Shown: one piece after another, positions 1 through 60,681 of the stretch | Numbering within the stretch: the first letter of the stretch is position 1 | Layout of the letters: each line of letters begins with the position of its first letter | Origin: Candidatus Moraniibacteriota bacterium | Lineage (GTDB): Bacteria > Patescibacteriota > Minisyncoccia > Moranbacterales > UBA2206 | Direction: 5' to 3' | Length of the DNA: 60,681 nucleotides | Assembly: GCA_003483065.1 (NCBI GenBank) | Contig: DMWY01000013.1 | Location: 1 to 60,681 of the forward strand | Translations under genes and position numbers: made by a program | The notes under the pieces: generated by a model | What the model was told of the DNA's origin: nothing | Database searches by the model: none | The model's input: the letters and a program-made list of their open reading frames with translations, nothing else

Positions 1-99
1 TTTATTTCGCAAGAGGTCTAATAAAATAATCTTAGTTTCTCCCTCATCCGCCCTACGGGCACCTTCTCCCGAAGGGAGAAGGGGATATTAACAAAATTA

Positions 100-141
100 A
101 AAATAAAAAAAATCGACCGCGGCGAGAAACTCGCGCGGTCG
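100..141 (-). terminator. GC-rich hairpin plus U-run, readable as an intrinsic terminator on the minus strand
   Basis: Stem CGACCGCG (114-121) / CGCGGTCG (134-141). The A-run at 101-112 on the + strand becomes a U-run after the hairpin on the - strand. Confidence 0.4.
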
Positions 142-348
142 GGGTGGATGGGGGGTATTTAAGAAACAAAAAAATATAAAATTAACACCGCTCCCACCAA
201 TAAAATTGTTAAAAAAACTTTGCGGAAAAGCTCAATGCTTTTCCCAATGATTGCCACCGATCCTGCAGAAGAAGACAGGATTCTAGATTCATGATATATT
301 GTTCTGTTTTTAAAAATAATCATTGAATCTCCCTCCCTCTTTCCTTTA

Positions 349-1794
349 ATGTACGGTTTTTGTTTGGATAGTTCAATAAAGCTTACTCTAAATTGTATGG
401 ATTTGTCAAGGCTAAAAAAGAAAATTTCTAAATTCTCTAATTCCCCTGGAGTGTATATTTTCTACGCCAAAGGCGTATCCGCCTCTGGCGGAAAAAATAA
501 AGCGGGGGAGGTTGTTTATATTGGAAAGGCGACGAGTTTGAAGGATCGGGTGGGGTCGTATTTTTTGACCGATGCGAATCTACCCGCCTCGACTCGCGGA
601 GACCGCTTGTCGACGCGAGGCGGGCGAATAGTATACGAATCTACGAATCTACGAATAAATAAGAGACCAATCGAAATGATGATTGGGGAAGTGGCGAATA
701 TTGAAATCAGAAAAGCTGAGACGGTTTTGGAGGCGTATATTTTGGAACAAGAATTGATCAAAAAATTTCAGCCGAAATATAATGTCGATGGAAAAGATGA
801 TAAATCATTTTGCTATGTTGCTATAACTAAAGAAGATTTCCCAAGAATTTTGATTTTCCGAGGTAGGGAGAAAAAATTTTTGTTCCCTACAAAAAAGACC
901 TACGGTCCATATACCTCCAAAAAACAAATTGAAATTGCTTTGAAGATTCTGCGAAAAATTTTCCCCTATCACAACAAAAAAGAAAATTCGGAAAAAGGGT
1001 GTTTGGATTTTCAGTTGGGACTTTGTCCTGGGCCGTATGCCGGTGCAATTTCAAAAAAAGATTATCAAAAAAATATTCGCGGAATCAAAATGATTTTGGA
1101 AGGGAAAAAGAAAAATTTGTTGGCAAAGTTGAAAAAAGAAATGGCGCAGTATTCAAAAAAAGAAGAATTTGAAAAGGCGGGAGAAGTTAGAAATAAGATT
1201 TTTGCGTTGCAACATATTCGGGATATCGCCCTCATTTCGGACAAACCTCACCCCGACCCTCTCCTTATGAAGGAGAGGGAGACTTTGAGAATCGAAGGTT
1301 ATGATATTTCCAATATTTCAGGGAAGTTTAATGTCGGATCGATGGTGGTGTTTGATAATGCATATGGCGAAATTGGGCCGAATAAATCTCAGTATCGCAA
1401 ATTTAAGATAAAAACAGTTGACGGCGCGGATGATGTGGGGGCGATGCGAGAAGTGTTGATGCGAAGATTGGAAAACAGCTGGCCCGCCTCGACTCGCGGA
1501 GACGACCGCTCGTCGACGCGAGGCTGGCCATTGCCTAATTTGATTTTGCTTGACGGGGGAGCGGGACATCTCAATATGGCACGCAAAATTCTCAAGAATT
1601 ATAAACTAGAAATCCCACTCTTGGCAGTGGCCAAAGGACCGGAGCGCAAAAAAAATGATCTGCGAACATTCGGAAACGTGCCTGAAATTCCACAAAATAT
1701 AATCGAGCAAATTCGCAACGAAGCGCATCGTTTTGCAATTAGCTATCACAGAAAATTGCGAGGACAGGAATTTAGACAGGGTGTGGATAACTAA
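349..1794 (+). CDS. uvrC: Excinuclease ABC subunit C (UvrC), short form without the C-terminal (HhH)2. The true start is probably ATG 397 (MDLSRL).
   Basis: GIY-YIG N-terminus (PGVYIFY..VVYIGKATSLKDRVGSYF), UVR motif (EEFEKAGEVRNKIFALQHI), endonuclease region (IEGYDISN..LLDGGAGHLN..NEAHRFAISYHRK). Confidence 0.9.
   Translation: MYGFCLDSSIKLTLNCMDLSRLKKKISKFSNSPGVYIFYAKGVSASGGKNKAGEVVYIGKATSLKDRVGSYFLTDANLPASTRGDRLSTRGGRIVYESTNLRINKRPIEMMIGEVANIEIRKAETVLEAYILEQELIKKFQPKYNVDGKDDKSFCYVAITKEDFPRILIFRGREKKFLFPTKKTYGPYTSKKQIEIALKILRKIFPYHNKKENSEKGCLDFQLGLCPGPYAGAISKKDYQKNIRGIKMILEGKKKNLLAKLKKEMAQYSKKEEFEKAGEVRNKIFALQHIRDIALISDKPHPDPLLMKERETLRIEGYDISNISGKFNVGSMVVFDNAYGEIGPNKSQYRKFKIKTVDGADDVGAMREVLMRRLENSWPASTRGDDRSSTRGWPLPNLILLDGGAGHLNMARKILKNYKLEIPLLAVAKGPERKKNDLRTFGNVPEIPQNIIEQIRNEAHRFAISYHRKLRGQEFRQGVDN
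583..624. repeat. 42-nt palindromic element inserted in frame in uvrC (copy 1)
   Basis: CCCGCCTCG...CGAGGCGGG arms; encodes PASTRGDRLSTRGG. Followed by a 3x 8-nt TACGAATC repeat at 643-666. Confidence 0.8.
1257..1279. repeat. Hairpin element in frame in uvrC, same family as 62-82
   Basis: CCCTCTCCTT / AAGGAGAGGG with a 3-nt loop. The related hairpin CCTTCTCCC-GAA-GGGAGAAGG lies at 62-82. Confidence 0.7.
1479..1530. repeat. Palindromic element inserted in frame in uvrC (copy 2 of the 583-624 family)
   Basis: Shares the core CCCGCCTCGACTCGCGGAGAC..GTCGACGCGAGGC with copy 1; encodes WPASTRGDDRSSTRGWP. Confidence 0.8.
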
Positions 1795-1828
1795 ATAGTT
1801 GGTGGTAAAAAGAAAAATATGGTATAAT
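1782..1828 (+). promoter_or_regulatory. TGTGGATAA (DnaA-box-like) motif 32 nt upstream of an extended -10 (TGGTATAAT)
   Basis: TGTGGATAA at 1782-1790; TATAAT at 1823-1828 preceded by TGG. The same layout recurs at 7085, 8572 and 20536. Confidence 0.5.
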
Positions 1829-1858
1829 TTTATTAGTAAAAATTATCTTAATAAGATT

Positions 1859-3472
1859 ATGATCAAAAAAATCGCAGTTTCTTTTTTATTCGCATTTGTT
1901 TTTTTGTTATCGGCGAATCAGGCATTGGGAGCAGAAAATTATTGCACTCCATTTAGTGGAGGAATTTATACTGACGAACATCCGGAAGGAAGTTGGAATC
2001 ATTGCGAGGGCGATAACTTGATAAAATATAGTTGCGTTGGCACTGAAGGTGATTGGAAAACCAATTCTCCAATAAATTGTTTATCAACATTTCCAAAATT
2101 TGGTTTTTGTAATGGCAATACTTGTGCAAAGCATGAGTGTCTCACATCTTCTGATTGTGGGACTGGAGAATATTGTTATACAAAAACAGCTCCTTATACT
2201 TGTGAGGATGGATGTTCAGGGACTCCTCCTTCTAACGCGGATGCCTGTTCTAATCCATCAAATTTTGCAACCCTAGTTGGTCTAAGTGGAAAATACCCGA
2301 TAAAACTATCAACAAATAATACTTGTCCTAGTGCGCCATGTTATTATAAATGTGAATATCCTACTTATGTATATGAATCTGGTAAGTGCATACTTAATGC
2401 TCCATCTCTTGAAGCTGGCGAGTGTAATATAAACAATAGAATATCTATCAATATTTGGAAAGATTATTCGGATGCTTATCGTTTCAAGTTGATACCGATA
2501 ATGGATGGAGTTGAATTAAATGCAATAACAGTCGGAAAGAATTATATCTATCAGGGAAAACCTGGAAAATCATATTCTTTCAAGGCATATGAAATTGATG
2601 ATGCAGGCAATAAAGTTGGTGCAACTAGTTATTCTTGCAAAAATTGTCCTTCTATTTGCGCTCCTAATTATGATGGCAGTGGAAACACAAAACCGGTCGC
2701 TACGATTACCGTACCTGGCGCAAATCAAACAATTAGTGCGAATAGTTCAATAACTTTTACTGGTACAGGAAATGATGAAGATTCGGGAGATACAATTACT
2801 GGATATGAATGGAGAACAGGAAGTTGCGATGGAACATTGTTAGATGCTGGTTCTGTGGTGCCTAACACACAAACAATAACATTTCCGGTTACTAAAACAA
2901 TTTTTTTCAAAGTCAAGGATGTGCATAATGTTTGGTCGCTTTGCGACAGTCGAACTATAGCAGTAGCTGTACCGGGAGATCCAACACTAAATTTTTATCC
3001 GGAAAACAATATTTATACTATACCGAGTGGTACTAGCACCACTTTGTATTGGACAACCACTAATGTGTCTTCTTGCACAGCGACTGGTGATTGGACTACT
3101 CTTGGTTCGAAAGTTATTAATGGAAGTGAGCCAACAGGAAATCTTACTGCTTCAAAAACTTATACATTGGAATGTTTCAAGGGATCTACTGGATTTAATA
3201 ACAGTAGTGGCAGTGCTGCAGTTAAACAAAGTGTGACTATAGGCGTTAGCTCCTGCGTGCCACTCTGTAACGACGCAACCATATGCCAAGGAGTGCCTTA
3301 TTTGGATGCTATTTGCGGAACTCCCTGTATGGGAAATAGAAATTGTTGCACCGATGATTGTTCTGTCGGTCGAGCTAATACTTGCATAGGTCAAAATTAT
3401 ATAAATAAATGTGATGGTTCTGATTGTGGCTCTGGCACCAAAGATTGTTCTTGGCGAGAAGTGGCACCTTAA
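1859..3472 (+). CDS. Cys-rich secreted surface protein, paralogue 1 (signal peptide, PKD/Ig-like repeats, C-terminal CSWREVAP)
   Basis: The ORF track starts at TTG 1799, but the promoter -10 at 1823 makes ATG 1859 (MIKKIAVSFLF..ANQALG) the likely start. Carries ITGYEWR and SCTATGDW..TYTLECF modules. Confidence 0.75.
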   Translation: MIKKIAVSFLFAFVFLLSANQALGAENYCTPFSGGIYTDEHPEGSWNHCEGDNLIKYSCVGTEGDWKTNSPINCLSTFPKFGFCNGNTCAKHECLTSSDCGTGEYCYTKTAPYTCEDGCSGTPPSNADACSNPSNFATLVGLSGKYPIKLSTNNTCPSAPCYYKCEYPTYVYESGKCILNAPSLEAGECNINNRISINIWKDYSDAYRFKLIPIMDGVELNAITVGKNYIYQGKPGKSYSFKAYEIDDAGNKVGATSYSCKNCPSICAPNYDGSGNTKPVATITVPGANQTISANSSITFTGTGNDEDSGDTITGYEWRTGSCDGTLLDAGSVVPNTQTITFPVTKTIFFKVKDVHNVWSLCDSRTIAVAVPGDPTLNFYPENNIYTIPSGTSTTLYWTTTNVSSCTATGDWTTLGSKVINGSEPTGNLTASKTYTLECFKGSTGFNNSSGSAAVKQSVTIGVSSCVPLCNDATICQGVPYLDAICGTPCMGNRNCCTDDCSVGRANTCIGQNYINKCDGSDCGSGTKDCSWREVAP

Positions 3473-3504
3473 TTTTAAAATTAATAAAAATATCTTCAAA
3501 AAAA

Positions 3505-3948
3505 ATGGAACAAAAAAACAAAAAAAATATCCGAGCAAGCTTAATTGTAATAATAAGCGTATTGGCTTTCGTCCTCGTAGTGATGCTTGTGTATAAAAAC
3601 AAAAAAAGTATTCCGCAAGTAATCAATCAAAAAATAGAAAAGCTTCAAAATAAAGAAGAAAATAAAATCAGTGAAGAAAATGTGAATGAAGTGGAAGCGA
3701 AAGACATTAAGTTTATAACCGGCAAGATTATCTCTATCGATATTAGCTCGGTTAAGATAAAAACTAGCGATGGAGAACTGACTCTTAGTATTCCGGAACA
3801 GAACGTGAGTTTTTTGCAGAAAACAACTCAAAAAAATGGAGATCTTCTGATGAAAGAAATTGGATTGTTTGATGTTGTGAAAAATAAAGATGTGGAAATT
3901 CAATATAACAGCGCAAAGAATGAAGTTATGTTGATTGTGGTTAAATAA
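3505..3948 (+). CDS. Small single-pass membrane protein, partner a of the Cys-rich protein
   Basis: MEQKNKKNIRASLIVIISVLAFVLVVMLVY (Lys-rich, then a TM helix); C-terminus IQYNSAKNEVMLIVVK. Starts 33 nt after the upstream stop. Confidence 0.7.
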   Translation: MEQKNKKNIRASLIVIISVLAFVLVVMLVYKNKKSIPQVINQKIEKLQNKEENKISEENVNEVEAKDIKFITGKIISIDISSVKIKTSDGELTLSIPEQNVSFLQKTTQKNGDLLMKEIGLFDVVKNKDVEIQYNSAKNEVMLIVVK

Positions 3949-3998
3949 AAAGTATGCGAATAACCGACTACGAATCGGTACATGCGAATATTAAAATT

Positions 3999-5051
3999 AT
4001 GACCAAAAAAATTGTAGTTTCGTTTTTATTCATAAGTACTTTTTTCTTGGTGGCTGGCAAGGCAGAGGCAGTTTGCACAAATAATAGTCTAGGAGCGCTT
4101 CTGAATGGCGTTCAGTCTTATACTGGTTGTGCTAGTGCTAGTTCATTGATGATATGGAGTTGTGCTGGTCAGGACGCAGTCACTTCCAGTGTGACGTCTT
4201 GTACGACTCCAGATGGTCGGGGTTATTGTTCAGGCAATAAATGCAAACTATATGGATGTATCAATGATTCTCAATGTTCCAGTGATAGTAATCCATGCAC
4301 TAAACTATCCACTTGCAATCTTGTTTCGCATACATGCACCGCAGAAATAAATGTGAGCGATGGCACAAGCTGTGGTGTCGGTAAATATTGCTATTCGGGA
4401 AATTGCAAAACTAAAGTTGGTCTCGGGGATGTTTGTAGCACTAATTTTATTTGTAGCGACAATGGCACATATTGTGGCCCAGCTAATAGGTGTATTTGTT
4501 CGGCTGGTTTGGGTAATTGCGCTGATGATTCTGATACCTGTCTTTGCAGATTTGACTTGGGATGGGATTGCAAAACAGACTATAATTCAGATCGGCGTCG
4601 CTTTGAGGAAACTTGCCAACCACCTAGAGATAGTGGTCCTGTCGCCCCATCGCTTACTTTTTCTGCTAATCCATCCGTGATAACTTTGGGCGAGTCAACC
4701 ACCCTATCCTATATTGTTGGAAATAATGCTGATTTTTGCACTGCTAGCACAACTTCGGTTGGGGCAGGGATATGGGCTGGCTGGAAATTAGCTACAAACG
4801 GAACACATATAAGCGTCCCACCAATTGTTCCAACAACTATCGGAACTAAAACATATTCAATTTCTTGTTCAAATGATGGAGGAACTAGAACAAAATCAGT
4901 GAGTGTTACGGTAAATCCTGTTTCCTTACCGTCGCTACCTTGCATATCTTGTTCAGATGAAGATGCTCATTGTCGCGGAAGCTATGTGGATAGATGTGGT
5001 GCAACTTGTACCGGCACTAAGGATTGCAATTGGCGAGAAGTGACACCTTAA
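3999..5051 (+). CDS. Cys-rich secreted surface protein, paralogue 2 (C-terminal CNWREVTP)
   Basis: Signal peptide MTKKIVVSFLFISTFFLVAGKAEA, many Cys, Ig-like module (FCTASTTS..KTYSISC). Confidence 0.75.
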   Translation: MTKKIVVSFLFISTFFLVAGKAEAVCTNNSLGALLNGVQSYTGCASASSLMIWSCAGQDAVTSSVTSCTTPDGRGYCSGNKCKLYGCINDSQCSSDSNPCTKLSTCNLVSHTCTAEINVSDGTSCGVGKYCYSGNCKTKVGLGDVCSTNFICSDNGTYCGPANRCICSAGLGNCADDSDTCLCRFDLGWDCKTDYNSDRRRFEETCQPPRDSGPVAPSLTFSANPSVITLGESTTLSYIVGNNADFCTASTTSVGAGIWAGWKLATNGTHISVPPIVPTTIGTKTYSISCSNDGGTRTKSVSVTVNPVSLPSLPCISCSDEDAHCRGSYVDRCGATCTGTKDCNWREVTP

Positions 5052-5081
5052 GTTAAAATTTAATATTTTTAATCTAAAAAA

Positions 5082-5531
5082 ATGAAGAAAAAAAACAAAA
5101 ATAATTTTCGAGCAAGTCTGATTGTGATAGTCGGTGTGCTAGCATTTATTATGGTAATTTTGATTATATATAAAAAGAAACAAGTTGTTTCACCAGTGAT
5201 AAATCCAATCAAAGAAGAAACTCAGATAAAAAAAGACACAGATATTGTGCCTCTCACAGAAGAAAAGAAGGCTCAATTGCAAGCCATTAGAAATGTTTCT
5301 GGAAAAATTGTTTCCATTAAGGCAGAAACTATCAACATTGCAGTGGATAATGGAGAAAAACTAACTCTCAAAATTCCCGAACAAGGAGCCAACTTCATCA
5401 AAGAAACAGTTCAAGCGGACGGAAGTTTTCTGGATGAAAAAATAGAACTCACAAAAGTTCCGAAAAACAAACAGATTGACATTCAATATAACAGCGCAAA
5501 GAATGAAGTTATGTTAATTGTGGTTAAATAA
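5082..5531 (+). CDS. Small single-pass membrane protein, partner b
   Basis: MKKKNKNNFRASLIVIVGVLAFIMVILIIY plus an identical C-terminus IQYNSAKNEVMLIVVK. Confidence 0.7.
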   Translation: MKKKNKNNFRASLIVIVGVLAFIMVILIIYKKKQVVSPVINPIKEETQIKKDTDIVPLTEEKKAQLQAIRNVSGKIVSIKAETINIAVDNGEKLTLKIPEQGANFIKETVQADGSFLDEKIELTKVPKNKQIDIQYNSAKNEVMLIVVK

Positions 5532-5551
5532 AGTATGCGAATATTAAATTT

Positions 5552-6937
5552 ATGAGAAAAAAAATTATTTTATCAATAATATTTCTGGGACTAGCAATTT
5601 TTGTTTTTGCTCCTGCTAATTCTTCTCAGGCTACTCTTTTGACTTGTGGCGGAGACAAAACCGAAGCTGACTGTATAAGCGCTGGTGGGACAGTAGTGAC
5701 TACAGGCGGTTGTACTAGCTGTAGTATTACTGAAACAACTTGTCCATCTGGAATGACTAAATATGCCAATTGGACATATTATACTCGAAATAGTTGCGGA
5801 AGTGTTCTTCATCTTTGTGATTCTGGAAATTGCGGAACAGTTTGTATTGACACAACTACATGTACTACCTCCGCAAGCAATTGGATCAACTCAGCTAGTG
5901 CGCCAAGTTGCACCTATTATGTAGATAACTATAGTAATGACAGTCTTCCTAAAGGTAGTTTTTGTAGCAGTATAAGTAATCCTTGCGGCTATTGCGTTCC
6001 GTCGTCATCAGCATATCGAGTAACATGTACTGATACACCTTCTGCAGGATGTTCTACTGGTTCAATAACGTGTCGTTATCTGAAGAGACTAGCTCGTACG
6101 TGTGCTTCTACAATAAGCAATGTTGCTTGCATTGGCTCTGGCGCAACGCCTGTTGCTGCTACAATTCAAGGTAAACGCGTGATTATGCCAGATAACATAC
6201 TAGATAGTTTTCCTCAAACAGTGAGCGTTTCTGGTGGACCATCAAGTGCGGAAAATCCATATAGTCTTTCAGTGCTTGCCGGCGCTACTTATACCGTGAG
6301 TATATCAGAGCGAATCGGATATACTGTTGGCTATACGCTTTGTATTGATAATACGAGTTGTCATTCACTAACACCAACTCCCGGAAACACTGCGACGGTT
6401 GTTATTCCGAGTGGCAAGTTGAGCAACACAACACTCCATTATGCTGATTTGTGGTGGCATTATACGCCAAATCCAACTCTTGATTTTTCTCTTTCTGATG
6501 GATATTCATCTGCTACTATAATAAAAGGCAGTTCTATCGTTTTCACTTGGACAGTAGCTAACGCAACTGCGTGTACAGCTAGTGCAACTCCTCTAACTGA
6601 AGAGATAAATTGGTCTGGAGCACAATCATATACTAATGGAACTTTTTTTTCTCAGCCAATTATTCCCACTACGATAGGAACTAATACATATAATTTACAA
6701 TGTTTCAATATATTTAGTATTCCAACAAGCGACAGCAATAAAAACAATAACGCTTGATGTGATTTACGATGTTACTTCCTGCACTAATCCATCTTGTGGT
6801 TCAGATTGTGGTGTGACTAAGAAAAATTATTGCCAAGATTTATCTGGCAATATAGCGCCAGATAGTTATTGTAGTGGTGGAGCAGGATGCGCTGATGTGG
6901 TTTGTGATAGTTGTCAATGGAAAGAATCTGCGCCGTA
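5552..6937 (+). pseudogene. Cys-rich secreted protein, paralogue 3, with a frame break near 6715-6730; the C-terminal module continues in the +1 frame
   Basis: The ORF stops at 6757. The +1 frame reads ATAIKTITLDVIYDVTSC...DSCQWKESAP* and ends at 6937, restoring the family C-terminus. Confidence 0.65.
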
Positions 6938-6968
6938 ATTTTTGAAAATAATAATATTTTAGACTTTT

Positions 6969-6998
6969 AAAAATCCAAGAATAATCTCTTGGATTTTT
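6969..6998 (+). terminator. Intrinsic terminator after paralogue 3
   Basis: AAAAATCCAAGA-ataatc-TCTTGGATTTTT. Confidence 0.6.
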
Positions 6999-7001
6999 GA
7001 T

Positions 7002-7096
7002 GTTATTGAGCAAATCAGAAACGAAGCCCACCGCTTTGCGATTGGGTAGCATAGAAAATTGAGAAATAAAGGATTTTTAGGGGGTGTGGATAATTC
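7002..7096 (+). pseudogene. Diverged relic of the uvrC 3' end
   Basis: Translates IEQIRNEAHRFAIG*HRKLRNKGFLGGVDNS versus the uvrC C-terminus IEQIRNEAHRFAISYHRKLRGQEFRQGVDN*. Confidence 0.6.
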
Positions 7097-7131
7097 AGTT
7101 TGACGGTGATGGAATTATGTGCTAATATAAT
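7085..7131 (+). promoter_or_regulatory. TGTGGATAA motif 32 nt upstream of TATAAT
   Basis: TGTGGATAA at 7085-7093; TATAAT at 7126-7131; lies upstream of abiEi. Confidence 0.45.
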
Positions 7132-7170
7132 CCATATAGTTCCGCTTTTTAGGAACAATATGGAATAAAT

Positions 7171-7785
7171 ATGCAATATTTGGAAATAAAGGACAAATTA
7201 AAGGATTTTGTGGTTTTCTCGGTCAATGATATATTGAAGGTCGATTTGGATTTTCATAAGCAACGATTGAGTGAGTGGCAGAAAAAAGGCTACATCAAAA
7301 AGATTTCCAAGGGGTATTATATTTTTTCTGACATAGGAATCAATGAATCTGTTTTGTTTATTATTGCTAATAAAATTTTTGAACCATCTTACATTTCATT
7401 GGAAATGGCATTGTCATATCATGGTCTTATCCCAGAAAGTGTTTATGGCATTACTTCTGTCACATCCAAAAAAACCCATAAACTTGCTTCTGCACTAGGT
7501 CAATTTAATTTTCATCATATCAAGTCTGAGTTTATGTTTGGCTATCAGCTAGTGATATATCAAAATCATAATTTTAAAATAGCGGAAATCGAAAAAGCCA
7601 TTCTGGATTATTTTTATGTAAATTCTAAAGTTAAAACAATAGGGGAGTTTGAAGAGCTTCGAATTAATAAGGATATTTTTCAAGAAAAAGTTGATATGAA
7701 AAAATTTAAAGAATATTTATTCCAACTTAACAATAAAGCTCTGGAAAAAAGAATTAATAATTTTGTGAAATATCTTAATGCTTAG
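7171..7785 (+). CDS. abiEi: AbiEi-family antitoxin / transcriptional regulator (type IV TA)
   Basis: N-terminal wHTH pattern (FSVNDILKV..RLSEWQKKGYIKKISKGYYIF). Overlaps the downstream toxin gene by 8 nt. Confidence 0.8.
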   Translation: MQYLEIKDKLKDFVVFSVNDILKVDLDFHKQRLSEWQKKGYIKKISKGYYIFSDIGINESVLFIIANKIFEPSYISLEMALSYHGLIPESVYGITSVTSKKTHKLASALGQFNFHHIKSEFMFGYQLVIYQNHNFKIAEIEKAILDYFYVNSKVKTIGEFEELRINKDIFQEKVDMKKFKEYLFQLNNKALEKRINNFVKYLNA

Positions 7786-8554
7786 CTTGCAAGAAATCGA
7801 AAAATATTATCCTGAAAATATCCGAGTTTTTAAACGCAATCTGTTGCGCGAATATTTGCAATACAAAATTTTGCAAATTATTTTCAATTCTAAGTTTGCT
7901 AATAAGCTGGCGTTTTTAGGTGGGACGGTCTTGCGGATCATTTATGATAACAATAGATTTTCAGAAGATTTGGATTTCGATAATTTTGGTCTTAGTGAAA
8001 AAGAATTTAATGAAATATCGCTGGTGGTAAAAAAGCAATTGGAATTGGAAGGCTATGAGGTAGAAATTAGAAATGTTTTCAAAGGTGCTTATCGTTGTTA
8101 TATACGAATTCCAAAACTACTTTTTGATAGCGGTCTTTCGGGTTATGAAGAAGAAAAAATTCTTATTCAGTTGGATACTGCTCCGCATAATTTTCAATAT
8201 AAGCCGGAAAAAGTGATTCTTAATAAGTTCGATGTGTTCACGGAAATCAACGTTACTCCCTTGGATATTATTTTATCGCAAAAAATATTTGCTATTTTCA
8301 ACCGCAAAGCTCTGAAAGGCAGGGATTTTTTTGATACGGTATTTTTGCTTTCCAAAACTAAACCCAATTACGATTATCTTCAATTGAAATTGAAAATTAA
8401 AAATGGGCAAGAGCTGAAAAGCAAGCTGGAGATTTTTTCTGACAAAATTAATTTTAATGAGTTAGCTGAGGATGTCGAACCATTTTTATTCAATGCTAAG
8501 GACTCCAAAAAGGTGATTCTTTTCGCAAAGTATATAAAAAACCTTGAACTTTAA
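7778..8554 (+). CDS. abiEii: AbiEii/AbiGii nucleotidyltransferase toxin (DUF1814)
   Basis: LAFLGGTVLRIIYDNNRFSEDLDFDN, the hallmark motif of the family. Confidence 0.88.
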   Translation: MLSLQEIEKYYPENIRVFKRNLLREYLQYKILQIIFNSKFANKLAFLGGTVLRIIYDNNRFSEDLDFDNFGLSEKEFNEISLVVKKQLELEGYEVEIRNVFKGAYRCYIRIPKLLFDSGLSGYEEEKILIQLDTAPHNFQYKPEKVILNKFDVFTEINVTPLDIILSQKIFAIFNRKALKGRDFFDTVFLLSKTKPNYDYLQLKLKIKNGQELKSKLEIFSDKINFNELAEDVEPFLFNAKDSKKVILFAKYIKNLEL

Positions 8555-8571
8555 AAGCTATTTGCATGGGT

Positions 8572-8620
8572 TGCGGATAACCAGACTAGCGTTGGCGCGG
8601 AAATAGAAATGTGGTATAAT
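8572..8620 (+). promoter_or_regulatory. TGCGGATAA (one mismatch) 34 nt upstream of the extended -10 TGTGGTATAAT
   Basis: Motif at 8572-8580; TATAAT at 8615-8620. Confidence 0.45.
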
Positions 8621-8651
8621 TACGATAGGCTTAAAAAATAAAAAAAAGTTT

Positions 8652-10088
8652 ATGAACAAAAAAATCGCAGTTTCGTTTTTATTTATGTTTGCTTTTTTTC
8701 TGTCGGCGAACTCCACTCAAGCCGCTCTTTTGACTTGTGGCGGAGACAAAACTGAGGCTGATTGTACGAATGCTGGTGGGACAGTGGTGACAACAGGGAG
8801 TTGCACAAGTTGTAGTATTAGTATTACTAAAACTGGAATGACTTGTCCGTCTGGAATGACCCAATATGCGAATTGGACTTCATTTGATTCTAAAACTTGC
8901 AGTGGGGGGGAATCGTGCAACAACGGTAATTGTGGAGAAAAATGTATAGTCACAACCGGATGTACATCTCCGAGTAAAGATTGGATTAATTCAGTTATTC
9001 CTAAAAAAGAAGTTCCTTCATGTGAGTATACCCGTGAGGTAATATCTTATGGCGGAGGTCCATCGTGCACTTCTTGTCTGGATATGGTAAAAACTGAACC
9101 TCTTTGTGATCAATATCCAAATGCGTATAATGCATATTGTGTGGATGAAGAATCTGAGGGTTGTGCTATTTCTGCTGTACATACTAGATATCTCAGTATA
9201 AAATGGGATGTTTGTTATGCTATAAAGAAAATTGCTTGTATTGGCTCAGGAGAGATTAATACTTCTCCAACTGCCACAATCACGTTGCCAGTTGCAAATC
9301 AAACCGTTAGCGCAAACGACTCAGTTATTTTCACTGGCACAGGAAGCGACAATGATTCAGGGGACACAATCACTGGATATGAATGGAGAATGGGAAATTG
9401 CGATGATGGAACATTGTTAGTTTCCGGTTCTATAGTGCCCAATACGCAAACCATCCAATTTCCAACTACTAAGACAATTTTTTTCAAAGTCAAAGACAGT
9501 CGTAATGTTTGGTCGCTTTGCGACAGTCGAACTATAACGGTAGCCCCAACATTGAATTTTTGGCCTGATGTTTATACTGTCCCGAGTGGCGCTAGTACTA
9601 TGTTGCATTGGACAACTACTAATATGGCTTCTTGCACAGCAACAGGAGATTGGAATGGTTCAAAACTTGCAAATAACAGTGAAACTACTGGAGATCTCAC
9701 TGCTTCAAAAACTTATATATTGGAATGTTTCAAAGACTCTTCTACTAAAATAGGTAATAATACGGGCAGTGGCATTTTCTCAATTACGAGAAATGTAACG
9801 ATAGACGTTAGCTCTACCTATTCTTGTTCAGGAACTCCACCTGGCGGAACTCAAATAATGTGTTCAGGGGATGACATTGTTGATGCTACAAATGTTGAAG
9901 CTTGGGATGAAGTTTCTTCTTGCACGAGTAGAAAATGTGAATATACTACTGTTGCTCTTCCTGTCTGTGTTCCAAAATGCACTACCCCTGACCCAAATAC
10001 CTGCAGTGGAACCACGATTGATAATGGTTGCGGAACAGGAACTTGCACAGGTACCAAGGATTGCTCTTGGCGAGAAGTGGCACCTTAA
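8652..10088 (+). CDS. Cys-rich secreted surface protein, paralogue 4 (C-terminal CSWREVAP)
   Basis: Signal peptide MNKKIAVSFLFMFAFFLSANSTQA. The N-terminal LLTCGGDKTEADC module is shared with paralogue 3, and the PKD-like module is shared with paralogue 1. Confidence 0.8.
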   Translation: MNKKIAVSFLFMFAFFLSANSTQAALLTCGGDKTEADCTNAGGTVVTTGSCTSCSISITKTGMTCPSGMTQYANWTSFDSKTCSGGESCNNGNCGEKCIVTTGCTSPSKDWINSVIPKKEVPSCEYTREVISYGGGPSCTSCLDMVKTEPLCDQYPNAYNAYCVDEESEGCAISAVHTRYLSIKWDVCYAIKKIACIGSGEINTSPTATITLPVANQTVSANDSVIFTGTGSDNDSGDTITGYEWRMGNCDDGTLLVSGSIVPNTQTIQFPTTKTIFFKVKDSRNVWSLCDSRTITVAPTLNFWPDVYTVPSGASTMLHWTTTNMASCTATGDWNGSKLANNSETTGDLTASKTYILECFKDSSTKIGNNTGSGIFSITRNVTIDVSSTYSCSGTPPGGTQIMCSGDDIVDATNVEAWDEVSSCTSRKCEYTTVALPVCVPKCTTPDPNTCSGTTIDNGCGTGTCTGTKDCSWREVAP

Positions 10089-10121
10089 TTTTAGAAGTTA
10101 ATAAAAATATCTTCAAAAAAA

Positions 10122-10565
10122 ATGGAACAAAAAAACAAAAAAAATCTTCGAGCAAGTTTAATTGTAATAATAAGTATATTGGCTTTCGTCCTCGTAGTGA
10201 TGCTTGTGTATAAAAACAAAAAAAGTATTCCGCAAGTAATCAATCAAAAAATAGAAAAGCTTCAAAATAAAGAAGAAAATAAAATCAGTGAAGAAAATGT
10301 GAATGAAGTGGAAGCGAAAGACATCAAAATTGTAACCGGCAAGATTATCTCTATAGATATTAGCTCGGTTAAGATAAAAACTAGCGATGGAGAACTGACT
10401 CTTAGTATTCCGGAACAGAGCGTGAGTTTTTTGCAGAAAACAACTCAAAAAAATGGAGATCTTCTGATGAAAGAAATTGGATTGTTTGATGTTGTGAAAA
10501 ATAAAGATGTGGAAATTCAATACAATAGTACGACTAACGAAGTTATATTGGTGGAAATAAAATAA
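10122..10565 (+). CDS. Small single-pass membrane protein, partner c (near-identical to partner a)
   Basis: MEQKNKKNLRASLIVIISILAFVLVVMLVY...; differs from 3505-3948 mainly at the C-terminus. Confidence 0.75.
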   Translation: MEQKNKKNLRASLIVIISILAFVLVVMLVYKNKKSIPQVINQKIEKLQNKEENKISEENVNEVEAKDIKIVTGKIISIDISSVKIKTSDGELTLSIPEQSVSFLQKTTQKNGDLLMKEIGLFDVVKNKDVEIQYNSTTNEVILVEIK

Positions 10566-10590
10566 ATATTTTGTAATTTTATAAAAAGCT

Positions 10591-10622
10591 CAACCCGAGA
10601 TTTCAAAGGGTTGTGTTTTTTT
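10591..10622 (+). terminator. Intrinsic terminator
   Basis: CAACCC-gagatttcaaa-GGGTTG followed by TGTTTTTTT. Confidence 0.6.
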
Positions 10623-10672
10623 GTTTGGCTTGCCAAAAAGCAAATTTTCTTGTAAGATTAATACCCAGTGAG

Positions 10673-11650
10673 CTCATTTAAGTTAATCTCATTTTTTCCC
10701 AAATACAGACCTGAAATTTATCATTGAAAATCCAAGATATCTAAATCCCATAAAAGTATCCTGACGCTTTTCGTAACGCACTGCTAATTTACGATAAGTA
10801 TCCTCCCAAGCAAAACATCTCTCAATGCGATAACGTTCTTTGTAAATATGTGCTACTGGATAAAAATCATTCCATATTTTTTCTAACTTCTCCGGATCTT
10901 TAGTTCTTCCCGGATTAGGACGAATCACTGGCACCATTCCTGCATAACGAATAATTCCTCGATTGAAATCTGAATAAAATCCTGCATCCAAAGTGATGAA
11001 AGATTTTAAAAGATTCCAATGTAGATCATCTGCTAATTCCAAAAGATTAGTGAATGATTGATCAAACAAAACCATATCCGAAACATTAACTGAATTAACT
11101 ACAAAAGGAGCCAGTACATTTCCATTATTATCACAAATTGCTAGAATTTTCTCACCTTTTTGATGTTTGTGTCCGGAATATCCAATTTTTTCTCCCCCTT
11201 TTTTGCAACGACATTTGAACCATCGCCGTGCAAAATATTTAAGTCTAATTTTCCTAAAACATCCAAGGTAATAACTGAATGTTCAAATAGTTTTTTGTAG
11301 CTCCCATCCTTACTCCATTTGTTGTGATGATAATAGACAGCTTGCCAAGAAATTTCATTCTTAGTTGGGTGAAGTTCATCCCACTGCATGCCTGTTCGCA
11401 AAACATACAGAATGTAATTAAAAATTTTATAGTAAGATATTTTCGGTTGTTTACTCTTAGACTTAGAAAGACAAGATTTAATGAAAGTGTTGAATTCATT
11501 TTGGGAGACTTTGCGAGGAAGTTTATTGTAATAATTTGGTTTTATTTTTTGTTTTTTAGTAATCATAGATTGGTTTTAAAATTTAGGAGAAAAGTTTTGT
11601 CGACCTTTTCCTTTATTTTAGCACCAATCTGTGATTTAATTAAAATCACC
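10673..11650 (-). mobile_element. IS5-family insertion sequence (~0.98 kb); boundaries tentative
   Basis: Contains a two-frame transposase. Imperfect terminal inverted repeats GCTCATTTAAGTTAATC (left) versus GGTGATTTTAATTAAATC (right, reverse complement). AGTGAG is present just outside both ends. Confidence 0.7.
10689..11566 (-). CDS. IS5-family DDE transposase, orfA/orfB joined by a probable -1 programmed frameshift
   Basis: orfA has the DUF4096-like YILYVLRTGMQWDEL. orfB ends YKERYRIERCFAWEDTYRKLAVRYEK. The slippery A AAA AAG followed by GGGGG lies at ~11194-11205 on the minus strand, and the -1 frame reads KKGGEKIGYSGHKHQKGEKILAICD. Confidence 0.8.
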
Positions 11651-11725
11651 TAAGTGAGGTAGAGAAATGACTTACGCGCTTTTTTTAAATATATTTTCAG
11701 AAAAACGTGTAAGTCTTAAAAAAAT

Positions 11726-14515
11726 ATGAAACGAGATAAAATAAAAATCTTTGGCGCTAGAGTCAACAATTTGAAAAACATCAGTATTGAAATTCCGCGC
11801 GACAAAGTGGTGGTGATCACTGGTCTTTCGGGCTCTGGAAAATCAACCTTGGCTTTTGATGTCATTCACGCCGAAGGCAACCGTAGATATCTTGAAAGTT
11901 TGTCGAGTTATGCTCGGCAGTTTTTGGAAATTTCTGCTAAACCGGACGCGGACAAAATTGAAAATTTGAGTCCGACAATTTCCATTGATCAAAAAAGCAT
12001 CAGTCGAAGCCCTCGCTCAACGGTTGGTACTATGACGGAAATTTATGATTATTTGCGAATTTTATTTGCCAAGGTTGGCACACCCTATTGCCCGCATTGC
12101 AGATTACCAATGGCTAGAAAAAAGAATAGTGAAATAATTGAAGAAATTTTGGAAATGCCGGATAACACACAAGTAATAATTCTGGCCAGAATTCGGCAAG
12201 ATGGAAAAAGTATGGAAGAAATTTTGAAAAATATTAGTCAGTTAGGATATGCTAGAGCGAGAATTGATGGGAAAACAGTTTTAATTGCTGAGGTGCTTAC
12301 GAACAAAGAGCAAATATTAAATGGCAATGTGGAAATTGTGGTTGACCGAATAACTTTCAAGAGTCAAAAACCGGACAAGGAGAGAATTCTGGATTCAATT
12401 GAAACAGCTTTCAAATTAGGTCGAGGCTTTATGGCCATTGCATTGGACAACGGCGAAAGCCGGATTTATAACCGAGATTTTGTTTGCAGTAATTGTTTTT
12501 TTGAAATTCCAGAAATTACCCCTAAGAACTTTTCTTTCAACAGTCCAGAGGGCGCTTGTCCGCATTGTGCGGGACTTGGCGTGGTGCAAGAGATTGATAG
12601 AGAATTGATTGTTCCTAACAAAAATTTGTCACTCTCAGAAGGGGCAGTTTTGCCACTTTCAAAATTGGGTGGTCGGGTGCGAACGGAAGGAAACTATTTG
12701 GATATTCTGGAAAAAATTGGGAAGATTGAGGGATTTTCTATCGAAAAACCAATTGGAAAAATTAGTCCGGAAAACATGGAGATAATTTTTGGCGGGTATG
12801 AAGATTTATCCAGAGGAATTTCTTTTCCGGGAATAATAACTTTGATTAAAAAGAAATATGAAGAGTCATCTTCTTTTATATTCAAAAAAGAAACGGAAAA
12901 GTATATGCGCAAATTTACTTGTTCGAAATGCGCAGGAAAAAAATTGAAAGAAGCCTATTTGTCAGTTTTGATTTCCGGAAAATCTATTGATGACGCAGTG
13001 AAGATGGATGCGGATTCTTTTTTGGTTTTTTTGAAAAATTTAATGGTGGAGCCAACGGCAGAAGGGAAAAAAGAGATAATGGAACCGCTCATAAAGGAAA
13101 TGGAAGAAAAAGCGGAGGCTCTCAAAAATGTTGGCTTGGAATATTTGGAACTTTTCCGCTCGGCGGATTCCATTTCTGGTGGAGAAGGGCAAAGAATTCG
13201 TCTGGCGACGCAAATCAGTTCCAAGCTTTCTGGCATAATTTATGTCTTAGACGAACCTTCCGTTGGCTTGCATGATAGGGACACGCAAAAACTCATTCAG
13301 ACGATGCAATTTTTGAAAGAAAATGGAAATTCTGTGATTGTAGTGGAGCATGACAAAGAAATAATTGAAAAGGCTGATTGGATAATTGATATGGGTCCTG
13401 GTGCAGGCGAAGAGGGTGGAGAAGTTATATTCCAAGGTGATATTGCAAAGCTTAAAGCTTCTAAAACTAAAACAGCCGGATTTTTGAGCGGGCGGGAAAA
13501 AGTTTCTGAGAAGAAAAAACCTCGTGAAAAATCGGAAAAATATTTGAAAATTTTGGGTGCCACTGAACATAATTTGAAAAATATTGACGTAGAGATTCCG
13601 CTAGGAAGGTTTGTTTCAATTACAGGAGTTTCCGGCAGTGGTAAATCAACTTTAGTGTCTGACATTTTAGCCGTGGCACTTTCTAAACATTTTTTTCGCG
13701 CTTATGAAATTCCGGGGCGTCACAAAAAAATAACTGGCTTGAATCAGATCGACAAAGTTATCAATGTTGATCAATCGCCGATTGGCCGAACGCCGAGATC
13801 TAATGCGGCCACGTATACCGGAGTTTTTTCTCAGATTCGAGAAATTTTTGCGCTAACAGAGGAATCAAAAAACCGAGGTTATGACGCCAGTCGCTTTAGT
13901 TTTAATATGAAAGGCGGACGATGCGAACAATGTCAAGGTGATGGCACAAAAAAAATTGAAATGCATCTCATGCCAGATATGTATGTGAAGTGCGAATCTT
14001 GCCTTGGAACGCGCTATAATCAAAAAACACTCGACATTGAATATCAGGGGGTAAATATCGCCCAAGTGCTTGATATGAGCGTGTCATATGCCCTGCGATT
14101 TTTCAAAAAATCTCCACTTATTGCCGAAAAATTACAAACGCTGGAAAAAGTTGGTTTGGGATATTTGCGACTGGGACAAAGTGCTACCAATCTTTCTGGT
14201 GGAGAGGCGCAGAGGATAAAATTAGCCACGGAACTTTCACGAAAATCCACTGGAAAAACCTTATATATCCTAGATGAACCAACTATCGGATTGCATTTTG
14301 AAGATGTTAAAAAACTTTTAAAAGTTTTGGATGCGCTGGTGGAAAAAGGTAATTCAGTGCTTGTAGTGGAGCATAATTCGGATGTGGTTATGAATTCTGA
14401 TTGGGTGATTGATCTTGGTCCGGAAGGTGGCAGTGGGGGAGGAGAGATAGTTTATGCTGGACTTCCAGAGGGACTAAAAAAATGCCAGAGAAGTTGGACG
14501 GGGAAATACCTTTAA
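11726..14515 (+). CDS. uvrA: Excinuclease ABC subunit A
   Basis: Two ABC ATPase modules ([26 protein letters not shown]; [24 protein letters not shown]) and zinc-finger Cys pairs. Confidence 0.97.
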
Positions 14516-14544
14516 AATTTTGATTTATCAAAATTTTAAATAAT

Positions 14545-14653
14545 TTTTAATTTCCAATTTTTAATTTTATAAATAATTTTTTAAATTTATTAATTTTTAA
14601 AAATTTTAAAATTAGAATTTATTTAAAAATTACAAAATTAAAAATTTAAAAAT
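14545..14653. repeat. AT-rich imperfect palindromic intergenic element, empty copy A
   Basis: TTCCAATTTTTAATTTTATAAATAA ... TTATTTAAAAATTACAAAATTAAAAATT. Same arms as at 17657-18152 and 34665-34765. Confidence 0.65.
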
Positions 14654-14654
14654 T

Positions 14655-15557
14655 ATGGCAGACAATCTTTCAAAAAACATTCTTTCAACTGTTGCGTATT
14701 ATGATGTCATGGATTATCCGATGACGGCATTTGAAATTTGGAAACATTTAATTGGTGAAAGTTGTACCCTAGCAGATGTGATTGGAGAATTAGAAAAAGA
14801 AGAAATTAAAAAATATATTAGTGAATTTCGCGGATTCTATTTTTTGAAAGACAGAAAAGATTTAGTTGAACAGAGAATTGAGAGAAACAAAATTTCTAAC
14901 TGGAAACTTAAAAAAGCCAGGGGAATTATTTTTTGGCTTCGACTGGTGCCGTTTGTGAAAATGATAGCGGTGGCCGGAAGAGTGGGAGCAAAAAATTCTC
15001 GCAGTGGCAGTGATATTGACATGCTAATTATTTTCAAGCATGGGAAAATTTTCACTGGCAGATTTTTGGCAACAGTGTTGGTTCATTTTTTGGGGGAAAG
15101 AAGGCATGAGGATAAAATATCTAATAGAATTTGCTTCAATCATTTCATAACGGATAAGTTGGAAGTCTGCGTGCAAGATTTATATTCTTCGCATAATTAT
15201 ATTTTCATCACTCCGCTTTATGGCGGAGATTTATTTGGAAAATTTCTGGAAAAAAATGTGTGGATAAAAAACTATCGGTCAAATTTTTCATTTTTGGAAA
15301 ATAATCTAAAGGCGGTTAACGACAGTCAACTTTCCAAGAGAGTGAGATTTTTTTTGGAAAAAATATTTTCTTCAGATCGGATTGAAAAAAAACTAAAAAA
15401 ATGGCAATCGGAAAAAATCAAAAAAAATCCGCTTACGGAGAAAAAAGGAGGAATGATAATCTGCTCTGAAACAGAGCTGGCTTTTTGGCCGGATTTTGAA
15501 AATCAAGGACCAAGAATATTTGAAAAATTTCAAGAAAATTTGAAAAAAATTAAATGA
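14655..15557 (+). CDS. Hypothetical protein with a nucleotidyltransferase-fold motif
   Basis: GRVGAKNSRSGSDIDMLIIF (G-S..D-x-D pattern). Stop overlaps the lgt start (ATGA). Confidence 0.55.
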   Translation: MADNLSKNILSTVAYYDVMDYPMTAFEIWKHLIGESCTLADVIGELEKEEIKKYISEFRGFYFLKDRKDLVEQRIERNKISNWKLKKARGIIFWLRLVPFVKMIAVAGRVGAKNSRSGSDIDMLIIFKHGKIFTGRFLATVLVHFLGERRHEDKISNRICFNHFITDKLEVCVQDLYSSHNYIFITPLYGGDLFGKFLEKNVWIKNYRSNFSFLENNLKAVNDSQLSKRVRFFLEKIFSSDRIEKKLKKWQSEKIKKNPLTEKKGGMIICSETELAFWPDFENQGPRIFEKFQENLKKIK

Positions 15558-16438
15558 ATAATTTTATCTATCTTTACCAGCATTTGTCTGAATACATAAA
15601 TCCAACAGCCATATCTTTGGGATTTTTGAAAATTGATTGGTATTCAATTATGTATTTGGTTGGATTCTTGGCAGTCTATTTTTTGCTAAAATATAGAATT
15701 AGGAAAAAAGAAAATAATTTTTTCTTTGACATATCAAAACTAGAAGATCTTTTGCTTTATTCTTTTTTTGGACTTATTTTTGGTGCGCGTTTGGGCTATG
15801 TTTTGTTCTATAATTTTTCCTATTATTTGAGCAATCCCTTGGCGATTATTTCTCCCTATGATCCAGGCACTCATCAATTTGTTGGAATTTATGGCATGAG
15901 CTATCACGGAGGACTGATTGGTGTGATTTTATTTTCCTATATATTTTCTCATAAGAATAAATTTAATTTTTTTTCTTTGGCTAATTTTGTCATTCCGGCT
16001 ATTCCCGCGGGATATTTTTTTGGGCGAGTGGGAAATTTTCTAAACGGCGAGCTCTATGGTCGAGCTACGCAAAAATTTTGGGGAATGTATTTTCCGTCGG
16101 ATGCATTTGGACTTTTGCGTCATCCCTCACAACTCTACGAAGCTTTTTTGGAGGGGATAATTTTATTTTTCATACTTTGGTTTTTAAGAAATAATGAAAA
16201 AGTTAAAGATAGAATGCTCGGATTATATTTAGTCGGCTATGCGATGTGCCGAATAATCGTGGAATTTTTCCGCGAACCGGATGAACAAGTTGGCTATTTC
16301 TTTGGCTTTTCGACCCTGGGGCAGATTCTGAGTTTATTTATGCTAGGCATAGGAATGTATATTATTTTTCTTGGTCAAAAAACAAAAAAATGCTATAATG
16401 ATGATAATGGAAAAATTCAAGAAACAAAAATCAATTGA
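15554..16438 (+). CDS. lgt: Prolipoprotein diacylglyceryl transferase
   Basis: GARLGYVLFYN, YHGGLIGV, GRVGNFLNGELYGR, HPSQLYEAFLEG. Confidence 0.93.
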   Translation: MNNFIYLYQHLSEYINPTAISLGFLKIDWYSIMYLVGFLAVYFLLKYRIRKKENNFFFDISKLEDLLLYSFFGLIFGARLGYVLFYNFSYYLSNPLAIISPYDPGTHQFVGIYGMSYHGGLIGVILFSYIFSHKNKFNFFSLANFVIPAIPAGYFFGRVGNFLNGELYGRATQKFWGMYFPSDAFGLLRHPSQLYEAFLEGIILFFILWFLRNNEKVKDRMLGLYLVGYAMCRIIVEFFREPDEQVGYFFGFSTLGQILSLFMLGIGMYIIFLGQKTKKCYNDDNGKIQETKIN

Positions 16439-17438
16439 TAGCTTTTGTCAAAAAAATGAACCGAAGGAATTTTCTGATTATAGCTTGGCAAAATTTATTC
16501 AAAAAAATAAAAAATCTAGCGTACTTTTTGCAAAACAGGGGAGAATGGAAAAATTTAGTACGGAAAGCCTAAATTTTCATTATATAAAAAGTGCCAATCA
16601 ACCGAATTTTCAAAGTTTGGATGGCTTTGTGAATTTCAAAAAGAGAATATATCATAAACAAAAAAGAAATACGGGGCGAGATTTATATTTAGAAATTCAA
16701 GAAAGATATGGGGATTGGAGAAATTATGCGACAGATCTTTTGCGAGGATCAGTGCAAGGAGTTTCAGTGGCGAGGATGTGGAATGTCTCAATTGTGGGGT
16801 CACTCATTTTTGGAATGTTTTTGATGACTTTCATCTACCGTTATCTAGGACCGAACGCCGCCGCTAATTCTAATAGGAATAAAGCTAATAAGGAGATGCA
16901 ACAAATATTAGGTGATAGTGCAGAAAAACCAAATGAGGATGAAAAAAATTATGAAGATTATGTGTCGAAAATAATGAATGATTATAAGGATGACGCTGAC
17001 AGTGAGAAGAAATTAAAAGAAAATATTTTGGAAATGGTAAAGGGAACACCAATGGAAAAGATGGCGCCGTTTATCGCTAAGCAAGATAGAATTGTAGCGG
17101 CATTTCTCGTAGCGATTGCCAAAAAAGAAAGTAGCTGGGGAGTGCACGTGCCAGTTTTGAACGGCGAAGATTGTTACAACTATTGGGGTTATCGAGGCAT
17201 TCGAGAAAAAATGGGCACAGGAGGACACACTTGTTTCGACAGTCCAAAAGACGCGGTGGAAACTGTGGCTAAAAGAGTTGATTTTTTGGTGAACAGTGAA
17301 AAACGAAACACTCCGGAAAAATTGAAAGTTTGGAAATGTGGATATGATTGTTCTTGGGATGATCCGTCAGCCGTGCGAAAATGGATAAATGATGTGGACT
17401 ACTATTTCAAAAAATTTGATAAATTTGCGGAAGAGTAA
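16398..17438 (+). CDS. Hypothetical membrane protein; the C-terminal domain may be lysozyme/transglycosylase-like
   Basis: One TM helix (IVGSLIFGMFLMTFIY). The motif AIAKKESSWG weakly resembles the SLT catalytic E-S motif. Start uncertain (16371-16407). Confidence 0.55.
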   Translation: MMIMEKFKKQKSIDSFCQKNEPKEFSDYSLAKFIQKNKKSSVLFAKQGRMEKFSTESLNFHYIKSANQPNFQSLDGFVNFKKRIYHKQKRNTGRDLYLEIQERYGDWRNYATDLLRGSVQGVSVARMWNVSIVGSLIFGMFLMTFIYRYLGPNAAANSNRNKANKEMQQILGDSAEKPNEDEKNYEDYVSKIMNDYKDDADSEKKLKENILEMVKGTPMEKMAPFIAKQDRIVAAFLVAIAKKESSWGVHVPVLNGEDCYNYWGYRGIREKMGTGGHTCFDSPKDAVETVAKRVDFLVNSEKRNTPEKLKVWKCGYDCSWDDPSAVRKWINDVDYYFKKFDKFAEE

Positions 17439-17448
17439 GAAATAGTTT

Positions 17449-17510
17449 ATAAAGTCTATAAAGTTTGTAAAGTCGTAAAGTTCATAAAGTTAGGACAGTC
17501 CATAAAGAAA
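17449..17510. repeat. Tandem 9-nt repeat array (about 6-7 units, ATAAAGTYN)
   Basis: TATAAAGTC TATAAAGTT TGTAAAGTC GTAAAGTTC ATAAAGTTA GGACAGTCC ATAAAG. Confidence 0.7.
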
Positions 17511-17537
17511 AATCCCGATATTCTCGGGATTTTTTTG
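17508..17537 (+). terminator. Intrinsic terminator
   Basis: AAAAATCCCGA-tattc-TCGGGATTTTTTT. Confidence 0.65.
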
Positions 17538-17656
17538 TCTCAAAAGTTATCCCCAGCTACCAAGATTTTTTCTTGATTTTATGATATAATAAATAGGTGG
17601 AATTATATATAAAAATATTCCTAAAAAGATCTTAAAACAAAGATAATGTTTTGTCT

Positions 17657-18152
17657 TAATTTTATAATTTCCAATTTTTAATTTTGTAAATAAAATTTAA
17701 ATCAAAATTTTTAAACTAAAAATAATTATGAATTATGACTTAGAAGAAAGAACAGCTAAGTTTGGAGAAGAGGTAATTAAATTTTGCAAAACAATAGAAT
17801 ATTCCCACATAACAAAACCATTGATAAATCAATTTGTAAGATCAGCAACTAGTATTGGCGCAAACTATATGGAAGCCAATCAGGCCAGCTCAAAAAAAGA
17901 TTTTACAAATAAAATAAGAATCTGTCAAAAAGAAGCTAATGAGTCAAAACACTGGGCGAGAATGATTTCAATATCAGAGGAAAAAACAAAAGAAAAATGC
18001 CGAGAACTGTGGCAAGAAGCTCATGAATTGACTCTGATTTTCGCTAAAATATCCAAAAATTGCAAAGAAAAGGAAAATAAAAAAGAAGAAGTTTAGAAAT
18101 TAAAAATTAAGAGCTTATTTAAAAAATTACAAAAATTCAAAAATTAAAAATT
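17657..18152. repeat. AT-rich palindromic element, filled copy B, carrying the four-helix-bundle gene between its arms
   Basis: Left arm 17657-17717 and right arm 18097-18152 match the two halves of the contiguous copies at 14545-14653 and 34665-34765. Confidence 0.6.
17728..18096 (+). CDS. Four-helix-bundle protein (23S rRNA intervening-sequence protein family, TIGR02436-like)
   Basis: INQFVRSATSIGANYMEANQASSKKDFTNKIRICQKEANESKHWARMI. Confidence 0.88.
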   Translation: MNYDLEERTAKFGEEVIKFCKTIEYSHITKPLINQFVRSATSIGANYMEANQASSKKDFTNKIRICQKEANESKHWARMISISEEKTKEKCRELWQEAHELTLIFAKISKNCKEKENKKEEV

Positions 18153-18160
18153 ACTCCAGA

Positions 18161-18631
18161 ATGTTTCTAAAATCAAAACTAAATTTACTAATATTTTTCT
18201 TCTCAATAACTTTGTTATTGGTTTTGTCGTCTCAAGATGCTTTGGCGACATCTTCCCGAAAAATGCCAACTGCCTATATTGTCCATACCTACGGAGATGA
18301 TACTAGGGCTTTTCAAGAAGGAGAGCTTGCAACATGGGAAGCATTAACCGACATAAATCTCACTTCCATCACCACTACCGATCAAAATTCTTTCGGGAAT
18401 ACTCTTTATGTAGCTAATACCGTAGTTTTTGAAGAAGCTGAGATAGATGAATCCACCATCTCAATTGATGGACAAATTCTCACTATCACTGGAGTAACCC
18501 CCGGAGTGTCTTTGACTGTTTCGGATATTTCCGGTACGATCGCTTCCGGCACAGCTGTCCAAGCCGGTTTTGTTCTAACTGTTTATGATGACAATAATGC
18601 TCCGTACAATGGGGAATTAAGGAAAAGATGA
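18161..18631 (+). CDS. Hypothetical secreted protein
   Basis: Signal peptide MFLKSKLNLLIFFFSITLLLVLSSQDALA; no recognisable domain. Confidence 0.55.
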   Translation: MFLKSKLNLLIFFFSITLLLVLSSQDALATSSRKMPTAYIVHTYGDDTRAFQEGELATWEALTDINLTSITTTDQNSFGNTLYVANTVVFEEAEIDESTISIDGQILTITGVTPGVSLTVSDISGTIASGTAVQAGFVLTVYDDNNAPYNGELRKR

Positions 18632-18673
18632 AAAGATGAAAAAACTACACAATAAATGTGTAGTTTTTTTATG

Positions 18674-18760
18674 CGGAAGAGGTGAGATTCGAACTCACGG
18701 AACCCTTTCAGGTTCGACAGTTTTCAAGACTGTTCCCTTCAACCACTCGGGCACTCTTCC
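18674..18760 (-). tRNA. tRNA-Ser (anticodon TGA)
   Basis: GGAAGAGTGCCCGAGTGGTTGAAGGGA..ACAGT-CTTGAAA-ACTGT, long variable arm, GTGAG-TTCGAAT-CTCAC, CTCTTCC-G. Confidence 0.9.
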
Positions 18761-18868
18761 ATATTATTTACTTCGTAAATTAAAAAACCGTTTCCCTCGT
18801 GGTTCCAGGGTTTCTTTTGAAACCCGCCAAATGCTAGTTCGCATTTGGCCCACTCGGGCACTCTTCCA
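18761..18868 (-). other. tRNA-Ser 5' fragment (about 18 nt) followed by two non-tRNA hairpins
   Basis: GGAAGAGTGCCCGAGTGG, then CCAAATGC-gaacta-GCATTTGG and GGGTTTC-aaaa-GAAACCC. No matching 3' acceptor strand. Confidence 0.4.
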
Positions 18869-18882
18869 TATTTTAATTCCGG

Positions 18883-18969
18883 CGGAAAGGGTGGGATTTG
18901 AACCCACGGTCCAGTTGCCCAGACTACTCCTTAGCACGGAGCCGCTTTAGACCACTCAGCCACCTTTCC
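18883..18969 (-). tRNA. tRNA-Ser (anticodon GCT)
   Basis: GGAAAGGTGGCTGAGTGGTCTAAAGCG..GCTCC-GTGCTAA-GGAGT, long variable arm, GTGGG-TTCAAAT-CCCAC, CCTTTCC-G. Confidence 0.9.
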
Positions 18970-19098
18970 ATATATTATAGCCTTATTTCAATTTACAACA
19001 TATTAACTATGAAAGCAAATATTTCTATGCTATTATATAACAAAAGCAAAAATATGTATATAAAAAGAAACCAGGAACAAAAAGAGCAAGAGGAAAAA

Positions 19099-19653
19099 AT
19101 GATAACCGCCCCAGAACCGCAAAAATTTTTGCCACCGGATGATTTTTCCGAATTGGAAGCTCCGCATGATATGCTCATCGAAAAACATTCGCGTGACGTG
19201 CGACTTCATTGGCGCGCACCAGAATTTGAAACATTCGAGCGAGATCGAAAATGGTATTTCTACATTACTGCCATCCTTATCGCAATTGTTGCTTATGCAA
19301 TTTTCACCAATGGTCTTGTGATGGCTATTACTTTTATTCTGATTGGTGTGGTTGGCTATATCTACATTGAAAAAGATCCACGCACTTTGGATTTTATGCT
19401 AACGCGGGATGGCGTAGTGGCAGGAAGAGAAATTTATGATTTTGACAACATTCGATCCTTTTGGGTTTTTTATGAGGAAGATGGTCTGCGTGTCATCAGT
19501 TTGCATACGGAGAGTTATCTCGCGCCTTTCATTCATATCCCCATTCACGATCAAGACCCAACAGAGATCAGAAAGATTCTTTTGGAATATATCCCCGAAG
19601 AAGAACATAAACCAGGAATGATGGATACGCTTGATCGATTATTGAGATTGTAA
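19099..19653 (+). CDS. Hypothetical two-TM membrane protein (start uncertain: 19009, 19054 or 19099)
   Basis: The ORF-track N-terminus overlaps tRNA-Ser(GCT). TM region WYFYITAILIAIVAYAIFTNGLVMAITFILIGVVGYIYI. Confidence 0.6.
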   Translation: MITAPEPQKFLPPDDFSELEAPHDMLIEKHSRDVRLHWRAPEFETFERDRKWYFYITAILIAIVAYAIFTNGLVMAITFILIGVVGYIYIEKDPRTLDFMLTRDGVVAGREIYDFDNIRSFWVFYEEDGLRVISLHTESYLAPFIHIPIHDQDPTEIRKILLEYIPEEEHKPGMMDTLDRLLRL

Positions 19654-19657
19654 AAAA

Positions 19658-20440
19658 TTATTTTTTCTTGATTTCTTGCCTCGCAATTACAACGGCAAAA
19701 ACTTTTTTGGCGCCGGCGGATTTCAGAATTTTCGCTGCTTCAAGGAGAGTGGCGCCGGTGGTACAGATGTCGTCAACTAATAGAATATTTTTGCCCCGTA
19801 GAGACGCAAAATTTTGAGACGCAACATGTTGCGTCTCTACGCTATGATTTAGCGTAAAAATACCCCTGACATTTTTTTGTCTCTCCTGATAATTTTTTAT
19901 TTTCATTTGCGCGGTAGTATATTTTTTTCGAAGAATAAAATTGGAAATAACTGGCAGAGGGAAACTGGGAGTCAAATTTTGGGAAATATATTGAGCAAGA
20001 ATTTCTGATTGATTGAAGCCTCGCCACCTCTGGCGCCTAGGATGAAGGGGAATAGGAATGATGAAATCTGGCAAGGGTGAATTATGAAAAACAATAGCCT
20101 CACACATAATTTTAGCTAAAATTTCACCCAAGTCAGGAATGAAATTATACTTAAAACAATGGACTAGGCGGGAAAGCCCATTTTTTTCGTATTTAGCACT
20201 CACAATAAGAAAATCTAGTGGCCAAATTTCATTTTTGGCTAAGAATTTATCCTTGCATTTTGGACAAATTCGGCCATTTGGCGAGATTGTTTTTTCACAA
20301 TAGGGACAAACCTGATCCAAAAGCAAAGGAATTTTTTGAACACATTCTTGACAAACCCACGCGCCATATTTTTGGCAATACAAGCAATGGATAGGAAAAA
20401 GTGTATCTAAAATAAAGCTTTTGATTTTTTTGAAAGACAT
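19658..20440 (-). CDS. comFC: ComF-family phosphoribosyltransferase (ComFC)
   Basis: N-terminal double zinc ribbon (CLYCQK..CQEC..CPYCEK..CPKC) and PRTase motif ILLVDDICTTGATL. Confidence 0.88.
   Translation of the reverse strand: MSFKKIKSFILDTLFPIHCLYCQKYGAWVCQECVQKIPLLLDQVCPYCEKTISPNGRICPKCKDKFLAKNEIWPLDFLIVSAKYEKNGLSRLVHCFKYNFIPDLGEILAKIMCEAIVFHNSPLPDFIIPIPLHPRRQRWRGFNQSEILAQYISQNLTPSFPLPVISNFILRKKYTTAQMKIKNYQERQKNVRGIFTLNHSVETQHVASQNFASLRGKNILLVDDICTTGATLLEAAKILKSAGAKKVFAVVIARQEIKKK
19796..19842. repeat. Palindromic element inserted in frame in comFC
   Basis: Perfect 22-nt palindrome GAGACGCAACATGTTGCGTCTC (19816-19837) plus an upstream GTAGAGACGCAA copy; encodes VETQHVASQNFASLRG. Confidence 0.75.
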
Positions 20441-20448
20441 CTTTTCCC

Positions 20449-20527
20449 TTACGAATTACGAATCCATACGAATGTACGAATAATTAATTATAACATTAGT
20501 ATATTCGTATGGATTCGTAATTCGTAA
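20449..20527. repeat. 25-bp perfect inverted repeat (TACGAAT-rich) with a 29-nt spacer in the comFC/pilM divergent region
   Basis: TTACGAATTACGAATCCATACGAAT (20449-20473) and its exact reverse complement at 20503-20527. Confidence 0.85.
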
Positions 20528-20535
20528 AGACTCCC

Positions 20536-20586
20536 TGTGGATAACTTTTTAAATTAGTAGTTGAAAATTAAAAAATGTGGTATAAT
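20536..20586 (+). promoter_or_regulatory. TGTGGATAA motif 36 nt upstream of the extended -10 TGTGGTATAAT (pilus operon promoter candidate)
   Basis: Motif at 20536-20544; TATAAT at 20581-20586. Confidence 0.5.
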
Positions 20587-20633
20587 TAGCTTGTGGAAAA
20601 AAGACATTATAATTTAAATATAAAAAAACAAAA

Positions 20634-21701
20634 ATGTTTGGTTTTAGTTTTGGTAGAAAAAAAGTATTAGGAATTGATATCGGTGCTTCATCTTTGAAAA
20701 TAATAGAATTGGAGTTGCGTTCTGGCAAGCCCTATCTTTCTAATTATGCCTGGATGAAAATTCCTGATATTGCGGAAAAAAATAAGGCAACTGGTTCAAA
20801 TTTTTTTGAAAAAGCCATTCCGGAATATTTAAAAAGAATTATAAAAGTTTCTGACATTAGCACCAAAAAAGTCTATGCCTCAATTCCATCTTTCGGGGGT
20901 CTTATCACCCTGATTGATTTTCCTAAAATGACATCGGCAGATATGGAACAGGCGATAAAATTTGAAGCACATAAATATATTCCAACTTCTTTGGATGAGG
21001 TAGTGATTAGTTGGGAAATTATCAAGGATGAAGTTGGGGAAGAAAAAGATACTAATAAAAATGTCCAAGTCCTTTTGGTAGCCGCCTCTCGAAACAAGGT
21101 TTTGGCTTATGAGAAAATTATAAAAGATTCCAATCTTAAACTTCTGGGAATTGAAATGGAAAATCTAGCCATGGTTGATTCGTTGGTGGGCAATGACTTG
21201 GGTAATTTCATAATCCTAGATATAGGCTATCGAGTTTGTAACATAATTTATACAGAAAAAGGAATTATCAAAGCTAACCGCAATATTGATGCTGGCGGAA
21301 GTGATATCACAAGAACTATCGCTACAAGTTTAGGGATAACTCCGGAAAGAGCGGAAATGATGAAAGTGTCGGGAAAAGATTTTTTTAGCATAGAATCAAG
21401 CCTCAATTTTCCAGCTATTGATTTGATTGTGGGCGAAATTTCTAGAATAATTGGTGCTTTACCAAAAAAGGAAAATGGTTCCAGTGTGGATGCATTGATT
21501 CTTTCCGGTGGTACAGCTAATTTTGCGGGCCTGGAAAAGTTCATTGCTGATAAACTGGGTCTCAAGACAATGGTAGGCAATCCATTTGGCCGGATTGGCT
21601 ATGATAAGAATGTGGAGCCAGCGATAGAAAAAATCAAAAATCAATTCTCTGTAGCTATGGGTCTCGCGCTTAAAGGTATAGAGGATTTACGAGAAAAATA
21701 A
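20634..21701 (+). CDS. pilM: Type IV pilus assembly ATPase-like protein PilM
   Basis: Actin-like fold start GIDIGASSLKIIEL; ..LDIGYRVCNI..; LSGGTANFAGL. Confidence 0.88.
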   Translation: MFGFSFGRKKVLGIDIGASSLKIIELELRSGKPYLSNYAWMKIPDIAEKNKATGSNFFEKAIPEYLKRIIKVSDISTKKVYASIPSFGGLITLIDFPKMTSADMEQAIKFEAHKYIPTSLDEVVISWEIIKDEVGEEKDTNKNVQVLLVAASRNKVLAYEKIIKDSNLKLLGIEMENLAMVDSLVGNDLGNFIILDIGYRVCNIIYTEKGIIKANRNIDAGGSDITRTIATSLGITPERAEMMKVSGKDFFSIESSLNFPAIDLIVGEISRIIGALPKKENGSSVDALILSGGTANFAGLEKFIADKLGLKTMVGNPFGRIGYDKNVEPAIEKIKNQFSVAMGLALKGIEDLREK

Positions 21702-21731
21702 ATAATTAATAAAATTAATAAATAAAAAAAT

Positions 21732-22256
21732 ATGCCAAATATAAATTTAGCGACGGAAGATATTACAAAAAAGAATCCTAATGCGATGGGAACAGGTCTG
21801 ATCGTTTCTATTGTTATCCTGATTCTCGTCTTTGTTTTATATGGAGCACTGCTTATCACTAATCGTGTCCTTTCTTCAAAGATTGAAGGAGTTAAGGGCG
21901 AATATGATATTGAATACAATAAATTTCTAGCAGGCAATGGCAATGAAATTATTGATTTCAAAAATCGCAGTGACGCCGCGGAGAAAATAATAGCCGAAAA
22001 TAAATCTATGGCAGATGTTTTGAGTCAAGTGGAAAAATCCATTCTGCCGGCGGTTTATTTGACTTCTTTTAAATACGACAAAAGCAAACAAATGATTTCC
22101 ATTAATTGCATCGGAGATAGTTTTCAAACAGTCGCCAAGCAAATTTTGAGTTTTAAGCAAAATAATTATTTCTCTGGTGTTATCCCTGGTCGAAGTTCCA
22201 TATCTGGCAAAGAGAATAATAAGATAAGTTTTTCTATAGATTTAATAATAAAATAA
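21732..22256 (+). CDS. PilN-like pilus assembly protein
   Basis: N-terminal INLA motif followed by one TM helix; positioned after pilM. Confidence 0.55.
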   Translation: MPNINLATEDITKKNPNAMGTGLIVSIVILILVFVLYGALLITNRVLSSKIEGVKGEYDIEYNKFLAGNGNEIIDFKNRSDAAEKIIAENKSMADVLSQVEKSILPAVYLTSFKYDKSKQMISINCIGDSFQTVAKQILSFKQNNYFSGVIPGRSSISGKENNKISFSIDLIIK

Positions 22257-22268
22257 TAAAATAAAAAT

Positions 22269-23045
22269 ATGAAGGTAAAAATATTATTGATGCCCCTTAT
22301 AATAGTAATCGTAGTGGCTATTTCTATCTGGTTGGTTTATCCGACCTATTCCAATGGATCTACTGGAGTAAAGGAAAATTATACTAAATTTAAGGATGAA
22401 CAAACAAAACTAACGGAACTGCTTGGGAAAAGTGAAAATGCCAATAGTCTTTCTTCGCAAATTTCTTCTTTGTCAGAAAAAGATGTGCTCTATAATTTTG
22501 TTCCAGTAGAAAAAAAGGAGGAAGAAATAGTTAATAGCTTAATTAATTTGGCTTCAACTTCTGGGTTGTTACTTTTTGATGAAATGGTAAATCAACCGGC
22601 CAAGGAAATCCAAGTTGTTGAAGAGCCTGTTCCTGCTCCAGTGCCTGCCCTTGATGCTAATGGTGTTACCTTGCCAGTTACTATGTCTAAAATGCAAAAT
22701 CTCAAAACAGAGATAAAATTAGCTGGTAGTTATGAAAAAATAAAAGATTTTTTGACTAGTCTTGGGAAGCTCAATCGCAGTAATGTTTTTGAAACATTAG
22801 AAATAAGCAAGAGTAGCTCGGCTGGTCAACCAGAAGCAGATTCGAATATTCTTTTGATTAGCGCGGCTGTGAATTTTAATGTTTTAAAAAATACTAAGCT
22901 AAATAGTTCTAATATTGGTAGCTCTATTTTGGATAGTCCAAATCTAGAAACGAAAGTTATTTCAGATATTAAAAGTCAAAAAAATGCTAATAATTTTCAG
23001 TTAAATATTGAGCAAACAGGAAAGAGCAATCTTTTTCAGCCATAA
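22269..23045 (+). CDS. PilO-like pilus assembly protein
   Basis: N-terminal TM helix plus a coiled-coil region. Assigned by position and topology only. Confidence 0.45.
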   Translation: MKVKILLMPLIIVIVVAISIWLVYPTYSNGSTGVKENYTKFKDEQTKLTELLGKSENANSLSSQISSLSEKDVLYNFVPVEKKEEEIVNSLINLASTSGLLLFDEMVNQPAKEIQVVEEPVPAPVPALDANGVTLPVTMSKMQNLKTEIKLAGSYEKIKDFLTSLGKLNRSNVFETLEISKSSSAGQPEADSNILLISAAVNFNVLKNTKLNSSNIGSSILDSPNLETKVISDIKSQKNANNFQLNIEQTGKSNLFQP

Positions 23046-23057
23046 TTTTTTCTCTAT

Positions 23058-24686
23058 ATGCCAGATAATTTACCTATTACTACTGACATCGCGCGATTAG
23101 AAAAAGCTCCCAAGAAAGTAGAAGAAAAAGCGATAAATCTCATTCCTAAAGAAGTTTCAGAGAAATATAAGATTGTAGCTTTTGAAAAAAAGGGAAACTT
23201 AGTGAAAATTGCGATGATCAATCCGAAGGACATGGGAGCCCTCAATGCTTTGCGTTTTGTGGCGGAAAAAGAAAGTGTAGAAATAGAAGTTTATCAAGTT
23301 AGTGAGGAAGTTTTCCGAGAGATTATTGATAAATATAGTAGCCCCGTGGAAGCTCTCAAAGAGGCGGTAAAATCATTCAAAAATGAAGTAGTTTTCGATG
23401 AAGAAAGCGAAGAAGATAAACTAGGAAAAAATCAAAAGCAGAGTGAATTCTTGAAGGACGCCCCTGTTACTAAATTAGTAGAAGTTATCATTGGTCATGC
23501 CGTGGAAGGAAGTGCTAGTGACATTCATATTGAACCAATGGATCATGATTATCGTGTGAGGTTTCGCGTGGACGGAATTTTGCATGTGAGTCTTATCATG
23601 CCCAAGGAAATCGGACCAGCGGTAATTTCTCGGATAAAAATTCTAGCTAATCTAAAGATTGATGAAAAAAGAAAGCCACAAGACGGAAGATTTAGAACGA
23701 TAAATGAAGGCAAAGAAATAGATTTTCGCGTTTCAACTTTGCCTGTTATTTCTGGGGAAAAAATAGTGATGCGAATTCTTGACAAAGACCAAGGCTTGTC
23801 GAGCATTGAAACATTAGGACTTTTTGGAACAGCTTTGGAAAATGTCAAAAAGGCCTTAGGAGAAACTTATGGTATGATACTTTTTACTGGCCCAACAGGA
23901 AGCGGAAAGTCAACTTCTCTATATGCCCTTTTGAAAATATTGAATATCGAAGAAAGAAATATCATCACACTTGAAGATCCGATTGAATATAACATCGAAG
24001 GTTTGAACCAAAGCCAAATCAAGCCGGAAATAGGCTATACCTTTGCCTCAGGTCTACGCACAATTTTGCGTCAAGATCCAAATGTTATTATGGTAGGCGA
24101 AATTCGAGACGCTGAAACAGCTGAACTCGCAGTGCACGCCGCCCTTACCGGGCATCTAATGTTTTCGACATTGCACACTAACACAGCTGTGGGAGCTATT
24201 CCAAGACTTATTGATATGGGAATAGAACCATTTCTTTTGGCTTCATCACTTCGCATCGTGGTAGCACAACGACTGGTGCGAAAAATATGCGATAAATGCA
24301 AAGAAGAAAAAAAAGTTCCTGAATCAGTGAGAAAAGCTATAGAAAAGGGGATAGCTGATGTCTGCGAAGATGAACTGAAAAAATATGGCGTTGACAGAAA
24401 AGAAGAGATAAAATTTTATCATGGCAAAGGTTGTGATGTTTGCAACGGCACGGGTCTTCGTGGACGCTTAGCGATATATGAAGCGGTGCCAGTTAATGAA
24501 AATATAAAAAATATAATTATAGAAAAAAGAGGTAATGAAGAAATGATTGACAAAGAAAGAATTGATTTGGGTGTTCTAACTATTAAACAAGATGGAATAT
24601 TAAAAATAATCAAAGGTCTCACCACCATTGAAGAAATAGACAGGGTGACGGAGGGTAATATGGCGCTAGAAGAAGAAAATGATTAA
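23058..24686 (+). CDS. pilB: Type IV pilus assembly ATPase PilB (GspE family)
   Basis: N-terminal T2SSE_N-like domain, Walker A GPTGSGKSTSLYA, Asp/His boxes, tetracysteine CDKC..CDVC. Confidence 0.92.
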   Translation: MPDNLPITTDIARLEKAPKKVEEKAINLIPKEVSEKYKIVAFEKKGNLVKIAMINPKDMGALNALRFVAEKESVEIEVYQVSEEVFREIIDKYSSPVEALKEAVKSFKNEVVFDEESEEDKLGKNQKQSEFLKDAPVTKLVEVIIGHAVEGSASDIHIEPMDHDYRVRFRVDGILHVSLIMPKEIGPAVISRIKILANLKIDEKRKPQDGRFRTINEGKEIDFRVSTLPVISGEKIVMRILDKDQGLSSIETLGLFGTALENVKKALGETYGMILFTGPTGSGKSTSLYALLKILNIEERNIITLEDPIEYNIEGLNQSQIKPEIGYTFASGLRTILRQDPNVIMVGEIRDAETAELAVHAALTGHLMFSTLHTNTAVGAIPRLIDMGIEPFLLASSLRIVVAQRLVRKICDKCKEEKKVPESVRKAIEKGIADVCEDELKKYGVDRKEEIKFYHGKGCDVCNGTGLRGRLAIYEAVPVNENIKNIIIEKRGNEEMIDKERIDLGVLTIKQDGILKIIKGLTTIEEIDRVTEGNMALEEEND

Positions 24687-24709
24687 CCTTAAATTTTAAT
24701 AATAAAACT

Positions 24710-25090
24710 ATGGATGCAACAAAAAAAACCATAATGATAGTCGAAGACGATACTTTTGTAATGGATATTTATGAAACTAAGATAGCCAAGGATGGAATGA
24801 ATGTGATTTCGGCAAATAACGGGATGGAAGCGATAAAGAAATTAGAAGAGGGGGCGAAACCAGATCTCATTCTCTTGGATATTTTGATGCCATATATGAA
24901 TGGTTTGGAGTTTCTAAAAAAGGTAAAAGAAGATGAAAATTTGAAAAATATTCCGATTGTGCTTCTTACTAACTTGAGTCAAAAAGAAGAAATTCAAGAA
25001 GGGATTGGTTTAGGAGCTAAGGATTATTTGATTAAATCTCACTTCACCCCTTCGGAAGTTATGGAAAAAATTAATAAATATTTACAATAA
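24710..25090 (+). CDS. Stand-alone response-regulator receiver domain (CheY/PilH-like)
   Basis: IMIVEDD..DLILLDILMPYMNG..LLTNLSQ..KDYLIKS. Confidence 0.85.
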   Translation: MDATKKTIMIVEDDTFVMDIYETKIAKDGMNVISANNGMEAIKKLEEGAKPDLILLDILMPYMNGLEFLKKVKEDENLKNIPIVLLTNLSQKEEIQEGIGLGAKDYLIKSHFTPSEVMEKINKYLQ

Positions 25091-25095
25091 ATTTT

Positions 25096-26166
25096 ATGGC
25101 TCACGCAGAACAAAGGATAAAAAATTTGTTGCGACTTTCAGCACAACAAGGTGCATCGGATCTTCATCTAACTGTTTCTCGTTATCCAACCTTTCGCATA
25201 GATGGAAAGTTGGTACCGCTCACCGAGGAAAATATTTTGACCCCAGAGGACACGCGTGAGATGTGTGATGTGATTTTGACCGAGGAAAAAAAGAAAATAT
25301 TCTTGAAAGAAGGTCAGGTGGATTTTTCCTATAACTTCGAAGACAAAGTGCGTTTTCGTGTCAATGCTTTTTTTCAGCAAAGTTATGTGAGTGTAGCTTT
25401 TCGTTTGATTTCAAATGATATAAAAACACTGGGAGAATTGAATATGCCAGAAGCACTCTATGAATTTACCAAAGCTTCTCAGGGGCTGGTTCTTTTTGTT
25501 GGACCAACAGGGCAGGGGAAGTCAACTACCTTGGCAGCTTTGATTAATGAAATAAATCATACCCAAGAAAAGCATATTATCACGATTGAAGATCCAATTG
25601 AATATATTTATCAGCAAGATCGCTGTTTGATTGAACAAAGAGAAGTATATCAAGACTCACAATCTTTCCCTTTGGCTCTGCGGGCGATTTTTCGCGAAGA
25701 TGCCAATGTGATTTTGCTTGGAGAAATGCGAGATCTCGACACTATTTCAACTGCCCTTACAGCAGCCGAAACCGGTCATCTGATTTTTGCAACACTACAC
25801 ACTAATGATAGCGCACAAACAATTGATCGTATTGTGGATGTTTTCCCGTCACATCAGCAAAATCAAGTCAGGTCGCAACTTGCCAGTGTTCTTCTGGCGG
25901 TAGTTTCTCAGCGGTTGTTGCCCAGGATTGATGGCGGAAGAATTCCGGCAGTGGAAGTAATGATAAAAAATCATGCAGTAGAAAATCTTATTCGAGAAAA
26001 TAAAGCCTATCAAATTGACAATGTGATTGAGACTGGCTTTGAAGAGGGGATGGTGGCAATGGATAAATCATTAGCAACCTTAGTTAAGCAAGGAATAATT
26101 TCTTTGGAAACTGCCAAAACGCATGCTAAGGATGCTAAGAACTTTGAAGCGCTAGTGAGATATTAA
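25096..26166 (+). CDS. pilT: Twitching-motility retraction ATPase PilT
   Basis: GASDLHL, GPTGQGKSTTLAA, ITIEDPIEY, ILLGEMRD, GHLIFATLHTN. Confidence 0.92.
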   Translation: MAHAEQRIKNLLRLSAQQGASDLHLTVSRYPTFRIDGKLVPLTEENILTPEDTREMCDVILTEEKKKIFLKEGQVDFSYNFEDKVRFRVNAFFQQSYVSVAFRLISNDIKTLGELNMPEALYEFTKASQGLVLFVGPTGQGKSTTLAALINEINHTQEKHIITIEDPIEYIYQQDRCLIEQREVYQDSQSFPLALRAIFREDANVILLGEMRDLDTISTALTAAETGHLIFATLHTNDSAQTIDRIVDVFPSHQQNQVRSQLASVLLAVVSQRLLPRIDGGRIPAVEVMIKNHAVENLIRENKAYQIDNVIETGFEEGMVAMDKSLATLVKQGIISLETAKTHAKDAKNFEALVRY

Positions 26167-26226
26167 TTTAGTACTAGTCGAAATTTAAAATTTATGCTAA
26201 TATTAAATTAGAAAAAAAATAAAAAT

Positions 26227-27438
26227 ATGAAATTTAAATTTAAAGCTAAAACATATTCTGGGGAATACAAAGAAGGTATCATCAATGCTTCTTCACGAGA
26301 ATTGGCCACAACAATTTTGCAGAAAAACAACTTGTTGCCAATCAGCATTCAAGGAGAAGAGCCAGAGAGCGATTTCCTCAAAGCATTTTTGAAATACTAT
26401 GATCGTGTCACAGAAAAAGAGCTGGTGATTTTCTTTCGCCAACTAGCCATCCTCATCGAGGCTCGTGTGCCAATTGTGGTTTCTCTTTCAGCTATCAATG
26501 AACAGACTACTAATAAATATTTTGTCAAAGTCATCCAAGAAATGATAAATGACATTGAAGACGGAATGTCATTTTCTGGTTCTATGGAAAAACACAAGGA
26601 TGTTTTTTCCAATCTTTCGATAAATATAATCAAAGCTGGTGAAGCTTCAGGAAATTTGAAAAAATCTGTTGACTATGTGGCGGAAAATATTGAAAAAAAT
26701 TATACTCTCGCTTCCAGAGTAAAGTCCGCCCTTATCTATCCAGCTTTAGTGTTGCTCGTATTTTTTATTATTGGTTTTTTGGTAGTTTCTTTTATTATTC
26801 CTAAGCTTACTGGCATCATAAAAGAAATGAATGCTGATGTGCCTTGGTACACGACTGTGGTGATTGTGGTGGGCGATTTTATGGCCGTTTATTGGTGGGC
26901 AATCGCGCTTGTGATCATCGCTTTTATTGGTGCCTTTTTCTATTATCTAAATACTGAGGAAGGAAAAAAAGAATGGGATCAGATAAAGATAAAATTGCCA
27001 ATCGTAGGACCAATTTTTCGCTATGTCTACATTACTCGTTTTGCGGAAAATTTGAGCGTGCTTCTCACAGGCGGAATTCCCATTATTCGAGCGCTCACCA
27101 TTGTGAGTTCAGTGATCAACAATGTTGTTTTTGAAAATATTTTTTTGGCCGCTGCCGAAGAAGTGAAAAGAGGGGGGAATATGAGTACAATCCTCAAGAA
27201 AAGTTCTGACATTCCGCCAATGGTGACGCATATGGTGAAAATCGGAGAAGAATCAGGGCAAATCGACTCAGTGCTAGGGCACATCGCCAGATTTTATGAT
27301 CAAGAGACAGAGGTGATGACAAAGAACTTGGCTACACTTCTCGAACCACTCCTTATGATTTTTATCGGTGTGGCAGTGGGCTTTATGGCTTTTGCAATTT
27401 TGATGCCGATATATAATATTGCAGGGCAGATAAAATAG
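26227..27438 (+). CDS. pilC: Type IV pilus platform protein PilC (GspF family)
   Basis: Two GspF repeats (ELVIFFRQLAILIEARVPIV; FAENLSVLLTGGIPIIRAL), polytopic membrane protein. Confidence 0.92.
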   Translation: MKFKFKAKTYSGEYKEGIINASSRELATTILQKNNLLPISIQGEEPESDFLKAFLKYYDRVTEKELVIFFRQLAILIEARVPIVVSLSAINEQTTNKYFVKVIQEMINDIEDGMSFSGSMEKHKDVFSNLSINIIKAGEASGNLKKSVDYVAENIEKNYTLASRVKSALIYPALVLLVFFIIGFLVVSFIIPKLTGIIKEMNADVPWYTTVVIVVGDFMAVYWWAIALVIIAFIGAFFYYLNTEEGKKEWDQIKIKLPIVGPIFRYVYITRFAENLSVLLTGGIPIIRALTIVSSVINNVVFENIFLAAAEEVKRGGNMSTILKKSSDIPPMVTHMVKIGEESGQIDSVLGHIARFYDQETEVMTKNLATLLEPLLMIFIGVAVGFMAFAILMPIYNIAGQIK

Positions 27439-27514
27439 AAAATTAATTTGTAGATATTTGGCAGATTTAATATAGAAGAAAAGTAAATATAAAAATAGAA
27501 AGGCAGGTGAAAAT

Positions 27515-27934
27515 ATGACAAAGAAAAAAACAACAAAAAAAGTTGCCAAAAAAGCAACTAAGAAAAAGAAGGGATTCACCCTGATCGAACTTTTGATCGT
27601 TATCGCCATTATTGGTATTTTGGCTTCGATTGTGTTGGTTAGTTTGAGTTCAGCAAGACAAAAAGCTACTGTGGCAGCTATTAAGGGTGAAATTTCTGGT
27701 GCTATGCCTGCGCTTATAAGTGCTTGCGATACAAGCGATACTGAACTTGCAAATGCTATAACTGCCTTTAATACGGCCAGTTCTAGAGTTACTCTTGCTA
27801 CCACAGGAACTCCAAGTTGTGGTATAGCTGGTGCTGGAACTTTTGCTGGAACAGCTACCCCTGATGTTACGACAACTGGATGTGGCGAAGTTACTTACAC
27901 CGATGGTAATGTAAATTGGACAGCTTGTCCATAA
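27515..27934 (+). CDS. Type IV pilin (likely major) with a 20-aa Lys-rich leader
   Basis: MTKKKTTKKVAKKATKKKKG|FTLIELLIVIAIIGILASIVL. Confidence 0.85.
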   Translation: MTKKKTTKKVAKKATKKKKGFTLIELLIVIAIIGILASIVLVSLSSARQKATVAAIKGEISGAMPALISACDTSDTELANAITAFNTASSRVTLATTGTPSCGIAGAGTFAGTATPDVTTTGCGEVTYTDGNVNWTACP

Positions 27935-28048
27935 TTTTGTTTTCACACTTGCCAATTTACCCGCCTAGGCGAAATTGGCAAGCTCCCAGACTAACTTTTA
28001 AAAATAAAAAGGTTGGTGCGGGAGCTTAAAAGAAAGTTTTAAATTTTT

Positions 28049-28432
28049 ATGTTAAATAAGAAAGCTTTTACCTTAATTGAACTTTTGATAGTTATTGCAA
28101 TTATTGGAATTTTAATGTCGGCAATTCTGATTAGCATTAATCAAACTCGCAAAAACGCCAGAATAAACAGCGTCAAAACTTCTATCGGTAGTGTATTGAC
28201 GGCTATTGTTGCTTGTAAAGATGGAAGTGGCGCAGTTGCTAACCCTATTGCTGGTAACGACATTTGTAATCCAGTATCGGCTGGTTTAGCTAATGCAAAA
28301 TGGCCTGCGCTTCCTGTTGGTTATAGTTATGACAGTGGACTATATAATTCAGTCAGTTGTAATTTTCAAATTGCCAATAGTGATACCGCCTCACCTTTAG
28401 TTTGCAGTTGTTCTTCTCAGTCTTGTAAATAA
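28049..28432 (+). CDS. Type IV pilin, second copy
   Basis: MLNKKA|FTLIELLIVIAIIGILMSAIL, with Ala rather than Gly at position -1. Confidence 0.8.
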   Translation: MLNKKAFTLIELLIVIAIIGILMSAILISINQTRKNARINSVKTSIGSVLTAIVACKDGSGAVANPIAGNDICNPVSAGLANAKWPALPVGYSYDSGLYNSVSCNFQIANSDTASPLVCSCSSQSCK

Positions 28433-28446
28433 AATAAATTAATTCT

Positions 28447-29256
28447 ATGTTTATAATATTTCTCATCACCGGTCTCATTGTTGGAAGTTTTTTAAATGTG
28501 CTTGTATATCGAATTCATACGGCGGAGGAGCTTATCTTCGATCGCTCGCGTTGTCCGCATTGCAAAAAACAAATTCGCTGGTTTGATAATATTCCTGTGG
28601 TGAGTTTTGTAATTTTGAAATTTCGTTGCCGTGATTGTCAGGAAAAAATTTCTTGGCAATATCCAATCGTAGAAATTTTCACTGGTGTGATTTTCGCGCT
28701 AATTGGTTGGAAATTTTTTGTGCTAATTGACACGACCTCTTGGCTTTCGACCGCCTACTATTTGTTCATGGCATCTTCGCTGATCACAATTCTGGTCTAT
28801 GATTTTCTCTATTTGGAAATTCCGGGATCAGTGCTGTGGGTTTCAATTTTTTTGGCTATTGTCTTTGGACTCTACATGGACGGAATGTCTCTTTGGAACT
28901 TGGAAAGTAATACTCTGAATTTATTAGACACAATAACTTACCCGGGAGTTTTGGCAGCCACCGTGGCTTTTGTTTTTTTCTTCTCTTTGTCTTTTTTTTC
29001 GCGTGAAAAATGGATGGGAATGGGAGACGCCTATCTGGTGATTCTCTTGGGGCTAATCTTGGGCTGGCCGGAAATTCTTTTGGCTCTCTTTTTGGCTTTT
29101 TTCTTGGGAGCGTTTTATGGTATAATAATGCTAGCAATGAAAAAGAAAAAAATGAAAAGCCAAGTGCCCTTTGCGCCGTTTTTAGTACTTGGGACACTCA
29201 TTACTTTGCTTTTCTATTCGCCGATAATTAACTGGTACTTCTCGCTTTTTATGTAG
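28447..29256 (+). CDS. pilD: Prepilin peptidase (A24 family) PilD
   Basis: Cys-pair N-terminal region (CPHC..CRDC), polytopic, GMGDAYL aspartyl motif. Confidence 0.9.
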   Translation: MFIIFLITGLIVGSFLNVLVYRIHTAEELIFDRSRCPHCKKQIRWFDNIPVVSFVILKFRCRDCQEKISWQYPIVEIFTGVIFALIGWKFFVLIDTTSWLSTAYYLFMASSLITILVYDFLYLEIPGSVLWVSIFLAIVFGLYMDGMSLWNLESNTLNLLDTITYPGVLAATVAFVFFFSLSFFSREKWMGMGDAYLVILLGLILGWPEILLALFLAFFLGAFYGIIMLAMKKKKMKSQVPFAPFLVLGTLITLLFYSPIINWYFSLFM

Positions 29257-29276
29257 AATAGCTTTAGGGTAAAAAA

Positions 29277-29792
29277 ATGAAAATAGATAAAAATAGAAAA
29301 AATATATCAAAGAAAATGCAAGGATTTACCTTGCTTGAATTGATAGTTGTGGTTGCAATTATTGGAATAATGACCAGTGTTGGTTTAGCTTCTTTGAGTT
29401 CTTCTAGAAGGCAGATTGCCTTAAAAACAGCTCAAGATGAAGTGACTTCCGCGATAAAATTGGCGCAAAGTTATGCCCTGCAAGGAAAAATTCCATCTTC
29501 TGGAGATATCGCTTGCGCATACGGTTTTGAGTTTTTGGATAATGATATAAATTCTGAATATCAAATTTTTTATTATAGAAAAGTCGGTGGTATTTGTGAT
29601 ACAAGTGACAAAAGAGAAATAGAAAGAAATAATCTAAAAAATGGCGTATCTTTAACCTCACCATTTTCAAGTAGTTCGGTTTATTTTAATATGCCAAGCG
29701 CAGATATGATTCCAAATTCAGGAATAGTGTTGACATTGGATTCATCAAAAACAATAACTATCAGCTCTTCTGGCTTAGTGACGAAAAATTAA
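29277..29792 (+). CDS. Pseudopilin / minor pilin (GspH/FimT-like)
   Basis: Prepilin signal KKMQG|FTLLELIVVVAIIGIM. Confidence 0.72.
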   Translation: MKIDKNRKNISKKMQGFTLLELIVVVAIIGIMTSVGLASLSSSRRQIALKTAQDEVTSAIKLAQSYALQGKIPSSGDIACAYGFEFLDNDINSEYQIFYYRKVGGICDTSDKREIERNNLKNGVSLTSPFSSSSVYFNMPSADMIPNSGIVLTLDSSKTITISSSGLVTKN

Positions 29793-29797
29793 AAAAA

Positions 29798-30439
29798 ATG
29801 GTGCAAAAAAATTCACCCTATGGAATAAATTTTGCCTGCCTCGTCGGTAGGCGGGATTACAAAATTATCCCGACAAGTCGGGATATTCCACAGGGCAAGA
29901 ACAAAAATTATTCCGGTTTTTCTTTTATCGAAGCAATCCTCGCTGTTTTTTTGATTGCAACTGGAATGATTGCTGTTATGAGTCTAATGTCTTCCAGTCT
30001 CAAAGATTCAATGGGTAGTCGGGATCAGATTATTGGAGTGTTATTATCGCAAGAAGGGATTGAGTTGGTGAGAAATTTGAGGGATAATAATTGGGCGAAC
30101 AATGCGAGTACCTTTGAAAATTTTCCAAGTGGTTATGGTGGTATAAATCAAATTGACGCAAATACCGCGAGTTTTTTGAATAGTAGCAATTATTTAAATT
30201 TCAGTAGCAATGTTGGATATAATTATTCTTCTGGAGATAGTACTAAATTTAGAAGGAATATAAATATTATCTATTATGATGCTGATGGATCTGTAACTCA
30301 GGTAGATGAAGCTGTTTCGGCTGAAATTATGAGTACAGTGATTTGGAATAATGGTAGTTTCCCTGCTGCTAATAATTGCAATACATCCACTAAATGTGCT
30401 TATACGCAGACAACATTAACTAGTTGGGGCGGAATGTAA
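29798..30439 (+). CDS. Minor pilin (PilV-like) with an unusually long leader caused by palindromic inserts
   Basis: Leader ...GKNKNYSG|FSFIEAILAVFLIATGMIAV, with 39 aa before the cleavage site. Confidence 0.62.
   Translation: MVQKNSPYGINFACLVGRRDYKIIPTSRDIPQGKNKNYSGFSFIEAILAVFLIATGMIAVMSLMSSSLKDSMGSRDQIIGVLLSQEGIELVRNLRDNNWANNASTFENFPSGYGGINQIDANTASFLNSSNYLNFSSNVGYNYSSGDSTKFRRNINIIYYDADGSVTQVDEAVSAEIMSTVIWNNGSFPAANNCNTSTKCAYTQTTLTSWGGM
29835..29884. repeat. Two palindromic elements in frame in the pseudopilin leader
   Basis: CCTGCCTCGTCGGTAGGCGGG (29835-29855) and the perfect 18-nt palindrome ATCCCGACAAGTCGGGAT (29867-29884). Confidence 0.7.
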
Positions 30440-30443
30440 AAAT

Positions 30444-31001
30444 ATGAAAAATAAAAAATTCAACAAAAAAAACAAAAATTATGCCGGCTTCTCCCTTTTG
30501 GAAATGATGATTTCGATGTTTATTTTTGTCCTTACTATTATCACAGCTGTTTCAATTTTTTCCACAGTTGCTCACACTCGGCAAAAAAGTCGGGAAATTC
30601 AGAGAAATATGGAAGATGCTAGAACAGCACTGGATCTGATGGCAAAAAATATGCGGATGAGTATCGGATTGTGGCCAGATGGATCTTCCCAGGAAATTTA
30701 TATGTTTAATGCTTCGCAATCAAGTTGCGTTAGTTATAGGTTTGGCAGTGACGATAAATTATACATAAGTCAAGGATTTCCCGGAAGCACTTCAGAAGAA
30801 ACGAAATGTCGTCCAGTAAATGCTATCTATGATCCTTACACACCCATAATCGAAAATGATGTTACTGGTAGTTTTAATATAACTCAAACTTCAATCACTG
30901 CGCCGAAAAGAGTTGGTAAAGCAACAATTATTTTGACTATAGATGGAGTGAATATGCAAACCAGTGTCTCATTTCGAGATTATAATAATATAGTTCAATA
31001 G
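30444..31001 (+). CDS. Minor pilin (PilW-like)
   Basis: KNKNYAG|FSLLEMMISMFIFVLTIITAV. Confidence 0.68.
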   Translation: MKNKKFNKKNKNYAGFSLLEMMISMFIFVLTIITAVSIFSTVAHTRQKSREIQRNMEDARTALDLMAKNMRMSIGLWPDGSSQEIYMFNASQSSCVSYRFGSDDKLYISQGFPGSTSEETKCRPVNAIYDPYTPIIENDVTGSFNITQTSITAPKRVGKATIILTIDGVNMQTSVSFRDYNNIVQ

Positions 31002-31008
31002 AAATTTT

Positions 31009-32181
31009 ATGTTGAAAAAAAATAATAAAGGTTCAGCCTTGGTTGTGACGCTATTTATCCTAGCGATAATTTTGATTTCGGCGCTTAGCATAACTCTGAT
31101 AACAGTCAAAGAAAGACTGGCTTCAATTGGTAGTGCTGGATCTAATAGGGCCTATCAAACTTCGGAGACCGGAATTGAAAGTGTGATGCAATTGATAATA
31201 AAGGGAAATCATGAATACATTGATGATGGAACGAATAATAGCTTAAATTTTAGTTTAGCTTCAATTGGTGCTAATTGTGTTTCAGGACTTATAGAAGGCA
31301 CTGATTATAAGGTTGAATTTCTTGATAATACTGGAAGCCCAATTTCTTGCAATGCAAGCAATGTTCCGGTTTCAGATATTGTCAAAATAAAATCAGTTGG
31401 TGAATCTTCCAATTCCAAACGAGCAGTGGAGGCGTTAGTGTCAAATAAAAGTACAAAACTTTTGATGCATTTTGATGAATTATTAAGTGATAATTTTAAA
31501 GATAGCTCATATTTTGATTATGTATATAATATTACTAATGAAGGGGGTGTGTCTAAAGCTAATACAGATCCTATCTTGGCTAGTTCAGATTATGCAAAAT
31601 TTTCTATCGCTGGTGATTATGTGGAAGTAGAAGATGCTGTTACATCAGATGATATTGATTTTAATTTTACTGATAAAGATTTTACTATAGAGGCGTGGGT
31701 GAGATTTGATAATCCTCCCGGTCTCTATCCTACTATAATTAGTATGGGTGATTATGTTAGCGGCAGTTATGCGGATAGTTCATTTTGGCTTTATTGGGAT
31801 AGTAGTGATAATAATTTAAAATTTCAATATTATAATCAAGAAAATAATGATATTAAAGAATTATCAACTAGCTGGACGACGCCCACTGTGGGTACTTGGT
31901 ATCATGTAGCTTTTGAAAGAAAGGGAGGAAGTGGATATTTTTTTATTGATGGATTACCGAGATCTATAAATGCGGGAGGAGACCAGTTTGGTACTGATTC
32001 TATGTATTTTACTGGCAATTATCCAATAATTATTGGCGGATGGCTTGAAGGGGGCTCTCTTTATTCAGATTCTCAATTTCTTGGTGATATGGACGAACTC
32101 CGCGTTACTAAAGGTTTAGCTAGATATCCAATAAGCGGATTTACTCCTTGGGAAGATGTTGAATATGTGCCAAATATTTAG
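31009..32181 (+). CDS. PilX-like minor pilin fused to a LamG/concanavalin-A-like lectin domain (tip-adhesin candidate)
   Basis: N-terminal hydrophobic helix GSALVVTLFILAIILISALSITL. LamG signature FTIEAWVRFD..WYHVAFERKGGSGYFFIDG..GDMDELRVTKG. Confidence 0.68.
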   Translation: MLKKNNKGSALVVTLFILAIILISALSITLITVKERLASIGSAGSNRAYQTSETGIESVMQLIIKGNHEYIDDGTNNSLNFSLASIGANCVSGLIEGTDYKVEFLDNTGSPISCNASNVPVSDIVKIKSVGESSNSKRAVEALVSNKSTKLLMHFDELLSDNFKDSSYFDYVYNITNEGGVSKANTDPILASSDYAKFSIAGDYVEVEDAVTSDDIDFNFTDKDFTIEAWVRFDNPPGLYPTIISMGDYVSGSYADSSFWLYWDSSDNNLKFQYYNQENNDIKELSTSWTTPTVGTWYHVAFERKGGSGYFFIDGLPRSINAGGDQFGTDSMYFTGNYPIIIGGWLEGGSLYSDSQFLGDMDELRVTKGLARYPISGFTPWEDVEYVPNI

Positions 32182-32190
32182 TTTTTTTGA

Positions 32191-34664
<2,474 letters not shown>

Positions 34665-34765
34665 TTCTTAATTTTTGAATTTTTAATTTTATAAATAAAT
34701 CTTAAATCTAAATTTTTAAACATTAAAAATTAGAGTTTATTTAAAAATTACAAAATTAAAAATTA
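34665..34765. repeat. AT-rich imperfect palindromic intergenic element, empty copy C
   Basis: TTAATTTTTGAATTTTTAATTTTATAAATAAATC ... GTTTATTTAAAAATTACAAAATTAAAAATT. Confidence 0.65.
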
Positions 34766-34779
34766 TAAAATTTCATTAA

Positions 34780-36231
34780 ATGATCAAAGAACTCCACCAA
34801 AAATTAATCAACAAGGAAATTACCTCAGTTCAATTAACTGAACAATATTTTGATGCAATTTCCAAGAAGGATGCAGATTTGCATGCCTATTTAACTTTGA
34901 CCAAGGAACTTGCGATAGAGCAAGCAAAATATGTGGATGAAAAAATTGCTCGCGGAGAAGAAATCGGAATCATTGAGGGAATTCCGGGAGCGATCAAGGA
35001 TAATATTTGTATTAAGAATGTGAGAGCAACAGCTGGTTCAAAAATTTTGGATAATTATATTGCTCCCTATGACGCTGGAGTTATTTCAAAACTAAAAGAA
35101 GCGGGCGCAATAATTTTAGGCAAAACTAATTGTGATGAATTTGCGATGGGATCTTCCACAGAAAACAGCGCTTATGGCGTCACAAAAAATCCGCATTATG
35201 AGGAAAGAGTGCCAGGAGGGTCTTCAGGCGGATCAGCTGTCGTCGTGGCTTCTGATATGGCAGTTTGGGCACTCGGCAGTGATACTGGTGGATCAATTCG
35301 TCAACCAGCATCATTTTGCGGAACAGTTGGACTTAAACCTACCTACGGACGAGTTTCAAGGAGCGGGGTCATGGCCATGGCTTCGAGTTTTGATCAAATC
35401 GGTCCAATGACAAAAACAGTGGAAGATGCAGCGATAATTTTGTCGATAATTTCTGACCATGATGAAATGGACGCCACCTCCGCACCAAATTTTGGCAAGA
35501 AATATGAAGACTATCTGACTGGAGAAATCAAGGGAAAGAAAATTGGAATCGTGAAAGGTTATTTGGAGGGACTGGATGCAGGAGTGAAAAAAGTTATGGA
35601 AAGTGTGATTGAGAAATATGAAAAATTGGGCGCAGAAATTTTGGAAATAGAGCTTCCAAATGCCAAATACTCCTTGCCGACCTATTACATAATTCAGCCA
35701 TGCGAAGTTAGTTCTAATCTGGCTAGGTTTGATGGGATAAAATATGGCATGCGCGCCGATGACAAAAAAAATTCTGATTATAATCCAGACGGACTACCAA
35801 AAAATTTGCTAGAAACTTATCTGGATACTCGAGCCTATGAACTTGGCGCGGAAGTGAAACGACGGATAATGCTGGGCACTTATGCACTTTCTTCTGGATA
35901 TTATGACGCCTATTATCTTCGAGCGCAAAAAGTTCGCACATTGATTAAGCAAGATTTCAAAAAAGCTTTCGAGAAAGTAGATTTGATTTTGACTCCCACT
36001 GCGCCAACTCCGGCCTTCAAGATTGGAGAAAACACCAATGACCCATTGCAAATGTATTTGGAAGACATCTTTACTATTACTGCAAATATTGTCGGTGTTC
36101 CAGCTATTTCAGTTCCAGGTGGAAATGTAGAAATTGATGGTAAGCAACTTCCGGTTGGTTTTCAACTAATGGGTAAATGGTTTGATGAAGAAAATTTGCT
36201 CAATGTCGCACATGCTTTTGAAATTTCTTAG
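34780..36231 (+). CDS. gatA: Asp/Glu-tRNA amidotransferase subunit A
   Basis: Amidase signature GGSSGGSAVVVAS..GSDTGGSIRQPASFCG. Confidence 0.95.
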   Translation: MIKELHQKLINKEITSVQLTEQYFDAISKKDADLHAYLTLTKELAIEQAKYVDEKIARGEEIGIIEGIPGAIKDNICIKNVRATAGSKILDNYIAPYDAGVISKLKEAGAIILGKTNCDEFAMGSSTENSAYGVTKNPHYEERVPGGSSGGSAVVVASDMAVWALGSDTGGSIRQPASFCGTVGLKPTYGRVSRSGVMAMASSFDQIGPMTKTVEDAAIILSIISDHDEMDATSAPNFGKKYEDYLTGEIKGKKIGIVKGYLEGLDAGVKKVMESVIEKYEKLGAEILEIELPNAKYSLPTYYIIQPCEVSSNLARFDGIKYGMRADDKKNSDYNPDGLPKNLLETYLDTRAYELGAEVKRRIMLGTYALSSGYYDAYYLRAQKVRTLIKQDFKKAFEKVDLILTPTAPTPAFKIGENTNDPLQMYLEDIFTITANIVGVPAISVPGGNVEIDGKQLPVGFQLMGKWFDEENLLNVAHAFEIS

Positions 36232-36253
36232 TAGTTCGTAAACATAAAAAAAT

Positions 36254-36787
36254 ATGGAAAATTTAATAACCATCCTGAGTAATAGCGGAGTAGATATTAT
36301 TGGTTTTTATAACTCAACTTTCTTTTCAATTGTGAAATTTATTTTGGGAATTTATGCGATGGTGGTTTTGGCAGATATCGTGCTTTTGCTCATTCAACGA
36401 GGATTAAGTGGAGATTTGCGTGAAACTTCTTTCGGAATGAATGTCCCTCCTGAGTTGGTTGGGAAAAAAGGAAAATTACGCAAAAAATGGAACAAAATTA
36501 GAGAGGGGATAAAAAGCTCCGAAGAGGCTAATTGGAAAATTGCAATCATCGAAGCTGATGAGATTATTGATGATTTAATTCGAAGAATGGGCTATGCCGG
36601 AGAAAATATGGGGGAACGTCTAGCTGAAATTACACCTGGGCAAATTGAAAATATCGAAGAATTGAAAAGAGCGCATGAAACTCGCAATCAAATTATTCAC
36701 GATGAAGCTTTCAAATTGACCAAGGAGCAAGCCGAAGAAACGCTTGGATATTTCGAGAATTTTTTGAAATATTTTGAAGTGTTGTAA
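36254..36787 (+). CDS. Hypothetical membrane protein
   Basis: N-terminal TM helix (FFSIVKFILGIYAMVVLADIVLLLI); no recognisable domain. Confidence 0.55.
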   Translation: MENLITILSNSGVDIIGFYNSTFFSIVKFILGIYAMVVLADIVLLLIQRGLSGDLRETSFGMNVPPELVGKKGKLRKKWNKIREGIKSSEEANWKIAIIEADEIIDDLIRRMGYAGENMGERLAEITPGQIENIEELKRAHETRNQIIHDEAFKLTKEQAEETLGYFENFLKYFEVL

Positions 36788-36842
36788 GAAAATGGTTGAC
36801 AGGTGGTCTTTATCTAGTTAGAATGACTTATAGTGTTTATAT

Positions 36843-36916
36843 AGCGGGGTAGAGCAGTCTGGTAGCTCGGGTGGCTCATAACCACCAGGTCGTTGGTTCG
36901 AATCCAACCCCCGCAA
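36843..36916 (+). tRNA. tRNA-Met (CAT), probably the initiator
   Basis: Close to E. coli tRNA-fMet along its whole length (AGCGGGGTAGAGCAGTCTGGTAGCTCG..CTCATAA..AGGTCGTTGGTTCGAATCCAACCCCCGCAA) and has a 1:72 mismatch (A.A). However, the anticodon stem lacks three consecutive G-C pairs. Confidence 0.8.
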
Positions 36917-36981
36917 CAAAAAAGTTGTCATATTTTTGAACTTCCTGTATACTGATTATAATAACAATAACGGGAGGTTCT

Positions 36982-37659
36982 ATGGCTAAATTTAAAGAAA
37001 AAATAAAAGCAATAAATTTAAGAAAAGAAGGTTTAAGTATTAAAGAAATCTCAAAGATATTGGGGGTTTCTAAAAGTTCAGCAAGTGTTTGGTGTTCCGA
37101 TGTTGAGCTAAGTAAGAAACAAATCCAAAAATTACATGAGCGGATGGTAATGGGCGGGTATGTTGGCAGGCTAAAAGGCGCGAATATTCAAAGAAAATTG
37201 AAACAAGAAAGAATCTCATTTTATAATAAGCAAGGCAAGAAAGAAATCGAACATTTACAAAAAAGAGAATTATTTATTGCGGGGCTTGCTTTGTATTGGG
37301 GAGAAGGAGGAAAAAGGGATTCCAGGGCTAGATTTTATAATTCCGATCATTTAATAATTGCTTTTATTATGAGGTGGTTCAGAGAAATATTGGGTGTTTC
37401 AGATGATAGGTTTATAATGTATGTCACAATAAATCAATCTCATAAGGAAAGACTCTCTGATATAATAGAATATTGGTCAAAAATAACAAAAATATCCACG
37501 GAACAATTTAGAAGACCAATTTTGATAAAATCAAAAAACAAAAAAGTTTACGAAAATCATTCTCGGCACTATGGAACTCTTTGTGTTAGTATATCTCGAA
37601 GTTCAAAATTATTTTATCAAATAAAGGGTTGGTTGATTGCTCTCGGTGAATCTGTTTGA
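36982..37659 (+). CDS. HTH-domain protein of unknown function, possibly homing-endonuclease-like, wedged between tRNA genes
   Basis: N-terminal HTH (LRKEGLSIKEISKILGVSKSSASVW). The motif LFIAGLALYWGEGGK loosely resembles LAGLIDADG. Has its own promoter-like TTGTCA-17-TATACT and a GGGAGG RBS. Confidence 0.6.
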   Translation: MAKFKEKIKAINLRKEGLSIKEISKILGVSKSSASVWCSDVELSKKQIQKLHERMVMGGYVGRLKGANIQRKLKQERISFYNKQGKKEIEHLQKRELFIAGLALYWGEGGKRDSRARFYNSDHLIIAFIMRWFREILGVSDDRFIMYVTINQSHKERLSDIIEYWSKITKISTEQFRRPILIKSKNKKVYENHSRHYGTLCVSISRSSKLFYQIKGWLIALGESV

Positions 37660-37669
37660 TTTATTTTTT

Positions 37670-37744
37670 GGCAGGGTAGCTCAGTTGGTTAGAGCGCAAC
37701 ACTCATAACGTTGAGGTTCGTGGGTTCGATCCCCACCCCTGCTA
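37670..37744 (+). tRNA. tRNA-Met (CAT), elongator-like; tRNA-Ile2 not excluded
   Basis: GGCAGGGTAGCTCAGTTGGTTAGAGCG..CTCATAA..GTGGGTTCGATCCCCAC-CCCTGCT-A. Confidence 0.85.
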
Positions 37745-37773
37745 CGATTCAGTTTAAAATAGAATATAATTTT

Positions 37774-37847
37774 GGGGGCGTAGCTCAGTTGGTTAGAGCG
37801 ACTGCCTGTCACGCAGTAGGTCACCGGTTCGAGTCCGGCCGTCCCCG
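37774..37847 (+). tRNA. tRNA-Asp (GTC)
   Basis: GGGGGCGTAGCTCAGTTGGTTAGAGCG-ACTGC-CTGTCAC-GCAGT..ACCGG-TTCGAGT-CCGGC-CGTCCCC-G. Confidence 0.9.
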
Positions 37848-37960
37848 CACACTACATTTTTTATCGAGCAGACCGATTCACCCCGATTTCAAGCCACTTT
37901 GCGAAAGACCGCAAAGCCTGAAAATAAGGAGGAGAATAGGACACCGAACTAAATGATCAA

Positions 37961-37997
37961 AAAAGCTAAAACCGCCATATAGGCGGTTTTAGCTTTT
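37961..37997. terminator. Bidirectional intrinsic terminator
   Basis: AAAAGCTAAAACCGCC-atat-(A)GGCGGTTTTAGCTTTT: 16-bp arms with one extra A (37981) at the start of the 3' arm, and A/T runs on both sides. Confidence 0.75.
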
Positions 37998-38012
37998 CTC
38001 TATAATCCCTTC

Positions 38013-38765
38013 TTAATTTATGGATATCTCATTATCCTTTTTACTTTCAATTGAGTAGTAATCGTATTCATCAGCTCCGCTATACCATCTATAGTTGGCC
38101 TTATCAAATCTCAATTGTTTTAGCATATCTTGAATAGCAGTTTGAGCATCTTTGATATTTTTGTTGGCAGCAAACACTCCGCCGGAAAATTCAATTATAC
38201 TATTGCCAGATCCGCTAATTGTGACATCTACATCGTGTTCCCATAATGTTTTGCCGACTAGTTTTCCATAATCTGCTCGCATTTTAGGGAATTCTTTTAT
38301 TTGAAATTGGATGAGTTTAGTTTCAAGATCTTTGCCTAATTTATTGACTTTAGCATCGCTATTGCTCTTTGCTTGTTTAGTAAGACTGGACCAAAAAGTT
38401 ATTAGAAGTACTTCACTATTTATTTTCTCAATGCTTCCTCTATAATCGTCTCCTTTGAATGTGCTAATAGTTGCTATCTGCTTAGTCAGCTGTTCATCAA
38501 GAGGCACAGATTTTAATTCTTCAGTTTTTACTGTTTCCTGAGTATCTGCTTGGTTTTTTGATTGACTCGTATTTGAGCTTAGCCCGGCCATCAAAATTGG
38601 GAAAAATCCTATTCCAATAATAATGAGAATAAGTGCCATAATTGGATGTCGGTTTATCCAACTCCTAAGATCTGCTTGGCAGTGTTTGCATTTTTTTGCG
38701 GATTTGAGAATATTTTCTCCGCATGCTGAACATTTTTTAGTTTGTTCTGTTTGTTGTGTTTCCAT
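38013..38765 (-). CDS. Zinc-ribbon membrane protein, function unknown
   Basis: CSACGENILKSAKKCKHCQADL followed by the TM helix IMALILIIIGIGFFPILMAGL. Confidence 0.62.
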   Translation of the reverse strand: METQQTEQTKKCSACGENILKSAKKCKHCQADLRSWINRHPIMALILIIIGIGFFPILMAGLSSNTSQSKNQADTQETVKTEELKSVPLDEQLTKQIATISTFKGDDYRGSIEKINSEVLLITFWSSLTKQAKSNSDAKVNKLGKDLETKLIQFQIKEFPKMRADYGKLVGKTLWEHDVDVTISGSGNSIIEFSGGVFAANKNIKDAQTAIQDMLKQLRFDKANYRWYSGADEYDYYSIESKKDNEISIN

Positions 38766-38782
38766 TGAGTTATGTTATTTGA

Positions 38783-39232
38783 TTATAGATTGTTAATTTG
38801 TTTATTAAATTCGTATAATTTTTTGAATTCTTCAGCATTATTTTTTGTTATTTTTAATCCCCATTCTGGTTTACTTTTTTTATTTTCATAATCATTTTCT
38901 GAAAAGAATTTTTGTTTAATATTTTTCCATTCTAATGATGGTACGAGGCAGAGAGTCGGAATGTTATTTTCTTCAAAAAGTATCAGGGCTAATAGAAGAT
39001 TTCTTCTTAGTTTAAATACTTCTTTCCGCATAAACACATAATTATAATTTCGTATTGACTTAACTTGAATATCATAGTGCTCGCTTTCATTTTTTCGAAT
39101 TATAAAATCTATACCTTTATCATCGACTTCCGCAGTGTAAACATCAAAACCTGCTTTAGTGAATTCCATCTTAGCAAAATATTCTCCATATTTTCCAAGT
39201 TGTAGATGGCTTATTTCTTTTTTATTGTCCAT
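38783..39232 (-). CDS. Hypothetical protein with a PD-(D/E)XK-like (DUF4365-like) motif
   Basis: GKYGEYFAKMEF..AGFDVYTAEVDDKGIDFII...YDIQVKS. Confidence 0.5.
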   Translation of the reverse strand: MDNKKEISHLQLGKYGEYFAKMEFTKAGFDVYTAEVDDKGIDFIIRKNESEHYDIQVKSIRNYNYVFMRKEVFKLRRNLLLALILFEENNIPTLCLVPSLEWKNIKQKFFSENDYENKKSKPEWGLKITKNNAEEFKKLYEFNKQINNL

Positions 39233-39240
39233 AATTTTTT

Positions 39241-39388
39241 CGCGTAGGTTTTAATTATTATTCGGTTCGAGGATACACAAAAGGTCCCGCGAGCCGACAG
39301 TAATCCTTTCGAATTACTCAACATTCCTTTCGAAGTGTTGACCTACGCGAATAAGTGTCGGTCACGAGACCGTTTTTATTCGCGTAGG
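39241..39388 (-). promoter_or_regulatory. Structured intergenic leader: alternative helices and twin GAAA-tetraloop hairpins
   Basis: See finding. 13-bp perfect inverted repeat at 39342-39354 / 39376-39388; long imperfect stem at 39283-39299 / 39356-39371; two hairpins with identical loops at 39299-39318 and 39319-39340. Confidence 0.45.
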
Positions 39389-39482
39389 ATTGATATATTA
39401 CGCCATGCTCACATCCGAAGATATGAGTTTAGGCAAGATTGTATCTCTATTATACATTTTAAAGAACAAAAATCAACCCGCT

Positions 39483-40847
39483 CTAATTTTTCATGGTGGT
39501 TTCATTTTTTTCTAAAATTAATTGCTTATCTTTAAAAATGAGCCTGCTTTTTGTGCAGGCCAGTATTTCTCTCTTTTCAGTAATATTCCCTTGCTTTAAA
39601 ATGTATTTTGCGTAACTTCTTAAATCGACTTTTTTCTCTTTTAATATTTCATTTTCCTTACCATTTATCTGCAGTACAATTTGTCTAAATTTAGCATATC
39701 TTTCTATCTCTTCTTCAAATTGTTTTTTAATTCCAATTTCATTTATATCCAATTGATCAATGATTTTTGTTAGTTGTGATATCAATTCTTCTTCTCGCAT
39801 ATATCCAGCTTTGCAATTGTGATCTCTGGATCTGGTGCATCCATAATAAATATATTTGACCGTGTTGCCATTTTTTAGTTTTTTATATTTCTCATCAGCC
39901 GTCATCCCTGATCCGCAATGTCCGCAAGTGATGAGTCTCGTGAATGCAAATTCTTTAGCGTCTTTCATCACCCTGTCCCTTTTCAGTTGCTCATGAGCAA
40001 TATCAAATAATTCTTTAGTGACAAGCGGTTCATGATTACCTTGATACCAATTACCACTACCTCGTGGATATTCGAATGGTCCGTAATAAAAAGTGTTTTG
40101 TAGAATTAGATAGATATTGCTGAGTGAAAGATTTTTGTTGCCCTTGGTTTTAAAATTCAATTCAAATCTCAGCCAATGATATATTTTTCTTCCACTCCAT
40201 CTTTCATGAGCAACTTTTTCAAATATTTTTCTGATAATTGGTCCGCGTTCTGGGTCAATAATGATGTGTCCTTTTCTCTCTACGCTTTTGTCCGTTAAAT
40301 ATCCAGATGGAGGACAGGTTGGCCAAAGTCCCATTTCACATCGAGTTCGAAGTCCTCGTTTTACATTTACTCCACGATTATCATTTTCCAACTTAGCTTG
40401 CGAGCCTAAAATCATCAGAAGAAATTTTTCATTCGGAGAATTTTTGAAAACTTGTCCGTATGTTCTGATTTCAATCAGTCCGCCTTGATCCATGAGATCT
40501 ACTAGCGTTCCAAGATCGCCAGCGTTTCGACTCAATCGATCTGGCGCCCAAGTTAGAATTCCATTGAATTTTTCTTTGCGAATATCTTCAATAAGTTCAT
40601 TGAAGATTGGACGTTGTGCTGAATCTTTAGCCGAATGACTTTCTCTGCGAATTTCCACAATTTCCAATCCTTCGCGTTCGGCAATTTGCAACATTTCTTT
40701 CACCTGAGAATCGATGGATAAAACCTGCCGTTCTTCCGATTCGGTTGACTTTCTTGCGTAGAGACAGTACTTAACCTTTATAATCTCTGCTGGCTCTTGA
40801 AAACCAGTTTGCGCTCCTAAAACTTGTTGTGTGAGTGTATTGTTCAT
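39483..40847 (-). CDS. Large serine recombinase; probable start ATG 40847 (the ORF track extends to 40913)
   Basis: Resolvase catalytic domain YCLYARKSTESEERQVLSIDSQ..WAPDRLSRN, recombinase domain, and zinc ribbon CGHCGS..YYGC. Confidence 0.9.
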   Translation of the reverse strand: MNNTLTQQVLGAQTGFQEPAEIIKVKYCLYARKSTESEERQVLSIDSQVKEMLQIAEREGLEIVEIRRESHSAKDSAQRPIFNELIEDIRKEKFNGILTWAPDRLSRNAGDLGTLVDLMDQGGLIEIRTYGQVFKNSPNEKFLLMILGSQAKLENDNRGVNVKRGLRTRCEMGLWPTCPPSGYLTDKSVERKGHIIIDPERGPIIRKIFEKVAHERWSGRKIYHWLRFELNFKTKGNKNLSLSNIYLILQNTFYYGPFEYPRGSGNWYQGNHEPLVTKELFDIAHEQLKRDRVMKDAKEFAFTRLITCGHCGSGMTADEKYKKLKNGNTVKYIYYGCTRSRDHNCKAGYMREEELISQLTKIIDQLDINEIGIKKQFEEEIERYAKFRQIVLQINGKENEILKEKKVDLRSYAKYILKQGNITEKREILACTKSRLIFKDKQLILEKNETTMKN

Positions 40848-40903
40848 ATACCCAATGAATGACGCGATACTCAAATGAAGTCCAGCCCTAGCTGTTGATA
40901 ACT
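40843..40903. repeat. Direct repeat copy 1 (61 nt), immediately upstream of and including the recombinase ATG
   Basis: TTCATATACCCAATGAATGACGCGATACTCAAATGAAGTCCAGCCCTAGCTGTTGATAACT. Confidence 0.85.
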
Positions 40904-40986
40904 TTTTGGACAATAATAAAGAGCTTATCTCGAAAGATAAGCTCTTGGTTCATAAGTTTATGATTTGATCCCTATTATATTGGGAC

Positions 40987-41565
40987 CTATAAATTGTCTT
41001 TGTCGGCCTTTACCTGCAAAATGGGCGGCTGGTTCAGTTTAATATATTGATCACTGAGCATGTATTTGCCATTCCATTCGACATAAATATCCTTGTCATT
41101 GAAGAAGAAAATGGCATCGCCATTACTGCCATAACTGCCGTCAAGGTCTGGGCTCGCAACAACATGTACATTATCACGACCAGAAGGGCCAGTGCCGGTA
41201 TTACCTTGGCCATCATCCACCAACTGATCAGTGCAGGTTAGCATGGAGTTGACCGATGAGACTTTTCCCTTAACAATGAAAAATCCCATGATCTTTCCGG
41301 TGTTAATCAAGTAGATGTAACTGATCTTATCGGAGACGTTAAATCGGGTCAATCGTTTCGATAAATTTCGCCGTTCCACGCTATCAGATAGCTTGGGTGG
41401 TGGCACAGCAATATTCAGACGTTTAAATGTTTCAGCGGTCACTATTTGATCCGCAGCTTGAATGTCGCTAACGGCTTCACTGGATGATTTGAAGTCATTT
41501 GCCGAACAAATAAATATCGGACAAAAAACAACAAAAGTCAACAGATATAACAATGCTTTTCTCAT
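40987..41565 (-). CDS. Lipoprotein, paralogue A, function unknown
   Basis: Start MRKALLYLLTFVVFCPIFIC|S (lipobox) preceded by GGAGGG. About 60-70% identical by eye to the upstream paralogue. Confidence 0.7.
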   Translation of the reverse strand: MRKALLYLLTFVVFCPIFICSANDFKSSSEAVSDIQAADQIVTAETFKRLNIAVPPPKLSDSVERRNLSKRLTRFNVSDKISYIYLINTGKIMGFFIVKGKVSSVNSMLTCTDQLVDDGQGNTGTGPSGRDNVHVVASPDLDGSYGSNGDAIFFFNDKDIYVEWNGKYMLSDQYIKLNQPPILQVKADKDNL

Positions 41566-41566
41566 G

Positions 41567-42229
41567 TTAGCCCTCCTTCCGCTTGTGCTTAGATGAAACA
41601 CCTTGTTGACTACCCTTATCGACTTCAGGTTTTTTTTGTTTGGTTGAAATATCCTGACCGTCTTTGTCAACTTCCAGCATTAATTCAGGTGGTTGATCCA
41701 GTTTGATATACTGGTCAGTAAACATATAAACGCCATTCCATTCAATATAAACATCCTTATCATTGAAAAAGAAAATGGCATCACCATTACTGCCATAACT
41801 GCCGTCAAGGTCTGGGCTCGCAACAGCATGAACATTACCACGTCCATAGCTTTTGCCCTGGCCATCATCCACCAACTGCTCAGTGCAGGTTAACATGGAG
41901 TTAACCGATGACACTTTGCCTTTGACAACAAAGAAACCCATAATTTTTCCGAAATCAACCAGATAGATATAGCTGATTTTATCGGCGACGTTAAACCGGG
42001 TCAAGCGTTTCGATAAATTGCGCCGTTCCACACTGTCATTAATATTTGATGGCGGTGGCACAACAATACTTAAACGCTTAAAGGCGATAGCAGTTGCCTC
42101 CTGATCCGCAGCTTGAATGTCGCTAACGGCCTTACTGGACTCGCTGTATTTGAGATTTTCTTCATCGCATCCGGCGAAAAAAAATAAGCTCATCAGCATT
42201 ATCAATAATAGAATAAGCTGTTTTTGCAT
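41567..42229 (-). CDS. Lipoprotein, paralogue B, function unknown
   Basis: MQKQLILLLIMLMSLFFFAGC|D lipobox; RBS GGAAGGAG. Shares SVERRNLSKRLTRFNV.DKISYIYL..GKIMGFF.VKGKVSSVNSMLTCT.QLVDDGQG with paralogue A. Confidence 0.7.
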   Translation of the reverse strand: MQKQLILLLIMLMSLFFFAGCDEENLKYSESSKAVSDIQAADQEATAIAFKRLSIVVPPPSNINDSVERRNLSKRLTRFNVADKISYIYLVDFGKIMGFFVVKGKVSSVNSMLTCTEQLVDDGQGKSYGRGNVHAVASPDLDGSYGSNGDAIFFFNDKDVYIEWNGVYMFTDQYIKLDQPPELMLEVDKDGQDISTKQKKPEVDKGSQQGVSSKHKRKEG

Positions 42230-42244
42230 GACTTCTCCTTCCGT

Positions 42245-42724
42245 TTAATTGATAAACATTTCAGAGGTAAGATGCTGTGGCAGATTGCGATCCATGAAAA
42301 TTTCCTTATTCTTTTTGGAGGCATCTGCGTTGTAGGCCGCGACCTGATCCTCGAGTTGGTTTTTAAACGCTGTTTCCATCTGACTCAAGCGGTCGTATTC
42401 CTGGCGCTGATTGTAATTCCATTGCTCAGGGTCTTTTGAAAGACCGGCTTTGGTATTTTCGAAAAGCTGAACGGCGTTTTTTAGTTTTTTGCCAGTGGCC
42501 TGAATCTCATTGTAGCGATTGAAAAAAGTCTCATATACCGCGATGACATTTTCGCCATCGAAAGTTTTTTCGACGATTTCCGAGGCAGTTCTTGCCGGCC
42601 GGGTTATCATTTTCCAGCCGAAACCGAGTGCCGAAATCAATACCATAACGCCAAATACATAAAGAATAATTCTTCCAACTTTTACTTCTCCCGTGTTTTC
42701 ATCATAATACTTCTGAGGTTTCAT
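42245..42724 (-). CDS. Single-TM protein with a helical ectodomain, function unknown
   Basis: TM helix IILYVFGVMVLISALGFGW; no recognised motif. Confidence 0.62.
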   Translation of the reverse strand: MKPQKYYDENTGEVKVGRIILYVFGVMVLISALGFGWKMITRPARTASEIVEKTFDGENVIAVYETFFNRYNEIQATGKKLKNAVQLFENTKAGLSKDPEQWNYNQRQEYDRLSQMETAFKNQLEDQVAAYNADASKKNKEIFMDRNLPQHLTSEMFIN

Positions 42725-42806
42725 TTTCTTGTCCTTTCATACTATAGGTTTTTTATTATTGACCAGACACTGGGTTTATTGTTAAAAAATTACGCCTTTT
42801 TTAAGA

Positions 42807-43058
42807 TTAGTTTTCACCTCCTTCAAAATTGGTTAAATAATTTTTCCATTGATTTTTAAACTTCCACGCCATAACAAATGAAACAAAAAGCACAGATTCG
42901 ACGATGGCAAGTGGCACAAAAATGTGCCAAACATAGTTTACCGCTGCTAAGACAAGCGCACCCAGAGAAAATGCGACAAGAAAGAAAATACTGATCTTCC
43001 ACCATCTCATCATATTCTCATGAGCTGATTGCATTAACATCTTTGATATTGGATCCAT
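42807..43058 (-). CDS. Small two-TM membrane protein
   Basis: WWKISIFFLVAFSLGALVLAAV and IFVPLAIVESVLFVSFVMAW; RBS AAGGAGG. Confidence 0.58.
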   Translation of the reverse strand: MDPISKMLMQSAHENMMRWWKISIFFLVAFSLGALVLAAVNYVWHIFVPLAIVESVLFVSFVMAWKFKNQWKNYLTNFEGGEN

Positions 43059-43073
43059 AACATGAGTCCTCCT

Positions 43074-43511
43074 TTAATTGATAGACAAATCAACTTGCTT
43101 GGGAATTTCAACACTATTGAGCTTGCAACCTACAGCGAAAATAAAATCACTGATTTTTTCGGTCGCAAGATTATATGCTCGTATTTTCCGCATATATTTG
43201 TGTTGAAGTTCTTTAATAGCAAGGTTTAACTGTCCATTACGGATATGCTGCGACTCCTTCCAGTTTTGTAAGTCTTTTGGTGCTTCCTTGCGAAATGCAT
43301 CATACTCATCCAAAATCTGGACTACGGAAATTTCGGTTGCCCTTAAATCCATGAACATGGACTGCACAGGCCTAAATTTTAAATTAATGATCCAGCATCC
43401 GAGTACGCTACCCAAAAAGAGTAGTGCGATAAGACCACACAAAATAATTATTGACGAATGACTTTTATTGCAGTTATTTTTTGCTGGTTGTGTTGCCATA
43501 ATCTGTTCCAT
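43074..43511 (-). CDS. Single-TM protein, function unknown; first gene of the cassette operon
   Basis: TM helix IIILCGLIALLFLGSVLGCWII; RBS GAGGAG. Tandem TTGACA promoters lie upstream on the minus strand (~43570-43650). Confidence 0.58.
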   Translation of the reverse strand: MEQIMATQPAKNNCNKSHSSIIILCGLIALLFLGSVLGCWIINLKFRPVQSMFMDLRATEISVVQILDEYDAFRKEAPKDLQNWKESQHIRNGQLNLAIKELQHKYMRKIRAYNLATEKISDFIFAVGCKLNSVEIPKQVDLSIN

Positions 43512-43730
43512 TGCTTTTTCTCCTCTTGTCTAAATGGTTGCTTTATTTTATGGAAATTATTCCTAGATTTACCGAGAAATGCTATTTAATTGTCAAGGAT
43601 CTGACTCAGCAGTATTGCATATTTTGTAGAAATTGTCAAGCTGTCGTAATAGCCCAATAGCTTGGAAACGTTTTCTGATATATACTAGGTAGTTAAATCT
43701 TAACGTTTCCTAATATGTATATAACCAATT

Positions 43731-43793
43731 TTCATATAACCCAATGAATGACGCGATACTCAAATGAAGTCCAGGCCTTAGTTGTTGATAACT
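43731..43793. repeat. Direct repeat copy 2 (63 nt)
   Basis: TTCATATAACCCAATGAATGACGCGATACTCAAATGAAGTCCAGGCCTTAGTTGTTGATAACT. Two indels and two substitutions relative to copy 1. Confidence 0.85.
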
Positions 43794-44107
43794 AAAACCC
43801 TCAAAAATCCTTCAAATATCTCATTATTTCATCTAAATTTTGGGCATTGACAAAAATTAGTAAAGGATTAAAATAATAATATAAAGGCAGTTGTGGAAGT
43901 AAAATATCATATATATATCAGATCCAAATAAATAACCATAAAGTAAAGAGTAAAGAGCGCTTAAGTTTTTAACTTCAAGAGAAGAGCTTAAGAGCAAATG
44001 GTTGAAAGTATGGGTCTTTTTTATTTCTCAAAAATAAAGAATACTTCTTAATTAATTAAAAATTTCAATTCTAAAAATTCTTAGGTTTTTTCTCTACTTA
44101 TTAAAAG

Positions 44108-45400
44108 ATGAGAAAAGAAAATCTAAAGATTACTTTTGTAAAAGTAGATTCTTTAAAGGTGGCAACCTTCAACCCACGAAAATGGGATGATGCAAAAAAA
44201 GCTAAGTTAAGAGAAAGTATTGAACGCTTCGGATTGGTCGATCCGTTGATAGTGAATTCAAATCCAGCCAGAAAAAATGTTTTGATAGGCGGACATTTTC
44301 GGCTTTTAATAGCTAGGGAGCTGGGATACAAGGATGTCCCGGTAGTATACCTCGATATTCCTGATATTGAAAAAGAAAAAGAACTCAATCTTCGCCTGAA
44401 TAAAAATGTCGGGGAGTGGGATATAGAACTTCTTAAGGAGTTTGATCTAAGTGCCTTGTTAGAGGTTGGTTTTGATGATGAAGATTTGTCTCAGATCTGG
44501 GACGACTCACTGGAGACTGAAGACGACAATTTTCAGGAAGAAAAAGAGCTGGCCGAAATTAAGGAAACTGATATTCAGCTCGGGGATTTGTTTGAACTTG
44601 GTTCGCATAGATTGTTATGTGCCGATGCACACGACTCAGCGAATATCCAAAAGTTGATGGGTGGAGAAAAAACTTCGATGATATACACAGATCCTATCTA
44701 TAATATTGGTGTGTCCTATGACAAAGGTATTGGTGGCAAACAAAGTTATGGAGGTAAAGTGGATGATAATAAATCCGATACAGAGTATCGTGAATTTCTC
44801 AAAAGTGGGATGCAAAGTGCAATGTCTGTGGTTAATAAAAATTTTCACTATTTTTGTTACTGTGATCAAAAGTACGTAGGAGTCATTCAAGATCTTTATC
44901 GAAAGCTAGGCATAGAAAACAAGCGAGTCGTCTTGTGGATTAAGAATGGACAGAATCCGACTCCGGGCGTGGCATTTTCGAAATGCTATGAGCCTTGTGT
45001 CTATGGCACAGTTGGTAGTCCGTACCTTTCCAAGAGTCTGCAGAATCTGAATGAAGTAATGAACAAGGAAATCGGAACTGGCAATCGCTTGATCGATGAC
45101 ATACTTGATGAACTTGATATATGGCTTGTAAAAAGATTGGCGGGTAACGAATATGAACATTCAACTTCCAAACCGCCAACACTCCACGAAAAAGCCATTC
45201 GCAGATGCACAAAGCCGGGAGATATCATCCTAGATCTTTATGGTGGGAGCGGAAGCACTTTGATTGCGGCAGAAATGCTCAAGCGCAGAGCTTATCTCAC
45301 TGAAATTGAGCCAAGGTTTTGTCAGCTCATAATAAATAGGTACGAGAAACTTACTGGCCAAAAAGCTAAACTAATTAGTAACACCAAAACAAATGACTAA
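44108..45400 (+). CDS. ParB-like nuclease domain fused to an N4/N6 DNA methyltransferase (phage/plasmid type)
   Basis: ParB/Srx motif LIGGHFRL, MTase motif IV variant IYTDPIYN, AdoMet motif ILDLYGGSGSTLIAA. Confidence 0.85.
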   Translation: MRKENLKITFVKVDSLKVATFNPRKWDDAKKAKLRESIERFGLVDPLIVNSNPARKNVLIGGHFRLLIARELGYKDVPVVYLDIPDIEKEKELNLRLNKNVGEWDIELLKEFDLSALLEVGFDDEDLSQIWDDSLETEDDNFQEEKELAEIKETDIQLGDLFELGSHRLLCADAHDSANIQKLMGGEKTSMIYTDPIYNIGVSYDKGIGGKQSYGGKVDDNKSDTEYREFLKSGMQSAMSVVNKNFHYFCYCDQKYVGVIQDLYRKLGIENKRVVLWIKNGQNPTPGVAFSKCYEPCVYGTVGSPYLSKSLQNLNEVMNKEIGTGNRLIDDILDELDIWLVKRLAGNEYEHSTSKPPTLHEKAIRRCTKPGDIILDLYGGSGSTLIAAEMLKRRAYLTEIEPRFCQLIINRYEKLTGQKAKLISNTKTND

Positions 45401-46163
45401 AATAAATTATGGCGACAAATTTCAAATCGGTGTTCATATCTTGGTATGTGGCGATGCATTAGATCCGAAAATCGTGAAAAAAGCAATTGGAGAAAATAAA
45501 ATCAACGCTTTCATTTCAGATATTCCGTACGGAATTGATTATACAGCTAGCAAGAAAAACTTTAGTAAAGTTAAGGTGGACAAGGACATTCTTAATGATG
45601 GTTTTGTTTCTGAAAAGCAATACGCCCAGTTTGTGGAGAATCTGATTACTCCAGTCATTTCATATCTCACTCGTAAAAACACTTTCTATATTTTCAATAG
45701 CGACAAGCAGATCTTCGCTTTGCGTGAAGGTATGGAAAAATGTGGAATACATTTTTCTCAACTTTTAATCTGGATAAAAAATCATGCGGTGATTGGCAGA
45801 AAAGATTATTTGCCGATGCATGAATTGATCGCCGTTGGCTGGTTTGGTGTGCATGAGTTCAAGAAATCTCAAGACAAATCAGTTTTGTTTTGTCCCAAGC
45901 CGAATAAAAGTTCATTGCATCCAACGCAAAAGCCTCTGAGTCTGATGCGCAGATTGATTCTCAACAGCACTTCTATTGGCGACTTTATCTATGAGCCGTG
46001 CGCAGGCTCGGGTAGCACTGGAATCGCCTGCGAACAAACAAAAAGAAGATGTATTATGATCGAACTTGATCCGGAATATTGCTGGACAATCATTGAGCGT
46101 TTTGAAAAGTTAGGAGTGAAAGTTATGAGAGTAATTGATAAAGAGAAAAAAGATGATAAATAA
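45393..46163 (+). CDS. N4/N6 DNA methyltransferase (PF01555-like)
   Basis: FISDIPYG (motif IV), HPTQKP, IYEPCAGSGSTGIAC. Confidence 0.82.
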   Translation: MTKINYGDKFQIGVHILVCGDALDPKIVKKAIGENKINAFISDIPYGIDYTASKKNFSKVKVDKDILNDGFVSEKQYAQFVENLITPVISYLTRKNTFYIFNSDKQIFALREGMEKCGIHFSQLLIWIKNHAVIGRKDYLPMHELIAVGWFGVHEFKKSQDKSVLFCPKPNKSSLHPTQKPLSLMRRLILNSTSIGDFIYEPCAGSGSTGIACEQTKRRCIMIELDPEYCWTIIERFEKLGVKVMRVIDKEKKDDK

Positions 46164-46605
46164 CAAAACTACAAAAAAACGAACGGCTGAGGATAAAAAG
46201 GCTGTTTTGGAACAATTGGCAAAACTGCCCATTATTCAAGTTGCCTGCCAAAAGGCTGGCATTAGTCGCGCGACATATTATCGTTGGCGAATTGCGGACA
46301 AACATTTTGCCAAAGATGCCGACGAAGCGATTGAGGAAGGCGTGCAGATGATTAATGATTTGTCAGAGTCGCAATTGATCAGTGCGATTAAAAACAATAA
46401 CTTTTCTGCAGTCAGGTTTTGGCTGCAGAATCGCCATCGCGCCTACGCTAATAAGGTTGAGGTTTTTGATCGAGGAAAGAGTGATAATCAAGAATTAACA
46501 GATGAGCAGAAGAAAATCATAGAAGAAGCTTTACAATTGGCTTCTGCTAGTCCTGAAAAAAATGGAAACGATGAATCAAAACCAAATTATCAAACAGTTA
46601 CTTAA
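46135..46605 (+). CDS. HTH protein, putative terminase small subunit
   Basis: ACQKAGISRATYYRWR HTH; positioned directly upstream of and overlapping the terminase large subunit gene. Confidence 0.5.
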   Translation: MIKRKKMINNKTTKKRTAEDKKAVLEQLAKLPIIQVACQKAGISRATYYRWRIADKHFAKDADEAIEEGVQMINDLSESQLISAIKNNNFSAVRFWLQNRHRAYANKVEVFDRGKSDNQELTDEQKKIIEEALQLASASPEKNGNDESKPNYQTVT

Positions 46606-48025
46606 TGACAGGCAGGTTCGTATACAAGCAACAAAGAAAAGTCACAATTTATTTTTCCATGTCTATTTGAGTGAATATGTTAGATATGAGACAGCCGATT
46701 TTCAAAAAGAAATGTTTCGAATTACAGAAGACGATTCAATAAGAGGATCAGTGATTGTGGCTTTTAGGGGTTCTGCAAAATCGACTATAATGGATTTGTC
46801 ATATCCCCTTTGGGCGGTAATGGGAAAGCAACAGAAAAAATTTGTAGTAATTTTTACACAAACTCAACAACAAGCCAAACTTATCATGTCCAATCTTAGG
46901 AAAGAGATGGAAACAAATAAATTGCTTATGCAAGAGATGGGCCCTTTTGAAGAACAAAACGGACAATGGAGTTCTCTTTCTATAGTAATCCCAAGGTTCA
47001 ATGCTCGCATTATGGTTGCCTCGGTTGATCAAAGCATCCGAGGAATGCGACATGGGGCATATCGTCCAGATTTAATTATTCTAGATGATGTTGAAGATTT
47101 GGACTCAGTAAAAACCAAGGAAGGCAGAGACAAAACTTTTAATTGGTTTGCTGGAGAAGTTATTCCAGCTGGTGATGAAAGCACTAAGATAATCATTATC
47201 GGGAATCTTTTGCATGAGGATTCGCTTTTGATGCGCCTTAGAGAAAGTATCGAAAAAGGAAAATGGAACGGCATTTTCAAATCCTATCCACTTGTTCGTG
47301 TTGTTGATGATGAAAGCATTATTCTTTGGCCAGGAAAGTTTAAGAGTATGGAAGATATTAAGCGATTGAATTTTTCTATCCCTAACGAAAATTCGTGGCA
47401 ACGCGAATACATGCTGAATATTGTTCCGGACGAAGGTCAAATTATTCTGCCAGAGTGGATTCATCATTATAATAAACTTCCTGCGGAGCAACCAAATTTT
47501 GTAATAACAGGAATCGATCTTGCTATATCTGAAAAAGATACTGCTGACTATACTGCAATGGTTTCGGCGTGTGCTTATGGAACTGGGGAAAGACAGCGAG
47601 TATATATTTTGCCCAATCCGGTCAATAGGCGGATGGATTTTCCCAAGACTCTGGAAAAAATAAAAGAATTGAATCAATTCTTAAGTGGAATTGGTTGTCC
47701 TAAAATATATATTGAAGAAGTTGGTTATCAGGGAGCAATCATTCAACAGTTAAGAACAATGGGCATCTTTGCTGAAGGAGTAAATCCTCACGGAAGCGAT
47801 AAGCGTTCACGACTAGTTTCTGTGAGCGGGTTGATTTTTTCAGGAAAAATAATGTTTCCATCTCATGGGGCGAAAGAACTAATTCAACAATTAACAGGTT
47901 TTGGCAAAGAAAAGCATGATGATTTAGCTGATGCCTTTTCAATCTTGGCTTTGCAGATTATAGAAAGAGCTCGGAAACAAGGAGGATTTATTATTGCTGG
48001 TGCGCCATTGCCGGATTTTATGTGA
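46562..48025 (+). CDS. Phage terminase large subunit
   Basis: Walker A-like AFRGSAKST, Walker B DLIILDDVED, and C-terminal RNase H-like nuclease residues (GIDLAIS..DYTA; HDDLADAF). Confidence 0.82.
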   Translation: METMNQNQIIKQLLNDRQVRIQATKKSHNLFFHVYLSEYVRYETADFQKEMFRITEDDSIRGSVIVAFRGSAKSTIMDLSYPLWAVMGKQQKKFVVIFTQTQQQAKLIMSNLRKEMETNKLLMQEMGPFEEQNGQWSSLSIVIPRFNARIMVASVDQSIRGMRHGAYRPDLIILDDVEDLDSVKTKEGRDKTFNWFAGEVIPAGDESTKIIIIGNLLHEDSLLMRLRESIEKGKWNGIFKSYPLVRVVDDESIILWPGKFKSMEDIKRLNFSIPNENSWQREYMLNIVPDEGQIILPEWIHHYNKLPAEQPNFVITGIDLAISEKDTADYTAMVSACAYGTGERQRVYILPNPVNRRMDFPKTLEKIKELNQFLSGIGCPKIYIEEVGYQGAIIQQLRTMGIFAEGVNPHGSDKRSRLVSVSGLIFSGKIMFPSHGAKELIQQLTGFGKEKHDDLADAFSILALQIIERARKQGGFIIAGAPLPDFM

Positions 48026-48100
48026 TAGTATCAGATGAATGTTTACTAAAGCTATAATGTGCTGTAAACTTATGGTAGGTTTTGATTATGGACAAAAATT

Positions 48101-48292
48101 ATGAAAAAGAGCAAAAACTTACCGGAAATACTCACTCTCAAAGAAGTTTGCGAAGTTCTTAATTGTCATCCCAACACTCTCCGTAATTGGGACAATGAAG
48201 GCACATTAAAGGCTATTCGTTTTGGGAAGCGTGGCGATAGAAGATATCACAAAAAGGACATAGAAAAGTTAATTATAAAAATGAAGAATTAA
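48101..48292 (+). CDS. MerR/excisionase-type HTH protein
   Basis: LTLKEVCEVLNCHPNTLRNWDNEGTLKAIRFGKRGDRRY. Confidence 0.75.
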   Translation: MKKSKNLPEILTLKEVCEVLNCHPNTLRNWDNEGTLKAIRFGKRGDRRYHKKDIEKLIIKMKN

Positions 48293-48316
48293 AATATTTA
48301 ACAAATATTAAATTAT

Positions 48317-51300
48317 ATGCCAACGATAACAAACGAAGGTACAAATACACTGTCATCAAGTCTGAAAAATACACTTCCTAATTGTGACAGGATAGATGCT
48401 CTTGTTGGTTATTTCTATTTTTCTGGATTTAAGGATTTGCATAACGAGCTAAAAGACAAGAAAATAAGAATTCTTGTTGGGATGGATATCGATAATAAAA
48501 TCCTTGAAAAAGTATCGACGCTTAAGGAGCTTAATTTTGATCATCATATAGTTGAAACTAATATTTCTTCTCGCTCAGGTGCAAAAGAAGATTATATCGA
48601 AAATTTTTCTAAAATCTTTAACGATACTGACTATTTTGATAATGAAGAGTCGCAAAAAGCTTTTGAGATATTTCTTGATAAAATTAAGGACGGTAGCTTG
48701 GAAATTAAAAAAACTGCTGAGGCGAATCATTCTAAATTTTATATATTGCACGAAAAAACAGAACAGAGAGGAATTGTAATTGTTGGATCTAGCAATTTAA
48801 CAATTTCTGGACTTAAAGAACAACGAGAGCACAATATTGTTCTTTCAGAAAAACATTACTACGAAAGTCATATAAAGGATTTTGAAAATTGCTGGAATGA
48901 TCCAAGCAATATTGTGATTACCGATATTGAATCCTCAGAAAACTTTATCAAAGAAGTAAAAAGAAAAATATGGCTGTATTCATTGCCTGAACCATCGTTA
49001 ATGTATTATAGAGTTCTCAGTGAATATTTCGCGATTACGGAAATAGAGAATATGAAAACTCCCAAGAATATTACGGGTGGCAAGTTTTCCGATCTTAAAT
49101 ATCAAAAAGACGCTATTAATTTGGGAATTGATAGAATAAAAAAATTCGGCGGAGTTATAATTGCAGATGTGGTTGGGCTTGGGAAGAGTGTTGTGGCCTC
49201 TGCCATTGCTCATAATCTTGGAATTAAAACGATTATTATCGCGCCTCCACATCTCGAAAGTCAGTGGAAAGATTATATGGCCGAATTTGATTTTAAGGGA
49301 TTTGTTTATACTACTGGAAAAATCGAGGAAGCTTTTGAAAGACATGGCAATGATGAGGGTAGACTTTTAATTATTCTTGATGAAGCCCACAAACATAGGA
49401 ATGAGGACACTGATAATTACAAGGTACTACACAAATTATGTGCCGGTCATTATGTTATGGCGCTTTCCGCAACTCCGTTCAACAATGATCCGAAGGATAT
49501 TTATGCTCTCATAAAGTTATTTAGTACCCCCGGGCAATCTACCATTCGAACAGTGGAAAATCTTAGTATGTCTTTCCACATGCTTTTTAAGAGATATAAG
49601 GCAGTAAGAAAGGAGCTTCGAAAAACTGACAATAAAGGCGGTGATCAAAATTCTGACATTAAAATTGAACTACATGCTATTGCGGATGAATTACGAAGAA
49701 TGATAGAGCCACTTATTATTCGTCGATCAAGGTTAGATTTGGAAGAAATTGAAGAATATCGAAACGATTTGAAAGTTCAGGGAGTTGCTTTTGCCAAGGT
49801 AAAAGATCCGGAATTACTTGAATATGATTTAGGTGATATGTTTGAAATGTATATAGATACGCTTGAGAAAATTTCTCCTGAAGATAAAAGTACGAATTTT
49901 ATTGGTGCTCGTTATAAGCCAGCAAGTTATATTAAACAAGGATCAGAATTTATTTATAAATTAGTTGAAAATGACGATGATGATGAGGGTATTTCTGCCG
50001 AAGAAAAAATACAGCAAATTAAACAGGCACAGGTAAACATCGCTAAGTTTATGCGGAGATTGCTCGTGAGGCGTTTTGAAAGTTCGATTGGTGCATTTAA
50101 TATTTCTCTTGGAAATATGATCACTTCCACAGAAGTGATGCTTGATTGGTATGTAAATAGAAAAGAAGTTCCTATTTATAAAAAAGGCGCTCTTCCCGAT
50201 GTTGAATATTTAAATGATATGAATGATCAAGAAAGAGAAGAGTTGCTAGCTAAATTTGAAGACAAGGGACTTATTAGAATACCTGTGTCTGAACTTCAAC
50301 CTGAATTCGAACAGCACCTAAAGGACGACATTAGATTACTTAAGGAAATACAAGTTAAATGGGCAGGCAATAAGAATGATCCTAAATTCGATTTTCTTAG
50401 AAATAGATTGTCTGATTCTATTGCTAGGGACAGAAAAAGGAAAATAATTATATTTACTGAATTTTCAGATACAGCAAATTATATTTATCAAAAATTAAGC
50501 GACGATGGATTTAAAAGAGTTTTTAAATATAGTTCGGAAGATGCCTCAGATGAAAATAAAAGAATAATCAGAACTAATTTTGATGCTGGATTGGATGATC
50601 TGAAACAGGCAGATGATTTTGACGTCATTATCGCAACTGATGCGATCTCAGAAGGTTTTAATCTTCATCGTGCCGGAACAGTTATCAATTATGACATCCC
50701 GTATAACCCCACGAGAGTAATCCAGCGAGTTGGTCGTATCAATCGTATAAATAAAAAAGTTTTTGAAGAACTCTATATTTATAACTTTTTCCCTACATTA
50801 ACCGGCGAGTTAGAGACGCGCACAAAAGCAATTTCAACATTGAAAATGGATTTGATCCATACGCTTTTGGGCGAAGACACAAAAACACTTACATCCGAAG
50901 AAGATTTGAAAAATTATTTTGCGAAACAATATAAAGAGGAAAATTCCAAAAATGAAAGTTTGTCATGGGATGCTCCATATAGAAATACTTGGCTCAAAAT
51001 AAAAGATGATCAGGAAATAATGCGTAAAATTTCTGGAATTCCGCATAGATCAAGAATAGCTAGAAAAGCAAAAATTTCTGGTGTGGTGGCCTTTGCCAAA
51101 AAGAGTGGAAATTTCGTTTTTGCATTTGGTGAGAATCCAGAAAATGTGCAAATCGTTTCTCCGCAATTTGCTTTGCCATTATTTGATGACATCGCTGATT
51201 CTGAAAAAGCTTTGCAAACAAGTATCAATTTTGAACCAATTTATAAAATTACAAAAGAGCATATTTTCAAGGACAACACTAAGGCACCAGTAGATAGCGG

Positions 51301-51589
51301 GAGAAAACAGGATTCTCTTAATAAAATTAAGATTCTTGCAGATAGCTATCCACAAGCAAAAGATCTTTGTATCGATGTTATTCGTGTAATTAAGGATTTG
51401 GACGGTCTGCCTAATGGTGTGCTCAAAGAAATTGCTGAATTAAAGATTGATAAAAATGATTTTGACAAAGCCTTTCAAGAACTTCGCGAATTGGTGCCAC
51501 ATAAATATCTCGAAAATATATTCAAAACAGCAGAGCGAGCCAATGACTCCGGAAAGTTAATTGTATTATCTGAAGAATTAATCGCATGA
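48317..51589 (+). CDS. PLD (HKD) nuclease domain fused to an SNF2-family SF2 helicase
   Basis: HKD motif NHSKFYILHEK..VGSSNLTISG. Helicase motifs ADVVGLGKS, ILDEAHKHRN, LSATPFNN, TDAISEGFNLH, VIQRVGRINR. Confidence 0.88.
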   Translation: MPTITNEGTNTLSSSLKNTLPNCDRIDALVGYFYFSGFKDLHNELKDKKIRILVGMDIDNKILEKVSTLKELNFDHHIVETNISSRSGAKEDYIENFSKIFNDTDYFDNEESQKAFEIFLDKIKDGSLEIKKTAEANHSKFYILHEKTEQRGIVIVGSSNLTISGLKEQREHNIVLSEKHYYESHIKDFENCWNDPSNIVITDIESSENFIKEVKRKIWLYSLPEPSLMYYRVLSEYFAITEIENMKTPKNITGGKFSDLKYQKDAINLGIDRIKKFGGVIIADVVGLGKSVVASAIAHNLGIKTIIIAPPHLESQWKDYMAEFDFKGFVYTTGKIEEAFERHGNDEGRLLIILDEAHKHRNEDTDNYKVLHKLCAGHYVMALSATPFNNDPKDIYALIKLFSTPGQSTIRTVENLSMSFHMLFKRYKAVRKELRKTDNKGGDQNSDIKIELHAIADELRRMIEPLIIRRSRLDLEEIEEYRNDLKVQGVAFAKVKDPELLEYDLGDMFEMYIDTLEKISPEDKSTNFIGARYKPASYIKQGSEFIYKLVENDDDDEGISAEEKIQQIKQAQVNIAKFMRRLLVRRFESSIGAFNISLGNMITSTEVMLDWYVNRKEVPIYKKGALPDVEYLNDMNDQEREELLAKFEDKGLIRIPVSELQPEFEQHLKDDIRLLKEIQVKWAGNKNDPKFDFLRNRLSDSIARDRKRKIIIFTEFSDTANYIYQKLSDDGFKRVFKYSSEDASDENKRIIRTNFDAGLDDLKQADDFDVIIATDAISEGFNLHRAGTVINYDIPYNPTRVIQRVGRINRINKKVFEELYIYNFFPTLTGELETRTKAISTLKMDLIHTLLGEDTKTLTSEEDLKNYFAKQYKEENSKNESLSWDAPYRNTWLKIKDDQEIMRKISGIPHRSRIARKAKISGVVAFAKKSGNFVFAFGENPENVQIVSPQFALPLFDDIADSEKALQTSINFEPIYKITKEHIFKDNTKAPVDSGRKQDSLNKIKILADSYPQAKDLCIDVIRVIKDLDGLPNGVLKEIAELKIDKNDFDKAFQELRELVPHKYLENIFKTAERANDSGKLIVLSEELIA

Positions 51590-54500
51590 TGAAATTTAAT
51601 GAAAAATACAATCCCGAAGAATTCCACAGTTTCTTGGAAGATTTTTTGCCTGCGGATTTTGCGAAAAATGAAAAGGATATTGTTATCAATAAAGATCGAT
51701 ATAAAATAATTACCAACGCAAAAGAGTTGGGATTTTGTGAGTCACTTGATTTGTATATTTTGGAAATGGAACATAATCGTGAAAAGGATCCGCGGGTTGC
51801 CATTACCACGGATGCTTTCAAAATCCTAGCTGACCATTGGATACATAGAGCGCTAGTTGTATTTAAAAATAATGACTCGGAAAATTATCGATTTTCATAT
51901 CTTACTATCTCCCTTGATATAAATGATAAAAACAAGGCAATTAAAAAGTATTCCAATGCACGCAGGTATTCTTTTTATTTAGGTGTTGATTCTAAAGTGA
52001 GAACACCTGAGCAACAACTTATCAAGAAAGGAAAAATTCAGAATATTGATGATCTATTTAGCAGATTTTCGGTGGAGGTGGTCAATAAACAATTTTATTT
52101 GGAGGTAGCGAAACATTTTGACGAGCTTGTTTTAAGCGAGGATAAAAATCTTGTGCTTCCTAGTGTGTCGCAAGAAGATGTTAATTTTAGAAAAAGTTTT
52201 GCAGTGCGGTTAATCGGTCGGTTGATGTTCTGTTGGTTTTTGAAACAGAAAAAATCTGATAAGGGTCAGCTTATCCCGGATGAATTGCTTTCTTCAAGTA
52301 TAGTTGCGGATAATTATTATCACAATATCCTTGAGCCATTATTTTTTGGCGCCTTAAACACAATTATTGAGGCTCGTGATATTCGGAGCGATTTATTTGA
52401 TAAAGTGCCATATCTTAACGGAGGACTCTTTAATCCTCAGTCGGATGATTATTATGAAGTAGATCGTGGAACTTTTACCTCTAAACATATAAACACTCTC
52501 AAAATCAGCGACTCTTGGTTTAGAAACTTTTTTGAACTTCTGGAAACTTATAATTTCACTATTGATGAAAATACCGTCTTTGATCAAGAGCTTTCGGTTG
52601 ATCCGGAAATGCTAGGCAGAATTTTTGAAAATCTGCTGGCAGAAATTAATCCGGAAACTGGAAGTAGCGAAAGAAAAAGAACAGGGAGTTTCTATACTCC
52701 TCGCCAAATCGTAGAATATATGGTTGATCAGTCGCTCATTGAATATTTCAAGACAAAAACTAGAATAGATTCTAATAAACTCACTGCTCTTGTGAGTTAC
52801 GATCTGAATGATGACGCTGATTATCCGCTTTCTGAAGAAGAAAAAATGAGCATAGTGATGGCGATTGAGTCTTTGAAAATTCTTGACCCTGCCTGTGGAT
52901 CGGGAGCATACCCAATTGGAGCACTTCAAAAAATAGTATACATTCTTCAGTTAGTTGATCCGGATTGTAAGTTATGGCTCAATGAAAAATTAAAAGGTAT
53001 TCCCGAATTGTATAAACAAAAGATAATCAATGAAGTTCAGTCTAACCCTTTCGATTACACTCGCAAACTTGATGTAATAAAAAATTCTATTTTTGGAGTG
53101 GATATTCAGCCGATTGCTGTGGATGTTTCTCGCTTGCGTTGTTTCCTTACGCTAGTTGTCGAGTCAGAGATAGATGACACGAAACCCAACAGAGGCATTG
53201 AGCCATTGCCAAATTTGGATTTTAAATTCGTTTGCGCCAATACTTTGATAGGTTTGCCAAAATTGCAATCCAATAATCTTTTCGAAGATCATTCTGGGGT
53301 TATTGAATTGTCAGCGATAATGTCAGAATATTTTTCGTGCAACAGTCAACGAAAGAATGAAATAAGACTTAAATTTTCCAATACTCAAAAGGATATTTTA
53401 AACAGAACTGTTGCTCATTATGGAAGAAGCACTGGGGAACTTACGCTCAAGCTTATCTCGTGGGATCCATTTAGTAATAATTCTAATTCTTGGTTTGATC
53501 CGGAATGGATGTTTGGTATTGAAGAAAAATTCGACATAGTAATCGGCAATCCTCCTTATGTAAATTTAGTCAGAATTCCTAACGAAGAAAGGGATATTTA
53601 TAAGAAAATTTTTACTGTCACTAAAAACAAAGTTGATCTCTACGCTTTTTTTATTGAAAAGTCGCAAGAATTAACAAAGGAAAATGGGACACTTTCTTTT
53701 ATTATACCTCAGACATGGAAAGCCACGGATAGTTTTTTGAAGTTAAGACAATTTATATTAAGACATTTTACAATAAAACAGATTGTAAATTTAGAAATGG
53801 GCGCTTTTACCGCCATTGTTAGACCACTTGTGCTATTACTGAAAAAGGATAAAGAGGAGAATTATAAAATTAATATTTATAATTCAAATTTTAAACATAT
53901 ATCAGAAATTAATATTAATGAAATATTATCTAAGAGTAATTTTGCGATCGACACTGATTCAAGCTATTCAGATAAGAGTTTATTTAACAAGATAGAGTCT
54001 GGCGCAAGACCCCTAGGTGAAATTATCCAATTTACAAGAGGAATAAAAACAAGTGATGATAAAAGATTTATCGGAAAAATTAATAAAAATGAAGAATACA
54101 AAAGGGTTTTCAGGGGTAGAAACATTAAGGCGTATGAACTAAATTGGCAAAAAGAGTATATGCAGTATAGACCAGATTTGATGAGAGAAAAAGTAGGGTG
54201 CCTCCCTCATACAAAAAAACTTTTTGAGGTGCCAATGAAATTAGTTACTCAGCGCGTAAATAGCTCGATGCAATTGCTTGTTGCTATTGATTTTGATTCA
54301 AATTACTTCCTAGACACAACGAATGTGTCTAGACATGAAACTCTAGATGCAAAATATTCAATGCTATTTTTATTGGGTCTACTAAATTCAAAACTAATAA
54401 ATTTTTGGTATTCAAAAAACTTTAGAATGCCTACTATTGGACTATATGAGTTACATTCGGTTCCTGTCAAAGAGACAGAATTTGCGCAAGAAAAAATCTC

Positions 54501-54648
54501 TAAACTTGTAAAGGATATACTTCAATTCAAAAAATCAGGCAAAGAAAAAGATGCGAAAGATATGCAATTTAAAATTGATGAATTAGTTTATGAGTTGTAT
54601 GGCCTGACAGATGAAGAAATAAAAATTGTGGAAGGAAAAAATGGATGA
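51586..54648 (+). CDS. Eco57I/PglX/DrmMI-type N6-adenine DNA methyltransferase with a C-terminal target-recognition region
   Basis: SFYTPRQIVEYMV, ILDPACGSGAYP, IFGVDIQPIAV, FDIVIGNPPYV. ATGA overlap with the helicase stop. Confidence 0.88.
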   Translation: MMKFNEKYNPEEFHSFLEDFLPADFAKNEKDIVINKDRYKIITNAKELGFCESLDLYILEMEHNREKDPRVAITTDAFKILADHWIHRALVVFKNNDSENYRFSYLTISLDINDKNKAIKKYSNARRYSFYLGVDSKVRTPEQQLIKKGKIQNIDDLFSRFSVEVVNKQFYLEVAKHFDELVLSEDKNLVLPSVSQEDVNFRKSFAVRLIGRLMFCWFLKQKKSDKGQLIPDELLSSSIVADNYYHNILEPLFFGALNTIIEARDIRSDLFDKVPYLNGGLFNPQSDDYYEVDRGTFTSKHINTLKISDSWFRNFFELLETYNFTIDENTVFDQELSVDPEMLGRIFENLLAEINPETGSSERKRTGSFYTPRQIVEYMVDQSLIEYFKTKTRIDSNKLTALVSYDLNDDADYPLSEEEKMSIVMAIESLKILDPACGSGAYPIGALQKIVYILQLVDPDCKLWLNEKLKGIPELYKQKIINEVQSNPFDYTRKLDVIKNSIFGVDIQPIAVDVSRLRCFLTLVVESEIDDTKPNRGIEPLPNLDFKFVCANTLIGLPKLQSNNLFEDHSGVIELSAIMSEYFSCNSQRKNEIRLKFSNTQKDILNRTVAHYGRSTGELTLKLISWDPFSNNSNSWFDPEWMFGIEEKFDIVIGNPPYVNLVRIPNEERDIYKKIFTVTKNKVDLYAFFIEKSQELTKENGTLSFIIPQTWKATDSFLKLRQFILRHFTIKQIVNLEMGAFTAIVRPLVLLLKKDKEENYKINIYNSNFKHISEININEILSKSNFAIDTDSSYSDKSLFNKIESGARPLGEIIQFTRGIKTSDDKRFIGKINKNEEYKRVFRGRNIKAYELNWQKEYMQYRPDLMREKVGCLPHTKKLFEVPMKLVTQRVNSSMQLLVAIDFDSNYFLDTTNVSRHETLDAKYSMLFLLGLLNSKLINFWYSKNFRMPTIGLYELHSVPVKETEFAQEKISKLVKDILQFKKSGKEKDAKDMQFKIDELVYELYGLTDEEIKIVEGKNG

Positions 54649-57600
54649 TAAAATACTGCCAAAATCTATTGGCGGGGGTGAATTTTCTCCGGCTCAACTA
54701 TCCTCAGTACAAGATGACCTTTGCGATAAGTTAGATTCACTCCATAGTAAATATGGTCTTAGTGTAAAACCCTCAAGCATGTTAAGAGGCGCGGTTTTTG
54801 TCACGCAAAAAGAACTTCGAAATAATTCTGATTGGATGACGCAAGCAGCTAATTCGCTTAGAGAAATTTTGTATCCTTTTTATAGCAAGGAAATAAAAAA
54901 TATTCCTAGTAACAAAAAGAATATTTTAGAAGAATATGGCTCAGTGCGCGCCACTGATGATAAATTGATTCAAGAAATGGGGAGGGTATATGGACTTTTA
55001 AATGGACTTGCTCATCATGGCAATATCAAAAAAAACAATGTTGATTTATCCAAATTTAGCCCAGAGGATTTCGAAAAGCTGTTTATTGATTTTGAAAGCG
55101 TGATGTTAAAAGCATTGTCTCGCCAATTAGATATACATCAACAGGTAGATAAAATAATTACGAGTAAAGAAATAGAAATAGACGCTTCTGATATTAAGGA
55201 TTTAATCAATCTTAATTTTGATACTCACCAGTATTTTTTCTTCAAAGCTGATAATCGATGGCTAAAGTGGCTATGGAAAAATGGATTCCTGGAGATTGTA
55301 AAAGAAAAAGGTAAAGATGAAAACCAATTTTCATATACTTTGCCGGAGCTTCAGTATCTTGTAAATATTTCAGAGAAAGATCCTACTGGTGTTGTGGATA
55401 TTATACTTCAAGTCCCAGTTTCCAAAGAAAATTTCAATCCGGAAGTCGTTAGTAGGTTTTTATGGATATGTGGATCTTTGGCCGCAGATCAGGTTGCTAG
55501 AATTGTTTCGAAAATAAGAGATGAAAAATGGATTCAGCTGATGAGGAGATTTAACAATTTCGGATTTGAATATGAGAAAATGCTTGAAAAGCTTTTTGAA
55601 GCAAAAGATTGGAGCAATCTTCTGGTTCTCGCTGAAGCGGTTCTTGCAATTTATCCGAAAAAAGATGTGACCGAGGAAGAAAATGAATATGAAACAGACA
55701 ATCCGTTTTATTTTAAGGATCTCAGGCAAATAAAAGTGTTCGAATATCTAGTCTCTGTTGATGATAAAAACTTGGAAAAATTCCTAGGATTAGTTTTGGA
55801 CGTGATGAAAAAAATAATTCCAAGCGAAAAAAGGAAAAATAAGAGTAAGTTTTTTGAGATAGCTGATAGCGTCGGTTTCTATGATGTAGATTTTTTCACT
55901 CTTGAGTTTGATGATGAGAGGCATCTATCATACAGGGATGATGTAAAAAATATTGCGACAACGATGAAGAAGCTTGTCCAGCGAATGATTGAAAAAAATC
56001 AATCTAACCCGAAGAATGTCAGAAAGGTGTATGAAAAATATGTAGATACTCTCCCGCTCAGTCAAACAATGTGGCGTTTTCGGTTGTTTGTTTTAGCTCA
56101 GCGCCCAGATGTTTTTAAGGAGGAGTTAAAAAAGGCCTTTTTTGAATTTTTCGAGAAAGAAGAATCTTACGAATTGATTCTGGGCGCGGAATATGATCAG
56201 GCGCTAAAAAAAGGATTTTCAATATTGTCTAATGATGAAAAGAGGCAATATGTAGAAAAGGTAGTCGATTTTTTTGGCAAAAAAAGAGAAGACCAAACAG
56301 ATGAAAAATGGCACAAGCATAAGGGGCGAGAAATGTTAGCGTGTGTTTATTCTGAACTCACCGAAGAGGAAAGGAATAATGCAGAGAAGATTTTGAAAGG
56401 CAAAATTGAAAAGGAGTTTAATCCAGAACCAAGTATAGTTTCTGGAATGGCCGGATGCATTGCTTCAAAGGGGCCGATTTCTCTTGAGGATTTGCAAAAG
56501 ATTTCTGTTCCTGAGGTCGTGGTGAAATTATCAAACGAATGGACGCCAGAAAATCTCCGAAAGATGGACACGGAGAGAGATTTCATGAATCCGTTAAATG
56601 CTGATGGAATGGGTAATTTACTTAAGCAGGATATTGCCCAAAGATTCGATTTGTATGTTTCAAATGCAGAATTATTTTTTGATAGAGAAAAGCTAGATCA
56701 GCATTATACATATTCTTTTTTTCAGGGAGTTTGTGATGTTCTTCGCCAAAATAAATTTCAAGAAAATGTTAATTTGGAAAAAATACTAAGTTTGGTGGAA
56801 AAGATAATTGAATCTGATGAAAAAGAAAGTCTTCCAAAAGATGAAAAAAGGCGAGAAAGATTTGATACCTGGGTTGCCGGTTGGAATTCGGTTTATTATG
56901 CAATGTCAGATGTCGTAAAAGAATTGCTAGGTGAAGGAAAGGACAAAGCACTTATTGATTTTTCAGTCTATCGCGAGAGATTGTTGGCCATTATTAAATA
57001 CTTGCTTTCTCATGGTAGTCCAGATGAGGAAAATAATATGAAAGAAGATGGAAATGATCCATTTTCAGTTGCTATAAATTCAGTCCGAGGGAGAGCATTT
57101 CAGTCATTCGTTTTATTTACCTATCGTGACGGGGATAGTTTTGCTAAGGATGCTGAAGTAAAGATTTCAGATGACGTTAAGAAAATATATGAAAAGATTT
57201 TAGATAAGGAAAAGACCTATGCGATTATGTTTTTGTATGGTCACTATTTGCCGTCATTCTATTATCGCGATAAAAAATGGATCACTAAATTAACCTCGAA
57301 TATTTTTTCGGAAGATGCCGAAAATCACGATCTGTATATTGCCGCTTGGGAAGGATATATCTCTGCAAATATATACGGAGATATGTTTAGCGAGTTTAAA
57401 AATTTGTACGAAAGAGCAATAAAGCTTAATCCTAACAGCTACACAAAAAGGAAATATTTCAGGGAACTGGATGATGGCTTGGCGACACATCTTGCCCTAG
57501 CGTATGTTCACTTTCCGGATTTCAGTATTGATTCAGAATTATTTAAGTTATTTTGGGGAACTTCAAATGCAAAACGACATGAGGAGTTTATTTCTTTTGT

Positions 57601-58123
57601 TGGTCGTCATGCAATCTCTCGCGATGGAGCATTGAAATTTATTCAAGAAAATAAGATAGACATAAAAAATATAAAAAAACTTTGGGATTGGACATTGAAT
57701 AATGTTGTAGATAGAGAGGTGTTTGTCGGCTTTGGTTTTTGGATGGATAAGGAACAAAATGTTTTTGGCAATTCTAAATGGCTAGCCGATCATCTGGGCA
57801 GAACGCTCGAGAAAAGCAAGGGAGAAATAAACTGGGATTATGGATTAATAAAGTCCCTTCCCGCTTTGGCTGAACAAGCGCCGGAAGAAACGCTCAGAAT
57901 ACTGAAAGCATATTTGCTGGATCACTGCCTCAATAAGCCAGAGTCGTTCAGAAATTCTATCTATGTTGATGATTTCCTGTCTGCCTTTAATGTTTTGTAT
58001 AAAAATGGAGATGATGACATGAAATTAAAAATCTATGAACTTATTAATGAGTTGATACTTAAAGGAGGTAGTCGTTTTTGGAAACTTAAGGAGGTTATAG
58101 AAAACAGTAAAATTAAAAAGTAA
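54641..58123 (+). CDS. Large (about 1160 aa) protein of unknown function, predicted mostly helical
   Basis: Long uninterrupted ORF. ATG 54641 overlaps the MTase stop (ATGGATGA). No motif recognised. Confidence 0.8.
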   Translation: MDDKILPKSIGGGEFSPAQLSSVQDDLCDKLDSLHSKYGLSVKPSSMLRGAVFVTQKELRNNSDWMTQAANSLREILYPFYSKEIKNIPSNKKNILEEYGSVRATDDKLIQEMGRVYGLLNGLAHHGNIKKNNVDLSKFSPEDFEKLFIDFESVMLKALSRQLDIHQQVDKIITSKEIEIDASDIKDLINLNFDTHQYFFFKADNRWLKWLWKNGFLEIVKEKGKDENQFSYTLPELQYLVNISEKDPTGVVDIILQVPVSKENFNPEVVSRFLWICGSLAADQVARIVSKIRDEKWIQLMRRFNNFGFEYEKMLEKLFEAKDWSNLLVLAEAVLAIYPKKDVTEEENEYETDNPFYFKDLRQIKVFEYLVSVDDKNLEKFLGLVLDVMKKIIPSEKRKNKSKFFEIADSVGFYDVDFFTLEFDDERHLSYRDDVKNIATTMKKLVQRMIEKNQSNPKNVRKVYEKYVDTLPLSQTMWRFRLFVLAQRPDVFKEELKKAFFEFFEKEESYELILGAEYDQALKKGFSILSNDEKRQYVEKVVDFFGKKREDQTDEKWHKHKGREMLACVYSELTEEERNNAEKILKGKIEKEFNPEPSIVSGMAGCIASKGPISLEDLQKISVPEVVVKLSNEWTPENLRKMDTERDFMNPLNADGMGNLLKQDIAQRFDLYVSNAELFFDREKLDQHYTYSFFQGVCDVLRQNKFQENVNLEKILSLVEKIIESDEKESLPKDEKRRERFDTWVAGWNSVYYAMSDVVKELLGEGKDKALIDFSVYRERLLAIIKYLLSHGSPDEENNMKEDGNDPFSVAINSVRGRAFQSFVLFTYRDGDSFAKDAEVKISDDVKKIYEKILDKEKTYAIMFLYGHYLPSFYYRDKKWITKLTSNIFSEDAENHDLYIAAWEGYISANIYGDMFSEFKNLYERAIKLNPNSYTKRKYFRELDDGLATHLALAYVHFPDFSIDSELFKLFWGTSNAKRHEEFISFVGRHAISRDGALKFIQENKIDIKNIKKLWDWTLNNVVDREVFVGFGFWMDKEQNVFGNSKWLADHLGRTLEKSKGEINWDYGLIKSLPALAEQAPEETLRILKAYLLDHCLNKPESFRNSIYVDDFLSAFNVLYKNGDDDMKLKIYELINELILKGGSRFWKLKEVIENSKIKK

Positions 58124-58124
58124 A

Positions 58125-58259
58125 ATGCCAAAACCAGATCCGGAATGTGATTATTGCAATTATTTGAAGGCAGTGAGAGAAGTAGAAAAAAATCAAAACG
58201 GCGTGGCAATGAATTACAAAATGGGATACTTTTTGGATAAATGGAATTTGATAAAGTAA
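58125..58259 (+). CDS. Possible 44-aa CxxC micro-ORF (not in the ORF track)
   Basis: MPKPDPECDYCNYLKAVREVEKNQNGVAMNYKMGYFLDKWNLIK. Starts 1 nt after the upstream stop. Confidence 0.25.
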   Translation: MPKPDPECDYCNYLKAVREVEKNQNGVAMNYKMGYFLDKWNLIK

Positions 58260-58311
58260 ATGGCGCAAAAAAGAAGAATAATATACGTAAATAATTTAAT
58301 GATTTTTTGTT

Positions 58312-60306
58312 ATGACAGAAGTTAATATAAAGAGACTAGTTGATAATATAAACAAAATCAATATTTACACCCCGATTGTAGAAGCAATCGTGAATTCCAT
58401 GCATTCAATCAACGAAGCTAAGAGGAATGATGGAGAGATTGTTGTCACAATAAAAAGGGATAGTCAGGCGAGGCTTGGTATCGCCGGAGATATTTTGCCG
58501 GTAATTTGCGGCATAGAAATTACAGATAATGGAGTTGGGTTTAATAGTGAGAATAAGAGTTCTTTTAATAAGGTTTATAGCGACCGAAAAATTTCTATTG
58601 GTGGTAAGGGGTTTGGACGATTTTCTTTTTTGAAATGTTTCGATGATGTCAGGGTAAAAAGTATTTATAAGGAGAAGAATAAATATTTCAAACGAGAATT
58701 TGACTTTATAATCGATGATGACATTATTAAAAACGAAGAAAATAAACCAGTAGAAAATAAAGATGCAAATACGACATTGATATTGGAAAAGATGAAAACC
58801 GAATATCAGTATAGATTGGATAAGAAGCTTGAAACCATAGCAAGAAAATTATTGGAAAAGCTGTTGGTATATTTTGTAATCGACGATTTCAAATGTCCAA
58901 AAATAACCATCCAGGAAAAAGGTGGGCGTGGGGCAATTGTGTTGAATGATTATTTTATTAAAAATAAATCCATAACAAAAATTGAAGATAAGGAATTTAC
59001 CTTAACAACTATTGATTCGAGTAAAAAAGAAAAGTTTAGAATTAAGGTGTTCAAGATTTTTTATGGTGATAGCAGAAGTTCAATAAATTTAGTTGCACAC
59101 AACAGACAAGTTACGGAAGAAGCTTTGTATGTTTATGTTCCTGAATTTAAGGATGACTTCTATGATGAGATTGTTAATGAAGATGGGCAAAAGATTCAAA
59201 AGAATTATAAGATTAAAACCTATATTATGGGGAAATATTTAGATGAAAATGTTTCTTTGGAGAGAAGTGAATTTGAGTTTCACGACAACAGTGATTTACT
59301 GTATCCATTTTCTCAGAAAGAGATAGAAAAAGAGGCTGCAAACATTACAAAAGAAGTTTTTCGCGGAGAGGTTCTCACGAGACAAGAAAAAAAGAATAAG
59401 AGAATAAAGGAATATGTGGATCATAACGCTCCTTGGCAAAAATCATATCTTGCGGAACTAGATTTATCTTCTTTATCTTTTGATATTAATGATTCAGAAA
59501 TTGAAAGTGAACTAGAGAAAATTAGATTTCAAAAGGAACAAACTGCAAAAAATCAAATAGCAAAAATTTTACAAGAAGAGGATGGCGATTTGTCTGAAAA
59601 AATTAATGGAATAATTGGACAAATTACGGAAATTGGAAAAAGTGAATTGGCGCATTATGTCGCCCTACGAAAAGCTGTGCTAGATTTATTTAGAAAGGGA
59701 TTAACTTGGAATGACGAAAGGAAGTATGAGAAAGAAAAGGTTATCCATGATATTATCTTTCCGACCTCTACCGATTCCGATAGCACGCCATATGAGAAAC
59801 ATAATCTTTGGATAATCGATGAAAGATTGAGTTTTCACGAATATCTTGCTTCAGATAAACCCCTTAATAGTAATGATGAAAGACCAGATATATTGATATT
59901 TGATAAAAAAATTTCGGTTAGGAGTGGGAATGAGCTAAGCAATCCAATAATTGTCTTTGAATTCAAGAGACCAGAGAGATCAATATATGATGAAAATGAT
60001 GATCCAATAAAACAAATTGGATGTTATGTAGAAAAAATAAGACAACAAAAATTTAAAAATCCGGACGGCAGAACTATTTCGGCAAATGAGAATACACCAG
60101 CATACGGTTTTTTGATTTGTGATTTATCACCAAAAATAAAGGAATTTTGTCGAGATCATTCATTGACTGAAAGTCCAGATCAAGATGGTTATTTTGGATT
60201 CCACTCAGGGTATAAAATGTATATAGAGGTTATGAACTTTAACAAGCTAGTTGGCGATGCTGAACTTAGAAATAAAATATTTTTTAAGAAACTGGGAATT
60301 GAGTAA
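58312..60306 (+). CDS. GHKL-superfamily (MORC-like) ATPase with a C-terminal PD-(D/E)XK-type nuclease motif
   Basis: N box EAIVNSMHS, G1 box ITDNGVGF, G2 box GGKGFGRFS; C-terminus ERPDILIFD...NPIIVFEFKRPE. Confidence 0.78.
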   Translation: MTEVNIKRLVDNINKINIYTPIVEAIVNSMHSINEAKRNDGEIVVTIKRDSQARLGIAGDILPVICGIEITDNGVGFNSENKSSFNKVYSDRKISIGGKGFGRFSFLKCFDDVRVKSIYKEKNKYFKREFDFIIDDDIIKNEENKPVENKDANTTLILEKMKTEYQYRLDKKLETIARKLLEKLLVYFVIDDFKCPKITIQEKGGRGAIVLNDYFIKNKSITKIEDKEFTLTTIDSSKKEKFRIKVFKIFYGDSRSSINLVAHNRQVTEEALYVYVPEFKDDFYDEIVNEDGQKIQKNYKIKTYIMGKYLDENVSLERSEFEFHDNSDLLYPFSQKEIEKEAANITKEVFRGEVLTRQEKKNKRIKEYVDHNAPWQKSYLAELDLSSLSFDINDSEIESELEKIRFQKEQTAKNQIAKILQEEDGDLSEKINGIIGQITEIGKSELAHYVALRKAVLDLFRKGLTWNDERKYEKEKVIHDIIFPTSTDSDSTPYEKHNLWIIDERLSFHEYLASDKPLNSNDERPDILIFDKKISVRSGNELSNPIIVFEFKRPERSIYDENDDPIKQIGCYVEKIRQQKFKNPDGRTISANENTPAYGFLICDLSPKIKEFCRDHSLTESPDQDGYFGFHSGYKMYIEVMNFNKLVGDAELRNKIFFKKLGIE

Positions 60307-60478
60307 GCACAAGGCATCAAGTTGGGGGTAGGTTTTAAGAACGATGTATCACTATCTCAAAGACTACATTTATTACAGCGAACTCTATGATCGCAAGACT
60401 ATCAATGATTGCGAATGTTAGGATAGTGAAGTTTGTGATGTTAATGCAAAGAGTCAAGGTAAAAATAAATAAAAAAAT

Positions 60479-60664
60479 ATGGCTCAATTTTTTGGAGGCA
60501 GAAGTAAATTTTTAGTGATTATGCAAAAAGCAAACTATATTACCGCAATAATAATGTGGATTATTTTGGTATATTTAATTTATCGATATGTGGGACAATT
60601 TAGATCAGCTTCAATAGTATCTTTTGTCATATTGAATGTTCTATATCTTCCAATAATGTATTAG
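60479..60664 (+). CDS. Small two-TM membrane protein (hypothetical)
   Basis: YITAIIMWIILVYLIYRYV and IVSFVILNVLYLPIM. At the contig edge. Confidence 0.35.
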   Translation: MAQFFGGRSKFLVIMQKANYITAIIMWIILVYLIYRYVGQFRSASIVSFVILNVLYLPIMY

Positions 60665-60681
60665 ACCTCTTGCGAAATAAA

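Follow-up and report, generated by a model that had tools for sequence, protein, structure and literature searches.

A 2.8-kb operon of five minus-strand ORFs lies between two direct copies of a sequence of about 62 nt, hereafter R, one of which is the leader of a large serine recombinase gene. In our judgement it is an even call that R is a duplicated control leader and that the operon, of a type found in host chromosomes, was gained when two R-bearing DNAs recombined within R. The features are listed in Table 1; "the window" stands for the whole 60.7-kb stretch of DNA that was analysed.

Table 1. Features of the recombinase gene, the R copies and the cassette between them.
Feature	Position	Strand	Description
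LOOT RNA (Rfam RF03000)	39299..39435	-	directly after recombinase stop
Large serine recombinase	39483..40847	-	454 aa; Resolvase, Recombinase and Zn_ribbon_recom domains
R copy 1	40843..40903	-	61 nt; directly 5' of recombinase, ATG (40847-40845) included
36-nt run identical in both R copies	40850..40885		second instance at 43739-43774
Intrinsic-terminator-like hairpin	40919..40946	-	12 pairs and T-rich tail; closes cassette, 15 nt before copy 1
Cassette gene 5	40987..41565	-	192 aa, predicted lipoprotein; 76% identical paralogue of gene 4
Cassette gene 4	41567..42229	-	220 aa, predicted lipoprotein
Cassette gene 3	42245..42724	-	159 aa, membrane-anchored; conserved in chromosomal clusters
Cassette gene 2	42807..43058	-	83 aa, two-helix membrane protein
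Cassette gene 1	43074..43511	-	145 aa, membrane-anchored
Cassette promoter region	43505..43640	-	includes TTGACA-17-AATACT and upstream TG (43639-43611)
Leader, copy 2 to cassette promoters	43645..43730	-	86 nt; homologue not found
R copy 2	43731..43793	-	63 nt; ends in ATGAA, 11-codon ORF next
Ancestral intergenic region, R to divergent ParB-methylase gene	43794..44107		collinear with empty-site relatives

The two R copies, the only ones in the window, have the same orientation, are spaced 2888-2889 nt start to start, and differ by two substitutions and two single-base indels (59 of 63 aligned positions identical). A 35-nt core was matched twice in the window versus 0.00 times expected from 100 shuffles, and the 36-nt identical run holds both blocks that are invariant in the family, CTGGAC and GCGTCATTCATT in the minus-strand reading. 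The preliminary description had reported the near-identical repeats 2.9 kb apart, the recombinase ATG within copy 1 and the five genes between the copies, and alignment, domain searches and ORF analysis bore it out on each of these points. It had also called the cassette compositionally foreign, of which a weak signal was recovered: the G+C content is 39.3%, that of the whole window 35.9% (about +1.9 SD and 97th percentile among 2.8-kb windows), and the tetranucleotide distance is at the 92nd percentile, a small shift. Three cassette genes are near 42% G+C; the neighbouring ParB-methylase gene is at 39.8%, and values of up to 39% occur in host stretches at 400-4100.

The recombinase is a large serine recombinase by its Pfam domains, PF00239 (2e-21), PF07508 (1e-13) and PF13408 (2e-09), and its translation contains the serine motif YARKSTESEE. 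Its nearest solved relatives are SPbeta YokA/SprA-type and the TP901-1 integrase, and it also scores, weakly, as CcrB/XisF-like. The LOOT RNA matches its model over the full length, with 62.2 bits versus an Rfam gathering threshold of 46.4 and a folding z-score of -5.9; it is part of a conserved R-recombinase-LOOT module. R-recombinase genes ride on integrative, terminase-bearing Patescibacteria elements. The present element is integrated beside tRNA genes with its recombinase/LOOT/Zn-ribbon end facing the host, so that the conventional att site is probably downstream of the recombinase gene. Relatives carry an inverted ParB-MTase..TerL block; an inverted R was sought at the far end of this block as an explanation, and was not found there.

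R conforms to CTGGAC-N13-15-GCGTCATTCATT, in which both blocks are invariant and the spacer of 13-15 nt is variable. About 30 of 63 genome loci and 84 of 128 metagenome or viral sites have a single R, which precedes the recombinase ATG by 0-25 nt. Its blocks remain invariant down to about 60% recombinase identity, its conservation exceeds that of the surroundings, and in relatives it was found at the recombinase and nowhere else within the 10-kb flanks. The viral contigs searched gave no exact match to the R core, three matches to the motif and no homologue of the cassette. From its position and conservation, R looks like an asymmetric cis-control region, promoter- or operator-like, of large serine recombinase genes, and would have a regulatory role; it may be ECF-like (GGAC-N15-CGTC). 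Two other assignments were tried and rejected. A promoter scan listed no sigma-70 promoter inside R, nor could acceptable hexamers be placed by eye, and RNAalifold on 22 R alleles returned three invariant pairs and zero covariation for an RNA element.

The dyad symmetry of R, scored for five alleles with their flanks, was 10-14 of 22 at best versus a shuffle mean of 11.1-11.6 (SD 1.0-1.1). Since it lacks dyad symmetry, R looks unlike a serine-recombinase att site: attP, attB, attL, attR, res and hix are imperfect dyads of 40-50 bp with a central dinucleotide, an organisation not seen in R. Known large serine recombinases join unlike attP and attB sites, and the resulting attL and attR are not identical over 36-60 nt. 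These are hybrid sites with a very short common core, and the R copies share 36 identical nt. The suggestion that R is a special att-type site of 60 nt thus gave way to that of a leader present once upstream of homologous recombinases. Copies upstream of recombinases elsewhere had been named as part of what would speak against the original reading, and they exist at dozens of loci.

The cargo resembles DNA of host chromosomes. A chromosomal Patescibacteria cluster, devoid of R, matches four of the five cassette genes. The closest one (L187) lacks a counterpart of gene 2, and the cassette promoter region is 69% identical to the DNA upstream of the chromosomal homologue there; in L190 the four-gene cluster adjoins the ATP synthase operon, a chromosomal context where R is again absent. 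The gene 4 family comprises 614 homologues, whose named members are Patescibacteria and some of which bear a prepilin N-methyl signal in place of the lipoprotein signal. Close alleles of the cassette (P0002, P0004, P0122) are all on short contigs, on which R is absent. These homologies mark the cargo as a putative envelope operon of host, that is ordinary Patescibacteria chromosomal, origin. The cassette proteins matched no Pfam, PHROG, PADLOC or NCBIfam family, and the AlphaFold model of gene 4 (pLDDT 72) found no PDB match by fold or by sequence.

As judged from consensus matches, the cassette has putative sigma-70-type promoters and a terminator of its own, from which promoters the cargo would be expressed; with these predicted signals it would be a moron. 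The leader between copy 2 and these promoters contains a 47-bp inverted repeat, GGAAACGTT-N29-AACGTTTCC (43664-43710), unique in the window, and a minor population variant diverges exactly at its edge, 43645. No homologue of the cassette tail was found either.

Relatives with an empty site, which the preliminary description had proposed to look for, were found. In four of them (L003, L002, L058, L008), whose recombinases are 73-97% identical, a single R is present, the cassette is absent and the flanks are otherwise collinear; at the empty-site joint, position 7117 of L001 meets 9945 with one R. Because these relatives lack the operon and are collinear on both sides, the DNA between the R copies is a real insertion. 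The R-cargo-R-recombinase order recurs with different cargo at four other loci (L015, L077, L110, L183). The extent of the repeat varies, from about 30 nt in L015 through 62 nt here to longer in L077 and L110, and each locus has at most one bracketed segment. R is exclusive to the recombinase and cargo is repeatedly at the same spot, an arrangement that recombinase action on R would fit too. Two tandem R-recombinase units, 88% identical and 6.1 kb apart, are present in L148, and one chromosome carries both L014 and L015, at a distance of 21 kb.

The two copies are mosaic with respect to the alleles of relatives. The left half of copy 2 is identical to that of the empty-site relative L003 (25/25 nt), and this copy retains the ancestral upstream context GGATTTTTGAGGGTTTT; the GGxTTTT motifs that lie upstream of R in relatives abut copy 2 and are absent at copy 1. 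The left half of copy 1 is a non-native allele, AACAGCTAGGG-CTGGAC, which occurs in other lineages: it has three differences within 8 nt, matching these other-lineage alleles, and the central 36 nt have none. The right half of copy 2 has an extra T and is unique; that of copy 1 equals L005 and L002. A native left half in copy 2 and a foreign one in copy 1 therefore fit a crossover inside R, in the shared core.

According to the reading that we favour, an envelope operon encoding two membrane-anchored proteins, a small membrane protein and two paralogous lipoproteins would have entered between R and the recombinase gene in the present lineage. The likeliest route would be integration of a cassette circle with its own R through one Campbell-type crossover, or else unequal exchange involving a related element. 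Either would leave one R before the cargo and one before the recombinase, which would thereby keep its control region. The 36-nt identical core could support the reverse reaction, giving loss, a circle or a tandem duplication, probably by general homologous recombination and rarely in the sampled populations. The 36 nt of identity is close to the minimum that efficient RecA-type exchange requires. We infer that the crossover was driven by homology rather than catalysed by the recombinase.

A junction of exactly the circle or tandem type was found in one contig from another sample (L208), where the end of the cassette is linked to its start by a hybrid R with the left part of copy 1 and the right part of copy 2; the contig has a k-mer coverage of 1.8, and a chimeric path via the 36-nt core is possible. 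Apart from this contig, look-ups of the exact ParB-MTase protein and of the proteins of genes 5 and 1 led only to contexts that contain the cassette. The public runs with the locus consist of k=31 contigs, and these are unable to bridge the 36-nt core; the RNA runs searched contained no trace of the locus. The cassette is retained by at least 97% of genomes in the deep source samples, and the depth at its edges is 97-99% of that of the flanks; at 86x and 625x, the cassette interior was not amplified and depth gave no sign of excision or of an empty-site subpopulation. No ongoing exchange is visible in these high-coverage samples, a counterpoint to the exchange reading. The excision or circularisation first envisaged may be reflected in the L208 junction and finds no echo in the deep source metagenomes. 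Overall, the initial observation was confirmed in part, and its interpretation partly supported.

Three other explanations of the locus were weighed, each of which we regard as unlikely. R might be the recombination site of the adjacent large serine recombinase, with R-bearing circles captured or excised as on an SCC-like or integron-like platform. The strict tie of R to the recombinase gene and its absence elsewhere in the flanks, its conservation above that of the surroundings, and the five independent loci at which direct copies surround diverse cargo immediately upstream of the recombinase would all agree with this, as would the mosaic halves (compatible with a crossover in the core), the circle-type junction and the weak CcrB/XisF-like score. 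However, R lacks the symmetry of known serine-recombinase sites, its copies are near-identical where known attL and attR are not, and the conventional att site is probably at the other end of the gene. Moreover, the duplication differs in extent among loci, multi-cassette arrays are absent and depth shows no excision. That the recombinase itself recombines the asymmetric R, its own leader, and so forms a cassette-capture platform taking up and releasing R-tagged circles of host envelope genes, seems to us quite improbable.

Copy 2 had also been proposed to be the orphaned upstream region of a second recombinase. This proposal comes near to what was found; tandem accretion followed by decay, with the inner recombinase deleted from codon 2 on, gives it a doubtful but specific form. 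The ancestral context of copy 2 and the ATGAA kept in it agree with such a history, and ATGAAAAT resembles the MKI-type recombinase starts of L031 and L146; tandem R-recombinase units do exist (L148; L014/L015), and the cargo is host-like DNA. No remnant of a recombinase or of LOOT lies between the copies, however, where the leader has no homologue. A truncated second element beginning exactly at R would be needed, and relative to the empty-site relatives a clean 2.8-kb insertion plus one R is simpler than accretion and precise deletion.

The third explanation is a one-off illegitimate event, for instance replication template switching, by which a copy of a chromosomal operon arrived in the leader and the 62-nt duplication arose as a by-product. 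On this view R would have no bearing on how cargo moves, and the other loci with two R copies would be independent accidents or cases of ordinary reuse of a promoter. Duplication in situ predicts copies that are identical at first, whereas the left half of copy 1 matches alleles of other lineages; the recurrence of the architecture, in the same position, at four further loci and the junction in L208 also make such an event improbable, despite the microhomology at the joint of copy 2 and the leader (TTGGGTTATAT then TTGGTTATAT), the absence of R from the chromosomal homologues and the stability of the arrangement across samples and assemblies. Finally, an assembly artefact or a chance repeat is highly improbable: the window is a contig assembled from a metagenome, and graphs at k=31 are interrupted at R, but independent assemblies have the identical sequence through both repeats (L191, L192) or the cassette, copy 1 and the recombinase on one contig (L193, L195, L196 and L194, the last at k=141), and the core has zero chance expectation.

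The locus shares traits with several known systems. In T4-type phages, modules are shuffled and mini-circles formed by way of PeSL repeats, which contain promoters, and recombination between neighbouring repeats inserts, deletes and swaps non-essential genes (Arbiol et al. 2010, PMC2839356). Here too, cargo is bracketed by repeats, empty-site relatives and one low-coverage contig with a circle-type junction exist, and indels between relatives are bounded by repeats, as also in L015, L077, L110 and L183. In contrast, PeSL are many sigma-70-like promoter-plus-terminator units scattered in hyperplastic regions of lytic phages, whereas R, whose promoter role is putative, is single, not sigma-70-like, duplicated only locally and tied to a serine recombinase on an integrated Patescibacteria element. 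Like prophage morons, the cassette is an apparently autonomous transcription unit with envelope cargo, absent from close relatives, and its composition may differ slightly; morons, however, are not usually bracketed by 60-nt duplicates of a neighbour's leader, and this cargo can be recognised as a copy of a chromosomal cluster that is conserved in the host phylum.

SCC/Ccr elements and ccr-less pseudo-SCC likewise have cargo between direct repeats next to a large serine recombinase, occur in tandem or composite form and include cargo without a recombinase of its own. Their repeats, however, are short att cores at a fixed target in the chromosome, the rlmH end, and flank the recombinase genes too, whereas the present repeat is the leader of the recombinase itself, without dyad symmetry, and the recombinase is outside the bracketed segment. 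The res site of Tn3-family elements is also a cis site directly upstream of a serine recombinase that could be both operator and recombination site, and direct copies are resolved by deletion, but it has dyad-symmetric subsites and a small resolvase, unlike R and its large serine recombinase. As at integron attI/attC sites, variable cargo gathers beside a recombinase gene at a defined site; the tyrosine recombinase, folded single-stranded attC, mostly promoterless cassettes and long arrays of integrons are all missing here.

Mobile elements of the Patescibacteria (CPR) are poorly understood. An R-recombinase-LOOT RNA module common to many CPR elements is defined here, together with a hotspot that captures host envelope genes and with occupied and empty sites that form a natural pair. 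Should neither R-mediated exchange nor catalysis by the recombinase hold, the locus would be a well-documented moron insertion. If R-mediated exchange is active, operons of surface proteins would move between elements and genomes of these episymbiotic bacteria. Were the exchange catalysed by the recombinase, R would be a new type of site and this a new use of large serine recombinases, enzymes that are widely used as genome-engineering tools.

Both direct repeats of ~62 nt (R) were found where the preliminary description had placed them. Read in the recombinase sense, copy 1 is AGTTATCAACAGCTAGGGCTGGACTTCATTTGAGTATCGCGTCATTCATTGGGTATATGAA and copy 2 is AGTTATCAACAACTAAGGCCTGGACTTCATTTGAGTATCGCGTCATTCATTGGGTTATATGAA. 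Two substitutions and two single-base indels separate them; they have an exact run of 36 nt in common, and their homology ends sharply on both sides; shuffled sequences gave a chance expectation of zero for the core. An assembly artefact was excluded, because other assemblies of the same organism also have the copies bracketing the cassette, including a k=141 contig that spans copy 1, with cassette sequence on one side and the recombinase on the other. No further copies were found elsewhere in the window, nor in the 10-kb flanks of the relatives. Contig DOSI01000005.1 of NCBI GCA_003512165.1, a groundwater Patescibacteria metagenome-assembled genome of Moranbacteria type, is the reverse complement of the window (L001).

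Layout of the window around the repeat-bracketed cassette
Feature	Position	Strand	Remarks
Host genes	1-37,900		gatCAB, ligA, pilins, tRNAs
225-aa HTH protein gene	36982-37659		between two tRNA-Met genes
Integrated element	~38,000 onward		starts with Zn-ribbon membrane protein, DUF4365/Mrr-like protein, then LOOT RNA
250-aa Zn-ribbon protein, N-terminus	~38650-38765
LOOT RNA (Rfam RF03000)	39299-39435	-	directly 3' of recombinase
Large serine recombinase, 454 aa	39483-40847	-	followed by five-gene cassette
R copy 1	40843-40903	-
Cassette genes 4 and 5	40987-42229	-	tandem paralogues
Double promoter region	from ~43640
Cassette leader, 86 nt	43645-43730		between copy 2 and cassette promoters
Leader inverted repeat, 47 bp	43664-43710		GGAAACGTT-N29-AACGTTTCC
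R copy 2	43731-43793	-
ParB-methylase, second methylase, small and large terminase subunits	44108-48025		beyond cassette; ParB-methylase divergent
HTH_17 Xis-like protein	48101-48292		after terminase genes
Defence-type cluster	48317-60306		adjoins terminase block

A recombinase scan with one genome per species yielded 63 loci, mostly labelled as Patescibacteria metagenome bins, and in the closer relatives a single R stands directly before the recombinase ATG. About 30 of these 63 loci have a layout in common, as do 84 of the 128 sites with the motif that were taken from metagenomes and viral contigs; many of the other motif sites belong to unrelated DNA of high G+C content and match by chance. 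It consists of tandem GGxTTTT motifs, often AGTTATCAACAG, then CTGGAC, a spacer that varies from 13 to 15 nt, (T)GCGTCATTCATTGGGTA, and a start codon 0-25 nt further on, the invariant blocks being CTGGAC and (T)GCGTCATTCATTGGGTA. The orientation of R follows the recombinase gene. R showed no dyad symmetry above shuffles, no covariation indicative of RNA structure, and no fit to the sigma-70 consensus. From its position, polarity and conservation, we infer that R is a cis-control region of the recombinase. R-like sites in typical surroundings also occur at L081, L086, L113, L128 and L182, but the long ORFs after them do not resemble recombinases when translated with table 11, which may reflect recoded lineages or frame problems.

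Relatives with an empty site, whose search the preliminary description had proposed, do exist. In four loci both flanks are collinear with those of the window, with one R and no cassette between them (recombinase identities of 97% for L003, 91% for L002, 75% for L058 and 73% for L008), and the joint corresponds to 7117 to 9945 in L001 coordinates. Copy 2 retains the ancestral upstream context, made up of the GGxTTTT motifs and the intergenic region of the ParB-methylase, and the ancestral downstream context, the recombinase, is with copy 1. The cassette is an insertion.

Inspection of the alleles revealed that the left half of copy 2 is identical to that of L003, which is the allele native to this flank, and that the left half of copy 1 has three differences within 8 nt, matching alleles of other lineages. 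The right half of copy 1 is that of L005 and L002, that of copy 2 has a private extra T, and the 36 nt between the differing halves are identical in both copies. These four differences are nonrandom, in the pattern expected from a single crossover in the core. Its partners would have been the resident R and an incoming molecule made of R, cassette leader, operon and tail. The best reading of the repeats is that the conserved recombinase leader was locally duplicated, which would have happened as recombination within it brought in a host envelope operon.

The cassette is a captured host-type operon. This conclusion is based on the 614 homologues of the gene 4 lipoprotein, every named one of which is from Patescibacteria, on the recurrence of two membrane-anchored proteins and two paralogous lipoproteins as a unit in R-free chromosomal contexts (at L190 it adjoins the ATP synthase operon), on the double promoter region also found in L187, the closest copy (74% DNA identity), and on a strong terminator-like hairpin that closes the cassette. 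Some gene 4 homologues have a prepilin signal instead of a lipobox. The products of genes 4 and 5 are 76% identical, and this tandem pairing is also seen in the chromosomal homologues L187, L188 and L190. Searches with the cassette proteins gave neither family nor fold matches. The earlier view that the cassette is compositionally foreign proved weak: its G+C content exceeds that of the window (39.3% versus 35.9%, with three genes at ~42%) and its tetranucleotide distance is at the 92nd percentile, but the G+C contents of the flanking ParB-methylase gene (39.8%) and of certain host stretches are equally high.

Four other loci have two or three direct R copies around differing cargo, immediately upstream of the recombinase: 1.5 kb with two membrane-protein genes (L015), 2.7 kb with three genes (L077), 375 nt with one Zn-ribbon membrane protein (L110), and a further cargo in L183. 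Since the length of the duplicated stretch varies among loci, these sequences argue for exchange guided by homology more than for a fixed site-specific crossover. The metagenome locus L148 has two complete R-recombinase units in direct orientation, 6.1 kb apart and 88% identical in DNA, with opposite-strand genes between them. It is possible that copy 2 is the orphaned leader of tandem elements, as the preliminary description had alternatively proposed, or that a one-off template switch took place. Catalysis of the exchange at R by the recombinase itself has a low probability, and is kept alive by the strict association of R and cargo with the recombinase. The att-site reading failed on two points, R lacking the dyad symmetry and the two copies being alike, whereas attL and attR would differ from each other. 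The cassette leader, which is without homologue, contains an inverted repeat with perfect 9-bp ends, occurring once in the window, that resembles a recombinase site in size and symmetry more closely than R does.

All public runs with the locus were covered as k=31 contigs, which are unreadable across the 36-nt identical core. Edge depths in two deep groundwater metagenomes were 85.8 (recombinase side), 84.5 (cassette end), 83.9 (leader) and 86.0 (ParB side) in X1, and 624.7, 616.7, 703.3 and 629.9 in X6; the leader value in X6 is inflated by a minor population variant that has R and the leader in common and branches exactly at 43645. The cassette is thus kept in at least ~97% of genomes, without amplification. 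When the exact neighbouring proteins were looked up, the source community yielded no form with an empty site. A 1.8 kb contig from another sample (L208, ERZ5996431; k-mer coverage 1.8) runs from the cassette 3' end, terminator and tail through a hybrid R, with its left half from copy 1 and its right half from copy 2, into the leader and genes 1-3. Exactly this junction is expected if the cassette was excised as a circle or duplicated in tandem. An equally good explanation is an assembly chimera formed across the repeat where graph coverage was sparse; the contig is a lead and not a proof.

Other features of the locus were noted. The LOOT RNA (62 bits, folding z-score -5.9) is conserved downstream of the recombinase, ~50-60 nt past its stop, in 10 or more related loci of Patescibacteria (L007, L055, L012, L060, L008, L013, L009, L004, L002, L006), and is inverted and upstream of the gene in L030 and L023. 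This RNA class was not known to have an assigned organism or gene context. Only the first ~40 residues of the 250-aa protein, a zinc ribbon, are conserved at other loci, 3' of the recombinase/LOOT module in L007, L006, L028, L147 and L150; the true attachment junction of the element may be at this limit, inside a host gene. The 225-aa HTH gene is missing from the otherwise syntenic L064 and may therefore be a separate small insertion. The defence-type cluster includes a 1090-aa HKD/PLD+SNF2 helicase (DrmD-like) and a 1020-aa Eco57I/type IIG-like methylase, followed by 1165-aa and 664-aa proteins without any family match.

In most of the relatives compared with the window (L005, L012, L060, L010, L004, L009 and others), the block from ParB-methylase to TerL has the opposite orientation with respect to the recombinase, and the TerL 3' end abuts R; inverted repeats flanking the block were not found in the window. 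Two loci of one study, L003 and L005, have recombinases 96-97% identical and differ in block orientation and sequence (82% versus ~68% identity to the window), which makes R a mosaic boundary. Among known systems, the closest in behaviour is PeSL-type shuffling at repeated regulatory cassettes (PMC2839356), together with the ordinary acquisition of morons.

What the first reader, a model, noticed from the sequence alone, without database searches (positions are those of the whole stretch)
48317..60306. Candidate undescribed defence operon: PLD-SNF2 helicase, Eco57I-type MTase, 1165-aa orphan, GHKL ATPase-nuclease
Four large same-strand genes have coupled junctions: an ATGA overlap at 51586-51589, an ATGGATGA overlap at 54641-54648, and only 188 nt before the last gene.
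- Gene 1 fuses a PLD/HKD nuclease (NHSKFYILHEK..GSSNLT) to an SNF2 helicase (GLGKS, DEAHKHRN, SATPFNN, QRVGRINR).
- Gene 2 is a gamma-class N6-adenine MTase of the Eco57I/PglX/DrmMI type (DPACGSGAY, GNPPYV) with no convincing nuclease catalytic motif.
- Gene 3 (about 1160 aa) has no motif I can recognise.
- Gene 4 is a GHKL ATPase (EAIVNSMHS, DNGVGF, GGKGFGRFS) fused to a PD-(D/E)XK-like motif (RPDILIFD..VFEFKRPE).

The parts list overlaps class 1 DISARM (SNF2 DrmD, PLD DrmC, Eco57I-like DrmMI), but the DISARM core DrmA/DrmB (DUF1998) is absent. There is no PglZ/BrxC/BrxL, so it is not BREX, and no HsdS/HsdR, so it is not type I. MORC-like GHKL ATPases are known to associate with RM systems, but I do not know of this four-gene arrangement. 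The operon sits at the end of a mobile island next to terminase genes, a typical defence-island context.
Basis: partly seen in the sequence, partly recalled or inferred. Interest (0 to 1): 0.85.

Follow-up and report, generated by a model that had tools for sequence, protein, structure and literature searches.

The report
Defence island of three separate modules
The four large genes are real and defence-related, but they are three independent units parked side by side on a prophage-like island: a two-gene helicase-nuclease plus methylase restriction system, a giant uncharacterised helical-repeat protein that rides behind many kinds of restriction systems, and a stand-alone ATPase-nuclease of an already described anti-phage type.

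Summary
Four co-oriented ORFs sit at the stated coordinates, with the stated overlaps and motifs. The single four-gene-system reading does not hold.

- **g1+g2** (PLD-SNF2 and Eco57I-type MTase) is a widespread self-contained pair. In 80 metagenome loci found with g1, g2 was adjacent in about 55, while g3 and g4 were in none.
- **g3** is a 1160-aa all-alpha HEAT-like solenoid. It carries a small N-terminal domain with invariant Arg and His. Its family is large and unannotated (2872 representative clusters). It sits behind PLD-SNF2/MTase pairs, type III, type II and type ISP-like systems, or with no restriction-modification (RM) genes nearby. Its phylogeny ignores that context. Some relatives replace the N-domain with a CHAT protease or a membrane protein, or add an FRG domain in front of it.
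- **g4** was never found near g3 (0/80 loci) or g1 (0/80). It matches the paraMORC3 description and the domain plan of VcSduA, a tested GHKL-type Shedu nuclease. It usually sits alone in prophages.
- The 188-nt g3-g4 spacer holds a relic of a Cas4-like nuclease gene.
- A small HTH gene precedes g1.

The known parts are ordinary. g3 is the one component worth following up.

The parts
48101..48292 (+). Small HTH gene (63 aa), likely the controller/regulator of the g1-g2 unit.
   Evidence: Read from the sequence. Matches PADLOC mad1 at 1.1e-11. An HTH_17/MerR gene occupies the same position upstream of g1 in L087. A 66%-identical homologue lies upstream of the RM genes in L086.
48317..51589 (+). 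g1: a single-HKD PLD nuclease (about residues 46-193) fused to an SNF2-type SF2 motor (about residues 280-830), plus a C-terminal region of about 250 aa. This is the restriction effector.
   Evidence: Pfam gives PLDc_2 at 2.5e-10, SNF2-rel_dom at 3.4e-11 and Helicase_C at 2.3e-17. PADLOC 'HKD+Snf2' C3a139 covers residues 29-828, and DrmD matches only partially. H138, K140, GSSN and SNF2 motifs I, II, III and VI are conserved across 65 family members.
51586..54648 (+). g2: a gamma-class N6-adenine DNA methyltransferase of the Eco57I type with a TaqI_C-like specificity domain. Its N-terminal domain has no nuclease residues.
   Evidence: Pfam gives Eco57I at 2.6e-33, N6_Mtase and TaqI_C. PADLOC REase_MTase_IIG matches at 1e-77 but only from profile position 198 onward. 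No acidic or ExK column is conserved in the first 150 residues across 51 homologues. A g2 homologue lies next to g1 in about 55 of 80 metagenome loci.
54641..55120 (+). g3 N-terminal domain: an all-helical module of about 160 aa with invariant Arg (R79, 54860-54862) and His (H130, 55013-55015). Numbering runs from the TTG at 54626.
   Evidence: In alignment A4 of 54 fused or separately encoded copies, only R79 and H130 are invariant, and A75, S77 and E80 are conserved in at least 90%. Sixteen of the 54 weakly match Pfam PF18165 pP_pnuc_1, best E 2.4e-4, below the gathering score. In about half of the relatives this domain is encoded as a separate small ORF immediately upstream of the core.
55121..58123 (+). 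g3 core: an alpha-solenoid (HEAT/ARM-like) of about 1000 aa with no recognisable catalytic or NTP-binding motif.
   Evidence: The AlphaFold2 model has mean pLDDT 87.6 and is entirely helical. Foldseek against the PDB returns only generic solenoids such as CAND1, karyopherins and FANCI, with TM-scores 0.15-0.23. It matches no Pfam, NCBIfam or PADLOC family. The family holds 2872 representative clusters at E<=1e-3.
58126..58260 (+). Relic of a Cas4-like PD-(D/E)XK nuclease gene inside the g3-g4 spacer.
   Evidence: The first 22-29 residues (PDPECDYCNYLKAVREVEK) align with the extreme C-termini of the 218- and 251-aa Cys-rich nuclease-like proteins that directly follow g3 in L027 and L037. E-values are 0.005-0.019 in a small database, and the matches are concordant in position.
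58312..60306 (+). g4: a GHKL ATPase, a transducer (S5-like) domain, a helical linker and a C-terminal PD-(D/E)XK nuclease. It is a stand-alone paraMORC3/VcSduA-like gene.
   Evidence: E24, N28, D72xGxG, the G98-K-G-x-G-R motif, D526, E550 and K552 are invariant in 59 homologues. The AlphaFold2 model has pLDDT 81. Foldseek matches TRAP1/HtpG, GyrB, TopoVI-B, MutL/PMS2 and SMCHD1 at E 1e-10 to 1e-7. The C-terminal domain weakly matches HSDR_N. No partner gene is conserved across 51 viral loci.
37900..48025 (.). Backbone of the mobile island that carries the defence genes. It holds a serine recombinase (39483-40913, minus strand), a ParB-MTase (44108-45400), an MTase (45393-46163), a TerS-like HTH gene (46135-46605) and TerL (46562-48025). 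It is flanked by tRNA genes at 36843-37848.
   Evidence: Pfam assignments come, and the tRNAs. The same backbone genes recur within 10 kb of g3 homologues elsewhere: the recombinase in 23 of 80 loci, the ParB-MTase in 11 and the TerS-like gene in 7.

Best explanation
The region is a composite defence cargo on a prophage-like integrative element of a Patescibacteria (CPR) genome. It contains three separable units.

**Unit A: HTH + g1 + g2, an ATP-dependent restriction-modification system**
- g2 recognises a short site through its TaqI_C-type domain and methylates adenine on host DNA.
- On unmodified DNA, g1 is recruited and translocates with its SNF2 motor.
- Each g1 chain carries only one HKD motif, so it must dimerise to form one PLD active site that cuts the DNA.
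- The small HTH protein controls expression.
- The domains, motifs and gene pairing are shown here. The mechanism is inferred from BfiI, SauUSI and MtsD, and from type ISP/IIG enzymes.

**Unit B: g3, an autonomous sensor-effector protein co-transcribed behind the RM genes as a second layer**
- The 1000-aa solenoid is the sensing or scaffolding surface, binding either a phage protein or the state of the neighbouring RM enzyme.
- The small N-terminal Arg/His domain is the output module. In relatives it can be swapped for a CHAT protease or a membrane protein, or be preceded by an FRG domain.
- The architecture, the swaps and the context-independence are shown here. The sensing and toxic output are inferred.

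**Unit C: g4, a stand-alone GHKL-ATPase-controlled PD-(D/E)XK nuclease**
- It is of the paraMORC3/VcSduA kind: a dimeric ATP-driven clamp that licenses DNA cleavage.
- It arrived next to g3 by a separate insertion or deletion event that left a Cas4-like gene relic.
For: **g1-g2 is an independent pair**
- Of 80 metagenome loci retrieved with g1, about 55 have a g2 homologue directly adjacent, often with 4-nt overlaps. The third gene varies and is never g3, g4 or a conserved DUF499-like gene.
- Catalytic residues are conserved across the g1 family.
- g2 lacks nuclease residues.

**g3 is separable**
- In 80 genome loci, its upstream co-oriented partners are a PLD-SNF2+MTase pair (7), an Eco57I/ISP-like MTase (6), type III Mod+Res (7), type II systems (6), or no RM genes.
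- The nearest g3 relatives sit in different contexts. For example, L019 (type II) and L020 (type III) are 82% identical, and L024 and L032 are 87% identical.
- Between the window and L087, g3 is 87% identical, but g1 is only 57% and g2 only 38% and 25% over its two aligned parts.

**g3 architecture**
- A high-confidence all-alpha solenoid.
- An N-domain with invariant R79 and H130.
- Alternative partners: a CHAT protease (Pfam 1.7e-7), membrane proteins and FRG (4.6e-16).

**g4 is independent**
- 0/80 and 0/80 co-occurrence with g3 and g1.
- In 51 viral loci its neighbours are CI-like repressors, terminases and portals. Only 3 of 127 neighbours are MTases.
- In Alistipes it lies between TerL and the portal gene.
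- It has a GHKL + transducer fold and an invariant D...ExK motif.
- VcSduA, with the same layout, loses defence activity in E27A and K557A mutants (PMC12137116). g4 has E24 and K552 at the corresponding positions.

**Relic in the spacer:**
Against: - The tight overlaps g1/g2 and g2/g3 fit co-translation of all three, and the triad HTH-g1-g2-g3 recurs in 9 loci across several CPR classes and Elusimicrobia. A functional link between g3 and the RM pair therefore cannot be excluded.
- CPR genomes are compact, so short junctions are weak evidence in either direction.
- No enzymatic activity is demonstrated for the g3 N-domain. Its only family similarity is below Pfam's threshold.
- MORC and paraMORC ATPases do associate with SF2-helicase RM systems in some genomes (PMC2292703; L088 here). 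g4 could therefore still cooperate with g1-g2 in this organism.
- No DUF4263 (Shedu) profile match was obtained for g4.
- Nothing here has been tested experimentally.
Confidence: 0.62

Rival explanations
1. Three-component system. g1-g2-g3 is one RM-like machine in which g3 is a non-ATPase scaffold or regulator. It would take the place that the DUF499/BrxC-like ATPase holds in MANTIS/BR/Hma systems, loading or gating the methylase and the helicase-nuclease. g4 is a bystander.
For: - g3 sits in the same gene position as HmaC/MtsA-type components: helicase, methylase, then a large third protein (PMC12839542).
- The g2/g3 overlap is 8 nt.
- The triad recurs in L011, L037, L041, L056, L061, L075, L076, L006 and L087.
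- In MANTIS the methylase needs an accessory loader (bioRxiv 10.64898/2026.09.23.753747).
Against: - About 55 g1-g2 pairs, including the closest g1 relatives (40-57% identity), lack g3.
- About 70 g3 loci lack g1-g2.
- g3 is attached to mechanistically unrelated RM types, and its tree does not follow them.
- g3 is far more conserved than g1 and g2 between the window and L087.
- g3 has effector-like alternative N-terminal modules (CHAT, TM, FRG), which a methylase loader would not need.
Confidence: 0.2
2. g3 is not an immune protein. It is a mobile-element function, for example an anti-defence or element-maintenance scaffold that protects the island's own DNA from the host or from co-resident RM systems. 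It travels with the recombinase/ParB-MTase/terminase backbone.
For: - Backbone genes of the same element family recur near g3: serine recombinase in 23 of 80 loci and ParB-MTase in 11 of 80.
- Two g3 homologues are on IMG/VR viral contigs.
- No catalytic motif is recognisable.
Against: - The immediate co-oriented neighbours are predominantly RM genes (27 loci), plus CBASS, a GmrSD-like HNH protein and a Schlafen-type helicase. This is the pattern of defence cargo.
- Swappable CHAT, TM and FRG modules are typical of immune effectors.
- Many loci have no backbone genes within 10 kb.
Confidence: 0.1
3. One reading: all four genes form one previously undescribed system in which the GHKL-nuclease g4 cooperates with the SNF2-PLD/MTase pair and g3.
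For: - The genes are adjacent and co-oriented, and all 11 public contigs carrying the exact g4 sequence show the same four genes.
- MORC-type ATPases are known to associate with SF2-helicase RM operons (PMC2292703).
Against: - Those 11 contigs come from the same population.
- In every independent lineage examined, g4 is absent from g3 loci (0/80), from g1 loci (0/80) and from the closest triad, L087.
- g4 homologues are solitary prophage genes.
- The spacer contains a gene relic, which indicates a rearrangement junction.
Confidence: 0.05

Closest known systems
MANTIS / Gao_RL / type-2 DUF499-centred BREX-related system (MtsA-D) (PMC12839542; bioRxiv 10.64898/2026.09.23.753747)
   Same: The effector is an N-terminal HKD/PLD nuclease fused to an SF2 (Swi2/Snf2-class) motor that dimerises to form one PLD site. 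It is paired with an N6-adenine methyltransferase that supplies site recognition. A small repressor gene is sometimes present upstream.
   Different: No DUF499 AAA+ ATPase (MtsA) and no DUF3780-type small protein (MtsB) is present in the window or in 80 related g1 loci. g2 is an Eco57I/type IIG-like MTase with its own TaqI_C specificity domain. g3 is not an ATPase.
Class 1 DISARM (DrmA, DrmB, DrmC, DrmD, DrmMI)
   Same: It has an SNF2 helicase (DrmD-like, partial HMM matches), a PLD nuclease (DrmC-like, here fused to the helicase) and an Eco57I-like adenine MTase (DrmMI-like, partial matches).
   Different: The core DrmA/DrmB (DUF1998) genes are absent. Scores are far below the NCBIfam equivalog cut-offs (139 against 610 bits for DrmD).
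Type ISP restriction enzymes (LlaGI/LlaBIII) and type IIG enzymes (own knowledge)
   Same: They combine a nuclease, an SF2 translocase, a gamma-class adenine MTase and a specificity domain. Methylation protects the host and ATP-driven translocation precedes cleavage. One g3-linked MTase (L009) carries a Type_ISP_C domain.
   Different: Here the functions are split over two genes. The nuclease is PLD rather than Mrr/PD-(D/E)XK, and the motor is SNF2-type.
paraMORC3 (Iyer, Abhiman & Aravind 2008, PMC2292703) and VcSduA, a GHKL-type Shedu (type I-D) (PMC12137116; PMC10441436)
   Same: g4 has an N-terminal GHKL ATPase with intact motifs, a transducer/S5-like middle domain and a C-terminal restriction-endonuclease-fold domain with D...ExK. 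It is about 660 aa and usually a solitary gene. Its catalytic Glu and Lys lie at nearly the same positions as E27 and K557 of VcSduA. Like paraMORC3, it is common in Bacteroidota.
   Different: No DUF4263 (Shedu) or SduA profile match was obtained, and only a weak HSDR_N match. This lineage is from Patescibacteria.
PrrC embedded in the EcoprrI type I RM operon, and 'guilt-by-embedding' defence genes (bioRxiv 10.1101/2024.01.29.577857)
   Same: g3 is co-oriented with, and tightly attached to, RM operons of several types, as PrrC and other embedded defences are. An RM-linked latent effector acting as a back-up layer is an established concept.
   Different: g3 has no ABC ATPase and no HEPN Rx4-6H motif. 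It sits at the 3' end of the operon rather than between RM genes. No trigger is known.
DSR2-type single-protein defences: an N-terminal effector plus a large helical-repeat sensor (own knowledge)
   Same: A small N-terminal output domain is followed by an alpha-solenoid of about 1000 aa that could bind a phage protein. The N-terminal modules are swappable.
   Different: No SIR2 domain, and no detectable sequence or specific structural similarity. DSR2 was not among the top 50 Foldseek hits.

Membership tests
MANTIS / BR type-2 (Gao_RL) | HKD/PLD nuclease fused N-terminally to an SF2 helicase (MtsD) | tested here: met
   g1 carries PLDc_2, SNF2-rel_dom and Helicase_C. The HKD and helicase motifs are conserved across the family.
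MANTIS / BR type-2 (Gao_RL) | N6-adenine methyltransferase (MtsC) | tested here: met
   g2 carries Eco57I and N6_Mtase with the DPACGSGAY and NPPY motifs. Orthology to MtsC was not tested.
MANTIS / BR type-2 (Gao_RL) | DUF499 AAA+ ATPase (MtsA/HmaC), the centre of the system | tested here: not met
   No ORF in the unit has a P-loop or a DUF499 match. g3 has no Pfam, NCBIfam or PADLOC hit and is an all-alpha solenoid. No large third gene is conserved across 80 g1 loci.
MANTIS / BR type-2 (Gao_RL) | Small DUF3780-type protein (MtsB) inside the locus | tested here: not met
   The only extra ORFs are the 63-aa HTH (mad1-like) and the 44-codon relic. There is no alpha+beta protein gene of about 190 aa between 48101 and 60306.
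Class 1 DISARM | DrmA and DrmB (DUF1998) core | tested here: not met
   No such ORF is present. The DrmA model matches only the generic helicase C-lobe of g1.
Class 1 DISARM | DrmD SNF2 helicase and DrmMI methylase at family level | tested here: not met
   NCBIfam DISARM_DrmD scores 139 bits against a 610-bit cut-off. PADLOC DrmMI matches are partial, at 2.5e-17.
BREX | PglZ, BrxC, BrxA/B together with PglX | tested here: not met
   Only partial PglX-like matches to the g2 catalytic core were found (98.8 bits against a 500-bit cut-off). No PglZ or BrxC hit was found for any of the four proteins.
Hma | HmaA helicase + HmaB methylase + HmaC (DUF499) ATPase | tested here: not met
   The HmaA model matches only g1 residues 625-815. 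There is no HmaC equivalent.
MADS | Eight-gene mad1-mad8 set | tested here: not met
   mad1 matches the HTH (1.1e-11) and mad2 matches the g2 core partially (1.7e-15). No mad3-8 match was found for g3 or g4, and none appears among the 25 listed matches for g1 (13 further g1 matches were not shown).
paraMORC3 (GHKL + S5 + RE-fold nuclease) | GHKL ATP-binding motifs I-III intact | tested here: met
   E24, N28, D72xGxG and G98-K-G-x-G-R are invariant in 59 homologues. HATPase_c or HATPase_c_3 matches are found in 54 and 20 of the 59 members.
paraMORC3 (GHKL + S5 + RE-fold nuclease) | Transducer/S5-like domain after the GHKL domain | tested here: met
   Foldseek alignments of 330-520 columns to MutL/PMS2, GyrB, TopoVI-B, TRAP1 and SMCHD1 ATPase modules.
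paraMORC3 (GHKL + S5 + RE-fold nuclease) | C-terminal restriction-endonuclease-fold domain with E-D-ExK | tested here: met
   D526, E550 and K552 are invariant, as are E504 and D503. There are weak HSDR_N matches (1e-5 to 0.08) in the window protein and several homologues. Direct comparison with the 2008 seed sequences was not possible.
Shedu (SduA) | DUF4263 nuclease domain | tested here: inconclusive
   No DUF4263 or SduA match was found in Pfam or PADLOC, for the whole protein or for the C-terminal domain alone. Published work places GHKL + nuclease proteins of this layout in Shedu type I-D using more sensitive methods (PMC10441436, PMC12137116). The VcSduA sequence could not be retrieved.
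Pfam PF18165 pP_pnuc_1 (predicted pPIWI-associated nuclease) | Profile match above the gathering score | tested here: inconclusive
   Sixteen of 54 g3 N-domains match at E 2.4e-4 to 0.1, all below the 26.3-bit cut-off. The window copy itself gives no hit.

The most novel reading that the evidence does not exclude
g3 may found a large, wholly unannotated family of immune proteins: at least 2872 representative clusters, mainly in Patescibacteria but also in Chloroflexota, Nitrospirota, Omnitrophota, Elusimicrobiota and others. In this reading, a 1000-aa HEAT-like solenoid acts as sensor. It is coupled to interchangeable N-terminal output modules: an Arg/His helical domain (sometimes preceded by an FRG domain), a CHAT protease or a membrane protein. 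It is preferentially wired to the 3' end of RM operons as a guard or back-up layer. That would make it a PrrC-like strategy built from entirely different parts and without any NTPase.
Probability: 0.35. Interest if true: 0.7.

Novelty: new variant of a known kind. Interest (0 to 1): 0.45.

Why it matters
**What the result changes**
- It breaks an apparent new four-gene system into three parts, two of which are known.
- g1-g2 is a minimal two-gene relative of MANTIS and class 1 DISARM that lacks their accessory ATPases. It could show which functions of those larger systems are really needed for self/non-self discrimination.
- g4 extends the GHKL-nuclease (paraMORC3/VcSduA) family into candidate-phyla-radiation bacteria and their prophages.

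**What is open**
- g3 is the real unknown. It is a very large uncharacterised solenoid family that hops between restriction systems and carries swappable effector-like modules.
- If g3 is an RM-linked guard, it would be a new immune architecture. It would also be a useful marker for defence cargo in CPR genomes, whose immunity is poorly known.

Tried and rejected
- **Promoter and terminator scans** over 47900-60681 gave no more sites than shuffled sequence. They could not settle the transcription units.
- **Sequence searches of the PDB** with g3, g4 and the g4 profile found nothing.
- **Foldseek with g3** gave only generic solenoids, so no functional transfer was possible.
- **A direct g4-VcSduA comparison** could not be made. 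The supplementary table holding the sequence is truncated in the held copy, the Shedu classification paper has no held supplements, and its journal version is not held.
- **PADLOC on isolated sub-domains** (g1 PLD, g1 C-terminus, g2 N-terminus, g3 N-domain, g4 nuclease) added nothing beyond the mad1-like HTH.
- **A weak tblastn hit of g3** to a 950-aa protein downstream of a g1-g2 pair in L123 was not confirmed by the g3 HMM, and I dropped it.
- **Rejected: g2 as a bifunctional type IIG enzyme.** No nuclease residues are conserved.
- **Rejected: g3 as a degenerate DUF499/AAA+ protein.** It has no beta-strands or P-loop.
- **The MADS primary paper** is not in the library.
- **Model coordinates are not exposed**, so I could not check whether R79 and H130 are close in space.

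Full report
**Observation**

The 4-nt and 8-nt overlaps are real, and so is the 188-nt spacer. Every quoted motif is present in the translations.

Profile searches confirm the domain calls:
- g1 carries PLDc_2, SNF2-rel_dom and Helicase_C.
- g2 carries Eco57I, N6_Mtase and TaqI_C.
- g3 matches nothing in Pfam, NCBIfam or PADLOC.
- g4 matches HATPase_c only weakly.

Homologue N-termini and public gene calls put the g3 start at the ATG at 54641, giving 1160 aa.

Two small features were missed:
- A 63-aa HTH gene lies at 48101-48292, just upstream of g1. It matches PADLOC mad1 at 1.1e-11. The same kind of gene precedes g1 in the closest related locus.
- A 44-codon ORF lies in the g3-g4 spacer.

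**Setting**

The genes lie on an integrative, prophage-like island next to a tRNA cluster at 36843-37848. The island carries a large serine recombinase, a ParB-MTase, a second MTase, a TerS-like gene and a TerL. Homologues of g3 come overwhelmingly from Patescibacteria MAGs such as Moranbacteria, so the window is most likely from a CPR bacterium. The same backbone genes recur within 10 kb of g3 homologues in other genomes.

**Is it one system? Synteny tests**

*Starting from g3.* I aligned g3 homologues and retrieved 80 loci from species-representative genomes, with 10-kb flanks.
- tblastn found a g4 homologue in none of the 80 loci.
- A g1+g2 pair lay directly upstream in 7 of them.
- Two further triads came from context look-ups: Elusimicrobia L006, and the closest relative L087, which reads HTH-g1-g2-g3 followed by unrelated genes.

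*Starting from g1.* I retrieved 80 metagenome loci.
- A g2 homologue was adjacent in about 55 of them, often overlapping by 4 nt.
- g3 and g4 were absent from all 80, by tblastn and by HMM.
- The gene after the methylase varied from locus to locus.

*Starting from g4.*
- In 51 full-length homologues on IMG/VR viral contigs there is no g2 or g3 homologue (a single weak g1 hit, in L215), and no conserved partner gene.
- Their neighbours are CI-type repressors, terminases, portals and integrases. Only 3 of 127 neighbours are N6 methylases.
- In Alistipes the gene sits alone between TerL and the portal gene.
- A 60%-identical homologue is solitary.
- The 84%-identical homologue follows an unrelated Dcm/NgoFVII/Z1-helicase system after a 240-nt gap.
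- The exact four-gene arrangement is seen only on contigs carrying the identical g4, that is, from the same population.

**Unit A: HTH + g1 + g2**

- The g1 family conserves H138, K140 and GSSN of a single HKD motif, along with SNF2 motifs I, II, III and VI.
- The N-terminal 150 residues of the g2 family contain no conserved acidic or ExK residues. g2 is therefore a methylase with a specificity domain, not a type IIG nuclease-methylase.
- The closest described systems are MANTIS/Gao_RL (type-2 BREX-related) and class 1 DISARM. MANTIS uses the same PLD-SF2 effector and an N6 methylase, but it is defined by a DUF499 AAA+ ATPase and a small DUF3780-type protein (PMC12839542; bioRxiv 10.64898/2026.09.23.753747).
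- Neither defining core is present in the window, and no conserved DUF499-sized third gene appears in the 80 g1 loci.
- I therefore treat the pair as a minimal two-gene RM-like system. It works like a split type ISP enzyme with a PLD nuclease.
- MtsD, SauUSI and BfiI indicate that a single-HKD nuclease must dimerise to form its active site. This step is inferred, not shown.

**Unit B: g3**

*Structure.* AlphaFold2 with a 71-sequence alignment gives a confident (pLDDT 87.6), entirely helical solenoid. Foldseek finds only generic HEAT/ARM proteins at low TM-scores.

*Family size.* A profile search of 1.84 billion representatives finds 2872 clusters at E<=1e-3 and 684 at E<=1e-30. They come in a long form and in a short form that starts at profile position 147.

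*N-terminal module.* The short forms are nearly always preceded by a small ORF. That ORF is one of the following:
- the same roughly 160-aa helical domain that is fused in the window protein, sometimes carrying a membrane anchor;
- a membrane protein;
- a CHAT protease (Pfam 1.7e-7).

Two Caldilineaceae copies add an FRG domain in front of it (4.6e-16).

Across 54 copies of the helical domain, only R79 and H130 are invariant. Sixteen copies weakly match Pfam pP_pnuc_1, below threshold.

*Upstream neighbours.* The co-oriented upstream genes are mostly RM genes:
- PLD-SNF2+MTase (7 loci)
- Eco57I- or type ISP-like MTases (6)
- type III Mod+Res (7)
- type II systems such as Dam/DpnII, HpaII and EcoRI-MTase (6)

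CBASS, a GmrSD-like HNH protein (L040) and a Schlafen-type helicase (L060) also occur. Many loci have no RM gene.

*Phylogeny.* g3 phylogeny does not track this context.
- Copies that are 82-87% identical sit behind different RM types or behind none.
- Between the window and L087, g3 is 87% identical while g1 is 57% and g2 is 38% and 25% over its two aligned parts.

*Interpretation.* This pattern fits a separable module that is repeatedly wired to the 3' end of RM operons. It follows the logic of PrrC and of the 'embedded' defences described by Payne and colleagues (bioRxiv 10.1101/2024.01.29.577857). It does not fit a dedicated subunit of one enzyme. I commit to a sensor (solenoid) plus output (N-terminal module) protein acting as a back-up or guard layer. 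The architecture is shown. The sensing and output are inferred.

**The spacer**

The first 22-29 residues of the 58126-58260 ORF align with the extreme C-termini of the Cys-rich, Cas4-like PD-(D/E)XK proteins that directly follow g3 in L027 and L037. The E-values are weak (0.005-0.019). The positional concordance nonetheless suggests a deleted downstream gene, and so a rearrangement junction between g3 and g4.

**Unit C: g4**

- Invariant residues define GHKL motifs I-III and a D526...E550-x-K552 nuclease motif.
- The model (pLDDT 81) matches the GHKL + transducer modules of TRAP1/HtpG, GyrB, TopoVI-B, MutL/PMS2 and SMCHD1.
- The C-terminal domain weakly matches HSDR_N.
- This is the architecture, distribution and solitary habit described for paraMORC3 (PMC2292703).
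- It is also the architecture of VcSduA, whose E27A and K557A mutants lose anti-phage activity (PMC12137116). Proteins of this kind are classed as type I-D Shedu (PMC10441436).
- I could not obtain a DUF4263 profile match or the VcSduA sequence. Shedu membership therefore remains unproven, although 'works like VcSduA' is well supported.

**Verdict**

The proposed four-gene system is a juxtaposition.
- Two of the three units are variants or members of known kinds.
- g3 is an uncharacterised family whose behaviour makes it a reasonable candidate for a new RM-linked immune protein.
- Interest is moderate, at 0.45. It would be higher only if g3 proves to be a functional guard.

Noticed in passing
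window 48101-48292: A 63-aa HTH (HTH_17/MerR-like) ORF lies directly upstream of g1. It matches PADLOC mad1 at 1.1e-11. An equivalent gene precedes g1 in L087, and a 66%-identical one lies upstream of the Dam/DpnII genes in L086.
   Followed up: partly
window 58126-58260: A 44-codon ORF lies in the g3-g4 spacer. Its N-terminal part (PDPECDYCNYLKAVREVEK) matches the C-terminal ends of the Cas4-like nucleases that follow g3 in L027 and L037. It is probably a gene relic marking a deletion or insertion junction.
   Followed up: partly
window 36843-37848 and 38013-48025: A tRNA-Met/Met/Asp cluster is followed by an island. The island carries a Zn-ribbon protein, a DUF4365 protein, a large serine recombinase (minus strand), four unannotated minus-strand ORFs, a ParB-MTase, an MTase, a TerS-like gene and TerL. 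No portal or capsid genes appear before the window ends.
   Followed up: partly
L028:8725-9843 and L031:160-1248 (Caldilineaceae): The small protein upstream of the g3 core carries an extra N-terminal FRG domain (Pfam 4.6e-16), placed in front of the Arg/His helical domain.
   Followed up: partly
L027, L032, L060, L068 (gene just upstream of the g3 core): A CHAT-domain (caspase-like) protease of about 350 aa takes the place of the helical N-domain partner. In L060 it is preceded by a Schlafen group 3-type helicase.
   Followed up: partly
L087 compared with window 48317-58123: Conservation is very uneven between the two closest triads. g3 is 87% identical, g1 is 57%, the g2 N-terminal part is 38% and the g2 specificity part is 25%. 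This suggests either module exchange or rapid specificity switching of the methylase.
   Followed up: partly
L088/L089 (the 84%-identical g4 homologue): Here g4 follows a Dcm methylase, an NgoFVII-type PLD endonuclease and a Z1/ResIII helicase (a CglI/NgoAVII-like system). This is the classic paraMORC neighbourhood of Iyer et al. 2008, so some g4 relatives may cooperate with RM systems.
   Followed up: no
H1: phage vB_RanS_PJN03 (ON245412.1) 40028-42043: A full-length g4 homologue (29% identity over 99% of the query) lies in a sequenced phage. The feature under it is annotated as N-acetylmuramoyl-L-alanine amidase, which is probably a misannotation or an overlapping feature.
   Followed up: no
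L172 and similar contigs (the exact window sequence): The representative long contig retrieved (L172), which stands for 7 further similar places, breaks about 490 nt downstream of g4. This suggests a repeat or a strain-variable junction there. The far boundary of the island could not be seen.
   Followed up: no
L014/L001 (Omnitrophota): Here the g3 homologue and its 236-aa partner sit immediately downstream of a CBASS operon (CD-NTase + Cap15) and next to a serine recombinase, not next to an RM system.
   Followed up: no
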